A DNA stretch of 64,000 nt from Chitinophagales bacterium. GTDB lineage: Bacteria; Bacteroidota; Bacteroidia; Chitinophagales; LD1. Within the stretch, counting starts at the first letter, position 1; every line of letters starts with the position of its first letter. Positions 1 through 64,000 of the stretch are shown one piece after another. The position numbers and the translations under genes are program-made. The notes under the pieces are model-generated. The model saw only the letters and a program-made list of their open reading frames with translations. It did not search any database and was not told where the DNA came from. The stretch covers positions 268,997-332,996 of the forward strand of contig JAXLUO010000002.1 of NCBI GenBank assembly GCA_046329495.1, in the 5' to 3' direction.

Positions 1-363
1 GAAATAAAACGTAAGCAAGCCGAAGCAGAACAGCGGAAAGCAGAGCAGGCGAAACCTAAACCGGCCTACCAAAAGCAACCTGTAAGCAAACCACAACCTA
101 AGCCGCAACGCGAGTTGCTGGTGCACGAAAAGAAAAAAGCCAGTGCAAGCGCCGGCGAAAACGCCTACGAAACTGTTTTTGAGCGCGACCTGACGGACGA
201 AGAAAAAATAGAGCGCGGCAATATTAAACTCGCCAACGAAGGTATCTATCGTATTGAAACGATGGAAGAAGCCGAAGCCCGCTCCATTGCTGAAGAAAAA
301 GCCATGCAAATAAATATGCGGGATGCGGTGATAGGCTCGCTGATACTGGACAGAAAATTTTAA
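1..363 (+). CDS. hypothetical protein, 3-prime end (start lies upstream of window)
   Basis: Frame 1 is open from base 1 (EIKRKQAEAEQRKAEQAKPK...) and runs in frame into the listed 115..363 ORF, ending at TAA 361-363. It has a Lys/Glu/Gln/Pro-rich low-complexity part followed by a short tail. No family recognised. Confidence 0.45.
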   Translation, partial: EIKRKQAEAEQRKAEQAKPKPAYQKQPVSKPQPKPQRELLVHEKKKASASAGENAYETVFERDLTDEEKIERGNIKLANEGIYRIETMEEAEARSIAEEKAMQINMRDAVIGSLILDRKF

Positions 364-367
364 CCCC

Positions 368-754
368 GTGCGTTTAGTTATCGCCCTCGCCCTGTTACTT
401 GGTTTGCTTAGCTGCAAGCTACAGGCACAAACAGCCGATACCACTATTTATACTATCGTAGAAAAAATGCCGGAATACGATGGCGGGCAGGTGGCCTTGT
501 TGCAAAACCTGGCCATGAATCTGGGTATTAATTGTCCGCAAAATTCGGAGGTTACAGGAAAACTAAAGTTCAGGTTTATCGTAAACACGGATGGTTCGGC
601 AACGGACCTGCAAATTGAAACAACGCCCTGCGATGGCATGGTGAGCAATTTGGAACAGATTATTAAGCGTTGGAAATTTACACCCGGCGAACAAAATGGG
701 CAGAAAGTGCGGGTTTATTACCCCGTGCAATACGCCTGCATAAAGTTGAATTAA
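368..754 (+). CDS. TonB C-terminal-domain-like lipoprotein
   Basis: GTG start lies 4 nt after the previous stop. Signal peptide has a lipobox-like LLSC. The remainder resembles the TonB_C fold pattern (VEKMPEYDGG..., KLKFRFIVNTDGSATDLQI, WKFTPGEQNGQKVRV). Confidence 0.6.
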   Translation: MRLVIALALLLGLLSCKLQAQTADTTIYTIVEKMPEYDGGQVALLQNLAMNLGINCPQNSEVTGKLKFRFIVNTDGSATDLQIETTPCDGMVSNLEQIIKRWKFTPGEQNGQKVRVYYPVQYACIKLN

Positions 755-758
755 AACG

Positions 759-1781
759 ATGTCGGTAGTTAGTTATGGATTAACAAAGATGGCAGAGGAA
801 TACACCTCGTGCTATGTGCTGGTAGATGAAAATACCCGTAAGCATTGTTATCCGCTTTTAAAACCTTTTTTACCCGCCCATAAAGTAATTACCTGGAAAG
901 CAGGTGAAGAGCATAAGACGTTAAAGGCCTGTATCCACATCTGGAACAAGTTAACCGATACAGATGCCGACAGAAAAGCGGTACTTATAAACCTTGGAGG
1001 CGGCGCTATAAGCGACATAGGTGGTTTTGCTGCTGCTACATATAAGCGTGGCATAGCGTTTATCAATATTCCAACTACACTACTGGCTATGGTTGATGCA
1101 GCCATAGGCGGTAAAACGGGAATAGACTTTAAAGATTTTAAAAACCAGGTAGGTGCTTTTGCTGAACCTGCGAAGGTTTATATACATGTAGATTTTTTAA
1201 AAACCTTGCCTAAACGCGAACTGCGTGCAGGGTTTGCCGAAGTAATAAAACATTACCTGATAGCAGAGAAACAGGATTTTGAATCGCTGTTTACCAACCA
1301 ACCGGAGTTAGAGGCAATGGATTGGCAGGAAGTGGTAAAAAGCAATATCCGCATAAAGCAATTAATAGTTGAGTCGGACTTTAAAGAGCAGCATGCCCGA
1401 AAAGGACTGAACTACGGGCATACCATTGGGCATGCGGTTGAAAGTTTGTATCTGGCTAAGGAAAAGCAAAAGCTTTTGCATGGCGAGGCAGTAGCAGTTG
1501 GGTTATTTACCGAAAGCTTTATTTCGGTGAAGAAAGGTTCGCTTAAACCGGCAGACCTTGAAAGGATAATTACCGTACTGAAGCGCTATTTTAAATTTAA
1601 ACCTATTAAGGAGTCGGACTTTGGAAAGCTGTTGAAACTGGTTGGGCAGGACAAAAAGAACGTAGCCAACTTTAACCAGTTTACCCTGCTTAAAGGGATT
1701 GGTAATTTTACCATTAACAACTATGTGCAGCAAGAGCTTATATTGGAAGCACTAACCCATTACAACCAGGCCCTGAAATGA
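759..1781 (+). CDS. aroB: 3-dehydroquinate synthase
   Basis: 340 aa. Carries the GGGAISDIGGFAAATYKRG nucleotide-binding motif, TTLLAMVDAAIGGKTGIDF, and metal-binding HGHTIGHAVE / HGEAVAVG. Confidence 0.9.
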   Translation: MSVVSYGLTKMAEEYTSCYVLVDENTRKHCYPLLKPFLPAHKVITWKAGEEHKTLKACIHIWNKLTDTDADRKAVLINLGGGAISDIGGFAAATYKRGIAFINIPTTLLAMVDAAIGGKTGIDFKDFKNQVGAFAEPAKVYIHVDFLKTLPKRELRAGFAEVIKHYLIAEKQDFESLFTNQPELEAMDWQEVVKSNIRIKQLIVESDFKEQHARKGLNYGHTIGHAVESLYLAKEKQKLLHGEAVAVGLFTESFISVKKGSLKPADLERIITVLKRYFKFKPIKESDFGKLLKLVGQDKKNVANFNQFTLLKGIGNFTINNYVQQELILEALTHYNQALK

Positions 1782-3007
1782 GCAGCATTAAAGTATGGCA
1801 CCCTACCGGCAAACTGAAAGCCGCGATAGATATACCCGGCAGCAAAAGCGAAAGCAACCGGGCATTAATTCTGCGTGCACTCAGCAAGGGTCATATAGAA
1901 ATCAGCAACCTTTCTCCTGCCCGCGATACACAGAACCTGCTGGCGATTTTAAATACGGATGGCGTAGAAGCCAATATTGAAGATGCCGGTACCAGCATGC
2001 GTTTTTTGCCGGCGTTTTACTGTGCTACAGGTCAGCACAAAATAATTACGGGCAACGAACGCATGTTGAAGCGCCCTATACACCCATTGGTGAATGCACT
2101 TATCGATATTGGTTTTGATGTGCATTATTTGGGTGAAGAAGGTTTTCCGCCGTTGGAAACACACCCCGTTAATTTGAGCAAACTGGATAATGAAGTTTGG
2201 ATAGAAGGAAATATCAGCAGTCAGTTTATTACTGCATTACTGCTTATTGCCCCCACCCTGCCTAATGGTTTGCGCCTGAAGTTTACTACGGAGTTAACAT
2301 CGCGGCCTTATATAGAGATGACATTGCAAATGCTGCAACATTTCGGAATTCAATACAGTTGGGCAGACCAAACTATTGAAGTGATGCCCGGTGCATTGAA
2401 CAATAAAAGTTATGCCGTTGGTGGCGACTGGAGTGCTGCCAGCTATTGGTATGCCATGGCTTTTTTGGCAGAAGAAGCAGAACTGTTATTAAAAGGTTTA
2501 CGTGATGACTGGAGCCAGGGCGACCGGGAGATAGCCGATTGGATGAAAAGGTTTGGTGTGGTAACCGAGTTTACTGCGGATGGTGTCTTACTGAAAAAAC
2601 AGGCAGTGAATTATCCGAAGATGATGAAGCTGAATTTTAGGGACAATCCGGATTTGGCGCAGACGTTTGCTTTTATGTTTGCAGCTAAGAACATTTATGC
2701 CACGTTTTCGGGTATTGATAGTTTGCGTATTAAGGAAACAGACCGCATAGCAGCCTTGCACAATGAACTATTAAAGGTGAATGTGCACTTTGACTATGCC
2801 GATATGTACGAATTTTACCAACTAAAGGGAGAATTCAATTTGCCGGCCCAAGCATTTGCTACGTATAACGACCACCGCATGGCTATGGCAGCTGCGCCGC
2901 TTGCCTTAGCAGGAGCAATAGAAATTGAAGATCCGGCTGTTGTAGCAAAGTCGTACCCCGGCTTTTGGGAGGAGATGCAGAAAGCAGGTTTTGAGATTAA
3001 AACTTAA
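1778..3007 (+). CDS. aroA: 3-phosphoshikimate 1-carboxyvinyltransferase (EPSP synthase)
   Basis: 409 aa. N-terminal IPGSKSESNRALILRAL, GTSMRFL, LKETDRI and DHRMAMA motifs. ATGA start/stop overlap with aroB suggests translational coupling. Confidence 0.92.
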   Translation: MSSIKVWHPTGKLKAAIDIPGSKSESNRALILRALSKGHIEISNLSPARDTQNLLAILNTDGVEANIEDAGTSMRFLPAFYCATGQHKIITGNERMLKRPIHPLVNALIDIGFDVHYLGEEGFPPLETHPVNLSKLDNEVWIEGNISSQFITALLLIAPTLPNGLRLKFTTELTSRPYIEMTLQMLQHFGIQYSWADQTIEVMPGALNNKSYAVGGDWSAASYWYAMAFLAEEAELLLKGLRDDWSQGDREIADWMKRFGVVTEFTADGVLLKKQAVNYPKMMKLNFRDNPDLAQTFAFMFAAKNIYATFSGIDSLRIKETDRIAALHNELLKVNVHFDYADMYEFYQLKGEFNLPAQAFATYNDHRMAMAAAPLALAGAIEIEDPAVVAKSYPGFWEEMQKAGFEIKT

Positions 3008-3917
3008 GTAGCGTTAGCACATCCAGGCCGCGCAATAAAGTGTTGAGGTCGGCATCGGCACGGGCGAAACCAAGGATGAAACCGCCACCACCGGCACCGC
3101 AAATTTTAAGATGATATTGATTGCTGCTTAAGCCTTCTTTCCAGGCAGTTGCAAATTTTGCAGGAATAAACTCGGGCAGTAAATCAAATTGCACTTGTGA
3201 TATTAGCTTTACGCTTTTCATTAAATCGGCATAGCGCAATTCCATAAAGGCTTCGATGGCCATGTTGGTGGCGGGCGCCAGGCTTTTTTCAACTGTTTGC
3301 TGAAAGGCCTTCTCGCGATACTTATCTAAAAACAGATTGACGTAGGTAGACGTTTTGCGCGTTACATGCGTATCGATGGCAAACAATTGCAAGGTTTGCT
3401 GTTTACCTACAGGCATATTAAACGCTTCGGTTACTTCGCCGTTGTTCAACAGCACAGCTTTATTTAAATACGAAACGATGGCATCGAGGCCGGAGCTCTT
3501 GCCATGGTAATGGCCTTCTAACTCGGCCAATTGGCTTTTGATAGTAGTTACAGGAGTTGTTTTCTTTTTAAAATTCCGATACTCATGATAAACTGCAGCC
3601 ACCAGTGCACCACTGCTACCTAAACCGTAACCCATGGGAATGTTGGAGTCGAAGTAAAGACCCTGCTCCACATCCTCCAGCATTTTGTTGGTATCGTATT
3701 GGCCCGTTAAGGATTCATTATGTACGATGAAATGCGCTAACTGATTGAGTGATGTATTAGACTCGCGGATGGCGGGTTCGCGCAGGCTGCCGAAACGCAT
3801 AACACCGTTATAACGTTCCAGGGGCATAGCTAAACCCATAGCACCTTTGTTGATGATGTGCTCACCAAACAACAGCAGCTTACCGTTAAACATTTTATGC
3901 GAGACCTTGCCGGCCAT
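2997..3917 (-). CDS. mevalonate kinase (GHMP kinase family)
   Basis: GKLLLFGEHIINKG N-terminal motif and the GHMP ATP motif PMGYGLGSSGALVAAV. Start lies 1 nt after the stop of the upstream decarboxylase gene. Its 3-prime end overlaps convergent aroA by 11 nt. Confidence 0.75.
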   Translation of the reverse strand: MAGKVSHKMFNGKLLLFGEHIINKGAMGLAMPLERYNGVMRFGSLREPAIRESNTSLNQLAHFIVHNESLTGQYDTNKMLEDVEQGLYFDSNIPMGYGLGSSGALVAAVYHEYRNFKKKTTPVTTIKSQLAELEGHYHGKSSGLDAIVSYLNKAVLLNNGEVTEAFNMPVGKQQTLQLFAIDTHVTRKTSTYVNLFLDKYREKAFQQTVEKSLAPATNMAIEAFMELRYADLMKSVKLISQVQFDLLPEFIPAKFATAWKEGLSSNQYHLKICGAGGGGFILGFARADADLNTLLRGLDVLTLLKF

Positions 3918-3918
3918 A

Positions 3919-4971
3919 CTACCCCTTAATGCGTTTAGGGCCTTTGCCTACGTTATCGTGTATCATTTTGCCCTGCTCGCAGTGCTGCTCTAATTCGGCA
4001 TAGATAAAGGCATCAACCTTTTTAGCAATAGCTTTAGGATACAACAAGTGAATATTAGGGCCGGCATCAAGTGTAAAGTAAACAGGCAGCTTACTAACCT
4101 CGCGGAAGTAGCGGATCTTTTCGATCATGGCCAGTGTAGAAGGCGCCATTAATACAAATGAAGGTGTAGAAGCCATCATTAAAGCATGTAAGGTCATTGC
4201 TTCTTCTTCTACTATCGCTCCGAATTTTTCGAGGTCACCGGTTTTTAAGGCACCGGTAATTTCTTTCAAATTCTTTTCGGCCTGCGCATAGCGGGTTCTG
4301 GCAAAGGGGTTGGTCTTCATTAAAGAGTGACCTACGCGGCTGCTCACCTTTTTCTCGGCGCTGCTGGCGATAAGAATGGTATTCTGAAAATTATGGTAAA
4401 CCTTGTTCAGGTTTTTTTCGAATGGGATAGCGCGCTCATCGGTTGAACCTTTTACGGTGTTGGTTTTGCCCCACTCGGCTATGTAAGGATATACCGAACG
4501 GCAAGCACTACCGGAACCAAGGCGGGCATAATAAGAAGCCTGCTGTAAAAACTTCTCGGGGCTCAGTTTCTTTTTGCTCAATTGTTGCTGCCAATCGCAC
4601 AACACCAGGGCCAGGGCACTCATGCTGGAAGCAGAGGAAGCAATACCGGAAGAATGCGGAAAGGAGTTGGTGGAGTGAATCAACAAGCTGTGCTGGGTTA
4701 ATAAAGGGAAGTCCTTAATAACAGATTCGAAAAACTTAAGCATGCGCAGGCGGAAGGCAATGTTTTCCTTACCATCGAAGTAAAAGCGCAGTTCAATATC
4801 TTTCGACTTACCTTCTTTAGGTAACAAGGTTACGCTGGTTTCGCTGTAGCACTGTTCCAGGGTAAAACTGATAGAAGGGTTAGCGGGTATTTGCACACCT
4901 GCCTTTTTACCCCAATACTTAACCAATGCTATGTTTGATGGACTACGCCATGTTATTTTCTTTTCGCTCAT
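3919..4971 (-). CDS. mvaD: diphosphomevalonate decarboxylase
   Basis: 350 aa. SPSNIALVKYWGKK and FPHSSGIASSASS (GHMP motif II), plus TLDAGPN near the C-terminus. These are typical of MVD. Confidence 0.88.
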   Translation of the reverse strand: MSEKKITWRSPSNIALVKYWGKKAGVQIPANPSISFTLEQCYSETSVTLLPKEGKSKDIELRFYFDGKENIAFRLRMLKFFESVIKDFPLLTQHSLLIHSTNSFPHSSGIASSASSMSALALVLCDWQQQLSKKKLSPEKFLQQASYYARLGSGSACRSVYPYIAEWGKTNTVKGSTDERAIPFEKNLNKVYHNFQNTILIASSAEKKVSSRVGHSLMKTNPFARTRYAQAEKNLKEITGALKTGDLEKFGAIVEEEAMTLHALMMASTPSFVLMAPSTLAMIEKIRYFREVSKLPVYFTLDAGPNIHLLYPKAIAKKVDAFIYAELEQHCEQGKMIHDNVGKGPKRIKG

Positions 4972-5064
4972 GTGCTACGTTTTATGCGAACAGGACATGC
5001 CCGTTCGGAATGCTAAAATATAATTCCTGCTCTGACTTCTGAAGTTTTAACCGAAGCGATGTTG

Positions 5065-6018
5065 CTAAGAAGGGAGTATTAATTCCTCCCAACTGAATAC
5101 GGTATCAATACCTTTCTGCTGCAGATAGGTACGAAGCTCTGCCACCTCACCGGTGTAGGTAAGCAATACAAAATCGCCGCCCCAGGCACCCAGGGATTTT
5201 ACGGTTCCTGAAAAATCGGCAAACAAGGTATCCTTTGCCTTCATCATCTTCAACTGACCACCAACAATAGTTTCGTGCTCATTCAACAATGCTTCGAAAG
5301 ATTGCAGCGTTTCGGCCTGTAACAGCAATTGGGTGATGCGCGTTAAATCGTTTACAACCTGGGTTTTATCTTTCAGGTTACTGCGGTAATAGCTGATGCC
5401 TTCGGTAGAAAGTTGCTTTTTACCGGTGTAGGCGAAGTAGATATTTTGATAGAAGGCCGGTTTCCAGTTGGCCTTAATTACTTCGGGCATGCCATTAATC
5501 AACTTATATAGTATTGGCGTATGAATGCCGGCACAGGCTACATCGTATCCTGATCCGCCTATGGTTTGTTGCAACAACTCGTAACCGTTTACACCCGCCC
5601 ATGTAGCCACACAATGAATTAAGGTTGAACTTGAGCCTAATCCCCATTGATTCGGGAATTCGAGCCGGGTTTCAATGGCCAGGTCGCGCTTATCGGTCAA
5701 AAAAGCAGGATTCAGCTTTCTGGCTTCGGTAAGAATTTTGGAGAGCCGGCCGGCTTCGGGACTTTTATCATTTATGCAACTAAAGTCGGCAGTATCGAAA
5801 ACAAGATTCAGCCATACTTTGCCCTGGTTATTAAGAGACACCCAATACAAGGTGCCTTCAGTAGAATGCAGTTCCTTAACCCGCAGGCGTTGACCCAACC
5901 TGGTTGGTACTGCCAAGGCCAGGGCACCATCCAGTACAAAGTATTCGCCGGTTATCAGCAATTTGCCATGACCGTAATATTCCTTTACCTCGCTCTGGGT
6001 GGTTATTCTAAGTTTCAT
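5065..6018 (-). CDS. GYDIA-family GHMP kinase (candidate phosphomevalonate kinase)
   Basis: GKLLITGEYFVLDGALALAVP N-terminus, GLGSSSTL ATP motif and the family signature GSGYDVACAG. Its position between the polyprenyl synthase and MVD genes supports the role. Confidence 0.7.
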   Translation of the reverse strand: MKLRITTQSEVKEYYGHGKLLITGEYFVLDGALALAVPTRLGQRLRVKELHSTEGTLYWVSLNNQGKVWLNLVFDTADFSCINDKSPEAGRLSKILTEARKLNPAFLTDKRDLAIETRLEFPNQWGLGSSSTLIHCVATWAGVNGYELLQQTIGGSGYDVACAGIHTPILYKLINGMPEVIKANWKPAFYQNIYFAYTGKKQLSTEGISYYRSNLKDKTQVVNDLTRITQLLLQAETLQSFEALLNEHETIVGGQLKMMKAKDTLFADFSGTVKSLGAWGGDFVLLTYTGEVAELRTYLQQKGIDTVFSWEELILPS

Positions 6019-6032
6019 TCTTCTTCAGCTAA

Positions 6033-7025
6033 TCAATAATCGCGCGTGTTGATCTTTTCGGCCATCAGGCGAAGGACCTTTTTACGGCTTTCGTCTACTT
6101 TAATCTCTTCCAACGATTTCAGGGAGAGGTTGTATAACTCCTCTGCTTTAGCTTCGGTTGCAGCTTTTGCGCCGGTTTCTACCGTCAGGGCTTTAACGCC
6201 GTTTACTTTAATGGTTTCGTCTTTTTCGGTAGCCAGTGCTTTTAGTTTCGCTGCCTGGGCTTCACTGCAGCGATTGAGTGTACTTATATATAAGTAGGTC
6301 TTTTTGTTCTGCAGAATATCGCCGCCAATCTTCTTACCTACCTTCTCCCCTTCTCCAAAGGCATCCAGCAGGTCGTCTTTTATTTGAAAACTGAGGCCTA
6401 AATTGAGGCCAAACTGATAAACTGCAGTTTGGTCGGCCTCGCTTGCATTGCCTAAAATGGCGCCCAATTGCACGCAACAGGCCAATAAAACCGAGGTTTT
6501 ATACTCAATCATCTTCAAATACTCATCCAGTGCCACATCGGTGCGGGTTTCAAAATCCACATCCATTTGCTGCCCTTCAAAGATCTCAATGGCTGTTTTA
6601 TTAAAGATACCCATCATGGCCGGTACATGGTGTAATGGCACTGAGGTAAGGTATTTGTAGGCATAGGCCAGCATAACATCGCCGGCGAGGATAGCAGCAT
6701 TTGTGCCAAACTTTTTGTGCACGGTAGGTTCGCCGCGACGGATATCGGCCTGGTCCATAATGTCGTCGTGCACTAAGGTGAAGTTATGGAACACCTCCAT
6801 GGCAAAGGCGGGGTTCAAACCTTCTTCTACATTACCGCCAAACATATCCAGGCTTAACAGCAGTAATAAAGGGCGGATTTTTTTACCCTGCATGCCCATA
6901 ATATGCTCTACAGGCTTATATAAATTGGTTGGGCTTGTATTGAAATTATTTTGGCTGAAAGCCTTTTCATATAAAGCCAGAAGCTCGTCGGGTGCGTACA
7001 TATTGCTGTTTAAAACAAGGAACAA
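6033..7025 (-). CDS. polyprenyl diphosphate synthase (trans-isoprenyl diphosphate synthase family)
   Basis: First Asp-rich motif is LVHDDIMDQADIRRG and the second is KDDLLD. Length is 330 aa. Product chain length cannot be read from the sequence. Confidence 0.88.
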   Translation of the reverse strand: MFLVLNSNMYAPDELLALYEKAFSQNNFNTSPTNLYKPVEHIMGMQGKKIRPLLLLLSLDMFGGNVEEGLNPAFAMEVFHNFTLVHDDIMDQADIRRGEPTVHKKFGTNAAILAGDVMLAYAYKYLTSVPLHHVPAMMGIFNKTAIEIFEGQQMDVDFETRTDVALDEYLKMIEYKTSVLLACCVQLGAILGNASEADQTAVYQFGLNLGLSFQIKDDLLDAFGEGEKVGKKIGGDILQNKKTYLYISTLNRCSEAQAAKLKALATEKDETIKVNGVKALTVETGAKAATEAKAEELYNLSLKSLEEIKVDESRKKVLRLMAEKINTRDY

Positions 7026-7220
7026 CTTGTAAAGTTCCTGCTGCGCAATGATAGAGATTTAGGCCCGGATTACGGAAACGGACCTGCCTTTTGTCCAGAA
7101 TTGTGGCCGTTGTCCTGCAAAATTTACGCCTGCACTATAACCTTTTTCATGTATGGCCGTATTAACAATTGGTTGAACGAGAGAAGGAACTCGTTTAGCC
7201 GGATAAAAACGGAACCCGAC

Positions 7221-10200
7221 ATGAGAAGAAAGTTACGTGCTTTAGCGCTTACGCTGGCCCTGATAGGGGCCTTCGCCACTACCCGGGCGGTATCGCTTAC
7301 CGAGACGCACACCAATGCAACCTGCTATGCAGGAACTACCGGAAGCATTAATGTTACTGTAAACGGTGGAACCGCCCCCTTCAGCTTTGCCTGGAGTGAC
7401 GGCCCTACCACCGAGGACCGCACCAATTTAGGAGCAGGAACCTATGGGGTTACAGTAACCGATTTTGGCGGCGCAACGGCCGCTTTATCTGTTTCCATTA
7501 CCCAGGGAGCATCGATCAATACCTCGTTTGCCATTACCCACGTAAGCTGTGGCGGTGGCAACACCGGTGCAGTTGATTTAAGTGTTACCGGCGGTGTTGC
7601 CGGTTATACCTATTTGTGGGGCGATGGCACTACTTCTCAGGATCGCACCAATCTTATTGCCGCTTTATACTATGTTACCGTAACCGATGCTATCGGTTGC
7701 CAGAAAATAGATTCAGCAAACGTTACCCAACCAGCCGGAATGGTGTTAACCAAAACCACTACCAACGTAACCTGTGGTAGCGGCAGCAACGGTGCTATAA
7801 ACTTAACAGTACAGTTTGGCACTCCGGGCTACACTTACCACTGGAACGATAATGCCACTACTGAAGACCGCACCGGCATTGCAGCAGGCACATGGAACGT
7901 AACCGTAACGGATGCCACCGGCTGCACTGCCAGCACAAGTGCTACCGTTAACCAATCGGGTAGCGGTATGAGCATTAACAAAACCCTAACCAACCCAACC
8001 TGTAACGGTGCTGCTAACGGAAGCATTAATGTAACCACTGTTATTGGTAGTGTTGGCCCTTATACTTTTAACTGGAGCAACGGAGCTACCACGCAAAATG
8101 CCACCGGACTAAGTGCAGGCACCTATACTGTCACCGCCACTTCAACTACCGGTTGTACAGCTTCTGCTACTGCCACATTAACACAACCAACTGCTATATC
8201 AGTAAACTTAAACGTAATATCAGTAACCTGTTATAACGGCAGCAATGGTGCCATAAACACCACTACTACCGGCGGCACATCGCCTTACAGCTATAACTGG
8301 GGCAGCGGTGTTGTAACACAAAACCGCACCGGTTTATCGGCCGGCAATTACAACGTAACTGTTACCGATTTTAAAGGCTGCACAGCCACTGCAACCGCTT
8401 ATGTACCACAACCGCTTGATCTGGTTGCTACGGCAGTGCCTTCGCAACTGGCCTGCACCGGTGGTCCTTCGGGTTCAGTGTTTACAGCAGTTAACGGCGG
8501 AAACGGACCATACACCTATAACTGGGGTGGTGGTGTTGTAACCCAGGACCGTGTAAATATTCCTTCAGGCAACTACTCGGTTACTGTAACCGATGCAAAC
8601 GGTTGCACAGCTGTTGCTGCTGCCACTATTACCGCTTATACGCCAATGACCTTGAACAGCACGCAGGTAAACAACCTGTGTTTTGGCGGTTCAACCGGTT
8701 CGGTTGATTTAACACCAACTAATGGCTGGACACCTTATAGCTATGCCTGGAGCAACGGCCCAACTACCCAGGACGTTAATACGCTGGCCTCTGGCAACTA
8801 TACCGTAACTGTAACCGATAACCATAATTGCACAGTTACGAAAACTGTAACCATAACACAACCTGCCTTTGGCGTAACCATTAACGCTACTGTTACCGAC
8901 GTAAATTGCTTTAACGGAACAGATGGGGCCATTTCTTTAAGTGTTACCAACGGTGCAACACCCTACACCTATAACTGGGGTGGTGGTATTACATCGCAAA
9001 ACAGAACTAACCTTGCTGCCGGTGCCTACAATGTTACCGTAACCGATAACAACGGCTGCACTGCAAACAGCAGTTATACTATTACTGCTCCATTAGCTAT
9101 TAGCCTTAACACTACTGCTACCAATATTAGCTGTAACGGAGGAAATACTGGTGCTATCAGCTTAACCGTTTCGGGTGGTTATGCTCCGTATACTTATAAC
9201 TGGGGTGGTGGTATTACTACACAAAACCGCAGCAACCTGGTTGCCGGCACTTACAGCGTAACAGTAACCGATACCCGCTCTTGCTCTGCAAGTACTTCGG
9301 TTACCGTAACTCAAATGCCTGCTGTTAGCGTAACCGTAACGCCTTCAAACGTTGCCTGCAATGGTGGAACTAGCGGCGGTATAACTACCAACGTTAGCGG
9401 CGGCACCAGCCCTTACAGCTTTAACTGGGGTGGCGGTGTAACCACTCAAAACAGAACAAATCTTTCTGCAGGATCGTACACCGTTAGTGTAAGCGATAAC
9501 CTTGGCTGCACTGCATCGGGCAATGCAACAATTACTGAGCCAGCAGCTATCAGTGCTTCGAGCACAGTTACCAACGTAGCCTGTGCCGGCGGTAATACCG
9601 GTGCTATAAACCTGAGCGTTAGCGGAGGCACTTCGCCATACAGCTTTAACTGGGGCGGTGGTGTAACTACACAAAACCCTACTAACCTGGCTACCGGTTC
9701 CTATACCGTAACCATTACCGATAACAGCAGTTGCACTTTAACGCATACAGCTACCATTTCTCAGGCAACTACCTTAACCGTTTCTACTACCAATACCAAT
9801 GTTAGCTGCAACGGCGGTAACAATGGTGCCATCAGCGTAACTGCTACCGGCGGCACATCGCCTTACACTTACGCCTGGAACGTTGGCGGCAATACAAACA
9901 GCAAATCGGGTTTAACTGCCGGCAACTATATTGTAACTGTAACGGATAATGTAGGTTGCAGCATTGCCAGCAATCAAACTATTACCGAACCTGCTGCTAT
10001 TGCAGTAACACCTACCGTAACTAACGTAGCCTGCGCAGGTGGCAACACCGGCGCCATCAGCCTGGGTGTTACCGGTGGTACTTCGCCTTACACCTTTAAC
10101 TGGGGTGGTGGTGTTACCACACAGAACCGCACCAACCTGGTAGCTGCCACTTATAACGTTACTGTAACCGATAACGCCTTGTGTTCAGCAAGCAGCAGCG

Positions 10201-13200
10201 CTACTGTTGCACAAAATGCTTCGTTGGTAGTTAGCACTACGGTTACAAATGTAAGCTGTAACGGCGCCAACAATGGCGTAATTAGCGTTACTGCTACAGG
10301 CGGCACTACTCCTTACACGTTTGTATGGGCAGGCGGTGGTAACGCACAAGTACGCACTAATACCCCGGCTGGCACCTACACAGTAACCGTAAACGACAAT
10401 GCAGGTTGCAATGGCACTGCCACTGCCACTATAACCGAGCCAGCAGCCTTAACCGTAAACGCTACTGCTACTCCTGTTATTTGTAACGGGGGTTCAACAG
10501 GAAACATTAGCCTGACCGTTAGCGGCGGCACAGGTGCTTATACCTTTAACTGGGGCGGTGGTATTACCACACAAAACCGCACTAACATTGCTGCAGGCAC
10601 TTACAATGTAACTGTTACCGATGCTGCTTCTTGCACTGCAACAACTTCGGCTACCATAACACAACCTGCTGCTTTAAGCCTTAGCACCACTAAAACCGAT
10701 GTATTGTGCAAGAGCGCTGCTACCGGTGCAGTTACCTTAACAGTAACCGGTGGTAACGGGGGCAATAGCTTTAACTGGAGCAACAGTGCCGTATCGCAAA
10801 ACATAAGCAACGTGGTTGCCAATACTTATAGCGTAACTGTAACCGATAACAAAGGTTGTTCGGCTACTACATCAACCACTATTACTGAGCCTACTGCCAT
10901 TAGCGCATCAACTGCTGTAACTAACCCTACCTGCAATGGCAGCAGCAACGGCAGCATTGCCTTAACAGTAAGCGGTGGAGCAGGCAGCTATAGCTATAAC
11001 TGGAGCAATAGCAGCAGCTCACAAAACATAAGCTCATTAAACGCAGGCACATTTACCGTTACTATTACCGACGGTAACAGCTGCACCACAACTACCTCGG
11101 CAACCGTTACACAACCGGCTGTGGTTGTTGTTAACGAAACACATAACAACATTGGTTGCAACGGCAGCAACAGCGGTGTAATAAACACCACTGTTAGCGG
11201 CGGAACCGGAGCTTATACGTACGTATGGAGCAACGGTGCAACTACCAGCAACATCAGCAATCTTTCTGTTGGCAGCTACACTGTTACAGTAAAAGATGCC
11301 AATAACTGCAGCGCAACCAATTCAGCCAATATTACCCAACCCGCCGCTTTAACGGTAACCCAAACACATGTTGATGTGCTTTGCAACGGCAGCAGCACAG
11401 GTAGCATTACATTAACTGTAACCGGTGGCACAGGCCCGCACAGCTTTGTATGGAATGACGGTGCTACTTCGCAAAACAGAACCAACATTGCAGCAGGCTC
11501 ATACAGTGTAACTGTTACAGATGCAAACCACTGCGCAGCCAACGCCGCTGCAACCTTAACCCAGCCAACTGCTGTTGTTGCCAGCACCACCAAAACCGAT
11601 GTGGTTTGTAACGGTGCTTCAACAGGCAGCATTGATTTAACCGTAAGCGGTGGCACCGGCACTTATACTTACCAGTGGAATAACTTCCAATTCATTCAAG
11701 ACATTAGCGGAGTTCCTGCCGGTAACTATACTGTAACCATTACCGACGGTAACGGCTGTAACAAAGTAGTAGCAACCACTATCAGCCAACCTGCTCCTAT
11801 CGCCATTGGTGTAAACGTAACCAATGTTACTTGCTATGGTGCTGCCAACGGTGCCATTACCACTACCATTAGCGGTGGCAACGGTGGTTTCAGCTACCTG
11901 TGGAACAATGGTGCCACTACTCAAAACCTGAGCACTTTAGTAGCCGGCAATTACATTCTTACTGTAACTGATATGATGGGCTGTAATGCCAACTTGAACC
12001 TGAACGTTTCTCAACCTTCACCAATTGTATTAACCCAAACCCACACCAACGTTAGCTGCAATGGCACCAATACCGGCGCAATTGATTTAAGTGCAAGCGG
12101 TGGTGCAGGTGTATACAACTATGTATGGAGCAACGGCGCCACTACCCAGGACATTAACGGCCTGGCTTCCGGCACCTACACCGTATCTGCTACCGATGGC
12201 AGCAGCTGCAGCGTATCGCTAAGCGTGGTATTATCGCAACCAACCGCTATGTCGCTTTCAACTACCGTTGTTGATGCGGTTTGTAATGGTAGCAATACAG
12301 GCGCTGTAAACTTAACCGTTACCGGTGGTGGTACACCTTATCAATACTTATGGAGCAATGCGGCTACTACACAGAACCTTAATAACGTGGCTTCGGGTAC
12401 TTACAGCGTTGTTGTAACCGATGCCAACAATTGCACTGCAGGCACATCAGCAACCGTTAATCAATCGGGTGCTATAAGTGTTAGCTTAAGCAAAACCGAT
12501 GCAAGCTGTTTTGGCGGCGCCAACGGCAGCATATTAACCAACGTAAGCGGTGGTTCGGGCAGCTATACCTACAACTGGAACAACAGCGCCACTACCGGCA
12601 CTATCAGCAATCTTAGCAGCGGCACTTATACCGTTACCGTGCATGATGCAAGCAATTGTTCAGCAGTTGCATCGGCTACCGTATCAGCCCCAACCCAAAT
12701 TCAAATCAGCGAAACACATACCAACGTAGGTTGTAACGGCGGCAGCAATGCCACCATCAATGCTACTGTAAATGGTGGCGTTGCACCTTATAACTATACC
12801 TGGAACACAGGCAGCAGCAACAACAGTATTAACAGCCTGAATGCAGGATCTTATACTTTACTGGTAACAGACGCTAACACCTGCACCGTTATCACTTCGG
12901 TAATTATTACCGAACCAACAGCCATTGCCTTAAGCGAAACACATACACCATATGCCTGCAGCAACAGCGCCGGCAGCATTCAATTAAGTGTAAACGGTGG
13001 CACTGCCCCTTACAACTATAACTGGAACAGCGGTTCAACCACCCAAAATCAAACCAACCTGGTTGCAGGGGCTTATCAGGTAACTGTAAGCGATGCTAAT
13101 AATTGCAGTGCAACCATTGCAACCTCTATCGCTGCACTACCGGCGCTAAGCACCTCGTTAACCAAAACCGATATTACCTGCTTTGGTGTAGCCAGCGGTG

Positions 13201-14567
13201 CTATTGATTTAACTGTAACCGGTGGTTCTTCACCATATACCTACAATTGGACGAATGGTGCAACTTCGCAAGACCCAAGCGGTTTAGCTGCGGGTGTGTA
13301 TACCGTAACTATTAGCGATGCTAAAAACTGTAATGCTACTTTATCGGCTACCATTGTTCAACCTGCACAAATAAGTGTTAACCATACTGCAACCGGTATT
13401 GCCTGCTTTGGCGGCTCTAACGGCGCTATCAACGTAACTGTTAACGGCGGTGTAGGCCCTTACACTTACCTGTGGAATAATAGCTCAACCGGCAATAGCA
13501 TTAACAACCTGAACACAGGCAGTTATGCAGTAACCGTTACCGATGCTAACAATTGCACCACTGTTAAAAACAACATGCTGGTTACCGAGCCTACCCAATT
13601 AACGGCTACTGCTGCAGTTACCAACGTAGGTTGTTCATCTAACAACGATGGTGAAATAAACGTAACACCTGCGGGTGGTACTCCACCATACCACTTTAAC
13701 TGGAGCAACCTGGCAACTTCTGCCCGTATTATTAACCTGACTGTAGGCAACTACGATGTTACCGTAACCGATAACAACGGCTGTAGCACAACAAAACAAA
13801 ACACTGTTGGCTTAACTGCTCCTATTCAGATTGCATCGAGTGTAGCTAACACTTCTTGTCCGCAGGTGCAGAACGGCGCTATTGATCTGAGCATCAGCGG
13901 CGGCACACCGGGCTTTACCTTTAACTGGAACAATGGTGAAACTACCGAAGACATTGACCACCTGAGCCAGGGCAACTACAATATAGTAGTAACGGATACA
14001 CGTAACTGTACCGCCGCTGCAAGCTTTAACATTACCTTCGATTATGTTTTAAGTGTGCAGGCCTCCCCATCAACCGAAATTAACTTAGGCGAAGAAGTGC
14101 AACTGACCGCAACTGCCAATGTTGACCATAGCAATGTTTATAGCTGGACCCCGGCTTTAAACACCATGTGTTCTAACTGTGCCAACACCAAAGCAGTGCC
14201 TACCCACGATACACATTACACTGTTACTGTGGTTGATGCCAACGGTTGCAGCGCCAGCGATACTACTTCGGTTAGCGTTAACTCCATTACCGATGTATTT
14301 ATCCCGAACGCCTTTACACCTAATAACGATGGCAACAACGACGTTTACCAGTTGGAAGGCGACTTGAACACCATTGAATACCTGGACTTCAAGATATTCA
14401 ACCGTTGGGGTGAACTGGTTTACGAAAGCATGGACCACAACTTCCACTGGGATGGAACTTACAAAGGTCAGCCGGTTGACCGCGGTGTTTACATCTACAC
14501 TATGAAGGTAGTATTCATCAACGGTTACAAGCGCGACTACAAAGGTTCGATAACAGTATTGAAATAA
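7221..14567 (+). CDS. giant SprB-repeat cell-surface protein with T9SS type B (CHU_C / gliding-motility-associated) C-terminal domain
   Basis: ATG at 7221 gives a signal peptide, MRRKLRALALTLALIGAFATTRA. The listed ORF start at 7101 is a TTG extension without signal features. About 29 units follow of C.G...G.I...V.GG..PY.Y.W..G.TTQ....L.AG.Y.VTVTD..GC. The C-terminus reads FIPNAFTPNNDGNNDVY...FNRWGELVY...WDGTYKGQPVDRGVYIY. Confidence 0.87.
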   Translation: MRRKLRALALTLALIGAFATTRAVSLTETHTNATCYAGTTGSINVTVNGGTAPFSFAWSDGPTTEDRTNLGAGTYGVTVTDFGGATAALSVSITQGASINTSFAITHVSCGGGNTGAVDLSVTGGVAGYTYLWGDGTTSQDRTNLIAALYYVTVTDAIGCQKIDSANVTQPAGMVLTKTTTNVTCGSGSNGAINLTVQFGTPGYTYHWNDNATTEDRTGIAAGTWNVTVTDATGCTASTSATVNQSGSGMSINKTLTNPTCNGAANGSINVTTVIGSVGPYTFNWSNGATTQNATGLSAGTYTVTATSTTGCTASATATLTQPTAISVNLNVISVTCYNGSNGAINTTTTGGTSPYSYNWGSGVVTQNRTGLSAGNYNVTVTDFKGCTATATAYVPQPLDLVATAVPSQLACTGGPSGSVFTAVNGGNGPYTYNWGGGVVTQDRVNIPSGNYSVTVTDANGCTAVAAATITAYTPMTLNSTQVNNLCFGGSTGSVDLTPTNGWTPYSYAWSNGPTTQDVNTLASGNYTVTVTDNHNCTVTKTVTITQPAFGVTINATVTDVNCFNGTDGAISLSVTNGATPYTYNWGGGITSQNRTNLAAGAYNVTVTDNNGCTANSSYTITAPLAISLNTTATNISCNGGNTGAISLTVSGGYAPYTYNWGGGITTQNRSNLVAGTYSVTVTDTRSCSASTSVTVTQMPAVSVTVTPSNVACNGGTSGGITTNVSGGTSPYSFNWGGGVTTQNRTNLSAGSYTVSVSDNLGCTASGNATITEPAAISASSTVTNVACAGGNTGAINLSVSGGTSPYSFNWGGGVTTQNPTNLATGSYTVTITDNSSCTLTHTATISQATTLTVSTTNTNVSCNGGNNGAISVTATGGTSPYTYAWNVGGNTNSKSGLTAGNYIVTVTDNVGCSIASNQTITEPAAIAVTPTVTNVACAGGNTGAISLGVTGGTSPYTFNWGGGVTTQNRTNLVAATYNVTVTDNALCSASSSATVAQNASLVVSTTVTNVSCNGANNGVISVTATGGTTPYTFVWAGGGNAQVRTNTPAGTYTVTVNDNAGCNGTATATITEPAALTVNATATPVICNGGSTGNISLTVSGGTGAYTFNWGGGITTQNRTNIAAGTYNVTVTDAASCTATTSATITQPAALSLSTTKTDVLCKSAATGAVTLTVTGGNGGNSFNWSNSAVSQNISNVVANTYSVTVTDNKGCSATTSTTITEPTAISASTAVTNPTCNGSSNGSIALTVSGGAGSYSYNWSNSSSSQNISSLNAGTFTVTITDGNSCTTTTSATVTQPAVVVVNETHNNIGCNGSNSGVINTTVSGGTGAYTYVWSNGATTSNISNLSVGSYTVTVKDANNCSATNSANITQPAALTVTQTHVDVLCNGSSTGSITLTVTGGTGPHSFVWNDGATSQNRTNIAAGSYSVTVTDANHCAANAAATLTQPTAVVASTTKTDVVCNGASTGSIDLTVSGGTGTYTYQWNNFQFIQDISGVPAGNYTVTITDGNGCNKVVATTISQPAPIAIGVNVTNVTCYGAANGAITTTISGGNGGFSYLWNNGATTQNLSTLVAGNYILTVTDMMGCNANLNLNVSQPSPIVLTQTHTNVSCNGTNTGAIDLSASGGAGVYNYVWSNGATTQDINGLASGTYTVSATDGSSCSVSLSVVLSQPTAMSLSTTVVDAVCNGSNTGAVNLTVTGGGTPYQYLWSNAATTQNLNNVASGTYSVVVTDANNCTAGTSATVNQSGAISVSLSKTDASCFGGANGSILTNVSGGSGSYTYNWNNSATTGTISNLSSGTYTVTVHDASNCSAVASATVSAPTQIQISETHTNVGCNGGSNATINATVNGGVAPYNYTWNTGSSNNSINSLNAGSYTLLVTDANTCTVITSVIITEPTAIALSETHTPYACSNSAGSIQLSVNGGTAPYNYNWNSGSTTQNQTNLVAGAYQVTVSDANNCSATIATSIAALPALSTSLTKTDITCFGVASGAIDLTVTGGSSPYTYNWTNGATSQDPSGLAAGVYTVTISDAKNCNATLSATIVQPAQISVNHTATGIACFGGSNGAINVTVNGGVGPYTYLWNNSSTGNSINNLNTGSYAVTVTDANNCTTVKNNMLVTEPTQLTATAAVTNVGCSSNNDGEINVTPAGGTPPYHFNWSNLATSARIINLTVGNYDVTVTDNNGCSTTKQNTVGLTAPIQIASSVANTSCPQVQNGAIDLSISGGTPGFTFNWNNGETTEDIDHLSQGNYNIVVTDTRNCTAAASFNITFDYVLSVQASPSTEINLGEEVQLTATANVDHSNVYSWTPALNTMCSNCANTKAVPTHDTHYTVTVVDANGCSASDTTSVSVNSITDVFIPNAFTPNNDGNNDVYQLEGDLNTIEYLDFKIFNRWGELVYESMDHNFHWDGTYKGQPVDRGVYIYTMKVVFINGYKRDYKGSITVLK
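7296..14045 (+). repeat. in-frame array of about 75-78-aa (about 230 bp) SprB repeats
   Basis: The Cys...GG.PY...W...TVTD..GC unit recurs through the whole ORF. The copies are diverged at DNA level and the array is coding, not a CRISPR. Confidence 0.85.
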
Positions 14568-14597
14568 AGATTTTCATGATCGGTTTTTTATTCCTTC

Positions 14598-14627
14598 AAA
14601 AAAGGCAGCGTAGTCTGCCTTTTTTTA
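14598..14627 (+). terminator. rho-independent terminator after the giant gene
   Basis: aaaaaaggcag-cgtagt-ctgccttttttt: a GC stem flanked by an A-run and a T7 run, 31 nt after the stop. Confidence 0.7.
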
Positions 14628-14697
14628 TTGTAGTAAACCCAGCGGCTAAACTTTAACTTTTTAGTTCCTCCGGATATTCGCAATTTCATATCCCGAT

Positions 14698-15888
14698 ATG
14701 GAATTCGCCATTGTAGATATTGAAACCACCGGTGGTTATGCTTCGGCCAACAGCATAACCGAAGTTTCCATACGGATACACGATGGCAAAAAAGAACTTA
14801 GCAATTACCAAACCCTGGTAAAGCCCGATACGGAGATTCCGTACTATATAACCGGCTTAACCGGCATTACCAACCAGATGGTGGAAAATGCTCCGGAATT
14901 TGAAGAGGTGGCAGCACAGATCTACGGTTTGTTGCAGGGCCGCATTTTTGTAGCACACAGCGTGAACTTTGATTACTCGTTCCTAAAAAAGCAATTGGCC
15001 GATTGCGGGTTTGAATTGAATACCAAAAAGCTTTGCACCATTAGGCTTAGCCGAAAAATACTGCCGGGATTGCCGGGCTATGGGTTAGGTAAAATTTGCG
15101 GTTACCTGGGCATTACCAACACAGCACGGCACCGGGCTGCAGGCGACACAGCGGCTACGGTACAGCTATTTGAGCATTTGCTAAAAAATGACACGGGCAA
15201 CATAATTGCGGCGGCTTTAAAAAAGGGAAGCAAGGAACAAGCTTTACCGCCTAACGTGCCGCGCGAAGAATTTGACCGGCTACCGCAAACACCGGGGGTT
15301 TATTACTTCCACAACAGTAAAGGCAAGATTGTATATGTAGGAAAGGCCAAGAGCCTGAAAAAGAGGGTAAGCAGCCATTTCAGCAATAACGCCCCCGGCA
15401 GGCAGAAGCAAAACTTTATGCGGGAGGTTTTCCATATCTCGTTCAAGGAGTGCGACAACGAGTTTGAAGCCCTTGAGTTTGAAACAAAAGAGATAAAAAG
15501 GCTATGGCCGGCCTTTAACCAGGCACAAAAACGTTATGAACCTGCATTTGCTATTATAGACTACTACGACCAGTTGGGGTTTCGAAGGCTGGCGATTGAA
15601 AAGTTAAAGAGGAAGGGGCAAGCGCCCCTCCATTTTCCCACTTACATTGATGGATTTAATGCACTTAAACAACTGAGTGTTACCTATTCGTTATGTCCGC
15701 GATTAAGTGGTATTGCCACCGATCGCACTTTATGCGAAGCCAGCAACTGCAGTTGTTTGCAGGAAACAGCCAATGAAGCGTATAACAACCGCGTTACCGA
15801 GGCAATAAGTTCCCTGCAGTTGATTGCCGGTGAAACTTCAGCAGAAGCCATGTTAAATAATTCTTTGCCCGGCATATTTCAGCTCTGA
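14698..15888 (+). CDS. DnaQ-like 3-prime-5-prime exonuclease fused to a GIY-YIG (UvrC/Cho-like) nuclease domain
   Basis: Exo I is AIVDIETTG, Exo II is HSVNFDYSFL and Exo III is HRAAGDTAAT. These are followed by the GIY-YIG pattern GVYYFHNSKGKIVYVGKAKSLKKRVSSHF ... EIKRLWPAFN. Confidence 0.8.
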   Translation: MEFAIVDIETTGGYASANSITEVSIRIHDGKKELSNYQTLVKPDTEIPYYITGLTGITNQMVENAPEFEEVAAQIYGLLQGRIFVAHSVNFDYSFLKKQLADCGFELNTKKLCTIRLSRKILPGLPGYGLGKICGYLGITNTARHRAAGDTAATVQLFEHLLKNDTGNIIAAALKKGSKEQALPPNVPREEFDRLPQTPGVYYFHNSKGKIVYVGKAKSLKKRVSSHFSNNAPGRQKQNFMREVFHISFKECDNEFEALEFETKEIKRLWPAFNQAQKRYEPAFAIIDYYDQLGFRRLAIEKLKRKGQAPLHFPTYIDGFNALKQLSVTYSLCPRLSGIATDRTLCEASNCSCLQETANEAYNNRVTEAISSLQLIAGETSAEAMLNNSLPGIFQL

Positions 15889-15927
15889 TAAGCCCACATT
15901 CAAAAGGCTATAATGTAGCTTTGCGTA

Positions 15928-16695
15928 ATGGCAAAAAAGAAGGGCCATAAAGTAACCGCTTATTACCGTAAGCTGCATCTGCAATGCATACAATCGCTTG
16001 AACAATATTTGCAAAGCGGTAATAAGGAAGCTATGCACGAACTGCGCGTGAGCTTAAAAAAACTGGATGCCCTGTTTTGGCTTGCCAATAAATTATTGCC
16101 GGATTTTAAACGCAGGAAGCTATATTCAACTTACCACAATTTATTCAAGCGGGCAGGTATTATCCGCGATGCGCAGGTACAACTTGAATTGCTCGAAACG
16201 TTTGACAAGGAAGGGGATCTTGCAGCAGTTTCGCAACATCTTAAAAATGAAATTACCGACCAGCATCAAAAACTTGTAACTGCTGCGCCTGACCTACAAT
16301 TACAATTGCACAAATTACCGATAACCATACCACCTTACTTCAACCAAATACAGACAAAAGCAGTTGCAGGGTTTACGGAAAAACTGATTAAGAAGCAGGA
16401 GAAAAACTGGAAGGAAGTACCTTCAAAAAAAAATCTGCACAGTTCCCGAAAACCGATTAAGCACTTGCTTTACATCGATGATTTTTTGTTGGAAACTGAC
16501 AAAAAGCTATTGAGCAAAAAGCAATCTAAGCATTGGGATAAGCTACAACAAAGGATAGGTGATTACCATGATTGCGCCCGTTTACTAAACATCTTAAAAG
16601 GAAGTAAACAGAAAGATGTTACCACCCGGATTAAACAGCATTTGAAGGGATTAGATAAGCAAATAGCCAAGATGGCCCTTAAAGTAGCTGCTTAA
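15928..16695 (+). CDS. CHAD-domain-like protein
   Basis: All-helical, Lys/His-rich 255-aa protein with HELRVSLKKLDALF and a late DYHDCARL motif, as in CHAD domains. No CYTH partner lies in the window. Confidence 0.55.
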   Translation: MAKKKGHKVTAYYRKLHLQCIQSLEQYLQSGNKEAMHELRVSLKKLDALFWLANKLLPDFKRRKLYSTYHNLFKRAGIIRDAQVQLELLETFDKEGDLAAVSQHLKNEITDQHQKLVTAAPDLQLQLHKLPITIPPYFNQIQTKAVAGFTEKLIKKQEKNWKEVPSKKNLHSSRKPIKHLLYIDDFLLETDKKLLSKKQSKHWDKLQQRIGDYHDCARLLNILKGSKQKDVTTRIKQHLKGLDKQIAKMALKVAA

Positions 16696-16878
16696 ACGAT
16701 TGATTTACAAGCCTCAACAACAACATATACGTCATTTTCTTCTCCGGCCCAAATTCTCCATATTCGGCACCGCTATTATAGCATCTCCTGCCAGATGACA
16801 TTGTCATTTAATTGTCAAATTGGTTGCATGTAATAATTAATCATGTTTGAGGTGTTATCTTTGGCAGTATAGTAATTG

Positions 16879-17418
16879 ATGAAAAGGATTTTAGGCATAC
16901 TTATAGCTGCACTGGCAATTATCCATATTGCCGGCGTTACTCCTTTTTACATAGCTGTATTGCAGTTTATTAAACAGGAAGTTACCGTTGAATTAAGCAA
17001 TGCGAACCGCTTAACAAAGGTAGCAGTTAGTGCTACTGAATTGACAGACCCGACGGTATTCAGCCGGTTAGAAGAAGGAGAGTTTGTATACCGCGGTAAA
17101 CTTTACGATTTCAAAAAAGAAGAACATACGGGTGAAGGGCTTATTTTTTATGCCCTGGAAGACGAAAAAGAAAGTGCCTTGCAAGCCGCGTTAAGCTTTT
17201 TGTACAGCAATACCGCACCAGGTAAAACATCATCGCCATTGGGCAAATTACTGAAGGACTTCAGTAAGGACTATCTTGCAAATGGAGTTGACGTAATGCC
17301 AACTTCTACCCTCACCGTAAATTTTGAATACACTACTACCTATACAACAACAAACCTTATGAAAGGGCACTACAACCAACTTATAAACCCGCCGGATAAC
17401 AGGAATACCCATGCTTGA
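16879..17418 (+). CDS. hypothetical membrane-anchored protein
   Basis: ATG at 16879 (the listed ORF begins one codon earlier at TTG). One N-terminal TM helix. No recognised motif. Confidence 0.45.
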   Translation: MKRILGILIAALAIIHIAGVTPFYIAVLQFIKQEVTVELSNANRLTKVAVSATELTDPTVFSRLEEGEFVYRGKLYDFKKEEHTGEGLIFYALEDEKESALQAALSFLYSNTAPGKTSSPLGKLLKDFSKDYLANGVDVMPTSTLTVNFEYTTTYTTTNLMKGHYNQLINPPDNRNTHA

Positions 17419-17456
17419 TACGTATTCCAAATTCATTTAAACATTAATAGTTATCC

Positions 17457-19565
17457 ATGAAAAAACAATTTTTACTCCTTGCTTCGGCTTTGCTATTGAG
17501 CCTGATGCCTGCTGCTGTTATAGCACAAGGCCTTAGTTGTGGCAGCGATGGAATGCGCCAGAAGTTAGCGGCAGAACATCCTGAAATTTTACAGGAAGAA
17601 GCCGAGCAGGAAGCCTTTACACAAAGTTTTGTTGCCGATTATTTTAAAAATCACGATGCCCGCTCAGGCCCTTATATCATACCAATTGTATTCCATATCA
17701 TTCACCAGGGTGGACCTGAAAATATTTCAGATGCTCAGGTAATTGACCAGGTGCGCATACTTAATGATGATTATAACAAACGTAATGCTGATACCGCCGA
17801 TGTTATTCCCATCTTTAAATCAATTATAGCAAACGTTGGCATTGAATTCCGCCTGGCCAACATTGACCCCTGGGGGCGTTGCACCAACGGCATTGACCGC
17901 GTTAACAGTTGCCAAACCTTCTCGGGTAATGATTATTCGAAATTGAACGGTTGGCCTCGCGAAAAGTATTTGAATGTTTGGGTTGTTAGCCGAATGGAAA
18001 ATGGTGTGGCAGGTTATGCCTATTACCCGGGTTCTGTGAGCGCCATCTATAACTTCCCCGACCGTGATGGTGTAATTATATTAAGTGACTATATAGGAAG
18101 CATAGGCACCAGCAGTGCTTACACTTCGCGTGCATTAACGCATGAGATAGGACACTATTTAAACCTGAAACACCCGTGGGGTGATACCAACAGCCCGGGT
18201 ATTTCCTGCGGTGATGATAATGTGGATGACACGCCCATTACCAGGGGAAGTACCAGTTGTAACCTTGGTTTAAACTATTGTGTTCCCGGTACTATCGAAA
18301 ACGTTCAGAACTATATGGATTACTCCTATTGTTCGAAAATGTTTACCGCAGACCAAAAGATACGGATGCTGGCCGCATTAGAATCGGATAAGGCGGATCG
18401 GAACAATTTGTATACCCAGGCTAACCTGGTTGCTACCGGTACGGACGATTTAACTTACAATGATTGTGCGCCTGTGGCTGATTTCAATGCATCGAAGCGA
18501 TATATCTGCGTAGGTGATAATGTAACCATGCGCGATTGCTCGTTCAACGGTGCGGTAGATACTTATTTCTGGGAATTCCCCAACGGCACTCCTTCCACTT
18601 CAACGGCGCAAAATCCTAATGTGCAGTTTCTGGTAGCCGGCTGGCAGCCTGTAAAGCTTACCATTACCAATGCACTTGGCACCAGCACCAAAACCAATAA
18701 CGAGTTGGTGTATGTATCGTATGGTAATGCACTTTTGCCGGCACCTTATTATGAAGACTTCGAGACTCCCGGTAAAATCAATGAAAATGAATGGGCTTCT
18801 GTAAATGTAGACAATGATCAAACAGCTTTCCGCCAGGTTGATATTGCATCGCACACAGGTTCGCGCAGCATGCAGGTTGATAATTACTATACCCATGCAG
18901 ACCATGACATTGACGAACTAATTTCTCCGGGTATTGATTTAAGCCAGTTGACCAATTCGCAAATGACACTTAGTTTTTATTACTCACTTGCTTCGTGGAA
19001 CCAATCGTTTATTGACCTTGCTGATTCTATTGCCGTTTTGGCAAGCACCAACTGTGGTGGTAACTGGGTTAATATTTATAAGAAGGGTGGTTCGGCCATT
19101 GTAAATGCCGGGTATCAGGCAGGTTATTTTGTACCTACACAAGCCTGGGCTTACTGGAAACAGGTAAAAATCAATTTGCCAACAACCTTAAAACAACCAA
19201 ATGTTCACTTTAAGTTTCAGTTGTTCAGTGCAGTTAAAGGCAACAACTTTTATATTGATGACATCAACATTGGTGGCGTAGCTACAGGCCTGGAAGAAAT
19301 TGAAGCAGTTCAAAACGTGCAACTTTTCCCGAATCCTGCTGCCGATGCCACGCAACTAAATTTATCGTTAACCTCTGCACAGCAGGTAAGCGTAAAATTG
19401 TTTGATATTACAGGTAAGGAAGTAGCAGATGTATTGAACGATCGATTAACCGAAGGCGATCATATTGTTTCCATCAACAACCTTTCTTCGTATGCCAGCG
19501 GCATTTATACCGTAAGCATTAGTGCCGGCAATGCCCGTATTAACCAGAAACTGGTGATACAATAA
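17457..19565 (+). CDS. M43 (pappalysin-like) zinc metalloprotease with T9SS type A C-terminal sorting domain
   Basis: Signal peptide present. Zinc motif is HEIGHYLNLKHPWGD. A PKD-like segment reads FNASKRYICVGDNVTMRDCS...WEFPNGTPS. The C-terminus LFPNPAADATQLNL...GIYTVSISAGNARINQKLVIQ is typical of Por_Secre_tail. Confidence 0.82.
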   Translation: MKKQFLLLASALLLSLMPAAVIAQGLSCGSDGMRQKLAAEHPEILQEEAEQEAFTQSFVADYFKNHDARSGPYIIPIVFHIIHQGGPENISDAQVIDQVRILNDDYNKRNADTADVIPIFKSIIANVGIEFRLANIDPWGRCTNGIDRVNSCQTFSGNDYSKLNGWPREKYLNVWVVSRMENGVAGYAYYPGSVSAIYNFPDRDGVIILSDYIGSIGTSSAYTSRALTHEIGHYLNLKHPWGDTNSPGISCGDDNVDDTPITRGSTSCNLGLNYCVPGTIENVQNYMDYSYCSKMFTADQKIRMLAALESDKADRNNLYTQANLVATGTDDLTYNDCAPVADFNASKRYICVGDNVTMRDCSFNGAVDTYFWEFPNGTPSTSTAQNPNVQFLVAGWQPVKLTITNALGTSTKTNNELVYVSYGNALLPAPYYEDFETPGKINENEWASVNVDNDQTAFRQVDIASHTGSRSMQVDNYYTHADHDIDELISPGIDLSQLTNSQMTLSFYYSLASWNQSFIDLADSIAVLASTNCGGNWVNIYKKGGSAIVNAGYQAGYFVPTQAWAYWKQVKINLPTTLKQPNVHFKFQLFSAVKGNNFYIDDINIGGVATGLEEIEAVQNVQLFPNPAADATQLNLSLTSAQQVSVKLFDITGKEVADVLNDRLTEGDHIVSINNLSSYASGIYTVSISAGNARINQKLVIQ

Positions 19566-19585
19566 AATCATAATAAACATTTGCT

Positions 19586-19620
19586 AAGGGGCAAGAACCA
19601 TTGTGTTTTTGCCCTTTTTT
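19586..19620 (+). terminator. probable rho-independent terminator
   Basis: gggcaa (19589-94) pairs with ttgccc (19609-14) and is followed by T6. The loop is rather long at 14 nt. Confidence 0.5.
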
Positions 19621-19662
19621 ATTTCCCCGATTTTTAAATTTACATACATAGTTTAAATAGCC

Positions 19663-20253
19663 GTGTTGCAGGAGCCGGGGGATAAGCACTACATATTATT
19701 AATGCAAATTAAGCAGGGCAGCCAAACTGCCCTTGAACAGCTTTTTCTTCAATTAAAGGACACCGTTTTTACTTTAAGCCTGAACTACCTCCGTAACCGC
19801 GAAGAAGCCGAGGAAGTAGTGCAGGATGTATTTGTTGAAGTATTTCAATCGGCTGACACGTTTAAAGGAGAGGCCAGTGTAAAAACCTGGGTTTGCCGAA
19901 TTGCTGTCAATAAATCATTAAACCTGTTAAAATACAGGGGCCGGAAAAAGCGGTTTGCATTTATTAGTTCCTTATTCGGGGAAAGCGGTGAACTACGGTT
20001 TAATCCGGCAGATTTCGACCATCCGGGCATTGCTTTAGAGAACAAGGAAAAGGCCTCCTATTTATTTTCTGCGGTAGACAAACTGCCTGAAAATCAAAAA
20101 ACTGCGTTTTTATTATTAAAAGTACAGGGGTTAAGCCAAAAGGAAGCAGCTGAGGTAATGGCTATAGGAGAAAAGGCGCTTGAATCGCTTTACCAGCGAG
20201 CCAGGGCTAACCTGAAAAAGGATTTAGAAAACATATACGATCAGCTTTTTTAA
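19663..20253 (+). CDS. ECF-type RNA polymerase sigma-70 factor
   Basis: Region 2 reads EEVVQDVFVEVF...WVCRIAVNKSLN. Region 4 HTH reads QKTAFLLLKVQGLSQKEAAEVMAIGEKALESLYQRARANLKK. The start may instead be the ATG at 19702. Confidence 0.85.
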   Translation: MLQEPGDKHYILLMQIKQGSQTALEQLFLQLKDTVFTLSLNYLRNREEAEEVVQDVFVEVFQSADTFKGEASVKTWVCRIAVNKSLNLLKYRGRKKRFAFISSLFGESGELRFNPADFDHPGIALENKEKASYLFSAVDKLPENQKTAFLLLKVQGLSQKEAAEVMAIGEKALESLYQRARANLKKDLENIYDQLF

Positions 20254-20296
20254 CCGAAGGAAAAAAAAGAGTTGGTTGTCTATAAACCATGAAGCC

Positions 20297-20581
20297 ATGA
20301 GCACACAAAAAAACAAATGGATTGAAGACGTGCTGAACAGTACGGAGCAGACGGAATTTACCGCTGATGCCCGAATATTTGAAAGCATCGCAACACGCAT
20401 AAACGGGCAGGTGCGCGCAGTTAAAAACCTGCCTGCCCAAACCGTATGGCTTGCGGCCGCTTCTTTGGCTTTGCTGCTGGCACTTAATATTGCCATAATT
20501 ACTTTTAACGGCCGTGCAGAACAGGGCAATTCTGCCGAAGGCAACGGATATTCATTAAACAACAGTTTTCAATTGTATTAA
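20297..20581 (+). CDS. small single-pass membrane protein, candidate anti-sigma factor
   Basis: In-frame ATG at 20297 (MSTQKNKW). One TM helix (VWLAAASLALLLALNIAIITF). Lies immediately after the ECF sigma gene. No conserved motif; the call rests on position only. Confidence 0.4.
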   Translation: MSTQKNKWIEDVLNSTEQTEFTADARIFESIATRINGQVRAVKNLPAQTVWLAAASLALLLALNIAIITFNGRAEQGNSAEGNGYSLNNSFQLY

Positions 20582-20583
20582 GC

Positions 20584-21072
20584 ATGAAAAAGGAAACGCT
20601 TCTTACCATTGCTGTTGTAAGCCTGCTGCTGCTTAATATCGGCACACTGGGTTATCTTGTAGTGAATCAAAATATCCGGCACCCGCATTTTCCTCCACCG
20701 GGCGGGGGTGGGCCGGCGCGTTTGCTTGTTGAAACGTTGCAGTTGAACGAGCAACAGCAAAAAGCCTTCGACGATCTTAAGTTCAGCCACCGTTCAAGTA
20801 TTAACAAATTGGATGAGCAGTACAATCAGTTATTGGTAAGCTATCTTACCCTGCTGAAACAACCGGCTATTGATACAGTTGCAAAACATGCGCTCGAAGA
20901 GCAAATGGCAGCTATACAAGTGCAAAAGGCCGACATTACCATCAAACATTTTGAGGCGGTAAAGCAGTTGTGCAACGAAGAACAGAAACGCCGCTTTGAT
21001 GAAATGATTCCTGAACTGATACAGGTACTTGCAGCCCCCAAAAACCAGCCTCCACCCCCACCCGGACCCTAA
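20584..21072 (+). CDS. periplasmic LTXXQ-motif (Spy/CpxP-like) protein
   Basis: N-terminal TM/signal segment. Two LTXXQ-like motifs (LQLNEQQQKAFDDL, LCNEEQKRRFDEM) in a helical body. Gly/Pro-rich stretch near the N-terminus and a C-terminal QPPPPPGP. Confidence 0.55.
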   Translation: MKKETLLTIAVVSLLLLNIGTLGYLVVNQNIRHPHFPPPGGGGPARLLVETLQLNEQQQKAFDDLKFSHRSSINKLDEQYNQLLVSYLTLLKQPAIDTVAKHALEEQMAAIQVQKADITIKHFEAVKQLCNEEQKRRFDEMIPELIQVLAAPKNQPPPPPGP

Positions 21073-21161
21073 ACCCCGGCATTCACATATTTTTTTCCTT
21101 AACAGGTGCTCGGATAGTTAATTCACTTATATTTAAGTGACCCTAACCCAACCCCTGTCCT

Positions 21162-24100
21162 ATGAAACACGTATACCTCCTGAGGTTTGCTCTGCTGTTG
21201 CCATTGCTTAACATCTGTATTTCCGGCACTGCAGCAACGCATGCATTAAACAACTTATTTTTTGACAATCGCGGTCAGGTCTCTACCCCCGAAAATCAAC
21301 CGGTAACCAATGTGCTCTGCTACGCACAAACAGATGGCATGGGGTTGTACATTACTTCAACCGGTTATAGTATCGTTACCCGCTGCAATGAGAACAACGG
21401 CACCCGTTACAACCGAGTTGATTTTACGTTTGCTAATATGCATTTGCAGAAGGAGCAGGTAATTTTTACAGCCGGCGATTTCCCTTCGCTTAACTTCTAT
21501 AACGGCGATTTGAAGATAGAAGCCATAAAAACATCTGACAGGATACTTATCCGGAATGTTTATCCCGGCATTGATTGGGTTTGGAGATTTGATGCAAGCG
21601 GAAAACCCAAGCACGAATTTGCCGTTAACTACGGTGCCGATGCCTCGCAAATAAAGTATACCGTAACAGGTGCCGATGCCTTGCAAAAAGAGAACTACCT
21701 GGAATATGGCAATCAATATCTGCGGATAAAAGAAGGCCCGGTAACCTTACAGCAGTTAAATGATGATTATACCGATGCACTGCTTGTGCAGGGCAATAGT
21801 ATTAGCTATAAAATACCGGAAAAGTTAAAAGAAGGAGGCTACACCATCGACCCTCCGCTGGAGTTGATCTGGAGCCATGGAATTGATACTTTAAAAACCA
21901 CTTTTCGTCGCATCGTTAAGGACAGCATCTACCGTACTATAAGCACAGGTTTTTCTGCTGATTACAACTTACCGGCCTTTCCACAGTTATCGGGTTCTTA
22001 TGTGTCGGCTACCCGGGTAAACCGCGATGTAGTGATTATGAAAACGGATTACCGGCAGAACCTGATTTGGTGCACATTTTTTGGCGGCGCTAATAACGAC
22101 GAAGGGAACAGCATAACCACAACACCGGATGGTTTATTTATTACGGGCTATTCGGAAAGCTGGAACTTTCCAATTTCAACAGCAGGGAATTATACGCAAC
22201 TGGTTTCATTAAACGGCCGGGATGCCTTCATTGCCAAATTTGATAATGAAGGCCGCTGGAAATGGAGCACAGGTTACGGCGGAATTGGCTTGGAAGAGGG
22301 AATGGATATAAAATATCTGAATGGTAAGGTGTATGTGGCCGGTTATACAAGCTCGGATAATTTCCCTGTTCTAACTAAGGCCGGTGCCTATAACAAGACA
22401 GCCCCGCTCACAGCTAACTACGATGGTTTTTTGCTGGAGTTTGACACCGCCTGTTATCGCCAATGGGGTACCTGTTTTGGCAGCAGCGGTGACGATTATT
22501 TTTCTGCGCTTTATGTAGATGTAACCGGCATTTATACAACAGGATTTTCATCTGCTGCTGATACAGCAAACATTCCTCTTCTTCCCTTAGCGGGCGCATA
22601 TTACCAACCAACACACCAAAAAAGAGAGGTGATACTGCAAAAGTTTAACCTGAATGATACATTGGAATGGAGTACCTATTTTGGCGCTGAGGAATCGGAT
22701 ATCGCGGCTTCGATAAAGCGTAATGAACATGGCTTATTTATCTGCGGCAAAACAAACTCTGCCGACTTACCGGTTCAGGATCAGCTAAACGGTAATTACT
22801 TTCAAGATATTAATAATGGTGGTTACGATGGCTTTGTTGCCCGCTTTGACCCCGTAACGCTGCAGAAAAAGTATTGTACCTATTACGGTACCGGAGGCGA
22901 TGACGGGCTAAGCGATCTTTCCTACGACGATTTGGATAACACCGTGTTTACAGGCTATACCAATAGTACCGTTCCCGTTGTTAACTATCTAAGCGAATAC
23001 TTCCATCAGGATGTATCAGCCGGTGGATATGACGGCATCGTTCTTGGCTTTGATACACTGCAACGTTTACATTGGGCCACCAACTTTGGCACCGATGGAA
23101 ACGACTGGGGGCATGGGGTGCTCTGCATACTGCCTTGCATTACTGATGTTGTTGGCGAGGGTTTATATAATTACGGACAAGAACGCATTGGAGGCACTTA
23201 CCTCTCCAGCGGTTGTTCTGGCTATCTCTGCACCAAATTTTCCAGTAACGGTGTATCTAACCGTTTCCTGAATCAAAGTTGTGTGTTGACAGGCGGAAAT
23301 TTTCCCGGTACCGGTGGAAACCTTTGTCCTTATTACCTGAACTTTCAGGCATTGATACCACTTAAGAATACATGCCCCGATCAGTGCAATGGCAAAGCCA
23401 TGATTGATACGTCGAATATAGGAGGATGTCCTCCTTACCAGATTAACTGGAGTAATGGCGATAGTGGCCTTGGAGATAGTGCCTTATGCGAAAATTATTG
23501 GTCGGAGGTACAAGATGCAGCCGGGCAAAGCCGAAAAATTTACGGACGTTTCAACGTGCTGCGTGTAAGTTCGCCGCCTAATGTATATACCACCTGCGAA
23601 GACACGGCAGATTGGAAGCAATACATACACATTGAAGGGGGCGGCCCTCCTTATATATTGGAGTTCCGCGGCACCAGCAACAACGATTGTCCGACTACGG
23701 CCTTCTTTGCTATCTATGACACAGCAGGTTGCGTGGTTAGTCACTCCATGCAATGGTTCAGGCAAAACAGGGGGATACACGGTTACTTCAATATGCAGCA
23801 AGCTTGCCAGTTATGGATTTCTGCTGATTTATATAGCGGGCAGTGCATCAATTTAAGCAACTCCGCCACATGGAATTACATCATAATTTCAGGAGAGGAT
23901 ACGGTTCGCAAACCGTTTGTAAACACCACCCAAGGTGTATTTGCATTACAACCTGAAATAGGGAAGAAATACTACGGTTACCTCGATATGGGCGATTGCA
24001 TTTCGTTCCTTGATTCTTTCCTGCTGTTCGATAGCATACGATATCAGGTTCAATATACGAGAGCCTGCCATGCCAATGATGGCGGTATGACTATTACCGT

Positions 24101-27100
24101 AGCCGCTGATAGTGCTTTGCTACAACAATCACTATACTACACGCTATTAGTGGAAGCCTACGATTCTATTAACCAAAATTATTATCAGCAAACCATCTTC
24201 TATAACTCTCCGCAGCCTGGCTTCGCCTCCTTTAGTAATCTGCCGCCTTCCGTATATCACCTTAACCTGCATCATGGCAGTTGCGACAGTACAAGAATTC
24301 GTATTGACCTTCGTTCGTTTACCTATGATGTAAACCAACCTGAAATTTATTGCAACCACCCCGATTCGCTCATCACCACCCTAACTTTTGGAACTCCTCC
24401 GCTTACTTACGAATGGCAAGCTACGTTACTTGACACCAGTATTTATGAATTGGGCATTGGGCTTAGTACAATTGTTATTGACCGCCCGGGCACCTATTAC
24501 CTAACCATTAGCGATACTAACAATTGCCAAAAAACCGATGTACTGGAGATTGACGGTTCTTATAAAGTACATATCGACTCCGTGCAGGAAAATATTTACC
24601 CATGTAATGGAATGGATAATGCTACAAGTGCAGCTGTTTACTTTTCGCAGGGCAATGCACCTTACAATTATTTATGGAGCAGTGGTGAACAAGGCTTTAT
24701 GGCCGGCAACATTGTTGACAGTATTGGCTGGGTAATAGTTACAGATAGGGATAACTGTCGCGATTCGATGTCCTTTATAAACACAAAGAAGCCGGAGATG
24801 GTTATTACCGATTCTATAACCGATAGCCGATGCTTTAACACAAACGATGGAGCCATCAGTCTGCTTATTACCGAAGGGTACGCGCCTTATTATGTGCAAT
24901 GGTCGGATGGTTATATAGATGCTGAACGAACTTACCTTGCTGAAGGGGCCTATTTATATACCGTTACAGATGACCGGGGCTGTATTGCCCAAGGCAGTGC
25001 AATTGTGCATGCTCCCGATTCAATTGTTGTAACCTATACTACCACTGCAGCACATTGTATTGGCAGCGATGGTGGGGCAACAGTTACAGCAAACGGAGGA
25101 ACCGGTTTTCTGAGCATTTACTGGCAAGACGGATCAGTGGATTTTAATCGCAGCGACTTGCCTGCCGGTTCAAATTCCTTTGCTGTAGTAGACCAAAATG
25201 GTTGTCAGGTAGATGTCTTTATCAATATTGATACCATAAACAATTTGGCGGTAAGTATAACCAAACAGGATATTACCTGCTTTGGAACTAATGATGGCAG
25301 TTTAACGGCAACTGCAACCGGTGGCCAGGGTACCGTCAATTATGCCTGGAGCAGCGGCGATTTTGGTTATACTATTCCTAATGCCCCTGCAGGATTTTAT
25401 GAAGTTACCGCCACCGACAACACCGGTTGTTCCGCTACGGATACTGCGAGCATTTGGGATCCGGAAGAACTTAATTTTACTGTTGATACAAATGGGGGGC
25501 TGTTCTGCCATGACGATAATGCTTATATAACCTTTTATCCGTACGGAGGAACGCCACCGTATTATAATGCCGGTTATACCTATCTGCCGGCAGGCGATAA
25601 TGTATGGACCATTACCGATGATCATGGTTGTACTGCTACCCAAAACATCTCACTTTCAAACCCGGAGCCTCTGGAGTTCACTGCCTATGTATTCCGCCAG
25701 CCCGATTGTAATAATCCAGATGGGGTTATTACCGCTATAGCCTCGGGGGGCAGAACCGATTATGCGCTATATTTAGATAACAACTTCCAGGGTTATTTTA
25801 ATGACTCTCTGCAAATTAATGCATCTCCGGGTCCACATGATCTTGAGATATGGGACAATCACGATTACGGGTGTTATGCCTATGTACATGTGGATGTAGA
25901 TACAACAGGTGGAACTAACGGTTATGCCGTAACCCACAACCCAACCTGCCAGGGCCTTAGCAATGGCAGTATTCAACTGGTTATGACAGGAGGTATTCCG
26001 CCTTTTGAAGTAAACGGCAATTACTTTGCTTCCTCTTATACCTACAATAATTTGCCACAAGGCAGTTACACCTATACAGTTTACGATGCTGCAGGCTGCC
26101 AACATACCTTTACGCAAACCCTAACGCAACCGTCCACTTTAACAGCGGCGATTGATACAGGTTTGGGCATACCGTGCGGAGGCACCCAAATAAATGTGCA
26201 CATAACAGCAGCGGGCGGCACCCCACCTTATACCGGCGACGGCTACTTATTACAAGGTGCAGGTCCGTACAATATGGCTGTATCCGACAGTAATAACTGC
26301 GTGGTCCAACTCAATTATACCCTTTCAGAACCCACACCATTGGTAAGTACGCTTAGTCTGGTAGCTCAACCAAGTTGCATTACACCCTATGGTGCCGTGC
26401 ATATAAACACAACAGGAGGACATCCACCTTATAATAGCGGCTTTGCGGTTTATCCGTTGTATACCGATAGTATAACAATTGGAGGACTTCAGGCCGGCAA
26501 CCAACAGATCATTGTTACCGATTCAACTGGTTGCATCTGGGATGGAAACATGTATATTAATACTTATGAACTGTTGCAACTTCACCTAACGAATCATAAT
26601 CCTGAGTGCCATGCAATATCTTCGGGTAGTGTAACGGTTGACATTGATCACGGCACCTCTCCTTTTAGCCTCAACGGAGCTACATTTATTAGTACTTATA
26701 CGATCAGCAATCTCGATTCGGGAAGTTATACCTATACCATAACCGATTCAGCCGGTTGTCCGCAAACTATTCAATTCAGCCTGGATGATCCATCGCCTGT
26801 TGTTGCCGCCTACAATATCACGGAGCCTATCCATTGCACGGGCGATCAGGCAACCATTGCATTTACGGCAAGTGGAGGCACACCACCTTATCAAGGATTA
26901 GGCACCTTTACGTATGGGGCAGGGTTTCACCAATATACCCTGATGGACAGCCTGGGTTGCACGGCTCAGGTATCATTCAACCTAACTAATCCCGCTCCGT
27001 TTAGCATTGATACAGATGCTACACAACCTACATGCACCAACCCGAAAGGCACATTAACGCTCCTTCCGTCAGGTGGACAAAGCCCATATTATGTGCAAAC

Positions 27101-28475
27101 TAATAATGGCACCCTCAGCTTTAATTCTACCGCTACACTCGATCTTGCGCCGGGCATTTACAATATTGCAGTACGCGATACACTGGGCTGCGTAGTGAAT
27201 ACTTCGGTGAATATGCAGCAACCTGCTCAGGTTTTCGCTACAGCACAAGCCACGGACCTGAGTTGCTACCAAAATCATACAGGCGTTATTACCATAAATG
27301 TGCAGGACGGTGAAGCGCCGTTTACTATAAACAATGTTCAGTTTACAGGCAGCACCAGCTTTAATAACCTTAACGCGGGCACTTACACTTATTTAATTAC
27401 TGATGCAAAAGGATGCACCAAAACAGTTACAGCTACGGTTAACCAACCTTTGCCGCTTATCATAGATTCAGTGCATCTGGCAGCATTAATTAGCTGTAGC
27501 CAAACCAACGACGCAGCAATTGAAATATTTGCAGAAGGCGGAAACATTCCATACACCTATGGTATTAACGGGCCCGTATCAAGCACCCAGCAATCATCCT
27601 ACTTCAATAATCTTAGCGCCGGAACCTATACAGCCTCAATCGTTGACAATAAAGGTTGTTCGGCGGTAACCGGGTTTGAGGTGCCTGCGTTTGAACCGCG
27701 CACCTTTGATGTGCAGGTGGATACGGTAACCTGCCATGGCGGAACCAATGGTGCAATACGTATATATCCGCATCCGCCCGACGCCAACCAGTTTATGTTT
27801 AGCATAAACGGAGGGCCTCCGCAGGTATATAATGTGTTCTATGACCTTTCAGCAGGCTCTTACGCCATCCTTATCACCGATAACCACAATTGTCAATACA
27901 ATGTGCAGGCCAATGTTAGTGAACCGGATAGCTTTGATGCACGCGTATGGCTGAATGGCGATTTGTTGCCGCAGGATTCAACCCTGTTGGATGAACGACA
28001 ATACGCCGATTTTGTAAAAGTAAGCACACACCCCTGGGAGGTAAGTTTCTCGCCTACACAATCTGTGTTAATCAATTCTGACACACTGGTTGAAATTCAA
28101 CCCCGTGAAACAATTACGTATAGCGTAGTGGTTTATAAAGACTCAGCCGATCATGATTGCTATGTTGCTTACAAAGGTGTGATTGCCGTGCACCCCATTG
28201 CCGCTATCCCAAACCTTGTAACACCGAATGGCGATGGGTTTAATGACCGCTGGGAGATTGACCTCGATAAATTCCCGAATGCCGTAGTAACCATCTTCGA
28301 CAGATGGGGCGAGATTGTGTTCGAGTCGCAAAATTATGCCAACGACTGGGCAGGCACGTTTAAAAACACCGGCCGCAAGGTGGCGGATGGTACCTACTTC
28401 TACATTATGAAGGTGCCTTCGCAAGGAAACAAGGTCTACAAAGGAGACATCAACATTCTTAACTCAACCAACTAA
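21162..28475 (+). CDS. giant surface protein: N-terminal SBBP beta-propeller repeats, Cys-rich middle, SprB-like repeats, T9SS type B C-terminal domain
   Basis: Signal peptide is MKHVYLLRFALLLPLLNICISG. At least five repeats resemble FGG..nDeG..I....dG.fITGyt.S.nFP (about 22050-23150). SprB-like units (C.G..dGai....GG..PY) run from about 24800 to 27900. The C-terminus reads IPNLVTPNGDGFNDRWEID...IFDRWGEIVFES...DGTYFYIMKV. Confidence 0.85.
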   Translation: MKHVYLLRFALLLPLLNICISGTAATHALNNLFFDNRGQVSTPENQPVTNVLCYAQTDGMGLYITSTGYSIVTRCNENNGTRYNRVDFTFANMHLQKEQVIFTAGDFPSLNFYNGDLKIEAIKTSDRILIRNVYPGIDWVWRFDASGKPKHEFAVNYGADASQIKYTVTGADALQKENYLEYGNQYLRIKEGPVTLQQLNDDYTDALLVQGNSISYKIPEKLKEGGYTIDPPLELIWSHGIDTLKTTFRRIVKDSIYRTISTGFSADYNLPAFPQLSGSYVSATRVNRDVVIMKTDYRQNLIWCTFFGGANNDEGNSITTTPDGLFITGYSESWNFPISTAGNYTQLVSLNGRDAFIAKFDNEGRWKWSTGYGGIGLEEGMDIKYLNGKVYVAGYTSSDNFPVLTKAGAYNKTAPLTANYDGFLLEFDTACYRQWGTCFGSSGDDYFSALYVDVTGIYTTGFSSAADTANIPLLPLAGAYYQPTHQKREVILQKFNLNDTLEWSTYFGAEESDIAASIKRNEHGLFICGKTNSADLPVQDQLNGNYFQDINNGGYDGFVARFDPVTLQKKYCTYYGTGGDDGLSDLSYDDLDNTVFTGYTNSTVPVVNYLSEYFHQDVSAGGYDGIVLGFDTLQRLHWATNFGTDGNDWGHGVLCILPCITDVVGEGLYNYGQERIGGTYLSSGCSGYLCTKFSSNGVSNRFLNQSCVLTGGNFPGTGGNLCPYYLNFQALIPLKNTCPDQCNGKAMIDTSNIGGCPPYQINWSNGDSGLGDSALCENYWSEVQDAAGQSRKIYGRFNVLRVSSPPNVYTTCEDTADWKQYIHIEGGGPPYILEFRGTSNNDCPTTAFFAIYDTAGCVVSHSMQWFRQNRGIHGYFNMQQACQLWISADLYSGQCINLSNSATWNYIIISGEDTVRKPFVNTTQGVFALQPEIGKKYYGYLDMGDCISFLDSFLLFDSIRYQVQYTRACHANDGGMTITVAADSALLQQSLYYTLLVEAYDSINQNYYQQTIFYNSPQPGFASFSNLPPSVYHLNLHHGSCDSTRIRIDLRSFTYDVNQPEIYCNHPDSLITTLTFGTPPLTYEWQATLLDTSIYELGIGLSTIVIDRPGTYYLTISDTNNCQKTDVLEIDGSYKVHIDSVQENIYPCNGMDNATSAAVYFSQGNAPYNYLWSSGEQGFMAGNIVDSIGWVIVTDRDNCRDSMSFINTKKPEMVITDSITDSRCFNTNDGAISLLITEGYAPYYVQWSDGYIDAERTYLAEGAYLYTVTDDRGCIAQGSAIVHAPDSIVVTYTTTAAHCIGSDGGATVTANGGTGFLSIYWQDGSVDFNRSDLPAGSNSFAVVDQNGCQVDVFINIDTINNLAVSITKQDITCFGTNDGSLTATATGGQGTVNYAWSSGDFGYTIPNAPAGFYEVTATDNTGCSATDTASIWDPEELNFTVDTNGGLFCHDDNAYITFYPYGGTPPYYNAGYTYLPAGDNVWTITDDHGCTATQNISLSNPEPLEFTAYVFRQPDCNNPDGVITAIASGGRTDYALYLDNNFQGYFNDSLQINASPGPHDLEIWDNHDYGCYAYVHVDVDTTGGTNGYAVTHNPTCQGLSNGSIQLVMTGGIPPFEVNGNYFASSYTYNNLPQGSYTYTVYDAAGCQHTFTQTLTQPSTLTAAIDTGLGIPCGGTQINVHITAAGGTPPYTGDGYLLQGAGPYNMAVSDSNNCVVQLNYTLSEPTPLVSTLSLVAQPSCITPYGAVHINTTGGHPPYNSGFAVYPLYTDSITIGGLQAGNQQIIVTDSTGCIWDGNMYINTYELLQLHLTNHNPECHAISSGSVTVDIDHGTSPFSLNGATFISTYTISNLDSGSYTYTITDSAGCPQTIQFSLDDPSPVVAAYNITEPIHCTGDQATIAFTASGGTPPYQGLGTFTYGAGFHQYTLMDSLGCTAQVSFNLTNPAPFSIDTDATQPTCTNPKGTLTLLPSGGQSPYYVQTNNGTLSFNSTATLDLAPGIYNIAVRDTLGCVVNTSVNMQQPAQVFATAQATDLSCYQNHTGVITINVQDGEAPFTINNVQFTGSTSFNNLNAGTYTYLITDAKGCTKTVTATVNQPLPLIIDSVHLAALISCSQTNDAAIEIFAEGGNIPYTYGINGPVSSTQQSSYFNNLSAGTYTASIVDNKGCSAVTGFEVPAFEPRTFDVQVDTVTCHGGTNGAIRIYPHPPDANQFMFSINGGPPQVYNVFYDLSAGSYAILITDNHNCQYNVQANVSEPDSFDARVWLNGDLLPQDSTLLDERQYADFVKVSTHPWEVSFSPTQSVLINSDTLVEIQPRETITYSVVVYKDSADHDCYVAYKGVIAVHPIAAIPNLVTPNGDGFNDRWEIDLDKFPNAVVTIFDRWGEIVFESQNYANDWAGTFKNTGRKVADGTYFYIMKVPSQGNKVYKGDINILNSTN

Positions 28476-28485
28476 ACGGAGCAAC

Positions 28486-30030
28486 ATGAAAAACATTCAA
28501 ACTTCGATTTCGGTTTTAAAACCTTTGCAGTTGGTTGGCAGCATGTTCTGCTTGCTGGTACTGCTCAGCGTTTCTTACAGCGCCTCAGCACAACAAACAC
28601 CTTTGTTCAGTGCTTACCACTTTAACCGCTTTCTCATCAATCCCGGTTTTACCGGTATTGATAATGAATACCGCGGCTTTGGTTTTTACCGCACGCAATG
28701 GGTGAATATGCCGGGGCAACCCATTACAGGTGGTGCTACTGTTGAAGGTTCGTTCTGGAAGGATCGTATTGGTGCGGGCATATTCGTGTTGAATGATAAG
28801 ATCGGCATTTTTAATAGAACCAACGTTGCGGCATCCTATGCACAAAAAATAAAGTTTGCCAAGGATCATCAAATAGCCATTGGTGTGCAGGGCGGCGCCT
28901 TTATCAATCAAATTAACTTTGGTGCTGCCAACGCCAAGGATTACAACGATCCTACAATAGCACTCTCTAAACCAACCAAAATAGTATTCGATTTAAACAT
29001 TGGGCTTAGTTATAAGTGGAAAGGTTTACTGGTAGGTTTTGCCGTGCCACATGTGTTACAACCCGATGCAAAATACCCCGCTAATGGAAATGATGCACGC
29101 TACCAGTATGTGCGTCAGTATAATGCCTTTGCGCAATATCGTATTAGCTTACTGAAAGGTAACTTTAATATTACGCCAACGGTAATGATGCGGAAAGCTG
29201 CCGCCAGCGGCTATCAATTCGACGGAACCTTATTGCTGGACTACAAGAACCTGGCCTTTATAGGTGCCGGATACCGTAACTCGTTTGGTGTAATTGCTAT
29301 GGCGGGGGTTAACATTCTAAACATGTTTACCGTGGCGTATGCGTTTGATTACACTACACAACGAGTATTAAACGGACAAGTAGGCGCTACACATGAAATA
29401 ACTGCAGGCTTCCATATCCCAAGCGATTTTAAACGCAAGAAGAAAGAGGATACGCAAGATTTGGTAAATGCCCAATTAGCAGAAGACCTTTCGCGCCGGA
29501 ACGATACCTTGTTAGTTAAACTGCGTATGGCTAATGCAAAAGCAGAAACTGCGAAAAAGGAACTGGCGGCTACTAATAAAGAAAACGACAGTCTTCGCCG
29601 CGAGGTTCAAACACTGCAGCAAATTGCAGGTGGTTTATTCCCTGACAATCGCCCTATAGACAACATGAGTAGCCTTGAATTAAACGAAAAGGTTTACAGC
29701 TTGGATAAGATTTACTTTGCGCCTAATGAATTTGTACTGTTGCCCGAAAGCCGCGAACAGCTGGATTCGCTTACTAACTTCTTAGCTCGATTCCCGGCCA
29801 CCGAGATCAGTATAAGTGGCTATACGGATAATACAGGTGGCGATGAATTAAACCTGAAACTAAGCGAGAGCCGTGCTAAATCAGTTGCTGAATACCTTAT
29901 TAGCAAAGGTATCGCTAAAAACAGATTGAGCTATAAGGGCTTCGGAAGCGCCAACCCGCGTGCAAGCAACAGCACACAAAAAGGCCGTCGTTTAAACCGT
30001 AGGGTAGAATTTACTATTACTAAAGAGTAG
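28486..30030 (+). CDS. PorP/SprF-family T9SS outer-membrane protein fused to a coiled-coil linker and OmpA-like peptidoglycan-binding domain
   Basis: N-terminus QQTPLFSAYHFNRFLINPGFTG... is typical of PorP/SprF. A heptad-like Lys/Glu/Ala linker follows (about 29440-29640). The C-terminal OmpA_C pattern reads ISISGYTDNTGGDELNLKLSESRAKSV..YL...G......GFGSANP......GRRLNRRVEF. The gene starts 11 nt after the giant gene. Confidence 0.85.
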   Translation: MKNIQTSISVLKPLQLVGSMFCLLVLLSVSYSASAQQTPLFSAYHFNRFLINPGFTGIDNEYRGFGFYRTQWVNMPGQPITGGATVEGSFWKDRIGAGIFVLNDKIGIFNRTNVAASYAQKIKFAKDHQIAIGVQGGAFINQINFGAANAKDYNDPTIALSKPTKIVFDLNIGLSYKWKGLLVGFAVPHVLQPDAKYPANGNDARYQYVRQYNAFAQYRISLLKGNFNITPTVMMRKAAASGYQFDGTLLLDYKNLAFIGAGYRNSFGVIAMAGVNILNMFTVAYAFDYTTQRVLNGQVGATHEITAGFHIPSDFKRKKKEDTQDLVNAQLAEDLSRRNDTLLVKLRMANAKAETAKKELAATNKENDSLRREVQTLQQIAGGLFPDNRPIDNMSSLELNEKVYSLDKIYFAPNEFVLLPESREQLDSLTNFLARFPATEISISGYTDNTGGDELNLKLSESRAKSVAEYLISKGIAKNRLSYKGFGSANPRASNSTQKGRRLNRRVEFTITKE

Positions 30031-30050
30031 TTATGCTTAAAGCTATAACA

Positions 30051-30084
30051 AAAAAGGGAGCGCTGTAACAGTGCTCCCTTTTTT
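30051..30084. terminator. bidirectional rho-independent terminator between convergent genes
   Basis: aaaaa-gggagcgc-tgtaaca-gtgctccc-tttttt: an 8-bp stem (one G-U pair) flanked by an A-run and a T-run, so it can function on both strands. Confidence 0.7.
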
Positions 30085-30101
30085 GTTAGGCAAGACCCGG
30101 A

Positions 30102-30410
30102 TTAGGCTTGTGCCGTAGGGCCGAAGTTCATAGGGTAGTTCTGCACTTCTTTATCATTGATGGTGCCAAACTGTTGTTCGTATTTTTTAATGTTCTCTGC
30201 AAGGGCTTTCATAAAGCGTTTGGCATGTTCAGGAGTAACTAATATGCGCGACTTAACTTTCGCTTTAGGCACGCCCGGCATTACGCGGATAAAGTCTAAT
30301 ACAAACTCCTGAGGTGAGTGCGAGATAATTGCCAGATTTGAATAAGTACCCTCTGCAATTTCTTCAGGCAATTCAATATTGATCTGGTTTGGATTTGGTT
30401 CTTCTGCCAT
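30102..30410 (-). CDS. DUF3467-family protein
   Basis: 102 aa. INIELPEEIAEGTYSNLAIISHSPQEFVLDFIRVMPG..KAKV.SRI...PEHAKRF matches the DUF3467 pattern as I remember it. Confidence 0.65.
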   Translation of the reverse strand: MAEEPNPNQINIELPEEIAEGTYSNLAIISHSPQEFVLDFIRVMPGVPKAKVKSRILVTPEHAKRFMKALAENIKKYEQQFGTINDKEVQNYPMNFGPTAQA

Positions 30411-30446
30411 TTCTTCAAGTATTTAGTAAGCGAATGTAGCCAATTT

Positions 30447-31901
30447 CTATTTCAGGTTATGGAAGAGGCTGCGATAGAATGTGATTGTTTCCATGAAGGC
30501 CTGCTCACCAATGCGTTCGTTAATACCATGTATGCTACCCACCTGGTCCTTATCGAACCGGCACGGGAAGAAACGATACGTGTTCTCCGTTATATCCTGA
30601 AAGTGTTTAGAGTCCGTACTACCCAACATTAAAAAAGGTGCCACCATGGCATCCGGGAACACCTCTGCCGCTGTTTGCTGTAATAACTTAAACCCATAAC
30701 TATCCGAACTGCTGTTTTTGCTTGGTTCGTACAACTCGCCGGCCTTAATAACCACCGAAGTATCATCAATTAATTTGGTAATGCGTGCAAGCACGTCTTT
30801 CGTGGTTTCATCGTTCAACACCCTGAAGTTAACCTTTGCACTTACCAGGGTAGGGATGACGTTCTCCTTTAAACCTGCATTAATAACCGTGGTTACATTG
30901 GTAGTACGCAGCAGTGCCGAGCCTTCCGGCGACTTTTCGTATTCACGCATTATTACCGGGCTAAAGAACCAACGATTGGCGAAAACGGTCTTTAATGGGA
31001 AAGGCATTTCAGGACCAATGAAGTTCAAAAACTCTTCTACGGGCTCTACCACCCTCCCCTTCTCAGGATTATCATGTATACGCGTGAGGGCCGCCATTAA
31101 AACATCCAGTGCGGTTTTCTTTGCAGGGCGGCTGCTGTGCCCGCCGGGTTTATTCACGGTAAGCTCCAATGTAACATAGCCTTTTTCGGCAGTGCCGATA
31201 AGAGCTACAGGTTTGCTCATATGCGGCACCATACCACTGCTTACAAATCCACCTTCATCCACATAAAACTCAAAGCTTATATGTTGTTGGCGAAAATAAT
31301 CAGCAATACGGGCTGCACCTAAGTTACCGCCCACCTCTTCATCGCTACCGAAAGCAAAGTAGATAGTGCGCTCAGGCACCACATTAGCCGCTACATCTGC
31401 TTTCAATGCTTCCAGCAGGGCAATTAAACTGCCTTTATCATCTAAGGTGCCGCGGCCCCAGATAAAGCCATCAGCCCTTTCTCCGCTAAAAGGTGCATGC
31501 AGCCATTTATCTCTGGTTGATTCCTCTACCGGAACTACATCCAGATGCGCATAAAAGATAACCGGTTTAGCACTTGTATTCTTACCCTGCCACTTCAGCA
31601 ACAAGCTTCTGCCTGCTATAACCGTATCTTCCAGTTGTTCAAGCACCGGCGCATAGGTGTTATGAAGAAAGCGGAAGAACGAATCGTACTCGGCACGGTT
31701 CAAAAGCGCAGTATCATCGTACGATACAGTTTGGATCCTGACAGCCTGTGTCAAGTGGTTCAATGCTTCCTCATCTAACTTAATAACAGCAGGTGGCTTG
31801 TTCGACTGTACCTGCCTGCCTTTATAAGCAGCTGTTTTTACGGCCATTACTGCCGCCAGTACAAGCAACAGCAAAAGCACAGCGAGTAATACTTTTTTCA
31901 T
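30447..31901 (-). CDS. M20-family metallopeptidase (secreted or membrane-anchored)
   Basis: ATG at 31901 gives MKKVLLAVLLLLLVLAAVMA; the listed ORF starts earlier at a TTG. Motifs are YAHLDVVP, WGRGTLDDKG and GSDEEVGG. Confidence 0.8.
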   Translation of the reverse strand: MKKVLLAVLLLLLVLAAVMAVKTAAYKGRQVQSNKPPAVIKLDEEALNHLTQAVRIQTVSYDDTALLNRAEYDSFFRFLHNTYAPVLEQLEDTVIAGRSLLLKWQGKNTSAKPVIFYAHLDVVPVEESTRDKWLHAPFSGERADGFIWGRGTLDDKGSLIALLEALKADVAANVVPERTIYFAFGSDEEVGGNLGAARIADYFRQQHISFEFYVDEGGFVSSGMVPHMSKPVALIGTAEKGYVTLELTVNKPGGHSSRPAKKTALDVLMAALTRIHDNPEKGRVVEPVEEFLNFIGPEMPFPLKTVFANRWFFSPVIMREYEKSPEGSALLRTTNVTTVINAGLKENVIPTLVSAKVNFRVLNDETTKDVLARITKLIDDTSVVIKAGELYEPSKNSSSDSYGFKLLQQTAAEVFPDAMVAPFLMLGSTDSKHFQDITENTYRFFPCRFDKDQVGSIHGINERIGEQAFMETITFYRSLFHNLK

Positions 31902-31980
31902 CAATAGGGGGTTTGTGCTACAAAGTAAAAACAAACAAGGAAAAACAGTAAGCCCAGTGTTTCTAATTGCTACACAAACT

Positions 31981-34900
31981 TTAATTAACCCTGCGCCAGA
32001 AAATTACGGCCTGGTTAACAGGGCGTGTTTCGTTGCTGTTATTACCGCTGGTTACTGCACCGGCGCTAAAGCTAAACGTATGCGTATGGTCGGGCACGGT
32101 ATGCGTATGTGCACCTGCTGTTGAAGTGGCACGTTGCTTAATAAAGTGTCGGTGCGCATACATATTAACTGAGTGACTATGGTTACCATCGGTTGAGATG
32201 GAATGCGTATGCCACAAACACCCGTCGATCATACGACCCATAAAGTTACCGGCGGTGTATTTGCCGTTCCAGCCATTGCCGCATGTAGTAGCATCATCGT
32301 CTGTCCACCCTGCGGCCTTGCAGTTGTCGGATAAATTATCATCAAACGGAATATATACGTTACCCGGACCATTATTCGGACTACCTGTGCTACCGCCGTG
32401 GTTGTGCGAACCGGCTGCAGTTGTTCCAAGTGTGGTATACTCCTGGCTTGGGTTACCGGTAGTACCGGGATTACCTCCCCACCAAAATGCCCAATCGCTT
32501 AGTGTATTGCCGTTGCCATCTCCGTTGCCTGCCGAGGTAGTGTAATCGCGGCTATCGTCATTACTCCACCAACCGCCCCAGTTGTGACTATGGTCGCCTG
32601 CTGAGCTGGTGGTTAAGGTGCCTGAACTATTAAGCGTACCGGTAACGGCGTGCGTATGGTCCTGGAAGGCATGTTGCTGTACGGTACCTGTCAGGTTAGA
32701 GCCACTCAGCACATTCGCTGCCCCCCCCCGTGCGCGGATAAATTCACCGTTGTTTATATCGGTGTATACCCAGTTAGTGCAGGGATAAATGGTGTTGGGG
32801 TTTGCTGCATTATACCACTGTATGTAAGTAGCACCAATTGGTGGTGTATTTACATTTTGCCAGCAGGTACCGTTAAATACTTCTACTGCACCCAGCGTTG
32901 TATTAAAACGAATTGAACCAATTGGCGCTCCGGCAGGTTGTTGCGCCGTACTGCCATTTGGCAAACCAATGGCACTGGTACTATTCACTTCGAACGATAC
33001 TACGGGTGTGGTGGTATTCAACCCTACATTGCTGCCGCTTTGGAACAATATGGAGTTACACATATCGGTTGGCGAAGTAAACATGGTAACATACCCGCTG
33101 GCAGCACTTGCACAAATAGTACCGGGGCCTGTAGCACCCACCGAACCTGTAGGGCCGGTAATACCCTGCAACCCTGTAGCACCTGTTGCACCGGTGCCTC
33201 CGGTGGCTCCTGTATTGCCTGTGGCACCTGTAATACCCTGTATACCTGTTGCACCCGTAATACCTTGTATGCCTTGCGGACCTGTATCACCTGTTGCGCC
33301 GGTAGACCCTGTATTTCCCTGCGGGCCTGTAATGCCTTGTATACCTTGTGCGCCTGTGTCGCCGGTTGCACCGGTTACACCTTGCATACCTGTAGCGCCG
33401 GTTGCGCCTGTAATACCCTGTATGCCTTGCGGACCTGTATCACCCGTATTACCGGTTGCACCGGTAGGCCCTGTATTTCCCTGCGGGCCCGTAACACCCT
33501 GTGCACCTGTTGCGCCTGTGGCTCCTTGTTGTCCGGTAGCTCCTGTTATGCCTTGCAGACCTTGAATACCCTGAGGACCTTGCGGGCCTGTTGCACCATC
33601 TAATCCATTAGCACCTGTGGGGCCTTGCGCACCTGCAACACCTTGTGGACCTTGAATACCCTGAGGACCTTGTGGGCCTGTTGCGCCATCTAATCCGTTA
33701 GCACCTGTTGGGCCTTGCGCACCTACAACACCTTGGGGACCTTGAATACCCTGAGGACCTTGCGGGCCGGTGGCACCATCTAAACCATTAGCACCTGTGG
33801 GGCCTTGCGCACCTGCAACACCTTGCGGGCCCTGAATACCCTGAGGACCTTGTGGACCCGTTGCACCGTCTAATCCGTTTGCACCAGTAGGGCCTTGCGG
33901 GCCTGCAACACCTTGCGGGCCTTGCGGGCCTGTTGCGCCATCTAATCCATTAGCACCAGTGGGGCCTTGCGCACCTGCAACCCCTTGTGGACCTTGAATA
34001 CCCTGAGGACCTTGCGGGCCTGTTGCACCATCTAATCCATTAGCACCAGTGGGGCCTTGCGCACCTGCAACACCTTGCGGGCCTTGAATACCCTGAGGAC
34101 CTTGTGGACCCGTTACACCATCTAATCCATTAGCACCGGTTGGACCTGCAACACCTTGTGGGCCTTGTAAGCCTTGTGGCCCCTGGGGCCCTGTTGCTCC
34201 ATCTAACCCATTTGCACCGGTAGGGCCCTGAGGTCCCGCAACTCCTGCAGGACCTTGAATACCTGCTGCACCCTGCGGACCTGTATCACCTGTTGGTCCG
34301 GTTGCTCCACCCCCTACACCGGTTGGGCCGGTTGGGCCCGTAGGTCCTTGCAGACCAGTGGCACCCGTAGTACCGGGTGCGCCGGGCAAACCTGCCGCTC
34401 CGGTTGGGCCGGTTGCTCCATCCAAACCATTTGTGCCAGTGGCACCGGTTGCTCCGGTTGATCCTGCTATGCCTTGTGGTCCGGTATCCCCGGTAGCACC
34501 TGCCGGACCGGTATTACCTACTACACCTTGCGGACCCGTATCACCTGTTGGGCCTGTGGCTCCGCCCCCTGCACCAGCAGCACCTGTAGGGCCGGTTGGT
34601 CCTGTTGGGCCTTGTAGACCTTGTGCACCCGTATCACCTGTTGCACCCTGTACACCAGCCATACCTTGCGGGCCTGTATCGCCTGTTGGGCCTGTTGCTC
34701 CACCACCAGCACCTGCTGCTCCTGTTGGGCCTGTAGGTCCAGTTGGGCCTTGTAAACCTTGCGCACCGGCATCACCGGTTGCACCTTGCACACCTGCAAC
34801 ACCTTGCGGACCGGTGTCGCCCGTAGGACCTGTAGCGCCACCACCGGAACCCGCGGCACCTGTTGGGCCCGTTGGTCCGGTTATACCTTGCATACCCTGT

Positions 34901-35643
34901 GGCCCGGTATCGCCGGTAGCGCCCTGCACACCTGCAATACCCTGAGGCCCGGTATCCCCGGTTGCACCTGTTATGCCCTGTAAGCCTTGCGGGCCGGTAT
35001 CACCGGTTACACCTTGTGTACCTGCTATACCCTGCGGACCTGTATCGCCCGTTGGGCCTGTTGCGCCACCACCTGAACCCGCGGCGCCGGTTGGGCCGGT
35101 TGGGCCTTGTAAGCCCTGTGGGCCGGTATCGCCGGTTGCACCTTGTAAGCCAACTGCCCCTTGCGGACCCGTATCACCAGTTGCACCAGCATTACCTGTT
35201 GCACCGGTAACACCCTGCAAACCTTGCGGGCCGGTGTTACCTGTAGGGCCGATGGCTCCTGCTAATCCTGTAGCACCGGTTGCTCCCGTATTGCCGGTAG
35301 GGCCGGTGGCACCAGCCACACCCTGTGAACCGGTGGCACCGGTGGCACCTGTAGCGCCTGTGGCTCCTGCTGTGCCATTACCTGCGCACAAGGAATTCCA
35401 CTGGCCGTTATAGTAAAAATAACAGCCAACTGTAACATCATACACCAATAAACCGGGTGCCGGTGTGGCAATAGCCAGGCGATTGGCGGTAGTTAACCGA
35501 GGTGCCAGGAAACCTTTATTAGTAGAAGACAGATCCAATATAGCTGAAGGATCGGGGGTAGTGGTGCCGATACCGACATTACTTTGCGCTGCAAGTTGCA
35601 TCACACATAGGCATAACAATACACTGAGTAGGGTATAACGCAT
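31981..35643 (-). CDS. secreted collagen-like triple-helix-repeat protein with His-rich (HxH) fibre-tip-like C-terminal domain
   Basis: Signal peptide is [21 protein letters not shown] roughly 65-aa NVGIGTTTP module comes first. About 750 aa of Gly-X-Y follow (about 33121-35382). Then come a second NVGLNTTTP module and 226 C-terminal aa with eight HxH motifs, ending [16 protein letters not shown]. No T9SS C-terminal domain. Confidence 0.85.
32721..32729 (-). repeat. G9 homopolymer (C9 on the plus strand) inside the collagen-like CDS
   Basis: ctg-ccccccccc-gtg on the plus strand. On the coding strand it reads cgg ggg ggg gca, encoding R-G-G-A of [10 protein letters not shown]. It is the longest G/C run I found in the window. 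Confidence 0.95.
33541..34290 (-). repeat. tandem 90-bp coding repeats (8 units, with one 72-bp and one 81-bp variant)
   Basis: Unit starts are marked by taatcc/taaacc/taaccc at 33601, 33691, 33781, 33871, 33943, 34033, 34123 and 34204. The units encode [30 protein letters not shown] with few substitutions. Confidence 0.9.
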
Positions 35644-35714
35644 GGGTCGTATTTAGTTCTCAGGAAAGATGCCGAAGGTAAGCCATAGGCTGCAAGGCTG
35701 CTAATTTTAAAGCG

Positions 35715-35750
35715 AAAAAAAGCCCCTCCTATTTTAAATTTCGGAAGGGC
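35715..35750 (-). terminator. probable rho-independent terminator for the 35795-36304 gene
   Basis: The minus strand reads gcccttcc-(13-nt loop)-ggaggggc followed by ttttttt. One mismatch in the 8-bp stem. Confidence 0.5.
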
Positions 35751-35794
35751 CGGGGCCGGGTTAGCAACCTGTTCGATACATATTATTAATTTCA

Positions 35795-36304
35795 CTATTC
35801 GTTTTGCTTTTGCTCTTTCCCTATTTCCGATAACTTTTTGTAAACGGTATGCGTTTTAGGCAAAGCAGCTCGTGAGAACCGGCGCACGTTTAAATCGTAC
35901 TCCTCTTCCACTGCCACCAGCGAATCGCCATCAAGTGCTTCATCCAGTTGGGCCACCTGTGGTGTTAGGTCTACCTCCTCTGCCTCGTTGATAATTGGTG
36001 CAGGTTCTTTCTGATCGGCTAACTCTTCGTCGGAAATTATCTGTTGCTTCTCTTCCTTTTGCTTGTGCTTTGTTTCCGTTTTTGCAACCGATGCAACCGG
36101 GCTTGATTCCTCCACCGGCTCGGTAGTTATTAAGGCCGCTGTATGCGGTGCGCAGGTTTGTACTGCGGGCTTTATTGGCAACTCATCTTCCTGAGAATAG
36201 ATTTTATCAATCTCGCCACTGCGGAACATCTTTACAAAATCGCTAAGGCCGGCGCCGACGGCGAGTAACATCAGGCCCAGACTAACATGCAGGATGGTTT
36301 TCAT
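35795..36304 (-). CDS. hypothetical exported/anchored acidic protein
   Basis: N-terminal hydrophobic segment MKTILHVSLGLMLLAVGAG, then a Glu/Asp/Pro/Lys-rich low-complexity body. No motif recognised. Confidence 0.45.
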   Translation of the reverse strand: MKTILHVSLGLMLLAVGAGLSDFVKMFRSGEIDKIYSQEDELPIKPAVQTCAPHTAALITTEPVEESSPVASVAKTETKHKQKEEKQQIISDEELADQKEPAPIINEAEEVDLTPQVAQLDEALDGDSLVAVEEEYDLNVRRFSRAALPKTHTVYKKLSEIGKEQKQNE

Positions 36305-36329
36305 TGTATCAGTTTTATGGTTTATTGAA

Positions 36330-37010
36330 TTATTGACTTAGTTGAAACGATTGCAGATAGTTGCTGCTTTTGCGATAGATGAAATACTCCGCAATCAGCA
36401 TATTGCCTATTACGCTGATCCAAAGGCTAATGGCGTAATTCTCGAAGTGGTTCATCCCCGTTAAAAAGAACAAGATGTGATATACCCGGAACGACACTGC
36501 CGTTAATGCCATGGCGTACGAGCGCATCATCCAAATGGAATGGCCTAATACGTTACGGTTCTTAATGGTCTCCAATCCCTTGTAGGTTGTTAGAAACCAA
36601 AAGATAGCCATAAACAAAAAGCAGGCTTTCTCCCAATAGCTGCCCTTGGCAAAAAAGGCCATGTAAAAGCCTGTTGGTGCGCCGATCCACAATACTACCA
36701 GCACATAAATTTTGCCGGCATACACGTGTATGGCTTTACGCTTGCGCAGGATGTAACTTGAGAACTGCGTTAATGCCGTGATGATGCAAAATGCACCGGC
36801 TGCAATGTGCAGGTAAAAGCTCCACTTATAAACCGGGTTTACAAAAAGCTTAATGCGTTCCTGTATAAAGTCAAACTGCGGACTGAAGTTGAAATACGGC
36901 AGTGTATTATATACCAATAGCAGACTAAAGATTGCAATTGGCACCCAAAACAATACCTGCATACTAAAGCGCATGGCTTGCTGCAGGGTGGTAACACGGG
37001 CGGTATTCAT
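36330..37010 (-). CDS. DUF2306-like multi-pass membrane protein
   Basis: Five to six predicted TM helices. The pattern (LPYF...F...P..Y..HI..G......L.QF) resembles DUF2306. Start is uncertain among GTG 37055, ATG 37010 and a later ATG. Confidence 0.5.
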   Translation of the reverse strand: MNTARVTTLQQAMRFSMQVLFWVPIAIFSLLLVYNTLPYFNFSPQFDFIQERIKLFVNPVYKWSFYLHIAAGAFCIITALTQFSSYILRKRKAIHVYAGKIYVLVVLWIGAPTGFYMAFFAKGSYWEKACFLFMAIFWFLTTYKGLETIKNRNVLGHSIWMMRSYAMALTAVSFRVYHILFFLTGMNHFENYAISLWISVIGNMLIAEYFIYRKSSNYLQSFQLSQ

Positions 37011-37091
37011 GGCGGGTGGTTTGCATACAGGATGCACGAACCGCGCCAAATGCACAAAGCAATAACCTCTAAAATCCCAAAAGGATGTTAA

Positions 37092-37724
37092 TTAGAAATT
37101 GCAGATACCCACCCTTGTGCCGGTAAACTGATTGGCTTCCATTTCGGTGAGGATAAAATCGGCCAGATCGCCGGTTTTTATCTCGAATTCTCCTTCGGGT
37201 TTGTAGTCCTTTTTAACCCGGTAAGCGCCACTACGGTTACCATCCACGATGTTCGGACAGCAGATGAAGGTCCAGTCCAGGTTGGTTTCGCGCAACACCT
37301 TGTAAACCTTGTTGTGCCCCTCTCCTACGTTCTTGTATTCGGCGGGGTAATCGGGTTTGTCCAGCAACTGCATGGTTTCGTTCATTTGTAACACACCTAA
37401 ACCGCCTACTGCCAGTACGCGCTTGATGCCGTGCTTTTGCATGGCATCTACAAACAGTTTCATGGCATCGCTCATCAGGTTTACGGCGTCGCCGGTAATG
37501 TCGTTAGTGCCGAGGGTAGAGATTACCACCTCCTGCCCGGCAATGGCTTGTTCCACCTGGCTTTGGTTATAGACGTCCCCTTTAATAGTTGTGAGGTTCG
37601 GATGGTTGATTTCCAGCGCATGGTTGTGAACAAAGGCCGTTACCTGATGCCCTGCTTCCAGCGCATAGGCTACTACCATTTTACCTGTGCGGCCAGCCGC
37701 CCCAAAAACAACTATCTTTTTCAT
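37092..37724 (-). CDS. NAD(P)H-binding (atypical SDR / NmrA-like) protein
   Basis: MKKIVVFGAAGRTGKMVV Rossmann motif. 210 aa. Confidence 0.8.
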   Translation of the reverse strand: MKKIVVFGAAGRTGKMVVAYALEAGHQVTAFVHNHALEINHPNLTTIKGDVYNQSQVEQAIAGQEVVISTLGTNDITGDAVNLMSDAMKLFVDAMQKHGIKRVLAVGGLGVLQMNETMQLLDKPDYPAEYKNVGEGHNKVYKVLRETNLDWTFICCPNIVDGNRSGAYRVKKDYKPEGEFEIKTGDLADFILTEMEANQFTGTRVGICNF

Positions 37725-37858
37725 CCCTTTTTAATTGTTGGGTAAATGTAGAAAAGGAAAGCTAATGGAAGGTTGGAGGAATCTTTTCACACAAAGGCAC
37801 TAAGAAGAATACAAATGGAACGCTGATTAGGCTGCTGATTATGATAGAGTATGACCAC

Positions 37859-37925
37859 ACTTTACACTCCTTTACACTTTTTCTCTAAGTAGCCTTTTCG
37901 AACTTTACACTCCTTTACACTTTTT
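37859..37925. repeat. two exact copies of a 24-nt direct repeat (actttacactcctttacacttttt), 43 bp apart
   Basis: Copy 1 is at 37859-37882 and copy 2 at 37902-37925. Each copy contains CTTTACAC twice with 10-bp spacing, giving four half-sites in the divergent intergenic region between the SDR gene and ogt. Confidence 0.85.
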
Positions 37926-38272
37926 GCGCAAGTCGATGGCTTAGCGGATAGGCTTTGATTGGGAATGCTTGGGATTGATAGGAAATGATTGGTTGTACGC
38001 ATATACCTATCAACCCTATCATGCCGGGTTAAACTGTTCCGGTTCGCTTTGGGGCATACCCCTCCCTTTGTGCTTTTTGCGGTTTAGTGGTTTCAATTGG
38101 TATGTCAAAGAACTTGACCAGTGTAAAGATATAACAAAAGACGTTTTGTTTCAAATTTTATTTCTTAAAAAAATAAATTGGCGGTACACCGTATTGCCCG
38201 GGAGCGTGGTCACTCAAAACTCATCGCTCAAAACCCGTAACTCTAACTCCTTTGATTACCTTTAGGCTTGTA

Positions 38273-38764
38273 ATGGATAACCTGTTTACTACTTCTTTTA
38301 ACACCCCGCTGGGTTACTTACAGGTAACCGGTACTGCCGAGTTTATTACCTCGGTGTGGTTTGTTGAGGAGCCAAAGCCGGACAGCACAGCCGGATTACC
38401 GGAGGTGATTACGAATTGCGTAAAGGAGTTACAGGAGTATTTTGAAGGAAACCGGCAGGTCTTTAGTGTTCCTATCGGCACCGAGGGAACGGAATTTCAG
38501 CGCCGCGTATGGCACGAACTGGAATTGATACCTTTTGGCGAAACCTGTAGTTACCTGGATATAGCCCGTAAACTGAATGACGAAAACTCCACCCGCGCCG
38601 TAGGTACGGCTAATGGTAAAAACCCTATCGCTATTATTTTACCCTGCCACCGTGTTATAGGCGAAAACGGTAAGCTAACCGGTTATGCAGGCGGCATGTG
38701 GCGCAAAAGCTGGCTGCTGGAACATGAAGGGAAAGTAAGCGGCAAACGCCTCAGTTTATTTTAA
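38273..38764 (+). CDS. ogt: methylated-DNA--protein-cysteine methyltransferase
   Basis: Active-site motif is ILPCHRVIG. Upstream TEFQRRVW..L..IPFGET.SY and downstream GY.GG...K.WLLEHE. ATG at 38273 is preferred over the listed upstream start. Confidence 0.88.
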   Translation: MDNLFTTSFNTPLGYLQVTGTAEFITSVWFVEEPKPDSTAGLPEVITNCVKELQEYFEGNRQVFSVPIGTEGTEFQRRVWHELELIPFGETCSYLDIARKLNDENSTRAVGTANGKNPIAIILPCHRVIGENGKLTGYAGGMWRKSWLLEHEGKVSGKRLSLF

Positions 38765-39264
38765 CGGCAAAGTTTACGGATCAATTGTTCGTGTGCGGGA
38801 AACTCCGCCGCTAATTTGTTTTTATCTGCTAATTCAAAATCAGCAAAATCGAAACCCGGTGCTACGGTGCAACCTACCAGACTAAAGGTATGCGGCTTTG
38901 CCGGTTTACTGGCAAACCAACAACCTGCTTTCACTACCGCTTGAAATACCTCCCCTTCCGCCGGGTTATTTCCTACACGTATTATCTCCAGCGAACCGTC
39001 AGGCTGCAACACATATACATCCAGCGGACCGCCATAATAAAAGTGCCATACCTCATCACTCTTAATTCGATGGAATGCTGAGAAGTGATGGTGTTCCAAT
39101 AAAAAATAAATCGCGGTAGATACAGCACGTTCGCCCCCGAAACGGGTTGGTAAACCTGTTGCCGGTATTATGTCTGCACTGCGGTAAGTTTCTTTATACC
39201 AGCCACCCTCGGGGTGTGGTAGCATTTGTAATTGCTCAACAAAAAAGGTGGCATTGTAACTCAT
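38761..39264 (-). CDS. cupin (DUF985 family) protein
   Basis: LPHPEGGWYKETYRS ... IYFLL......FHR...DEVWHFY.G.PL pattern. Its stop overlaps the ogt stop on the opposite strand (TTAA at 38761-38764). Confidence 0.78.
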   Translation of the reverse strand: MSYNATFFVEQLQMLPHPEGGWYKETYRSADIIPATGLPTRFGGERAVSTAIYFLLEHHHFSAFHRIKSDEVWHFYYGGPLDVYVLQPDGSLEIIRVGNNPAEGEVFQAVVKAGCWFASKPAKPHTFSLVGCTVAPGFDFADFELADKNKLAAEFPAHEQLIRKLCR

Positions 39265-39312
39265 ACGCTTGCTTGAATTGGATACCGAATATGGAAAGAC
39301 TACCGCACAAGT

Positions 39313-39348
39313 AAAATAAAAAAGGCGCTCCCTAAAAGGAACGCCTTT
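39313..39348 (-). terminator. rho-independent terminator after the 39370-48369 gene
   Basis: The minus strand reads aaaggcgttcc-ttttag-ggagcgccttt followed by tttatttt. 7 of 8 core pairs form. Confidence 0.6.
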
Positions 39349-39369
39349 GTGTATCTAATTGAAGTTATG

Positions 39370-42300
39370 TTAGCGCATGATGGTAACCGTACCGGTAACT
39401 TCTTTCTCTACACCATCGAAGTAAGTAACCACGATTTTGTAAACGTAGGTATCATCCGGACAGTATTTACCGTCTTTGGTTCCATCCCATCCTGTTCCAT
39501 GGAAGCCGTTAGCCTGATTAGCGTTGCTGTAAACGCGTTCGCCCCAACGGTTAAAGATGCTTACATCCAGTTTAGAAGCACCTAAGATGTCGAATTCCCA
39601 GGTATCGTTCAATCCATCGCCGTTAGGTGTAAAGGCGGTAGGGATAAACTTAGCAGGTTCGTTTAACACCGTGATTGTAACGGTATCGCTGGCAAAACAA
39701 GAGTCGGCATTCATAACAGTTACCATGATAGTGGTAGTTGTTTTAGGAGCCGCTAATGGGTTCGGACAGTTGGTTTGGTCAGTACAGTTGTTGAATACGA
39801 TTACTGAATCAGGATTCCAGAAGTAGTTGAGTATTGCCGAAGTGCTGGTTGTTGAAGTAACCAGTTGCGTTTGCATACCTGTTAGGATGGTTTGCTGGCT
39901 TACGCTTAAATCAACCGATAACTGGCTTGGCGAAGCAACAGTAAACTGCGCGTTGCCCTGGCAGCCGTTAACATCGGTAACCAGTATTGCATAGTTGCCC
40001 GGAGCCAAACCGCTGAAGGTTGTATCGGTTTGCACAATGCCGTTTAACATGTAGTTGTAAGGGCCTTTGCCGCCGGTAGTAGAAAGCGTAACTAAACCTG
40101 TTGCTGTATTAAAGCACTTAGAGCCTGTTGCATTGGCAGTAACCACCAGTGCGCTTGGGTCAACCAGGGTATCGGTAACAGCGGTTGTACAACCTTTGCT
40201 ATCGGTTACGGTTAAGGTGTATTCACCGGCGCTTAAACCACTAACCGAAATACCTGTTTCAGTTGGTGTGGTGTTCCATGCATAGGCATAAGGACCAACA
40301 CCACCGCTAACCGAAGCTGTTACGCCACCCGTGCTGCCGCCGTGGCATATTGGGTTGTAAGTGGCAATAGCCGCCAGTATTTCGCTACCCTGGCCAACGG
40401 TGAACGACTTGCTGTTTTGGCAATTGGTTTGGTCGGTAACGGTAACGGTGTAAGTGCCCGCAACAATGCTGCTCAGATCTTCGGTAGTAGCTGTATTGCT
40501 CCACAAGTAGGTGTAAGCAGGGTTACCACCGGTTACGGTAATATCAATGGCAGCGGTAGCAGCACCAAAGCAAAGTGCATCGGTAGTAGTACCGTTTATA
40601 ACAATCTGCGTAGGTTCAGTTAACTGGATGCTATCGTAGGTGAAACATCCGTTGCTATCGGTTAACTGCACGGTGTATTTGCCTGGGCCAACACCATAAA
40701 CTGCCGAATCAGTATCAAAGGTATTCCACAGATAGTTGTAAGGCGTAGTACCACCTGCAGGCACGGCGGCTACGTGGCCGTCCTTAGCACCAAAGCAAGT
40801 TACATTGCTGCCCACCACATTTAATGTGAGCGGAGCCGGTTCGGTTACCACATATAAAGAAGCTACCTGACAACCATTAAAATCGGTAACAGTAACGTTG
40901 TAATTGCCACCTGATAGGTTACCGATATCCTCGGTGCTTTGCAGGGTATTCCACTCAAACGAGTAAGGAAGGGTACCACCGTAAGCAGTAATATCCAGGA
41001 AGCCATCCTTTAATCCGGCACAAGTAACGTTCTTAATGAAGCCGGAAGTAACCAACGGATCCGGTTCAACTGTAGTAGCCGAATCGATGCGGCTGCAGCC
41101 TTTTGAATCGGTAATGGTTACGATATAAGTGCCGGCACCAATACCTGAAATATCTTCCGACGTAGCGCCGTTGCTCCAGTTATAAGCGTAAGAAGGTGTA
41201 CCGCCTGAAGGGATCAGATCAATAGAACCGTTCAGATCACCAAAGCATAACGGATCGTGTACTACGAAGTTGGCTGTAATAACAGATGGGTTGATAATAA
41301 CCACTGATGTAGATGCTGAACAAGCGTGTGCATCGGTTACAGTTACTGCGTAAACACCGTTTTGCAGGTTGTTGAGGTCCTCGGTAGTTGCCCCGTTGCT
41401 CCATGCATAGCTGTATGGAGTAGTACCACCTGTAACTGTTAAGTCGATGGCGCCGTCGTTGGCATTGTAACAACTAATGTTAGTGATGGTAGTTGAAAGC
41501 GCCAATGGAGCAGGTTCGCTGATAAGCACTGAATCGCGCTTATCGCAACCATTGGCATCGGTTACAATTACATAGTATAAACCACCGGCCAGACCGCTTA
41601 CATCTTCCGAGCCGTTGAAATTGCTCCACAGGAAGGTGTAAGGTTGTGTGCCGCCTGTTACTGTTAAGTCAGCAGCACCATCAGCCGCACCATTGCAGCT
41701 TACGTTAGTGCCAACTACTGAAGTAACAATAGCTGCAGGTTCGGTAACCGTAAACGATTGAGTAAGTGTGCAACCGTTTACATCGGTAACCGTAACTGCA
41801 TAGTTGCCGCCGCTTACGCCGTGCACATCTTCATTTGTAGTGCCGTTACTCCATGCAAAGGTGTAAGGGAACACGCCACCGTTTACTGTAATATCTACCG
41901 AGCCATTATTGCCGCCATTGCAGGTTACATTCTGCACGGTGGCATTCAGCACCATAGCTGCAGGCTGGCTAACGTTAAACGAAGCCGTTGCACTGCAACC
42001 GTTTACATCGCTAACCGTTACGCTATAAGCGCCGGCGCTGATGCCGGTTAAGTCCTGTGTATTAGCTGCGTTGCTCCAGTTATAACCATAAGGCTGATTG
42101 CCACCGGTTACTGTAATATCAATAGCACCGGTTGAACTACCGTTGCAAAGCACATCGGTAACCACACCGGTAATAACCAATGGTAAACCTTCGTTAATTA
42201 CAACACTGTTAGCCGCTGTGCAGCCGTTGGCATCGGTAACAATAACGGTATAGGTACCGCCGGTAACGCCACTTAAGTCTTCGGTAGTAGCACCATTGCT

Positions 42301-45300
42301 CCACAAATAAGTGTAAGGGCTAACACCACCACTAACGGTTAAGTCGGCAGCACCGTTTGCCGCACCCGGGCAGGTAACATCGGTTTTGGTTATAGAAGTT
42401 GTAATAGCAGTTGGCTGATTGATAGTTACCGATAATATAGCGGTGCAAGCATTTGCATCGGTTACGGTAACATCATACGTGCCTACGGTTAAAGCATTCA
42501 GATCTTCGCTGGTAGCACCGTTGCTCCATATATATGTATACAGCGGTGTACCGCCAAACACATTGATATCGATAGAACCGTTATTGCCACCGTTGCAGCT
42601 AACGTCGGCATGGCCGGCTTCTACCACAACTAAAGCCGCAGGTTGTGTAACGGTTGCACTGGCCGTAGCTGTGCAGCTATTACCATCGGTAACAGTTACG
42701 GTATACGTACCGGCAGCAAGGCTGTTCAGATCTTCGCTTACTGCGCCGTTGCTCCATGCAAAGCTGTAAGCACCTGTTCCGCCGCTAACTGATAAATCTA
42801 TTGCACCTGTTGTGGCACCATTACAAAGTATGTTGGTTACAGTTGTTGAAAGAGAAATTGCAGCAGGTTCGCCTACCACCACGCTGTTGGTAGCTGTGCA
42901 ACCGTTGGCATCGCTCACTACTACTGAATAAGTACCACCCCCTACATTAGATAAATCTTCGCTGGCAGCGCCATTGCTCCAGAAGAAGTTGTAAGGTGTT
43001 GTGCCACCGCTAACGGTAAGATCAACACTACCATTTGATGCACCATGACAAGTAACATCGGTAGCGCTAACTGATGTAGTTAAGGCAGCAGGTTCGGTGA
43101 TAGTAGCCGAGAAAGTAGCTGTGCAACCGTTGGCATCGGTTACTGTAAGATCGTAGGTGCCTGCGCCTAAGCCGCTCAGGTCTTCAGTAGTTGCACCATT
43201 GCTCCATGCATAGCTGTATAAAGTAGTACCGCCATAGATGTTTACATTAATGGCACCGTTGGCGAAGCCATTACAAGTAACATCGGTTTTGCTGCTAAGC
43301 ACAACGCTTAACGCAGTAGGCTGTGTAATAGTATAAGATGCAGTAGCGGTGCAGCCGTTACCATCGGTAACAGTTACGGTGTAAGTTCCTGCACTAAGGC
43401 CGCTCAAGTCTTCGGTAACAGCACCGTTGCTCCATGCGTAGTTGTAAGTTACTGTGCCGCCGCTAACCGATAAGTCGATAGCACCGGTAGAAGCACCATT
43501 GCATAAGATAGCTGTTACATTGGCTGAAAGCACTAAAGCAGCAGGCTCGGCGATAGTTGCGGTGTTAGAGGTAGTGCAACCGTGTAAGTCGGTAACTACT
43601 ACTGTATAAGTGCCCCCGCCAATATTGCTGAGGTCTTCGGAATTAGCGCCGGTATTCCACAAGTAAGTATAAGGTGTAGTGCCGCCGTTAACGGTAACAT
43701 CAATGGCACCGTTATTAACACCGTGGCAAGTAACATCGGTTGTAGCAACACTTGAAGTTAATTGAGCTGGTTCGGTTAATGTTTGACCGATGGTAACTGT
43801 ACAAGCATTGGCATCGGTTACTGTTACGGTGTATGAACCGGCATGTAAGCCCGATACGTCTTCGGCCGTAGTACCGTTGCTCCAGTTAAAGCTGTATGGC
43901 GGAACACCACCGCTTACGGTAATATCAATAGAACCTGATGAATCGTTATTACAACGCAGGTTGCTGTAAGAGGCAATGTTTAAGTATAAAGGCAGTGGTT
44001 GGGTTATAGTAGCACCTGCTGAAGTTGAACAACCTTTAGAGTCGATAATAGCCACATTGTAAGTGCCCGCAGTAAGATTGGTGATATCTTCGGTGGTAGC
44101 ACCATTGCTCCACGTAAAGCTGTATGGACCGGTGCCACCATTTACGCTGATGTAAATAGCGCCGGTGTTACCGCCATTACAAAGAATATTAGTTACGCTA
44201 TCGATAATAGCTGTAAGCAGGTTTGGCTGGGTAATGGTTACCATTACAAAATCAGTACAGCCTTTGCTATCGCGCAGGGTAACCACATAGTTGCCTGCAG
44301 CTAAACCTGTAAAGGTTGGTGAGCCCTGAAAGGTAACACCATTGATAGAGTATGAGTATGGAGGTATACCGCCGGTTAAATCAACGGTAACGCTACCGTC
44401 TAATCCGCCGAAGCAGGAAACGTTGGTTTGGTTAACCAGGCTTGCGGTTACGGCATAGCTGTTAGGAATGTTAACCTGCGAAGTATCGCTGCAACCATTC
44501 GCATCTACTACACCCACTACATAGTTACCGGCCTGTAAACCGCTGAACACATTGCCTAATTGATTAGGGCCGCCGTTCAGTGAATACTGGTAAGCAGGCA
44601 CACCGCCTGTAGCAGTTACTGTAATTGAACCATCGAATACGTTGGCGCAGCTTGCGCTTTGCACGGTAGTAGTATGGTCAAGCACCGGTGGTTCGTTAAC
44701 CGGCACACCGTTGATTGGTAACGAGATACAATTTAACGCATCGCTGATCATTGGATAATAGGTGCCTGCTGTTAAACCGGTAAACAGGTTTGCTGCCTGG
44801 TAAGTGGCTCCATTATCTATAGAATACGTATAACCGGGTGTACCGCTTCCGGCAGTTAAGGTTATAGTACCGGTGTTACCACCATTACACAGTACATCGC
44901 TTACGCTGATGTTACTTACAACAGGCAGCGGCGCCACCGTTACTGTAGCTGAACCCAGGAAGCCCGAAGTGCGCACACAACCGTTGGCATCGGTAATTTG
45001 GCTAAGCGTATAAGTAGTGGTTGTAGTAGGTTGAACCGTTACCGTGTAACCATTGCTGATGCCGGTGGCAGTAAGTACGTTGGTGCCGTCGGTATAAACC
45101 ACATCAAACGGACCGGTGCCCACTGCAAAGTTGAAGGTAATAACGGTATCAGTTCCATTACAGATGGTATTAGAACCATTAATGCTGCCGTTAGGCAACG
45201 GATTAACGTTAACGGTGTAAGGTGTGCACACGGTAGTGTTACACAAGCCTTCAGCACGTAAATAATAAGTAGTTGTAATAGTTGGAGATACGGTGATAGG

Positions 45301-48300
45301 ATCGCCGGAGGCAACTAAAGTGCCGCCACAACTACCGGTGTACCATTTCCAGCTACCGCCAATACCCAAGTGACCACCGTTGGCCGAAAGCGTAGCGGAG
45401 CTGCCGATACAAATTGCACCCGGACCGTTTACCGAAGGAGCTACCACCGAGCTGTCGTTAACCGTTACGGTTGTTGACGCGCAGGAGGTGGTATTACAAA
45501 TACCTTCTAAACGAACATAATAGGTTGTAGTGCTTGTTGGGGTAAAGTTAGGACTAACGCCCGTACCCACCAGTGTGCCGCCGCAGCTACCGGTATACCA
45601 GTTATAAACTGCGCCGGTGCCTACCGTGCCACCTACAGCCGTAAGCGTAGTTGATTGGCCTTCGCAGATAGTAGTAGTGCCGCTAACTGAAGTTGGAGCA
45701 CTTGATAATTGATTAACAGTAACGGTTTGCGAAGCACAGGTAGTTGTGTTACATGTACCTTCGGCACGTACATAATATGTAGTAGTGGTGGTAGGCGAAA
45801 CTGTAACGCTTGGTCCGCTACCCACTAAGGTGCCACCGCAGCTTGAGCTATACCACTGCCAGTTAGCGCCTGTTCCTAAAGAACCGCCAACCACGCTTAA
45901 GGTGGTGGAGCCGCCGTTGCATATTGTAGAGGTACCGCTAATACTTGTTGCTGCAGTGCTGAGTTGATTTACGGTAATGCTGACAGAAGCACAACTTGTG
46001 TTACCACAAGTACCTTCAGCACGTACATAATAATCGGTATTACTTGATGGGCTAACAGTTATAGAAGGGCCTGTGCCGATAGATGCACCTGAGCCGCAAC
46101 CGCCTGCATACCATTTCCACGAAGCACCTGTGCCAAGCGCACCGCCGTTAACACTTAATGTGGTACTACCACCATTACAGATAGTAGTTTGCGTAGCAGA
46201 GATAGAACCCGGTGCAGTTGAATTGCTGTTAACCGTAACAGTAACCGAAGCACAGGCCGTTGTATTACAAGTGCCCTGTGCACGCACATAATACGTTGTG
46301 GTAGAAGCCGGAGCCACTACCAGCGAGCTGCCGTTGCCCACAAAGGTGCCACCGCAACTGCCACTGTACCAGTACCATTGCGCACCTGTGCCTAACGATC
46401 CACCACTTACGGTAAGGGTGGTGTTACCACCGGGGCATATACTTGTAGTGCCTAAAATGCCGGCGGGTGCATTTGAGTTGCTTTGAACGGTAATAGTAAT
46501 TGGTGTGCAGGTAGTGTTACCGCAAATATTTTCGCCACGCACGCAGTAAGTTGTGGTGCTGGCCGGTGTAACGTTAATGCTACCGCTGGTGTATTGTAAA
46601 AGGGTACTTCCTGTATACCAACCCCAGTTACCTACCGAACCGGTGGTGCCATCAAAACGGCTAAGGGTTACTGTAGTACCCGGGCAAATAGTTGAAGAAG
46701 GCGAGGCTGTAATGCTGGTAGCCGCAATAAAAGGCGTTTCGTAGTTAACTACTAATTGCGGGCGGTTGCCACTGCTGTAACCACGATAGTCGATCCATTC
46801 ATCGTTATTATCAATCAGCGGATCGCTGTGAGAGCCTTCGGGATTATCATCCAGCGAAAATGCCACGTAGTTGTAGCCGGCTACTCTGGCTGCCTTAACA
46901 CGGCCTCCAACTTCCTGGTTATAGAAATCTTCCCAAGCACCCGATGAGTGATTAGTATACCAGGTGGCAACTGCATTGCTCCAAACATCATAATAACGGT
47001 ACCATAAGCCGGTAGCATCAATATCAGATTTTATCTGATCGCAGCTAACACTGGCAAGTGATGGATCGGTTGAAATAGGATCGTAGGCCTGAAAATAAAA
47101 GCGCAGGAAATTATCGTCGTTACGCGGGTTATTGAAGTTGTATTGATACCAACGAACGTTAGCATGCTGAATACATGCATCGGCAGGTAATGAGCCTATA
47201 GAGTATTCGGCATAACATTGGTAGTCGTCGTTGTCGAAGTTACCATCATCAAAACCAACACGCATGTTATCGTCCTGGTCGTTATCGGTGCTGTAATCGC
47301 AACCGCTGTCGTTATCCACGGTAAAAGTCCAGAAGGTGGTGTTTACCGGGAAGTAAGTAACAACCGGGTCAATAACCAACTCAGAAGTTGGGTTAACCTG
47401 TGCAAACCAGGTTGCAGGCACCAACACGTACACGTTGATCAAACCATTTTTCTGTTCGGTATAGTATTTACCTTTTATGCGTGTATCGTTGTTATATGGG
47501 TCGTTCTTTTCGTAATAGATAGGGGCTTTGTATTTAACCAGCGTTGCGCCTTTTGCATCCACAATACGGATGATCTCATCGTTCTGCTCCATAACTACCG
47601 AGCAACCGGCAGGCACTTTAACACCTTCGCGGAAAGCCACGTATGAAGCGCCATTCGGAATTTGTACGGAAGATGCACTCGCTAACAGGTAATCTAATTC
47701 GTAACCGATACTGCTTTGTGTAAACTCGGCATTAATACCCTGTGCCAGATTGTTGTAGTAAAGGTGTTCGTTTTTAGCAGCGTTGATAGTGCCGCCAAAT
47801 AGCGTTGTGGCGCCTACCTGTTTCATATTGTTATCCAGGTATACCAGGCCCGATTGTTGCATGGCTTCTACCTGCACATTCTGTTCGCTGATTACCTTAA
47901 CACCGTTAGCCAGATTATTGTTGTAATAGGTTTGGAAGATGTTGTTTACACAGGCATAGCCATAACCGTTGAATTTATTATCAGGCAGAATATCGTTCAG
48001 GATGGTATGCCACAAACCACCCTTCAGGTAATGCGACGGACCGGCAGTTGAAACAGCCGTAATAGAACCGTTATTATTTAAATAATGACGTGTTGTTGCA
48101 TCGCGTTTATCCAGCAACTCGGCGGCAGGGTTCACGTAATCATACGCACCACCGGGGGCATACAACTTTTGGAACTCCGGGGCCGATTCAAAGCCTTCGG
48201 GATATTTTTCGCTTCGCGGTGCTTTAACACCGGCCGTATTCTTTCTGGCGGCTGCAATTACATCGAAACTTTTTCCGGCTTCAGGATCACTTGAGCGGGC

Positions 48301-48369
48301 TTTTTGCGCAAAAATTTGACCTATAGCCAGTAGTGTACACAGACATGTCAGGGTAAATGTCTTTCTCAT
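39370..48369 (-). CDS. giant (2999 aa) surface adhesin: novel N-terminal head, Cys-containing Ig-like repeats, SprB repeats, T9SS type B C-terminal domain
   Basis: Signal peptide is MRKTFTLTCLCTLLAIGQIFAQ. A roughly 540-aa head has no recognised motif. Seven roughly 75-aa units follow of IC.GGSTTLS..GG.LGTGA.W.WY.GSCGGT.VG.G....V.P...TTYYVRAEG.CN.T.CAS. About 20 SprB units come next. The C-terminus reads FIPTAFTPNGDGLNDTWEFDI...IFNRWGERVY...DDTYVYKIV...TVTIMR. Confidence 0.88.
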   Translation of the reverse strand: MRKTFTLTCLCTLLAIGQIFAQKARSSDPEAGKSFDVIAAARKNTAGVKAPRSEKYPEGFESAPEFQKLYAPGGAYDYVNPAAELLDKRDATTRHYLNNNGSITAVSTAGPSHYLKGGLWHTILNDILPDNKFNGYGYACVNNIFQTYYNNNLANGVKVISEQNVQVEAMQQSGLVYLDNNMKQVGATTLFGGTINAAKNEHLYYNNLAQGINAEFTQSSIGYELDYLLASASSVQIPNGASYVAFREGVKVPAGCSVVMEQNDEIIRIVDAKGATLVKYKAPIYYEKNDPYNNDTRIKGKYYTEQKNGLINVYVLVPATWFAQVNPTSELVIDPVVTYFPVNTTFWTFTVDNDSGCDYSTDNDQDDNMRVGFDDGNFDNDDYQCYAEYSIGSLPADACIQHANVRWYQYNFNNPRNDDNFLRFYFQAYDPISTDPSLASVSCDQIKSDIDATGLWYRYYDVWSNAVATWYTNHSSGAWEDFYNQEVGGRVKAARVAGYNYVAFSLDDNPEGSHSDPLIDNNDEWIDYRGYSSGNRPQLVVNYETPFIAATSITASPSSTICPGTTVTLSRFDGTTGSVGNWGWYTGSTLLQYTSGSINVTPASTTTYCVRGENICGNTTCTPITITVQSNSNAPAGILGTTSICPGGNTTLTVSGGSLGTGAQWYWYSGSCGGTFVGNGSSLVVAPASTTTYYVRAQGTCNTTACASVTVTVNSNSTAPGSISATQTTICNGGSTTLSVNGGALGTGASWKWYAGGCGSGASIGTGPSITVSPSSNTDYYVRAEGTCGNTSCASVSITVNQLSTAATSISGTSTICNGGSTTLSVVGGSLGTGANWQWYSSSCGGTLVGSGPSVTVSPTTTTTYYVRAEGTCNTTTCASQTVTVNQLSSAPTSVSGTTTICEGQSTTLTAVGGTVGTGAVYNWYTGSCGGTLVGTGVSPNFTPTSTTTYYVRLEGICNTTSCASTTVTVNDSSVVAPSVNGPGAICIGSSATLSANGGHLGIGGSWKWYTGSCGGTLVASGDPITVSPTITTTYYLRAEGLCNTTVCTPYTVNVNPLPNGSINGSNTICNGTDTVITFNFAVGTGPFDVVYTDGTNVLTATGISNGYTVTVQPTTTTTYTLSQITDANGCVRTSGFLGSATVTVAPLPVVSNISVSDVLCNGGNTGTITLTAGSGTPGYTYSIDNGATYQAANLFTGLTAGTYYPMISDALNCISLPINGVPVNEPPVLDHTTTVQSASCANVFDGSITVTATGGVPAYQYSLNGGPNQLGNVFSGLQAGNYVVGVVDANGCSDTSQVNIPNSYAVTASLVNQTNVSCFGGLDGSVTVDLTGGIPPYSYSINGVTFQGSPTFTGLAAGNYVVTLRDSKGCTDFVMVTITQPNLLTAIIDSVTNILCNGGNTGAIYISVNGGTGPYSFTWSNGATTEDITNLTAGTYNVAIIDSKGCSTSAGATITQPLPLYLNIASYSNLRCNNDSSGSIDITVSGGVPPYSFNWSNGTTAEDVSGLHAGSYTVTVTDANACTVTIGQTLTEPAQLTSSVATTDVTCHGVNNGAIDVTVNGGTTPYTYLWNTGANSEDLSNIGGGTYTVVVTDLHGCTTSNTATIAEPAALVLSANVTAILCNGASTGAIDLSVSGGTVTYNYAWSNGAVTEDLSGLSAGTYTVTVTDGNGCTATASYTITQPTALSVVLSSKTDVTCNGFANGAINVNIYGGTTLYSYAWSNGATTEDLSGLGAGTYDLTVTDANGCTATFSATITEPAALTTSVSATDVTCHGASNGSVDLTVSGGTTPYNFFWSNGAASEDLSNVGGGTYSVVVSDANGCTATNSVVVGEPAAISLSTTVTNILCNGATTGAIDLSVSGGTGAYSFAWSNGAVSEDLNSLAAGTYTVTVTDGNSCTATASATVTQPAALVVVEAGHADVSCNGGNNGSIDINVFGGTPLYTYIWSNGATSEDLNALTVGTYDVTVTDANACTAILSVTINQPTAITTSITKTDVTCPGAANGAADLTVSGGVSPYTYLWSNGATTEDLSGVTGGTYTVIVTDANGCTAANSVVINEGLPLVITGVVTDVLCNGSSTGAIDITVTGGNQPYGYNWSNAANTQDLTGISAGAYSVTVSDVNGCSATASFNVSQPAAMVLNATVQNVTCNGGNNGSVDITVNGGVFPYTFAWSNGTTNEDVHGVSGGNYAVTVTDVNGCTLTQSFTVTEPAAIVTSVVGTNVSCNGAADGAADLTVTGGTQPYTFLWSNFNGSEDVSGLAGGLYYVIVTDANGCDKRDSVLISEPAPLALSTTITNISCYNANDGAIDLTVTGGTTPYSYAWSNGATTEDLNNLQNGVYAVTVTDAHACSASTSVVIINPSVITANFVVHDPLCFGDLNGSIDLIPSGGTPSYAYNWSNGATSEDISGIGAGTYIVTITDSKGCSRIDSATTVEPDPLVTSGFIKNVTCAGLKDGFLDITAYGGTLPYSFEWNTLQSTEDIGNLSGGNYNVTVTDFNGCQVASLYVVTEPAPLTLNVVGSNVTCFGAKDGHVAAVPAGGTTPYNYLWNTFDTDSAVYGVGPGKYTVQLTDSNGCFTYDSIQLTEPTQIVINGTTTDALCFGAATAAIDITVTGGNPAYTYLWSNTATTEDLSSIVAGTYTVTVTDQTNCQNSKSFTVGQGSEILAAIATYNPICHGGSTGGVTASVSGGVGPYAYAWNTTPTETGISVSGLSAGEYTLTVTDSKGCTTAVTDTLVDPSALVVTANATGSKCFNTATGLVTLSTTGGKGPYNYMLNGIVQTDTTFSGLAPGNYAILVTDVNGCQGNAQFTVASPSQLSVDLSVSQQTILTGMQTQLVTSTTSTSAILNYFWNPDSVIVFNNCTDQTNCPNPLAAPKTTTTIMVTVMNADSCFASDTVTITVLNEPAKFIPTAFTPNGDGLNDTWEFDILGASKLDVSIFNRWGERVYSNANQANGFHGTGWDGTKDGKYCPDDTYVYKIVVTYFDGVEKEVTGTVTIMR

Positions 48370-48460
48370 AAAACAGGTTAAGTGGTAGTGTGTTAATGTG
48401 TGGGGGTAAATATAATCGGAAAGCGCAGAAAAAGATACACTTGTGCCCCCTTCTAAAACA

Positions 48461-48489
48461 GATAAAGGCCCCTTTTAAGGGCCTTTATC
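48461..48489 (-). terminator. rho-independent terminator after the 48511 gene
   Basis: Perfect 11-bp stem gataaaggccc / gggcctttatc with a 7-nt loop. On the minus strand it is followed by tgtttta. Confidence 0.65.
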
Positions 48490-48510
48490 TAAAACGTTAG
48501 CAGGAGGTTA

Positions 48511-51500
48511 TTACCGCATTAAGGTAATAGTTCCTTCTATGTCGCGTGTAGTATTATCGAAGTAGGTAATCTTCAGCTTGTACACATAGGTATCTTCCGG
48601 AGCCGGTTTGCCATTGTAAGTACCATCCCATCCATCGCTGTTACCAAGTCCATTGGTTTGATTATCATCGTGATAGAAGCGTTGGCCCCAACGGTTGAAG
48701 ATGTCAATCTCCAGGTTATCGGCACCCAAAATATCAAACTGGAAGCGGTCGTTTAAGCCATCGCCGTTAGGTGTAAAGGCAGTGCTTATAAAGTAGCTTA
48801 AGCTTGAGCTTACAAATACCGAAATGGTATCAGAAGCATAACAGGAATCCGAGTTCATAACTGTTACGGTAAACAGGGTAGTGGTAGCCGGGTGAACCAA
48901 CGGGTTGTTACAGTTCAGCGGATCGCCACAAGCGCTGAAATCGAACAGCGAATCCGGAGTCCAGAAGTAGTTCAATATCGGCGAAGTACTGTTAGCAGTG
49001 GCCACCAGTTGGGTGTTCATGCCGGTTGCAATTACCTGTTGTGTTACGCCCAGGTCAACCGAAATTTGGCTGGCTTGCGGAATATTGAAGGTAGCTGTGC
49101 CTTCGCAACCGTTTACATCAGTTACCAGGATGATATAATCGCCAGGCAACAAGTTGGCAAAGGTATCGCTGGCTTGTGCAAAGCCATTCAACTCGTAAAC
49201 AAACGGCATTTGACCACCTGTTACATCAGCCACCACATAGCCTGATGCTGTGTTAAAGCACTTAGCAGCATGCGAATCGGTAGTAACTACAATTGAATCG
49301 GGTTGTGTAAGTGTTTGCGATACACTGGCTGTGCAACCTTTGCTATCGGTAACAGTTACGGTGTATGTGCCTGCAGTTAATGCCTGTGCAGAAGCGGCTG
49401 TTTGAACCGGAGTTGTATTCCAGCTATAGGTATAAGGACCTACGCCCTGCAATGCAATTACCGATACCGAACCGTTGGTGCCACCATGGCAACCAGGGTT
49501 AGTAAAGATGGTGCTAAGCGCCATCGGCAGTGGTTCGGTAATAGTATACGAAGCAGTAGCTGTGCATCCTGAAGCATCGGTTACAGTTACTGTGTAGCTA
49601 CCAGCTACCAGCGCTGTTACATCCTCGGTGGTAGCACCGTTGCTCCATGCGAAAGTAAAGGTACCTGTGCCGCCGGTAACGGTAATGTCGATAGCGCCTG
49701 TACCGGCTCCATTACACAACACATCGGTAGTAACACCGGTTATACCAATGGCGGTTGGAGAAGTAAGTGTAATGCTATCTAATGCAAAGCAGCCGTTACT
49801 ATCGGTTAGCATAATTGCATAATAACCGGCAGATAAGCCCGTGCGGATAGGACCGGTTGTAAAGTCCTCCCACAGGAATTGGTAAGGTGTAGTACCGCCG
49901 CTGTAAACCGCAAAGGCAGTTCCGTTGTTGCCGCCGTTGCAGCTAACATTGGTACCAAACAATTCCAGCTTCAGGGTATCCGGTTCGCTTACTACGTATA
50001 AAGAAGCTACCTGACACAGATTAGCATCGGTAACGGTTACATAGTAATTGCCGCCCGACAGGTTGCCGATGTCCTCGGTGCTCTGCAGGGTATTCCACTG
50101 GAAGGTGTACGGTAAGGTGCCACCGTAACCGGTTATATCAAGGAAACCATCCTTAAAGCCGGCGCAGCTTACGTTTTTAATAAAGCCGGATGTTACAAGC
50201 GGATCAGGTTGTGTAATTACAACACTGTCCGTTTTAGTACAACCTCTGCTATCGGTAATTGTAATAAAGTAAGTATCAGCTATCAGGCCGTTTACATCCT
50301 CGGTAGTTGCACCGTTGCTCCATGCAAAGTTGAACGGAGGTGTGCCGCCAGTTGGGATCATATCAATTGAACCATTCGCATCGCCATAGCAAAGCGGACG
50401 GTGACTGATGAAGTTGGCCGCAATAGGTGAAGGATTAACCACGGTATTAGAGCTTACTGCGGTGCAACCGTTAAAGTCGGTTACAGTTACCACATAAGTG
50501 CCACCGGCTAAGCCTGAAAGATCTTGTGTAGTTTGGCCGCTGCTCCATGCATAGCTATAGTTGCTGGTGCCACCTTGTACAGTAAGGTCAATAGTTCCAT
50601 CGTTAGCGTTGTTACAAGAAACATTCACCACAACCGTTGAAAGGATTAGCGGAGAAGGCTCAAGTATGATAACCGAATCGCGGTGTGTGCAACCACTGGC
50701 ATCTGTAATTAATACATAGTAGATGCCGCCGTCCAGGTTGTTTACATCCTCACTGCCCTGGAAGTTGCTCCACAAGAAAGTATAAGGCGGTGTGCCGCCA
50801 CTTACGGTTAAGTCGGCAGTGCCGTTGTTAGCACCCTGGCAAAGCACGTTGGTTCCTACAATTGTTGAAGCAATAGCAGGTGGTTCGTTTACTATATAAC
50901 TACCGCTAACCGAACAAGCATTGTTATCGGTAATTGTTACGTCGTAAGTGCCTGCTAACAGGTTCACCAGGTCTTCGGTAGTAGCACCGTTGTTCCAGTT
51001 GAACGCATAAGGTAATGAACCGCCTGAAACAGTTAAGTTGATAGCACCATTGTTATCGCCCGCACAGGTAACATCCTGTATTGCCGCAACTACTGCTAAA
51101 GCATTTGGCTGTGTTACAATAGCCGAAGCGGTGGCCGTGCAGCCGTTGCCGTCGGTAACAGTAACTGTGTAAACGCCCTGAGCTAAACCGCTAAGATCTT
51201 CGGTAGTAGCACCGTTGCTCCAGGCAAAGCTGTAGTTCAGTGTGCCGCCGCTTACGGTTAAATCAACAGCGCCGGTATTGTTACCGTTGCAGCTAATGTT
51301 GGTTACTACTGTAGAAAGTACCAGTGGGGTAGGTTCGTTAATTACAGCCGAATCGCGGTGTGTGCAACCGTTGGCATCGGTAATAATAACATAGTAGGTT
51401 CCGCCGGCAATACCGGTTAGGTCTTCGCTAACTTTAAAGTTGCTCCAGCTAAAGGTGTAAGGGGCTGTGCCACCGTTTACGGTTAAATCAGCTGCCCCAT

Positions 51501-54500
51501 TATTAGCACCTGCGCAGGTAACATCGGTGGTTACAATGCTTGAGGTTATTGCAGCAGGTTCGGTGATGGTATAGCTTTGTGATATAGTGCAACCATTGGC
51601 ATCGGTAGCAGTTACCGTGTAGGTACCTGCAGCAATGCTGTATTGGTCTTCCTGGGTATTACCACCACCCCAATCGTAGCTGTATGGGAATACGCCACCA
51701 CTAACTGTGATATTGATAAAGCCATTAGAGCCACCGTTGCAACTAACATTTACCGTTTGTGCAACCATGCTTAAAGCAGAAGGCTGCGTGATGGTACCCG
51801 AAGCAGTTGCTGTGCAACCGTTGGCATCGGTAACAGTAACCGTATAGGTTCCGGCACCGGCAGTAATGTCTTCGGTGGTAGCGCCATTGCTCCATGCAAA
51901 GCTGTAGTTAGGTGTAGCACCTGCAACAGTTATATCGATTGAACCATTGCCGCCGTTGCAAAGCACATTGGTAACCGCTACAGAAAGTTGCAAGGCAGTA
52001 GGCTGTGTAATAGTTACTGAAGCATTAGCTGTGCAGCCATGTGCATCGGTAATCATAACACCGTATGTTCCGGCAGATACGCCTGTCAGGTCTTCGGTTA
52101 ATGAACCGTTGTTCCAGAAGTAAGTGTATGGAGTAGAACTGCCGGTTGCAGTTAAGTCAACATCAGCCGTGCCACCGTAGCAAGAGATGGTAGTTGCAGA
52201 AGCTGAAGTCATTGGTAGCAGCAGGTTCGGTAATAGTTTGTGTAAGTGCGTAGCAGCAGGCATTTGCATCGGTAATAGTTACCGTGTAAGTGCCCGACCA
52301 ACATTCACCAGATTCTTCAGTAAGTGCTTTACCGTTGCTCCAAAGGTGTATGGAGTTACACCACCTGTAACAGAGATATTGATATTGCCATTGTTAGCAC
52401 CAAAGCAGCTAACATCGTTGTAAGAAGCAATTACAGCGCTTATGGCAGCAGGTTGTGTAACAGTAGCCGAAGCTGTAGCTGTGCAGCCATTACCATCGGT
52501 AACAGTAACAGTGTAGGTGCCGGGGCCCACCGCAGAAAGATCTTCCGTGCTGGCACCGTTGCTCCATGCAAAGCTTAAACCAACGTGCCGCCGCTAACGG
52601 TTAAGTCAACCGCGCCGGTGCCACCGTTACATAAAATGTTGGTAGCCGAAACAGACAACTGTAATGCAGTAGGTTCTGTAATAACAATGCTATCGGTTTT
52701 CTTACAACCATTTGCATCGGTAATAATTACAAAGTAAGTGCCGCCGCTGATGTTGTTCAGGTCTTCGGTAGTATTAAAGGTATTCCACAAGAAGGTATAG
52801 CGTGCAGTGCCGCCGCTTACCGTTTCATCAATAGAACCATTGCTGGCACCAAAACAGCTAACATTAGTTGCTAATAAGAAGAAACCAAAGCCGCTGGCTG
52901 GGTTACGTTGTAGAAGGCAGTAGCTGTGCAGAAATTAGCATCAGTAACCTCTACGCTGTATGCACCGGCAGATACGTTGTTTAAATCCCGTGTAGTAGCA
53001 CCATTGCTCCAGCTATAGGTATAAGGAGCAGTGCCACCGCTTACTGTAATATCGATAGTAGTAGTGCCACCATTACAGCTGATGGTTGTAGGTGCTCCGG
53101 TAATTACAATTGCAGGTTGTGTAATGGTATAAGAAGCAGTTGCTGTACAACCGTTGTTATCTATTACTGTAACGGTATAAGTTCCTGCAGCCAGGTTAGT
53201 CAGGCTCGGTAGTAGCCGAAGTATTCCATTGGTAGGAATAAGTGCCTGCTCCTGTACTGCCGGTTACGGTAATATCAATAGCGCCATTGGTATTGCCATT
53301 GCAGCTTGCATTGTTTACTGCAGCCGTAATTACCAACTGAGCAGGTTGTGAGATAGTAACAGAAGCTATAGCAGAACAACCTTGCTATCGGTAACAATTA
53401 CCGAGAAGCTGCTTACCGTTAAATCAAGGATATCTTCCGTAAACTCAAATTTACCCAGAAGTAGGTAAGGGTGTTACCACCTGCTACAGTTAAGTTAGCC
53501 GCGCCGTTGTTACCGCCAAAGCAGCTAACATCGGTTCCACTGATGGAAGCAGTGAGTGCTGCTTACCGCTAACGGTTGCGCTGGCAGATGCCGTGCAACC
53601 ATTACCGTCGGTAACAGTAATGGTGTAGGTATTCGGAGCTAGACCGTTGATGTCTTCAGTAGTAGCACCGTTACTCCATAAGTAGGTGTAGCCAAATTTT
53701 ACCGCCCGAAACAGTAGCATTAACAGTGCCGTTAGCAGCGCCGTTACAAGTTACATCGGTAGCAACAGCCGAAACGGTTACGGTGCTGGCAGGTTGAGAT
53801 ATATAGCTTGTTGCATAAAGTAACCGTTACCATCGGTTACGGTTACATCGTATGTGCCAACTGTTAATCCGCTCAGGTCTTCGGTAGTAGCACCATTGCT
53901 CCATGCAAAGGCTAAGTTTACCTGTGCCACCGGTAGACGTTAAATCAACCCCACCGTTGTTGCCGCCAAAGCAACTAACGTTGGTTGCAGTGCCTGTAAC
54001 TACAACAGCAGCAGGCTGTAATTACAACCGATGCAGTAGCTGTGCAGCTCTTGGTACCGGTAACAACTACGGTATAAGTGCCCGGACCAACATTGCTTAA
54101 GTTTTGTGTGGTAGCGCCGTTGTTCCAGAAATAAGCATAGTTAGTAGTGCCGCCTGCTACGGTTAAGGTAACGCTGGTAGTAAGCCATGACATAATAGTG
54201 CCTGCAGCAGCGCTTGCCGTTAATGTATCAGGTGATGGTGATAGTAGCATTGGTAGTAGCTTTCAGGCAACCATTTCTGCATCGGTAGCCGTTAAGGTGT
54301 AAACACCCTGCAGGAATATTTACAAGGTCTTCAATTACTGCGCCGTTGCTCCATGCATAGCTGTAGTTGGTAACACCGCCTCGTTATGGTTACATTAATA
54401 AAGCCATTGCTGCCACCATAACAATTTACATTGCCGGTAGAAGCTACTGAAGCTACTAATAAAGTAGGTTGTGTTACGGTGAACGAAGCACTTGTTGAAC

Positions 54501-57500
54501 AACCGTTGCCACGGTTACGGTAACGCTGTAGCTACCTGCACCAAGGCCGGTTAAATCTTCGGTAGTAGCGCCGTTGCTCCATGCATATGTAATGGTGCCG
54601 GCACCACCGCCAACAGTAATATCATTGCACCATTGGTTGCGCCGTTGCAGCTTGCATTGGTAGTTATAACTGCCTGGAACCGATGGCAGCAGGTTGGGTA
54701 ATAGTAGTTGAAGCAGTAGCAGTGCACCCTTTTGCATCCGTTACGGCTACTGTGTATGTGCCTGCACCAACAGCGGCCAAATCTTCGGTAGTAGCGCCAT
54801 TGTTCCAGAAGTAGGAGTAAGCAGTTGTTCCACCACTTACAGTTAAGTCAACTGAAGTAGTGCCACCGTTACAGGCAATGGTTCCTATAGTAATGCTTGC
54901 TGTTAATACAGCAGGCTCAGAAATAGTAGCACCGGTAGTAGCCGTGCAGCCATGTGCATCGGTTACTGTTAAGGTATAAGTGCCTGCAGGAATGTTTACC
55001 AGGTTTTGAATGCTTGCGCCATTGCTCCAGCTATAGGTATAGTTGGTAACACCGCCCGCTACAGTAACATTGATAAAGCCGTTGCTGCCGCCGTTACAAT
55101 TTACATTGCCGGTAGAAGCAACTGAAGCTACGAGTAAGGCAGGTTGCGTAATAGTGAATGAAGCACTTGCTGAACAAGCATTAGCATCGGTTACAGTAAC
55201 GCTGTAAGCACCTGCTACCAGGGTAGCAAGATCTTCGGTAGTTGCACCGTTGTTCCAGGCAAAAGTTAGTGTGCCGGTGCCGCCGGTTGCTGTTAAATCA
55301 ATGGCGCCATCGTTACCGCCAAAGCAGCTAACATTCGTTGTGGTGCCGCTTAAGGTAATTGCTGTTGGCTGTGTAATGGTTATCGAGGCAGTTGCCGTGC
55401 ACCCTTTTGCATCTGTTACAGCCACGGTATATAAACCGACCAACCGCAGTTAAGTCTTCAGTAGTAGCAATCGTTGTTCCAGAAATAAGTATAAGCCGTT
55501 GTGCCGCCGTTTACCGTTAAGTCGGCATTAGTAGTGCCGCCATTACAAGTAATAAGTACCGGCAATAATGCCTGCAGTTAAGGTATCGGGCTGGGGTAAG
55601 CGCTGCTGCTGTAGTAGCCGCAACCGTGCATCAAGCTACAGTTAGCGTATAAGCACCGGCAGGTATATTAACCAGATCCTTAATAAGCGGCACCGTTGCT
55701 CCATGGCTAACTATAGTTAGTTACACCGCCTGTTACGGTTACATTACTGAAGCTGTTGCTACCACCGTAGCAATTGATATTGCCCGGAAGAAGCAACTGT
55801 AGCAGTTAACAAAGTAGGTTGTGTTACAGTAAATGAAGTGCTTGCTGAACAGCTATTAGCATCGGTTACCGTTACACTATAAGCACCGGCCACTAATGGC
55901 GAAAGATCTTCGGTGGCGGCAGCGTTGCTCCATGCAAAAGTAAGCGCATCTGTGCCGCCGGTAGCAGTAAGATCAATAGCACCATCGTTACCGCCAAAGC
56001 AGTTTACGTTAGTAACAATACCGCTTAATGCAATGCCTGTAGGTTGGGTAATTACAACGCTGGCAGTAGCGGCACAGCTATGCGCATCGGTAACCACTAC
56101 GGTATAAGTGCCGGGGCCAACAGCCGTTAAATCTCTTCGGTTGTTGCGCCGTTGTTCCAAACCACGAATAAGCCAAAGGTAATTTCACCGCTAACGGTTA
56201 AGTCAACGTTAGTGGTGCCGCCATTACAGCTAATTGTTCCAGCGGTTGCCGAAGCAGTTAACAGGGCAGGTTGGCTTATAGTTTTGCCTATAGTTGCGGT
56301 GCAACCATTAGCATCATTACGGTAAGCGTATAAGTGCCTGCAGCCAATCCGGTTATATCTTCAGTAACGGCACCGTTGCTCCAAGCATAGGCGTAAACCG
56401 GCACACCACCTAAGGTGCTTACGCGTTTATAAAGCCGTTTACCGCCGTTACAAGCTACATCGCCAAATGATGATACAGCTAAAGTTAAAGCAGCAGGTTG
56501 TGTTATAGTATAAGTAGCAGAAGCAGAACAACCGTTGGCATCCGTAGCGGTTACGCTATAGGTGCTTACAGTTAAGCCGCTAACATCTTCCGTAGTAGCT
56601 CCGTTGCTCCATGCAAAGTAATAGTGCCAGTGCCCCCCGCAGCAGTTAACCAATGCTGCCGGTTGTAGCGCCGTTGCAGGCACATTGCTTTACCACACCG
56701 CTTACAGTTACCCGTGCAGGTTGTGTAATAGTTATTGCATTAGTAGCGGTGCAACCATGTGCATCGGTAATAATAACCGTGTAGTTGCCTGCTGCAACAC
56801 CGGTAATATCTTCGGTAGTAGCACCGGTATTCCAGTAGAAGGTATAGGGCGTTGTGCCACCGGTTGGCGAAAGATCAACACTGCCTGTAGCATTGCTGAA
56901 GCAGGTTAAATTGTTGCCGCTGATAAGAGTACTGGTAAGTTGTGTTGAAGGTTCGGTTAAGGTTTTGTTGATACAATGCTGCACAAATTAGCATCCTGTT
57001 ACGGTTACGCTTATGTGCGCTTACAGCCAAACCGTTAAATCTTCGGTAAATCGCACCGTTGCTCCAGTTATAGCTATAAGGTGGAACACCACCATCAATG
57101 CTGATATTTAACAGAGCTGGCACGGTCAGAAGAAGCAGTTCAGATTGTGGAAGTTGGCTACAGCACCGCCAAAATCAATGGTTGAGTGATGGTAGCACCA
57201 CCTGTAGTAGTACAACCATTGTTATCGGTTACCGTTAGCGGCATGTTCCCGCTCCAAATATTTGCATTATCCTGGGTAGTCGCTAACGCATTGCTCCAGT
57301 TGTAGGTATAGCGTTGCCATTAAACGGTATCACCGATTACATTAATATAGATACCGCCGGTTGAAGAACCATTACAGGTAGCATTCACTACGCTATCAAT
57401 AACAATGGTAAGCTGGGCTTACTGCGAAATGGTTACCGATTTGAAATCGCTGCAACCTTGAGTCGTTACGTCAATTTCATATATACGCCATTTGTTAAAC

Positions 57501-60500
57501 CTGTAAACGTATTGGCCGCAGCATACGTGCCGCTCGTTCAACGAGTATAAGTAAGGAGGAATACTGCCGTCAAGGTCAACAGTTATCGAACCATCGGCAC
57601 CGCCAAAGCAGCTAACGTTGGTTTGGCCTGTTACCGAACCGGTAACTGCATATGAAATTGCAATAACTGCCGTTGACGAATCGGCACAAGCCGTGTGCAT
57701 CGTATACATACACGGTGTAGGTGCCTGAAGCTAAACCGGTAAACTGGTTACCTGCCCGTGTAGTCCCACCGTTTAATGAATACCGATATGAGATGCCACT
57801 TGCGTTTACGGTAATTTTACCATCAAACACGTTAGAGCAGCTTGACGGTATCAGTAGTATACTACGTCGGTTGGTTCAGTAAGTGTTTTGCTGATAGTTG
57901 CTGCACAGGTATGTGCATCGGTAACTGTTACTGCATAAGTTCTTGCAGGCGGGTAAGATTCGAAATATCTTCTTGTTGTTTCTCCATCACTCCACAAATA
58001 AGTGTATAAGGTGCCACGCTACCTGAAACACTCAGGTCAATCCAACCGGTAGAATCGTGATAGCAATTCAGGTTATGGAAAGCTGCAATAGAAGGAACCA
58101 GCAAGGTAGGTTGCGTAACTACACTGCTACCCGTAGCTGCATAACCTTTGTTATCGGTTACGGTTACTGTATAGGTGCCTATAGGCAGGTTAATGTTATC
58201 TTCAGATGTAGCACCATTGCTCCATGCAAAAGTATATGGAGTAGTGCCGCCGCCTGCTGTAACAAATACGCCACCGGTTGAAGAACCGGAAACAAGCAGC
58301 GTTCCAGTACTGTCAACTGCCAGTGTTAACAAGGTTGGTTGAGTAATTACAGTGCTCTTAGTATCGATACAACCGTGCGAATCGCGCACATGACGTTAAA
58401 GCATCTATATGCTTAAACCGCTATAAGTTGTTGTGCCGGTAAAAGCACTGCCGTTTACTGAATAAACATATGGAGGAATACCCGCCGCTTAGCGCCACAG
58501 TAATGCCGCCATCGGCACCGCCAAAACACGATACATTGGTTTGTGATGTAATGCTACCGGTTACAGCATAGCTATTAACCAGGGTAACAGGTTGAAAGGC
58601 TAACACAGTTTTTAGTATCGAATACACGGATAGTATAGGTGCCTGCGGCCAGGTTGGTGAATTGATTACCTGATTGGGTTGGTCCACCGTTAATAGAATA
58701 CAGGTAACCTGGGTGTGCCTCCCGAAGCATTTACCGAGGCATCATCCGATACGTTACCACAACTTGCATCGGTTTTAGCAGTTGTATGCGTAAGTGCAGT
58801 GGGGTTGTGTAATGGTAGTTACTGCACCGGCTGCCAGCGAACAGTTATTAAAGTTGTCCTTAACTTTGATGTTGTAGTTGCCTGCAGTTAAACTCCGTGA
58901 ACACGTTCGACGACTGATAGGTGGCACCGTTGTTAATAGAATATTGCAAAGGTGAAACACCGCCCGAAGCCGTAATAGTAATGCTACTCATCGTTGCCGC
59001 CATTACAACTTACGTTAGTAACCGAAATTGTATTAATACTGATAGCAGGCTGAACCAGTTCCAGCTCCTCCTGTAAAACCACTTGTGCGGCTACAACCGT
59101 TACCATCGCTGATAGACACAAAACTGTATGTGGTATTAGTTGCGGGGGAAAGGGTTAAACTGGCACCGTTTGAAATACCTGTTAAGGTTGTATTGGTTAC
59201 ACCATCGGAATAAACTACATTGAATGGAGCTACACCCGGTGAGAAGTTGCTGCAATATTAGCAGATGTGCCCGGACATATAGACGGCTGGCAGGCGAAAA
59301 GCTACCATTGCGCTGATTTGCCGTTTACGGTAATGGTGTTTGAATAAGCATAATTACCGCAACGGTCGCTCGCTTTTCTGCGGAACACATATACACCACC
59401 AATTGGCACCGGTGAGGTTACGTTCCATGTTGGCGTGCTTACACCTGAAGAAGTAAACGCAGCACCACCATCGGTAGAAAACTCCCACCGTAGGTTATAC
59501 TACCACCGTTGGTAAGGCCTGAAGGCGCCGCCACTACCCAAGGTTACGTTAGTGAACTGACCAACCGGTTGGCCTTCGCAAATACTTGCACCGTTTGTTA
59601 CACCACCAATTGTTCCTCCATTTACCGAGGAGAACGCCACTGTATTGAAGCTATACACATTATCGCCGCCGCAAACGCCGGCCAAACGAACTTCCACATT
59701 ATCGCCTACCTAATACATAATTGCCAAGGCTAACTGCTGAGTTTACGCAACAAGGTGCCGCATAAATCTGCGTGCCATTTTACATACACCCGCACATCAT
59801 CATCCGCATTATTCAATACCAAATTGTAATAACCACAAGGGAAATTGGTGATGGCAAAGTACGGATCACAAACATATCGTTTGGCATGGTGCAACCCGTC
59901 CACGAAGCGGTTGCCCGGGATTGGTAGTATTGGTCCATGCAGTGGTTGTATTAAAGTTATGGGCGTTATCGGTGTAATATCCCCAACGCGCATTAGTGTT
60001 TCGTATCGAAACATCGCTGGTTGCAAAGCTTCCACATTCCAACGGCGTTTTCCTGTTCCGGGATCGGCAACTGGAGAACAAACCTGCATTGCAGTAGCCG
60101 AACCCATGCCCGATACATAATCGAAACAGGGCATCACACCGTTAATTGCTGGTATTAACGCGGATGGTGCCGGAGAAAGTAGCTACCCAATCAGCCGGAT
60201 TGAGGGTTGTTGGTTTGGGCAAACACCACCAGTCCAGGGATCGCGCAGCGGGTTATGCCGTTATTGTAAGGCAGCGCTGTAGAGGTATTAGACAGCGTCA
60301 TGTCCCAGAAATAGCCAGCGTTACCGGTAAAAGTGTACAGCGAAAAGAATATATATTTCCGCTGGTTACGTTAAACGTGGCGTAAGTTCCGGAGCCAACT
60401 GAAACGTTTTGCCAGGCGCTGGTTGGGCTCAATGCTCCCGCCGGGGTAGCAAATGATGCCAAACCACTGTGCATTTGTTGCCTGCGGCAATAAAACGGCA

Positions 60501-60549
60501 AACAACACTAACAATCCCAGTAGCTTAGTGCTTAAGCAAAATTTCTCAT
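48511..60549 (-). pseudogene. second tandem giant SprB-repeat / type B C-terminal domain gene; 3-prime 3.7 kb intact, 5-prime 8.3 kb broken by many frameshifts (pseudogene or error-laden sequence)
   Basis: 48511-52269 is one clean 1252-aa ORF ending FTPNGDGLNDRFQFDI...TITLMR. It has no signal peptide and begins mid-repeat. Minus-strand ORF fragments from 52279 to 60501 all read as SprB/Ig-like repeats in shifting frames. ATG at 60549 gives MRNFA-stop, and a signal peptide (KLLGLLVLFAVLLPQATNAQ) continues in another frame. Confidence 0.7.
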
Positions 60550-60711
60550 GAGCAGAGCGTTGATTTATTCGGTGCTTTAGTCCCTTTTATCCCTTTAAAA
60601 TCAGGTATTTAAGAGGTGGGAAAAATAGGATGTTTAGAGGCAATTTCAAAGCAAATGCTCAAAAGATAAGAAACTGAACCAAATGATGAAAAGTCCTCCC
60701 CACCTACCTAT

Positions 60712-60747
60712 AAAAAACAAAAAACCCCGGTAAAACCGGGGTTTTTC
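60712..60747 (-). terminator. rho-independent terminator after the third tandem giant gene
   Basis: The ccccgg-taaaa-ccgggg core extends into A/T runs. The minus strand reads aaaaaccccggttttaccggggtttttt-gtttttta. Confidence 0.75.
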
Positions 60748-60763
60748 AACGTATTGTTAAGAA

Positions 60764-63700
60764 TTAACGCATCAGCGTTACCGTTCCCGTAATATCCTTC
60801 GTTCTACCATCAAAGTAGGTAATTTTCATCTGTAAACGTATGTATCATTTGGCAGTTGCTTGCCGTCTTTGGTTCCATCCCAACCATTTGCACCGCTAAA
60901 GCCATTGGCCTGGTGTTGGTTGTAGAATAAGCGCGAGCCCCAACGATCCCAAATACTTACTTCAATATCTGTAGCGCCTAAAATGTCGAACTCAAAGCGG
61001 TCGTTCAGTCCGTCGGCGTTTGCAAAGGCACTCTGAATGAAGGCCTTGTGGCTCAACCTCTACTACTACCGTTACTGTATCGCTGGCGGTGCAGGGAATC
61101 GGCATTCATAACCGTTACATAGAAAGTAGTGGTGTAGAATGGATTAACATGCGGATTAAAGCAATTCTCAGGATCGGCACAATTGCTGAAATCATAAAAT
61201 GATCAGCGAATCGATAGGCCCCCAGAAGTAATTGATAACAGGCTTGTCCGACACGGTATTAGCCACCAGTTGGGTAGTCATACCCTGCAGTATAAATAGA
61301 TCGCGGAGCAGCACCCACTTATCACACTCGGCGAAGCGATAGTTACAACGGTATTTCCGGTGCATCCGTTGGCATCGGTAACACCCACTGTATAAGCATT
61401 TGCGCTACGTTGTAGAAAGCATCATCCGAAGCCTACCACACCGTTAACCTCGTATTGGTGGCGTGCTTGCCACGGTGGCATGTGCTACAATGCGGCCGGT
61501 AGAAGTATTCTTACACTTCGAGTCGGAAGCATCCACAGTAACGGTAAGTTTGTAGGTCATTCAGGGTTACTGAAACAGTAGTTGAACAGTTATTTATGTC
61601 AACCACGGTCATTGTATAAATGCCTTCGCTAAGGTTAGTAGCAATTGCACCCGATTGTGGCGGGTTGGCATCTACGTATAGGTATAAGGTATACTACCTC
61701 CTACTACATCCACGGAAATAAATCCATTGCTTGCTCCGAAACATAATGGATTAGCTGTAGAAATAGTAGTGAATAAACCCGGTGCCTGATGGATTTCAAA
61801 CGTTGCTGCGGCCGTGCAGCCATTGTTATCTGTAACCGTTACAGTATAAACCCGGCAGGCAGGTTCGGCAGATCTTCAGTTGCACCATTGCTCCAGCTAA
61901 AGGTATAAGGCGAAGTGCTGCCAGTAACAGTGATATCAATACCACCGGTTGAGGTGTTATTACAAGGAGCATCGGTTACAACACCGGTAATGGCAATTGG
62001 GGCGGGTTCAACTACCTGCTGTATCGTAGGTATGGCAACCGTTTGAATCGGTAACTAATACAACATAACGACTTCCGCCTAAACCTGATTGCGCAGAATC
62101 GGTAACGAAGTTGTTCCACAAGTAATTAAAAGGTGTGGTTCCACCTGCCGGCACAATCCGCTACTGTTCCGTTTGCACTACCGTTGCACGAAAGGTTAAG
62201 AGAAAGAATATTAGTAGTTAAAGGCTGCGCGGTTCAATTACTATACACAATGAAGCTACCTGGCAATTTTGTGCATCGGTTACACTTACAAAGTAATTGC
62301 CGCCATTCAGGTTACAAACATCTTCGGTGCTTGAGCCGTTGCTCCAGGTAAAAGAGTAAGGCAGGTGCCACCGTAGGCGGTTATATCAATACATGCATCA
62401 GCATTGCCGGCGCAGGTAACATGTTTAATGAAACCGGAAGTTGAAAGTGGTTGCGGTTCGATTACAACCACGGTATCGCTGATGGTGCAGCCTTTGCTAT
62501 CGGTGGTGAATACATAGTTGCCGGCAACTATACCACTCAAGTCTTCGCTGGTAGCGCCGCTGTTCAGGCATACGTAGCCAGGTGTGCCACCTGAAATAAT
62601 CAGATCAATACGGCTATCGCTGGTGCACCATTACAGGTAACATCGGTTACAATGGCGCTGCTGTTGCGCGCTGCTGGGTTAACCACCATAGCCGAAGCAG
62701 CGGCTGTACATCCGTTGCCATCGGTAACGGTAACTACATAGGTAGCACCACCTAAACCGCTGATATTCCCGGTGTTGGCACCGTTGCTCCAGGCGCATGT
62801 ATAGCTACCTGCACCGCGGTCATTACTAATCAATAGCACCGTCGTTAGCATTAAAGCAGCTTATGTTGGTTACATTAAGTGTAAGCACTAAAGCGTATAG
62901 CAGGTTCGTTAATCAGAACCGAGTCGCGGGTTTGGCAACCATTATTATCTGTAATAACTACATAATATAAGCCACCGCTTAATCCGCTAATATCTTCAGT
63001 AGCTTCAAAAGTTGACCATTGGAATACATAAGGTTGTGTGCCGCCGGTTACGGTTAAATCGGCGCTGCCGGTAGCGGTTCCGTAGCAAAGCACATTAGTG
63101 CCTACCACCGAGCTGCTCAATACAACAGGCTCAGCCAGTGTTTGGCTGATGGTTGCTGTGCAACCGTTGTTATCTGTAACAGTGGCTGTATATGTGCCCG
63201 ATAATAAGCCTGATAAATCTTCGGTAGTTGCACCGGTGTTCCAGGCATAGCTATAAGGTGGCACACCGCCGTTAGCAGTAATATCAATATTGCCTGAAGT
63301 ATCGCCATAGCAAAGCAGGTTGCTATAACCGGCAACGTTTACAAACAAGGCATAAGGCCCGGTTACATTGGCACCGCCTACAGCCGCATAAACTTTTTGC
63401 TATCGGTAACGGTAACGTTACAGAAGCCCGCAGCAATACCCGTGTAATCATCAGCTGTTGAGCCGGTATTCCACGAATATGTATACGGAGCATAGTTACG
63501 TTAACTGATGTGTAAATAGCACCGGGCTGAAGAGCCGTTACACAACACATTAATAACAGAATCTATTTGAACCAGCACCTGGCTTGGTTGATTAATTACT
63601 ACCTGCGCAAACTCGGTGCATCCTTTTCGAATCGCGACCAGTTATGACATAACTGCCCGCACTCAGGTTATTGAAAGCACTGATGGCTGGAAGGTTACGC

Positions 63701-64000
63701 CGTTAATGGAGTAGAAGCAGGAGGAGGTATGCCGCCGTTTACATGCACGGTAACCGAACCATCTATAGCGCCAAAGCACGATACATCTTTAAACGAATCA
63801 ACATCTACACTTATTACACAAGCATTACCTATCACAACCGAGCTGGTATCTAAGCAAGCAACCATGTATCTACTACATAAACAGTATAAGTTGCAGCACC
63901 TAAACCGCTGAACACATTACCCAATGTCAAAAGCTGGCCACTCATTCAAAGAGTAAGTATAAGCAGGTGAACTGCCGGGCTGCGCTGATGGTAATACTAC
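60764..64000 (-). pseudogene. third tandem giant SprB-repeat / type B C-terminal domain gene, 3-prime part only, frameshifted (pseudogene or error-laden sequence); continues past the window end
   Basis: Stop TAA is at 60764-60766. The C-terminal domain is readable as ...ADGLNDRFEFDILGATDIEVSIWDRWGSRLFY...NDTYVYR / KITYFDGRTKDITGTVTLMR but is split by a frameshift near 60826-60830. Upstream minus-strand fragments (62307-62540, 62600-62851, 62875-63348 and others) are co-linear with genes 1 and 2. Confidence 0.65.

Follow-up and report, generated by a model that had tools for sequence, protein, structure and literature searches.

The gene described here lies at 31981..35643 on the minus strand of the window, i.e., of the whole 64-kb stretch of DNA that was analysed. 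According to the ORF list and its translation, it encodes 1220 aa followed by a stop codon, giving a collagen-like fibre protein with a head of the phage-fibre-tip type. From the N- to the C-terminus, the protein begins with a signal peptide and an NVGIGT module, continues with 752 aa of Gly-X-Y, and finishes with a second NVG module and an end domain of approximately 290 aa. Its non-collagen C-terminal region comprises 379 aa (aa 842–1220), which are divided into a Cys-containing linker, the second NVG module (approximately aa 871–929), and the tip domain (aa 930–1220). Four conserved Cys pairs were found in the family members; they border both ends of the collagen helix and are also present in the head. 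A first-pass annotation of this DNA had already described the signal peptide, the NVGIGT-type module, and about 750 aa of Gly-X-Y, all of which were recovered here, and the eight HxH motifs it had listed occur in the same order in the translation. The 226 aa it had assigned to the C-terminal domain are replaced by the 379-aa region with its tip domain of approximately 290 aa, and the C-terminal end sequence it had given was corrected against the translation. The design is not unique: each of the four collagen and non-collagen parts is related to parts of phage fibres, and in homologues the N-terminal module is already annotated as the Pfam family PF26696 PTL_trimer.

The first 19 residues (35587..35643, minus strand) form a predicted Sec signal peptide with a hydrophobic core, for which the 9-residue Kyte-Doolittle maximum is 3.1. 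A heuristic check located the signal peptidase I site at A19|Q20 (...QLAA|QSNVGIG), by which the mature protein would start with Gln. The same arrangement, [A/S/G]-Q right before N(V/I)GIG, is present in 136 of the 146 family members with complete N-termini (A in 102, S in 19, and G in 15), and the median position of the Q after the predicted cleavage is approximately 20 across members, the query having Q20. A Gln at +1 is known as the Q-rule of Bacteroidetes signal peptidase I substrates (PMC5837995, PMC10653852). With Ala at −1 and Gln at +1 of the predicted site, the query shows the Bacteroidota Sec/SPI pattern, in which the −1 residue is small. The cleavage site is followed by a small, β-rich module (aa 20–89; 35377..35586, minus strand) with a putative role in trimerisation or docking. 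PTL_trimer is precomputed before Collagen in homologues that are 44–79% identical to the query across this module. Its AF2 model has a pLDDT of 79 (core >90), and a Foldseek search against BFVD gave 15 matches at E ≤ 1e-3, all of them Caudovirales proteins that include collagen-repeat and tail-fibre proteins. Sub-threshold matches in the PDB were to phage tailspike N-termini (those of CBA120 among them), to HylP, and to the trimerisation domains of collagen XV/XVIII. The Cys74/Cys86 pair of the module is conserved in 32/38.

The collagen-like region (aa 90–841; 33121..35376, minus strand) was resolved by a GXY run scan into 249 Gly-X-Y triplets, which are arranged in six runs separated by five one-residue breaks (GGGA-T-GPT). 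Pfam Collagen (PF01391) matched it at E 1e-98, with 323.5 bits against a cut-off of 27.2. The X positions are occupied by Pro in 74/249 triplets and the Y positions by Thr in 110/249 and Gln in 78/249, while the charged residues of the region are 25 Asp only. Using the rise of 0.286 nm per residue of a collagen triple helix, the stalk would be approximately 215 nm long if it is fully triple-helical. Tandem Repeats Finder detected two arrays in this part of the DNA, both on the minus strand: a 90-bp unit (30 aa) in about 8 copies with 79–92% matches (33551..34263), and a 138-bp unit (46 aa) in 3.2 copies (34525..34971), every copy of which contains one GXY break. The GC content is locally 54–58% at the gene versus approximately 46% in the flanks, because of the Gly/Pro/Ala codons of the repeats. 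The stalk is followed by a linker with Cys844/Cys862, a pair conserved in 42/49, and then by the second copy of the NVG module (together aa 842–929; 32857..33120, minus strand). This stretch was matched by 23 PHROG families, mostly at the N-termini of phage proteins (best E 2.6e-9), and the family profile matched Gp49 of PDB 9d83 (E 1.4e-4) on the motif GTTAQRP..G..FDTTLG..W; its AF2 pLDDT is approximately 80.

The tip domain (aa 930–1220; 31984..32856, minus strand) is composed of a short collar-like start (...FIRARGG), an HxH needle, a head (IPFDDN...), and a final strand. The eight HxH motifs are located at 996 (HTH), 1018 (HSH), 1080 (HNH), 1145 (HTH), 1155 (HSH), 1164 (HRH), 1179 (HTH), and 1186 (HTH), and the stretch that bears them (aa 996–1188; 32080..32658, minus strand) is predicted to hold axial metal sites. 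They contain 16 of the 17 His residues of the whole protein. When the 291-aa end domain was subjected to 200,000 residue shuffles, the mean number of HxH was 0.93 and the maximum 7, none of the shuffles reaching 8. Across 110 homologues, substitutions are very rare in the His columns of these motifs, where present: a column has 0–7 of them, and ten of the sixteen have none; 1466 of the 1529 His residues of this domain set lie within HxH. The motifs at 1018 and 1164 fall within insertions that have no structural precedent. One family-specific insertion (aa 1018–1082; 32398..32592, minus strand), recognized from the indel blocks of the family alignment A2, ends in HNH and contains many Trp, Asp, Asn, and Gly residues. 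It is missing from the short five-HxH forms of the family, while P0137, a relative with a Collar domain, also has it; it might conceivably bind a ligand or Ca.

In the T4 long tail fibre, gp37, the tip that binds the receptor (PDB 2XGF) has a collar, a needle, and a head. The family profile A2 was aligned by hhalign with gp37 aa 875–1025 at Prob 95.8% and E 7e-9, and the score of 63.5 compares with 20.6 for the reversed control. Shuffled residues scored 14.5 ± 3.0 and HxH-preserving shuffles 18.1 ± 3.1, the latter being exceeded by approximately 15 SD. Six of the eight query HxH are in register with six of the seven of gp37 (883, 915, 966, 980, 989, and 998), with matching flanks such as SAGDHSHSV versus TDGNHSHSV and GAHTHTV versus GAHTHTV; the HxH of gp37 at 929/931 has no His partner in the query alignment. 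In the PHROG search, phrog_34297 was matched by 22/22 aligned members, the tail fibre family phrog_2097 by 13, and the tail collar fibre family phrog_523 by 6, and nearly all PHROG matches belong to families of tail fibres or tail collars. When the PDB was searched with HMMER profiles, neither gp12 nor gp37 was reached, and the AF2 monomer of aa 842–1220 was poor (pLDDT 62, pTM 0.30), giving no significant Foldseek match. The profile alignment argues that the tip domain is a homologue of the gp37 receptor-binding tip with its HxH in register, in line with the earlier suspicion that the C-terminal domain resembles metal-binding phage fibre tips.

A second route led to T4 gp12. The relatives P0137, P0144, and P0146 contain a Pfam Collar domain (E ~1e-23) directly upstream of the HxH region and insert that they share with the query, and BLASTP connected the query with P0137 (2e-46) and P0137 with gp12 aa 325–445 (5e-9). 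Via P0137, the first query HxH maps to His445/His447 of gp12, which form an axial Zn site (PMC3004832). The terminal strand of the query aligns with ESRPANVNVLYII of P0137 and ETRPWNISLNYII of gp12; after the long insertion, it shows E-T/S-R-P-x-N plus a hydrophobic strand, and A2 has no variation at the E, R, P, or N of this motif. The hhalign comparison with gp12 alone aligned the last 18 columns only (P 0.04). Since Pfam Collar (PF07484) matches these three relatives, but neither the query (E ≤ 10) nor the 22 aligned members (E ≤ 1), the collar start of the query is, as judged from the alignments, a divergent and shortened variant, which also lacks the helix segment. The order of motifs is nevertheless that of gp12 and PF07484, namely P-x-G-x-I-x-x-W, D..G.F.R..G, G.VQ......HxH, and ETRPxN with a β-strand, whereas gp12 has one HxH and the query eight.

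In gp37 and gp12, the three chains each contribute HxH motifs that converge on the threefold axis, where they coordinate Fe or Zn octahedrally. Seven iron ions, each coordinated by HxH, were found in the gp37 tip (PMC11705849, PMC6116203), and the same metal chemistry was described for gp12, gp37, and pyocin fibres (PMC3004832, PMC6116203, PMC11705849). Because of the homology to gp37 and the position of the first HxH on the Zn site of gp12, a trimeric rod with a metal-stapled tip, as initially suggested, is the best reading of the sequence.

The gene belongs to an uncharacterised family that is widespread on Bacteroidota chromosomes, with at least 174 homologue clusters and at least 78 genomic loci of species-representative genomes, all of them Bacteroidota MAGs. 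It is thus neither the orphan it had been called nor part of a prophage. The first-pass annotation had seen no phage genes nearby, which holds for the whole 64-kb window, where neither a tRNA nor any gene for phage structural, integrase, or lysis proteins was found, and likewise around the homologues, whose neighbours are ribosomal protein, TamB, EF-Tu, and dnaN genes. The gene order of the window is shared with a locus (L008) of a related MAG. Neither the 50,697 GenBank phage records nor the 2.9 million IMG/VR contigs that were searched yielded a relative or a phage protein of the complete architecture. Immediately downstream on the same strand, a gene for a membrane-anchored M20/M28 peptidase was identified by Pfam (30447..31901, minus strand), at a distance of 79 nt from the ATG used or 46 nt from an upstream TTG at 31934. 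This neighbour follows the fibre gene in 10 loci, including that of the window, and the synteny is confined to the window's lineage. Short-read assemblies break at the gene, and the fibre family is therefore probably under-counted.

A possible surface attachment was approached through the T9SS. Type A (Por_Secre_tail/TIGR04183) and type B (CHU_C/TIGR04131) CTDs were sought with models that detect the CTDs of neighbouring genes. No Pfam match was obtained in the C-terminal 382 aa of the query at E ≤ 10 or in the whole protein at E ≤ 1, NCBIfam gave none in the query at E ≤ 1, and an ad hoc CHU_C HMM found no CTD in 200 family members, which extends the earlier statement that a T9SS CTD is absent; no lipobox was found. 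In 18 loci, the gene immediately downstream of the fibre gene encodes a type-B CTD protein (TIGR04131/CHU_C), and a further 3 loci have it one gene away; all belong to lineages other than that of the window, and in 9 loci PorP/SprF comes next after it. The 19 CTD proteins retained by a coordinate filter form one homology cluster, even when the last 90 residues are removed. These loci are often flanked by paralogous fibres having the same N-terminal module and different heads. A type-B CTD protein and PorP/SprF constitute a known surface-anchoring pair (PMC9143113). The clusters of fibre, type-B CTD protein, and PorP/SprF therefore suggest partner-mediated export or anchoring, in which the N-terminal module would dock on the T9SS-delivered partner. 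The arrangement resembles that of type-B cargo with PorP/SprF (F. johnsoniae sprCDBF-type) in that the fibre gene directly precedes the TIGR04131/CHU_C protein in 18–21 loci. The fibre differs in that it lacks a CTD and therefore does not qualify as canonical cargo, and no T9SS partner adjoins the gene in the 64-kb window; a piggy-back or docking mechanism is hypothetical.

In our view, this gene, located on the chromosome of a Chitinophagales-like bacterium, probably encodes a homotrimeric fibre that is exported by Sec and assembled wholly from modules of the phage-tail-fibre type. Signal peptidase I would cut at Ala19|Gln20, and the PTL_trimer-type module at the N-terminus would set the three chains in register, with its second copy at the far end of the stalk. 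The 249 Gly-X-Y triplets between the two modules would form a triple helix of approximately 215 nm with five kinks, and the conserved Cys pairs would fit an oxidising, extracytoplasmic location. With six HxH at the iron-site positions of gp37 and two more in the family-specific insertions, the tip would most likely be a trimeric needle stapled by metal, with a small ligand-binding head at its end. Such a protein may act as a long-reach adhesin or receptor-binding fibre, whose relatives would be held through the N-terminal module by a type-B CTD partner.

One may ask whether the gene is instead a prophage or tailocin tail-fibre gene, or its decayed remnant, whose product would be part of a virion and not of the cell. 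Phage relatives exist for each module (the tip of gp37, the PHROG fibre and collar families, and the BFVD matches of the N-terminal module), collagen repeats are common in phage fibres, and the GC content at the gene departs from that of its flanks, though the repeat codons account for the rise. However, virion fibres are assembled in the cytoplasm, while the Sec signal peptide with its Bacteroidota-specific A|Q pattern is kept in 136/146 members. The 64-kb window free of phage genes and tRNA, the housekeeping neighbours of the homologues, the gene order common to L008, the lack of relatives among the GenBank phage and IMG/VR records, and the operon-like clusters with T9SS genes in other lineages also speak against a virion gene, and we regard it as highly improbable.

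A cellular fibre could still be confined to the periplasm or released to the medium, with a structural or other role that involves no surface anchoring or adhesion. The lack of a type A or B CTD in the query and 200 members, the lack of a lipobox, and the isolated position beside a membrane-anchored M20 peptidase in the window's lineage are in keeping with this. However, the periplasm is a few tens of nanometres wide, into which a stiff rod of approximately 215 nm would hardly fit; the closest analogues in function, without exception, are adhesin or receptor-binding fibres on the outside; and in 18–21 loci of other lineages the type-B CTD protein directly follows the gene, with PorP/SprF next in 9. 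This location is accordingly judged unlikely. The HxH motifs, for their part, might not be axial staples but solvent-exposed ligands for metal capture, sensing, or catalysis, on a tip whose fold is unlike gp37. The metal-tip reading rests on homology and not on structure, the AF2 monomer being poor; HMMER and Pfam make no connection of the domain to gp12/gp37; and two HxH lie in family-specific insertions beside loops rich in Trp, Asp, Asn, and Gly. We nonetheless hold exposed motifs to be quite unlikely, as the order, spacing, and flanks of six HxH match gp37 far above the HxH-preserving shuffles, the collar start and terminal ETRPxN strand are also common to gp12, and both His of each pair are near-completely conserved, as a buried six-His site predicts.

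Compared with the metal-stapled fibre proposed here, T4 gp37 shares the homologous aa 875–1025 with six of its seven HxH in register, a small head segment (including AWNGTGVGGNKM), the terminal strand, and a position at the distal end of a fibre, which in the query is presumed to be trimeric as well. The differences are that gp37 is a virion protein assembled in the cytoplasm with the aid of the chaperones gp57A and gp38, and that its shaft is β-structured while that of the query is collagen. Unlike gp37, the query contains a signal peptide and four conserved Cys pairs, its head region is larger by approximately 45 aa, and two insertions bear extra HxH; it lacks the HxH of gp37 at 929/931, and its metal binding and fold are predicted. 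Among collagen phage fibres (e.g., the streptococcal phage hyaluronidase HylP), BFVD phage proteins match the N-terminal module at E 5e-5 to 1e-3 with 34–50% identity, among them tail-fibre proteins and one named 'Collagen triple helix repeat'; these are virion proteins without signal peptides. Legionella Lcl, Streptococcus Scl1/Scl2, and Bacillus BclA are secreted trimers with a globular ligand-binding head and a collagen stalk that differs in repeat number among strains or species, an organization in which the trimer state and ligand binding of the query would be matched. BclA also has Thr-rich GXT triplets, its PDB entry 1wck being a collagen-only match, and the NCBIfam models of Lcl and Scl match the collagen part of the fibre paralogues. 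The heads of these proteins are unrelated, however, that of BclA being C1q-like and that of Lcl another C-terminal domain; they are anchored by LPXTG, in the exosporium, or released by T2SS, none of which applies to the query, and they have neither HxH arrays nor phage-tip homology.

On a broader scale, we tentatively propose, as a possibility that is still doubtful, that the family represents domesticated phage receptor-binding fibres. They would be Sec-exported appendages of Bacteroidota with a tunable collagen stalk (0 to ~215 nm) and interchangeable heads, one of them iron- or zinc-stapled and gp37-like. Since they carry no signal for secretion across the outer membrane themselves, their shared PTL_trimer module would dock on a dedicated type-B T9SS protein held by PorP/SprF. 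This would be a new class of T9SS-dependent surface fibre, formed by piggy-back or post-secretion docking. To our knowledge, the HxH metal-stapled needle has been described only in the fibres and spikes of phages and pyocins; if the proposal is true, bacteria would also use it on their own secreted fibres. This would be a clear case in which a receptor-binding module of phages was exapted for a family of cellular genes, present in 78 species-level genomes of uncultured Bacteroidota. It would likewise open a testable route to how CTD-less proteins reach and stay on the surface in T9SS biology, for which the conserved set of fibre paralogues, type-B CTD protein, and PorP/SprF provides a handle. 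The collagen lengths within the family range from 0 to approximately 790 aa, and this series of stalks would then be a natural set for relating reach to adhesion.

The ORF at 31981..35643 (-) proved to be real on translation and encodes a fibre protein of 1220 aa. Its N-terminus follows the Bacteroidota A/S/G|Q signal-peptide pattern, which was present in 136 of 146 complete family members and is described by the Q-rule for Bacteroidota signal peptides (PMC5837995, PMC10653852). A lipoprotein was considered and rejected, because Cys11 and Cys13 lie within the hydrophobic core, lack a lipobox, and are not conserved. The collagen region (aa 90–841; Pfam Collagen, E 1e-98) consists of 249 Gly-X-Y triplets arranged in six runs with five one-residue breaks, each of which reads GGGA-T-GPT. 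Pro occupies 74 of the 249 X positions, Thr and Gln occupy 110 and 78 of the 249 Y positions, respectively, and the charged residues of this region are 25 Asp and no others. The C-terminal non-collagen part, given as 226 aa in the first-pass annotation, measured 379 aa and comprises a linker in which a Cys pair is conserved, the NVG module of the N-terminus in a second copy (a small β-rich NVGIGT module; aa 20–89 for copy 1 and about aa 871–929 for copy 2), and a tip domain of 290 aa (aa 930–1220). Conserved Cys pairs were located at 74/86, 844/862, 927/955, and 1121/1142. The C-terminal ending quoted in that annotation was incorrect, and the translation gives a different, 16-letter one. The eight HxH motifs it had listed were all found in the tip, namely HTH at aa 996, HSH at 1018, HNH at 1080, HTH at 1145, HSH at 1155, HRH at 1164, and HTH at both 1179 and 1186. 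They hold 16 of the 17 His of the entire protein. When the 291-aa end domain was shuffled, HxH arose 0.93 times on average with a maximum of 7, and none of 200,000 shuffles reached 8.

The N- and C-terminal pieces had no match in Pfam or NCBIfam, Pfam returned only non-significant matches for 22 aligned tip domains (Phage_fiber, 0.38; Gp10_C, 0.07), and a search of PDB sequences with HMMER profiles yielded neither gp12 nor gp37 nor any other HxH fibre. The PHROG families were more telling: phrog_34297 (function not assigned) was matched by all 22 tips, the tail fibre family phrog_2097 by 13 (best E 2.4e-9), and the tail collar fibre family phrog_523 by 6 (best E 3.7e-8), and the other families matched were mostly tail fibre, tail, or tail collar. 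Alignment of the family profile with the tip of the T4 long tail-fibre protein gp37 (aa 875–1025) by hhalign gave a probability of 95.8%, an E-value of 7e-9, and a score of 63.5. Reversed gp37 scored 20.6, 20 residue shuffles scored 14.5 ± 3.0 (maximum 20.3), and 20 shuffles in which every HxH triplet was kept scored 18.1 ± 3.1 (maximum 24.8); since these control scores lie far below 63.5, the gp37 match is no artefact of composition or motif count. In this alignment, the query motifs at 996, 1080, 1145, 1155, 1179, and 1186 are paired with the gp37 motifs at 883, 915, 966, 980, 989, and 998, respectively, and the gp37 head segment AWNGTGVGGNKMS and the gp37 stretch ENTVKNIAFNYIVRL are paired with query segments of 13 and 15 letters, respectively. 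The two remaining query motifs (1018 and 1164) lie within two family-specific insertions, both of which are missing from short five-HxH forms. The seven iron ions of gp37 are coordinated by HxH motifs (PMC11705849, PMC6116203).

The link to the T4 short tail-fibre protein gp12 was argued through an intermediate, because the hhalign alignment with gp12 by itself covered no more than the terminal 18 columns. When 1.84 billion representative proteins were searched with the profile, 244 relatives were collected, of which P0137, P0144, and P0146 carry a true Phage Tail Collar domain according to Pfam (E about 1e-23) directly upstream of a region homologous to the HxH region. BLASTP aligned the query tip (aa 54–286) with P0137 (aa 217–420) at 2e-46 and 40% identity, an alignment that takes in the NWGGWW, IPFDDN, CGGGWNGR.T.GNF.GR, and HRHW blocks. 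P0137 (aa 116–230) was in turn aligned with gp12 (aa 325–445) at 5e-9, ending with GSVQGHAITNH against GEVQIQQMSYH(445), and the C-terminal strands match too. Judged from this chain of alignments, the query His996/His998 are the predicted counterparts of gp12 His445/His447, which bind Zn on the threefold axis from three chains (PMC3004832). Among 110 homologues, 1466 of 1529 His fall in HxH, and the motif His showed 0–7 exceptions per column where present and none in 10 of 16 columns. An AF2 monomer of aa 842–1220 reached a pLDDT of only 62 and a pTM of 0.30, and Foldseek with this poor model found nothing in the PDB below E 1; such a weak outcome is uninformative, as it is expected of an interdigitated trimer. 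The proposal that the protein ends in a metal-binding phage-fibre tip gained support from homology to both gp37 and gp12, and the tip can be regarded as a putative one on sequence grounds. P0137 and P0146 are themselves Bacteroidota-type proteins of 938–967 aa. Besides the same HxH insertion as the query and the Pfam Collar domain, they contain NVGIGT modules, a long fibre of NVGIGT repeats, and, at the C-terminus, a Peptidase_S74 intramolecular chaperone; P0137 starts with a signal peptide. They are a second kind of phage-fibre-like, probably secreted cellular protein.

The non-tip modules of the query are phage-fibre modules as well. The second NVG module matched 23 PHROG families (best 2.6e-9), in most cases at the N-terminal end of phage proteins ~340 aa long, and its HMMER profile matched the motif SGTTAQRPIGVLTGTQHFDTTLGKPIWFNGTAWVD of Gp49 (PDB 9d83; E 1.4e-4), which was the sole match in the profile searches of PDB sequences. 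The N-terminal module was modeled by AF2 with a pLDDT of 79 and a core above 90, and this model matched 15 Caudovirales proteins in BFVD at E ≤ 1e-3 (best 5e-5; 34–50% identity), one of which is annotated "Collagen triple helix repeat". Just below this cut-off (E 5e-3 to 8e-3) were proteins with tail fibre annotations and one annotated as an intramolecular chaperone. The best PDB matches of the model were sub-threshold, comprising the CBA120 tailspike N-termini (E 0.05, probability 1.0), the phage hyaluronidase HylP, and the trimerisation domains of collagens XV/XVIII. In homologues, the precomputed Pfam family PF26696 "PTL_trimer" is located at the position of the N-terminal module. As the N-terminal and post-collagen modules are alike, one kind of small, putative trimer module sits at either end of the collagen helix.

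The protein had been taken for an orphan, which its C-terminal 382 aa refuted: they matched at least 174 homologous protein clusters (lowest E-value, 1e-185), and the 120 best-scoring ones showed 43–71% identity. These homologues are labelled "hypothetical" or "collagen-like" and originate from metagenome bins of Chitinophagales and other Bacteroidia. When a single genome was scanned for each species, 78 loci were located, all in Bacteroidota MAGs (several with two copies), which span Chitinophagales, Flavobacteriales, Sphingobacteriales, Cytophagales, Vicingaceae, and Crocinitomicaceae. The best locus, L008 from a Chitinophagales MAG of a membrane bioreactor, has the gene order of the window and encodes a 1269-aa fibre protein whose tip is 95% identical to that of the query. 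The layout is constant throughout the family, consisting of the signal peptide, Gln plus an N(V/I)GIGT module, Gly-X-Y, the second module, and a tip with 4–10 HxH (most commonly 5 or 8) that ends in E(T/N)RPxNxAVxFWRRxN. The query protein was absent from an exact-sequence look-up, and literature searches for PF26696/PTL_trimer and for Bacteroidetes collagen-like and tail-collar proteins nowhere found the family described.

Stalk length is the main variable of the family, as Gly-X-Y ranges from 0 to about 790 aa. With the collagen geometry of 0.286 nm per residue, the query stalk would be about 215 nm long, and it is among the family's longest. Its DNA is made of tandem arrays with 79–92% matches (~8 copies of a 90-bp unit and 3.2 copies of a 138-bp unit), a signature of expansion via repeat slippage or recombination. 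A protein identical to that of the neighbouring M20 gene was found on one public contig only (Logan SRR26348419_429348; 2397 bp), which stops where the collagen-like gene starts. The Gly-X-Y repeats evidently interrupt short-read assemblies, and long-stalk members are therefore probably under-represented in databases.

A fibre gene of this ancestry might be carried by a prophage, and this origin was weighed against that of a cellular gene. The observation that no phage genes lie nearby held for the gene content of the entire 64 kb, which includes genes for shikimate, mevalonate, and polyprenyl synthesis, an exonuclease, a CHAD protein, an M43 peptidase with a T9SS tail, an ECF sigma factor, a PorP/SprF-OmpA fusion, four giant SprB-repeat/CHU_C proteins, an M20 peptidase, a DUF2306 protein, an NmrA-like protein, MGMT, and a cupin. 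A tRNA scan of the window found none. Elsewhere, homologues adjoin ribosomal protein operons, TamB, EF-Tu, and dnaN. The tip had no match in tblastn against 50,697 GenBank phage records or in an IMG/VR scan, and a signal peptide of the A/S/G|Q pattern is not expected of a virion fibre. A prophage origin was rejected on this housekeeping context, the lack of matches in phage collections, and the signal peptide, and it is excluded for practical purposes. The fibre is most likely a phage-type receptor-binding fibre that has turned into a secreted cellular protein family of Bacteroidota. By descent it is nearest to the gp37 and gp12 tips; its closest functional analogues are the bacterial collagen-like adhesins Lcl, Scl, and BclA. 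A scan for sigma-70 promoters and terminators around the gene gave counts at or below the shuffle expectation; Bacteroidota promoters are outside its models.

The first-pass annotation was also right that the protein has no T9SS C-terminal domain (CTD); none was detected by Pfam or NCBIfam, and an ad hoc CHU_C HMM matched 0 of 200 family members. In 18 loci, a gene for a type-B CTD protein is next on the same strand, mostly overlapping the fibre gene or spaced by ≤16 nt (141 nt in one), and in 3 further loci, one paralogue lies between the two. PorP/SprF then follows in 9 loci. The 19 CTD proteins captured by a coordinate filter formed one homology cluster even without their last 90 residues, and 4 of them, from different lineages, matched TIGR04131. 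A six-gene order in Flavobacteriales (two PTL_trimer + collagen genes, the HxH fibre, a CHU_C protein, PorP_SprF, and another PTL_trimer + collagen gene) was confirmed by independent gene calls and precomputed Pfam. The fibre paralogues have the N-terminal module and stalk in common and differ in their heads. Since PorP-like proteins anchor type-B CTD proteins (PMC9143113), we infer that the shared N-terminal module might dock on the T9SS-delivered CTD partner, in the way that phage fibres attach to the baseplate by their N-termini. The family thereby offers a testable lead on how CTD-less, T9SS-associated fibres reach the surface. A search of the 64 kb window for a partner homologue gave only generic SprB/Ig-repeat matches in giant genes, and the N-terminal domain specific to the partner was not found there. 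In Flavobacteriales MAGs (L016, 2128–9112; L088, 3690–11406), an operon-like cluster with gaps of mostly 0–24 nt was noted, in which the HxH fibre is accompanied by two or three PTL_trimer + collagen paralogues, a CHU_C protein of 404–416 aa, and PorP/SprF.

In the lineage of the window (10 loci including the window), the fibre gene stands alone, with M20 peptidase and DUF3467 genes downstream. The former encodes a membrane-anchored M20/M28 peptidase (30447–31901 (-)) and starts 79 nt after the fibre gene from its ATG or 46 nt from an upstream TTG; it follows the fibre gene in L008, L009, L010, L012, L013, L015, L017, L042, L043, and the window. The DUF3467 gene (an ORF of ~100 aa in the window) comes after it in most of these 10 loci. 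Upstream of the fibre gene, 35795–36304 (-) encodes a 169-aa product that has a single hydrophobic segment at its N-terminus and a tail that is acidic and of low complexity. This product had no Pfam or NCBIfam match, and its gene is kept at this position in 4 loci only. Four intact giant genes for T9SS type-B cargo (1252–2999 aa; SprB repeats and CHU_C) lie within the 64 kb, at 7101–14567 (+), 21162–28475 (+), 39370–48369 (-), and 48511–52269 (-), and the PorP/SprF-OmpA fusion (28486–30030) directly follows the second of them. The stretch 52300–64000 (-) contains only short ORFs (91–259 aa) on a single strand, and SprB repeats were found in those at 54664–55443, 57928–58389, and 62875–63348. 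The stretch resembles a giant SprB-like gene (>11 kb) interrupted by numerous frameshifts or stops, which could represent a pseudogene or assembly errors; the intact SprB/CHU_C gene at 48511–52269 lies directly downstream of it.
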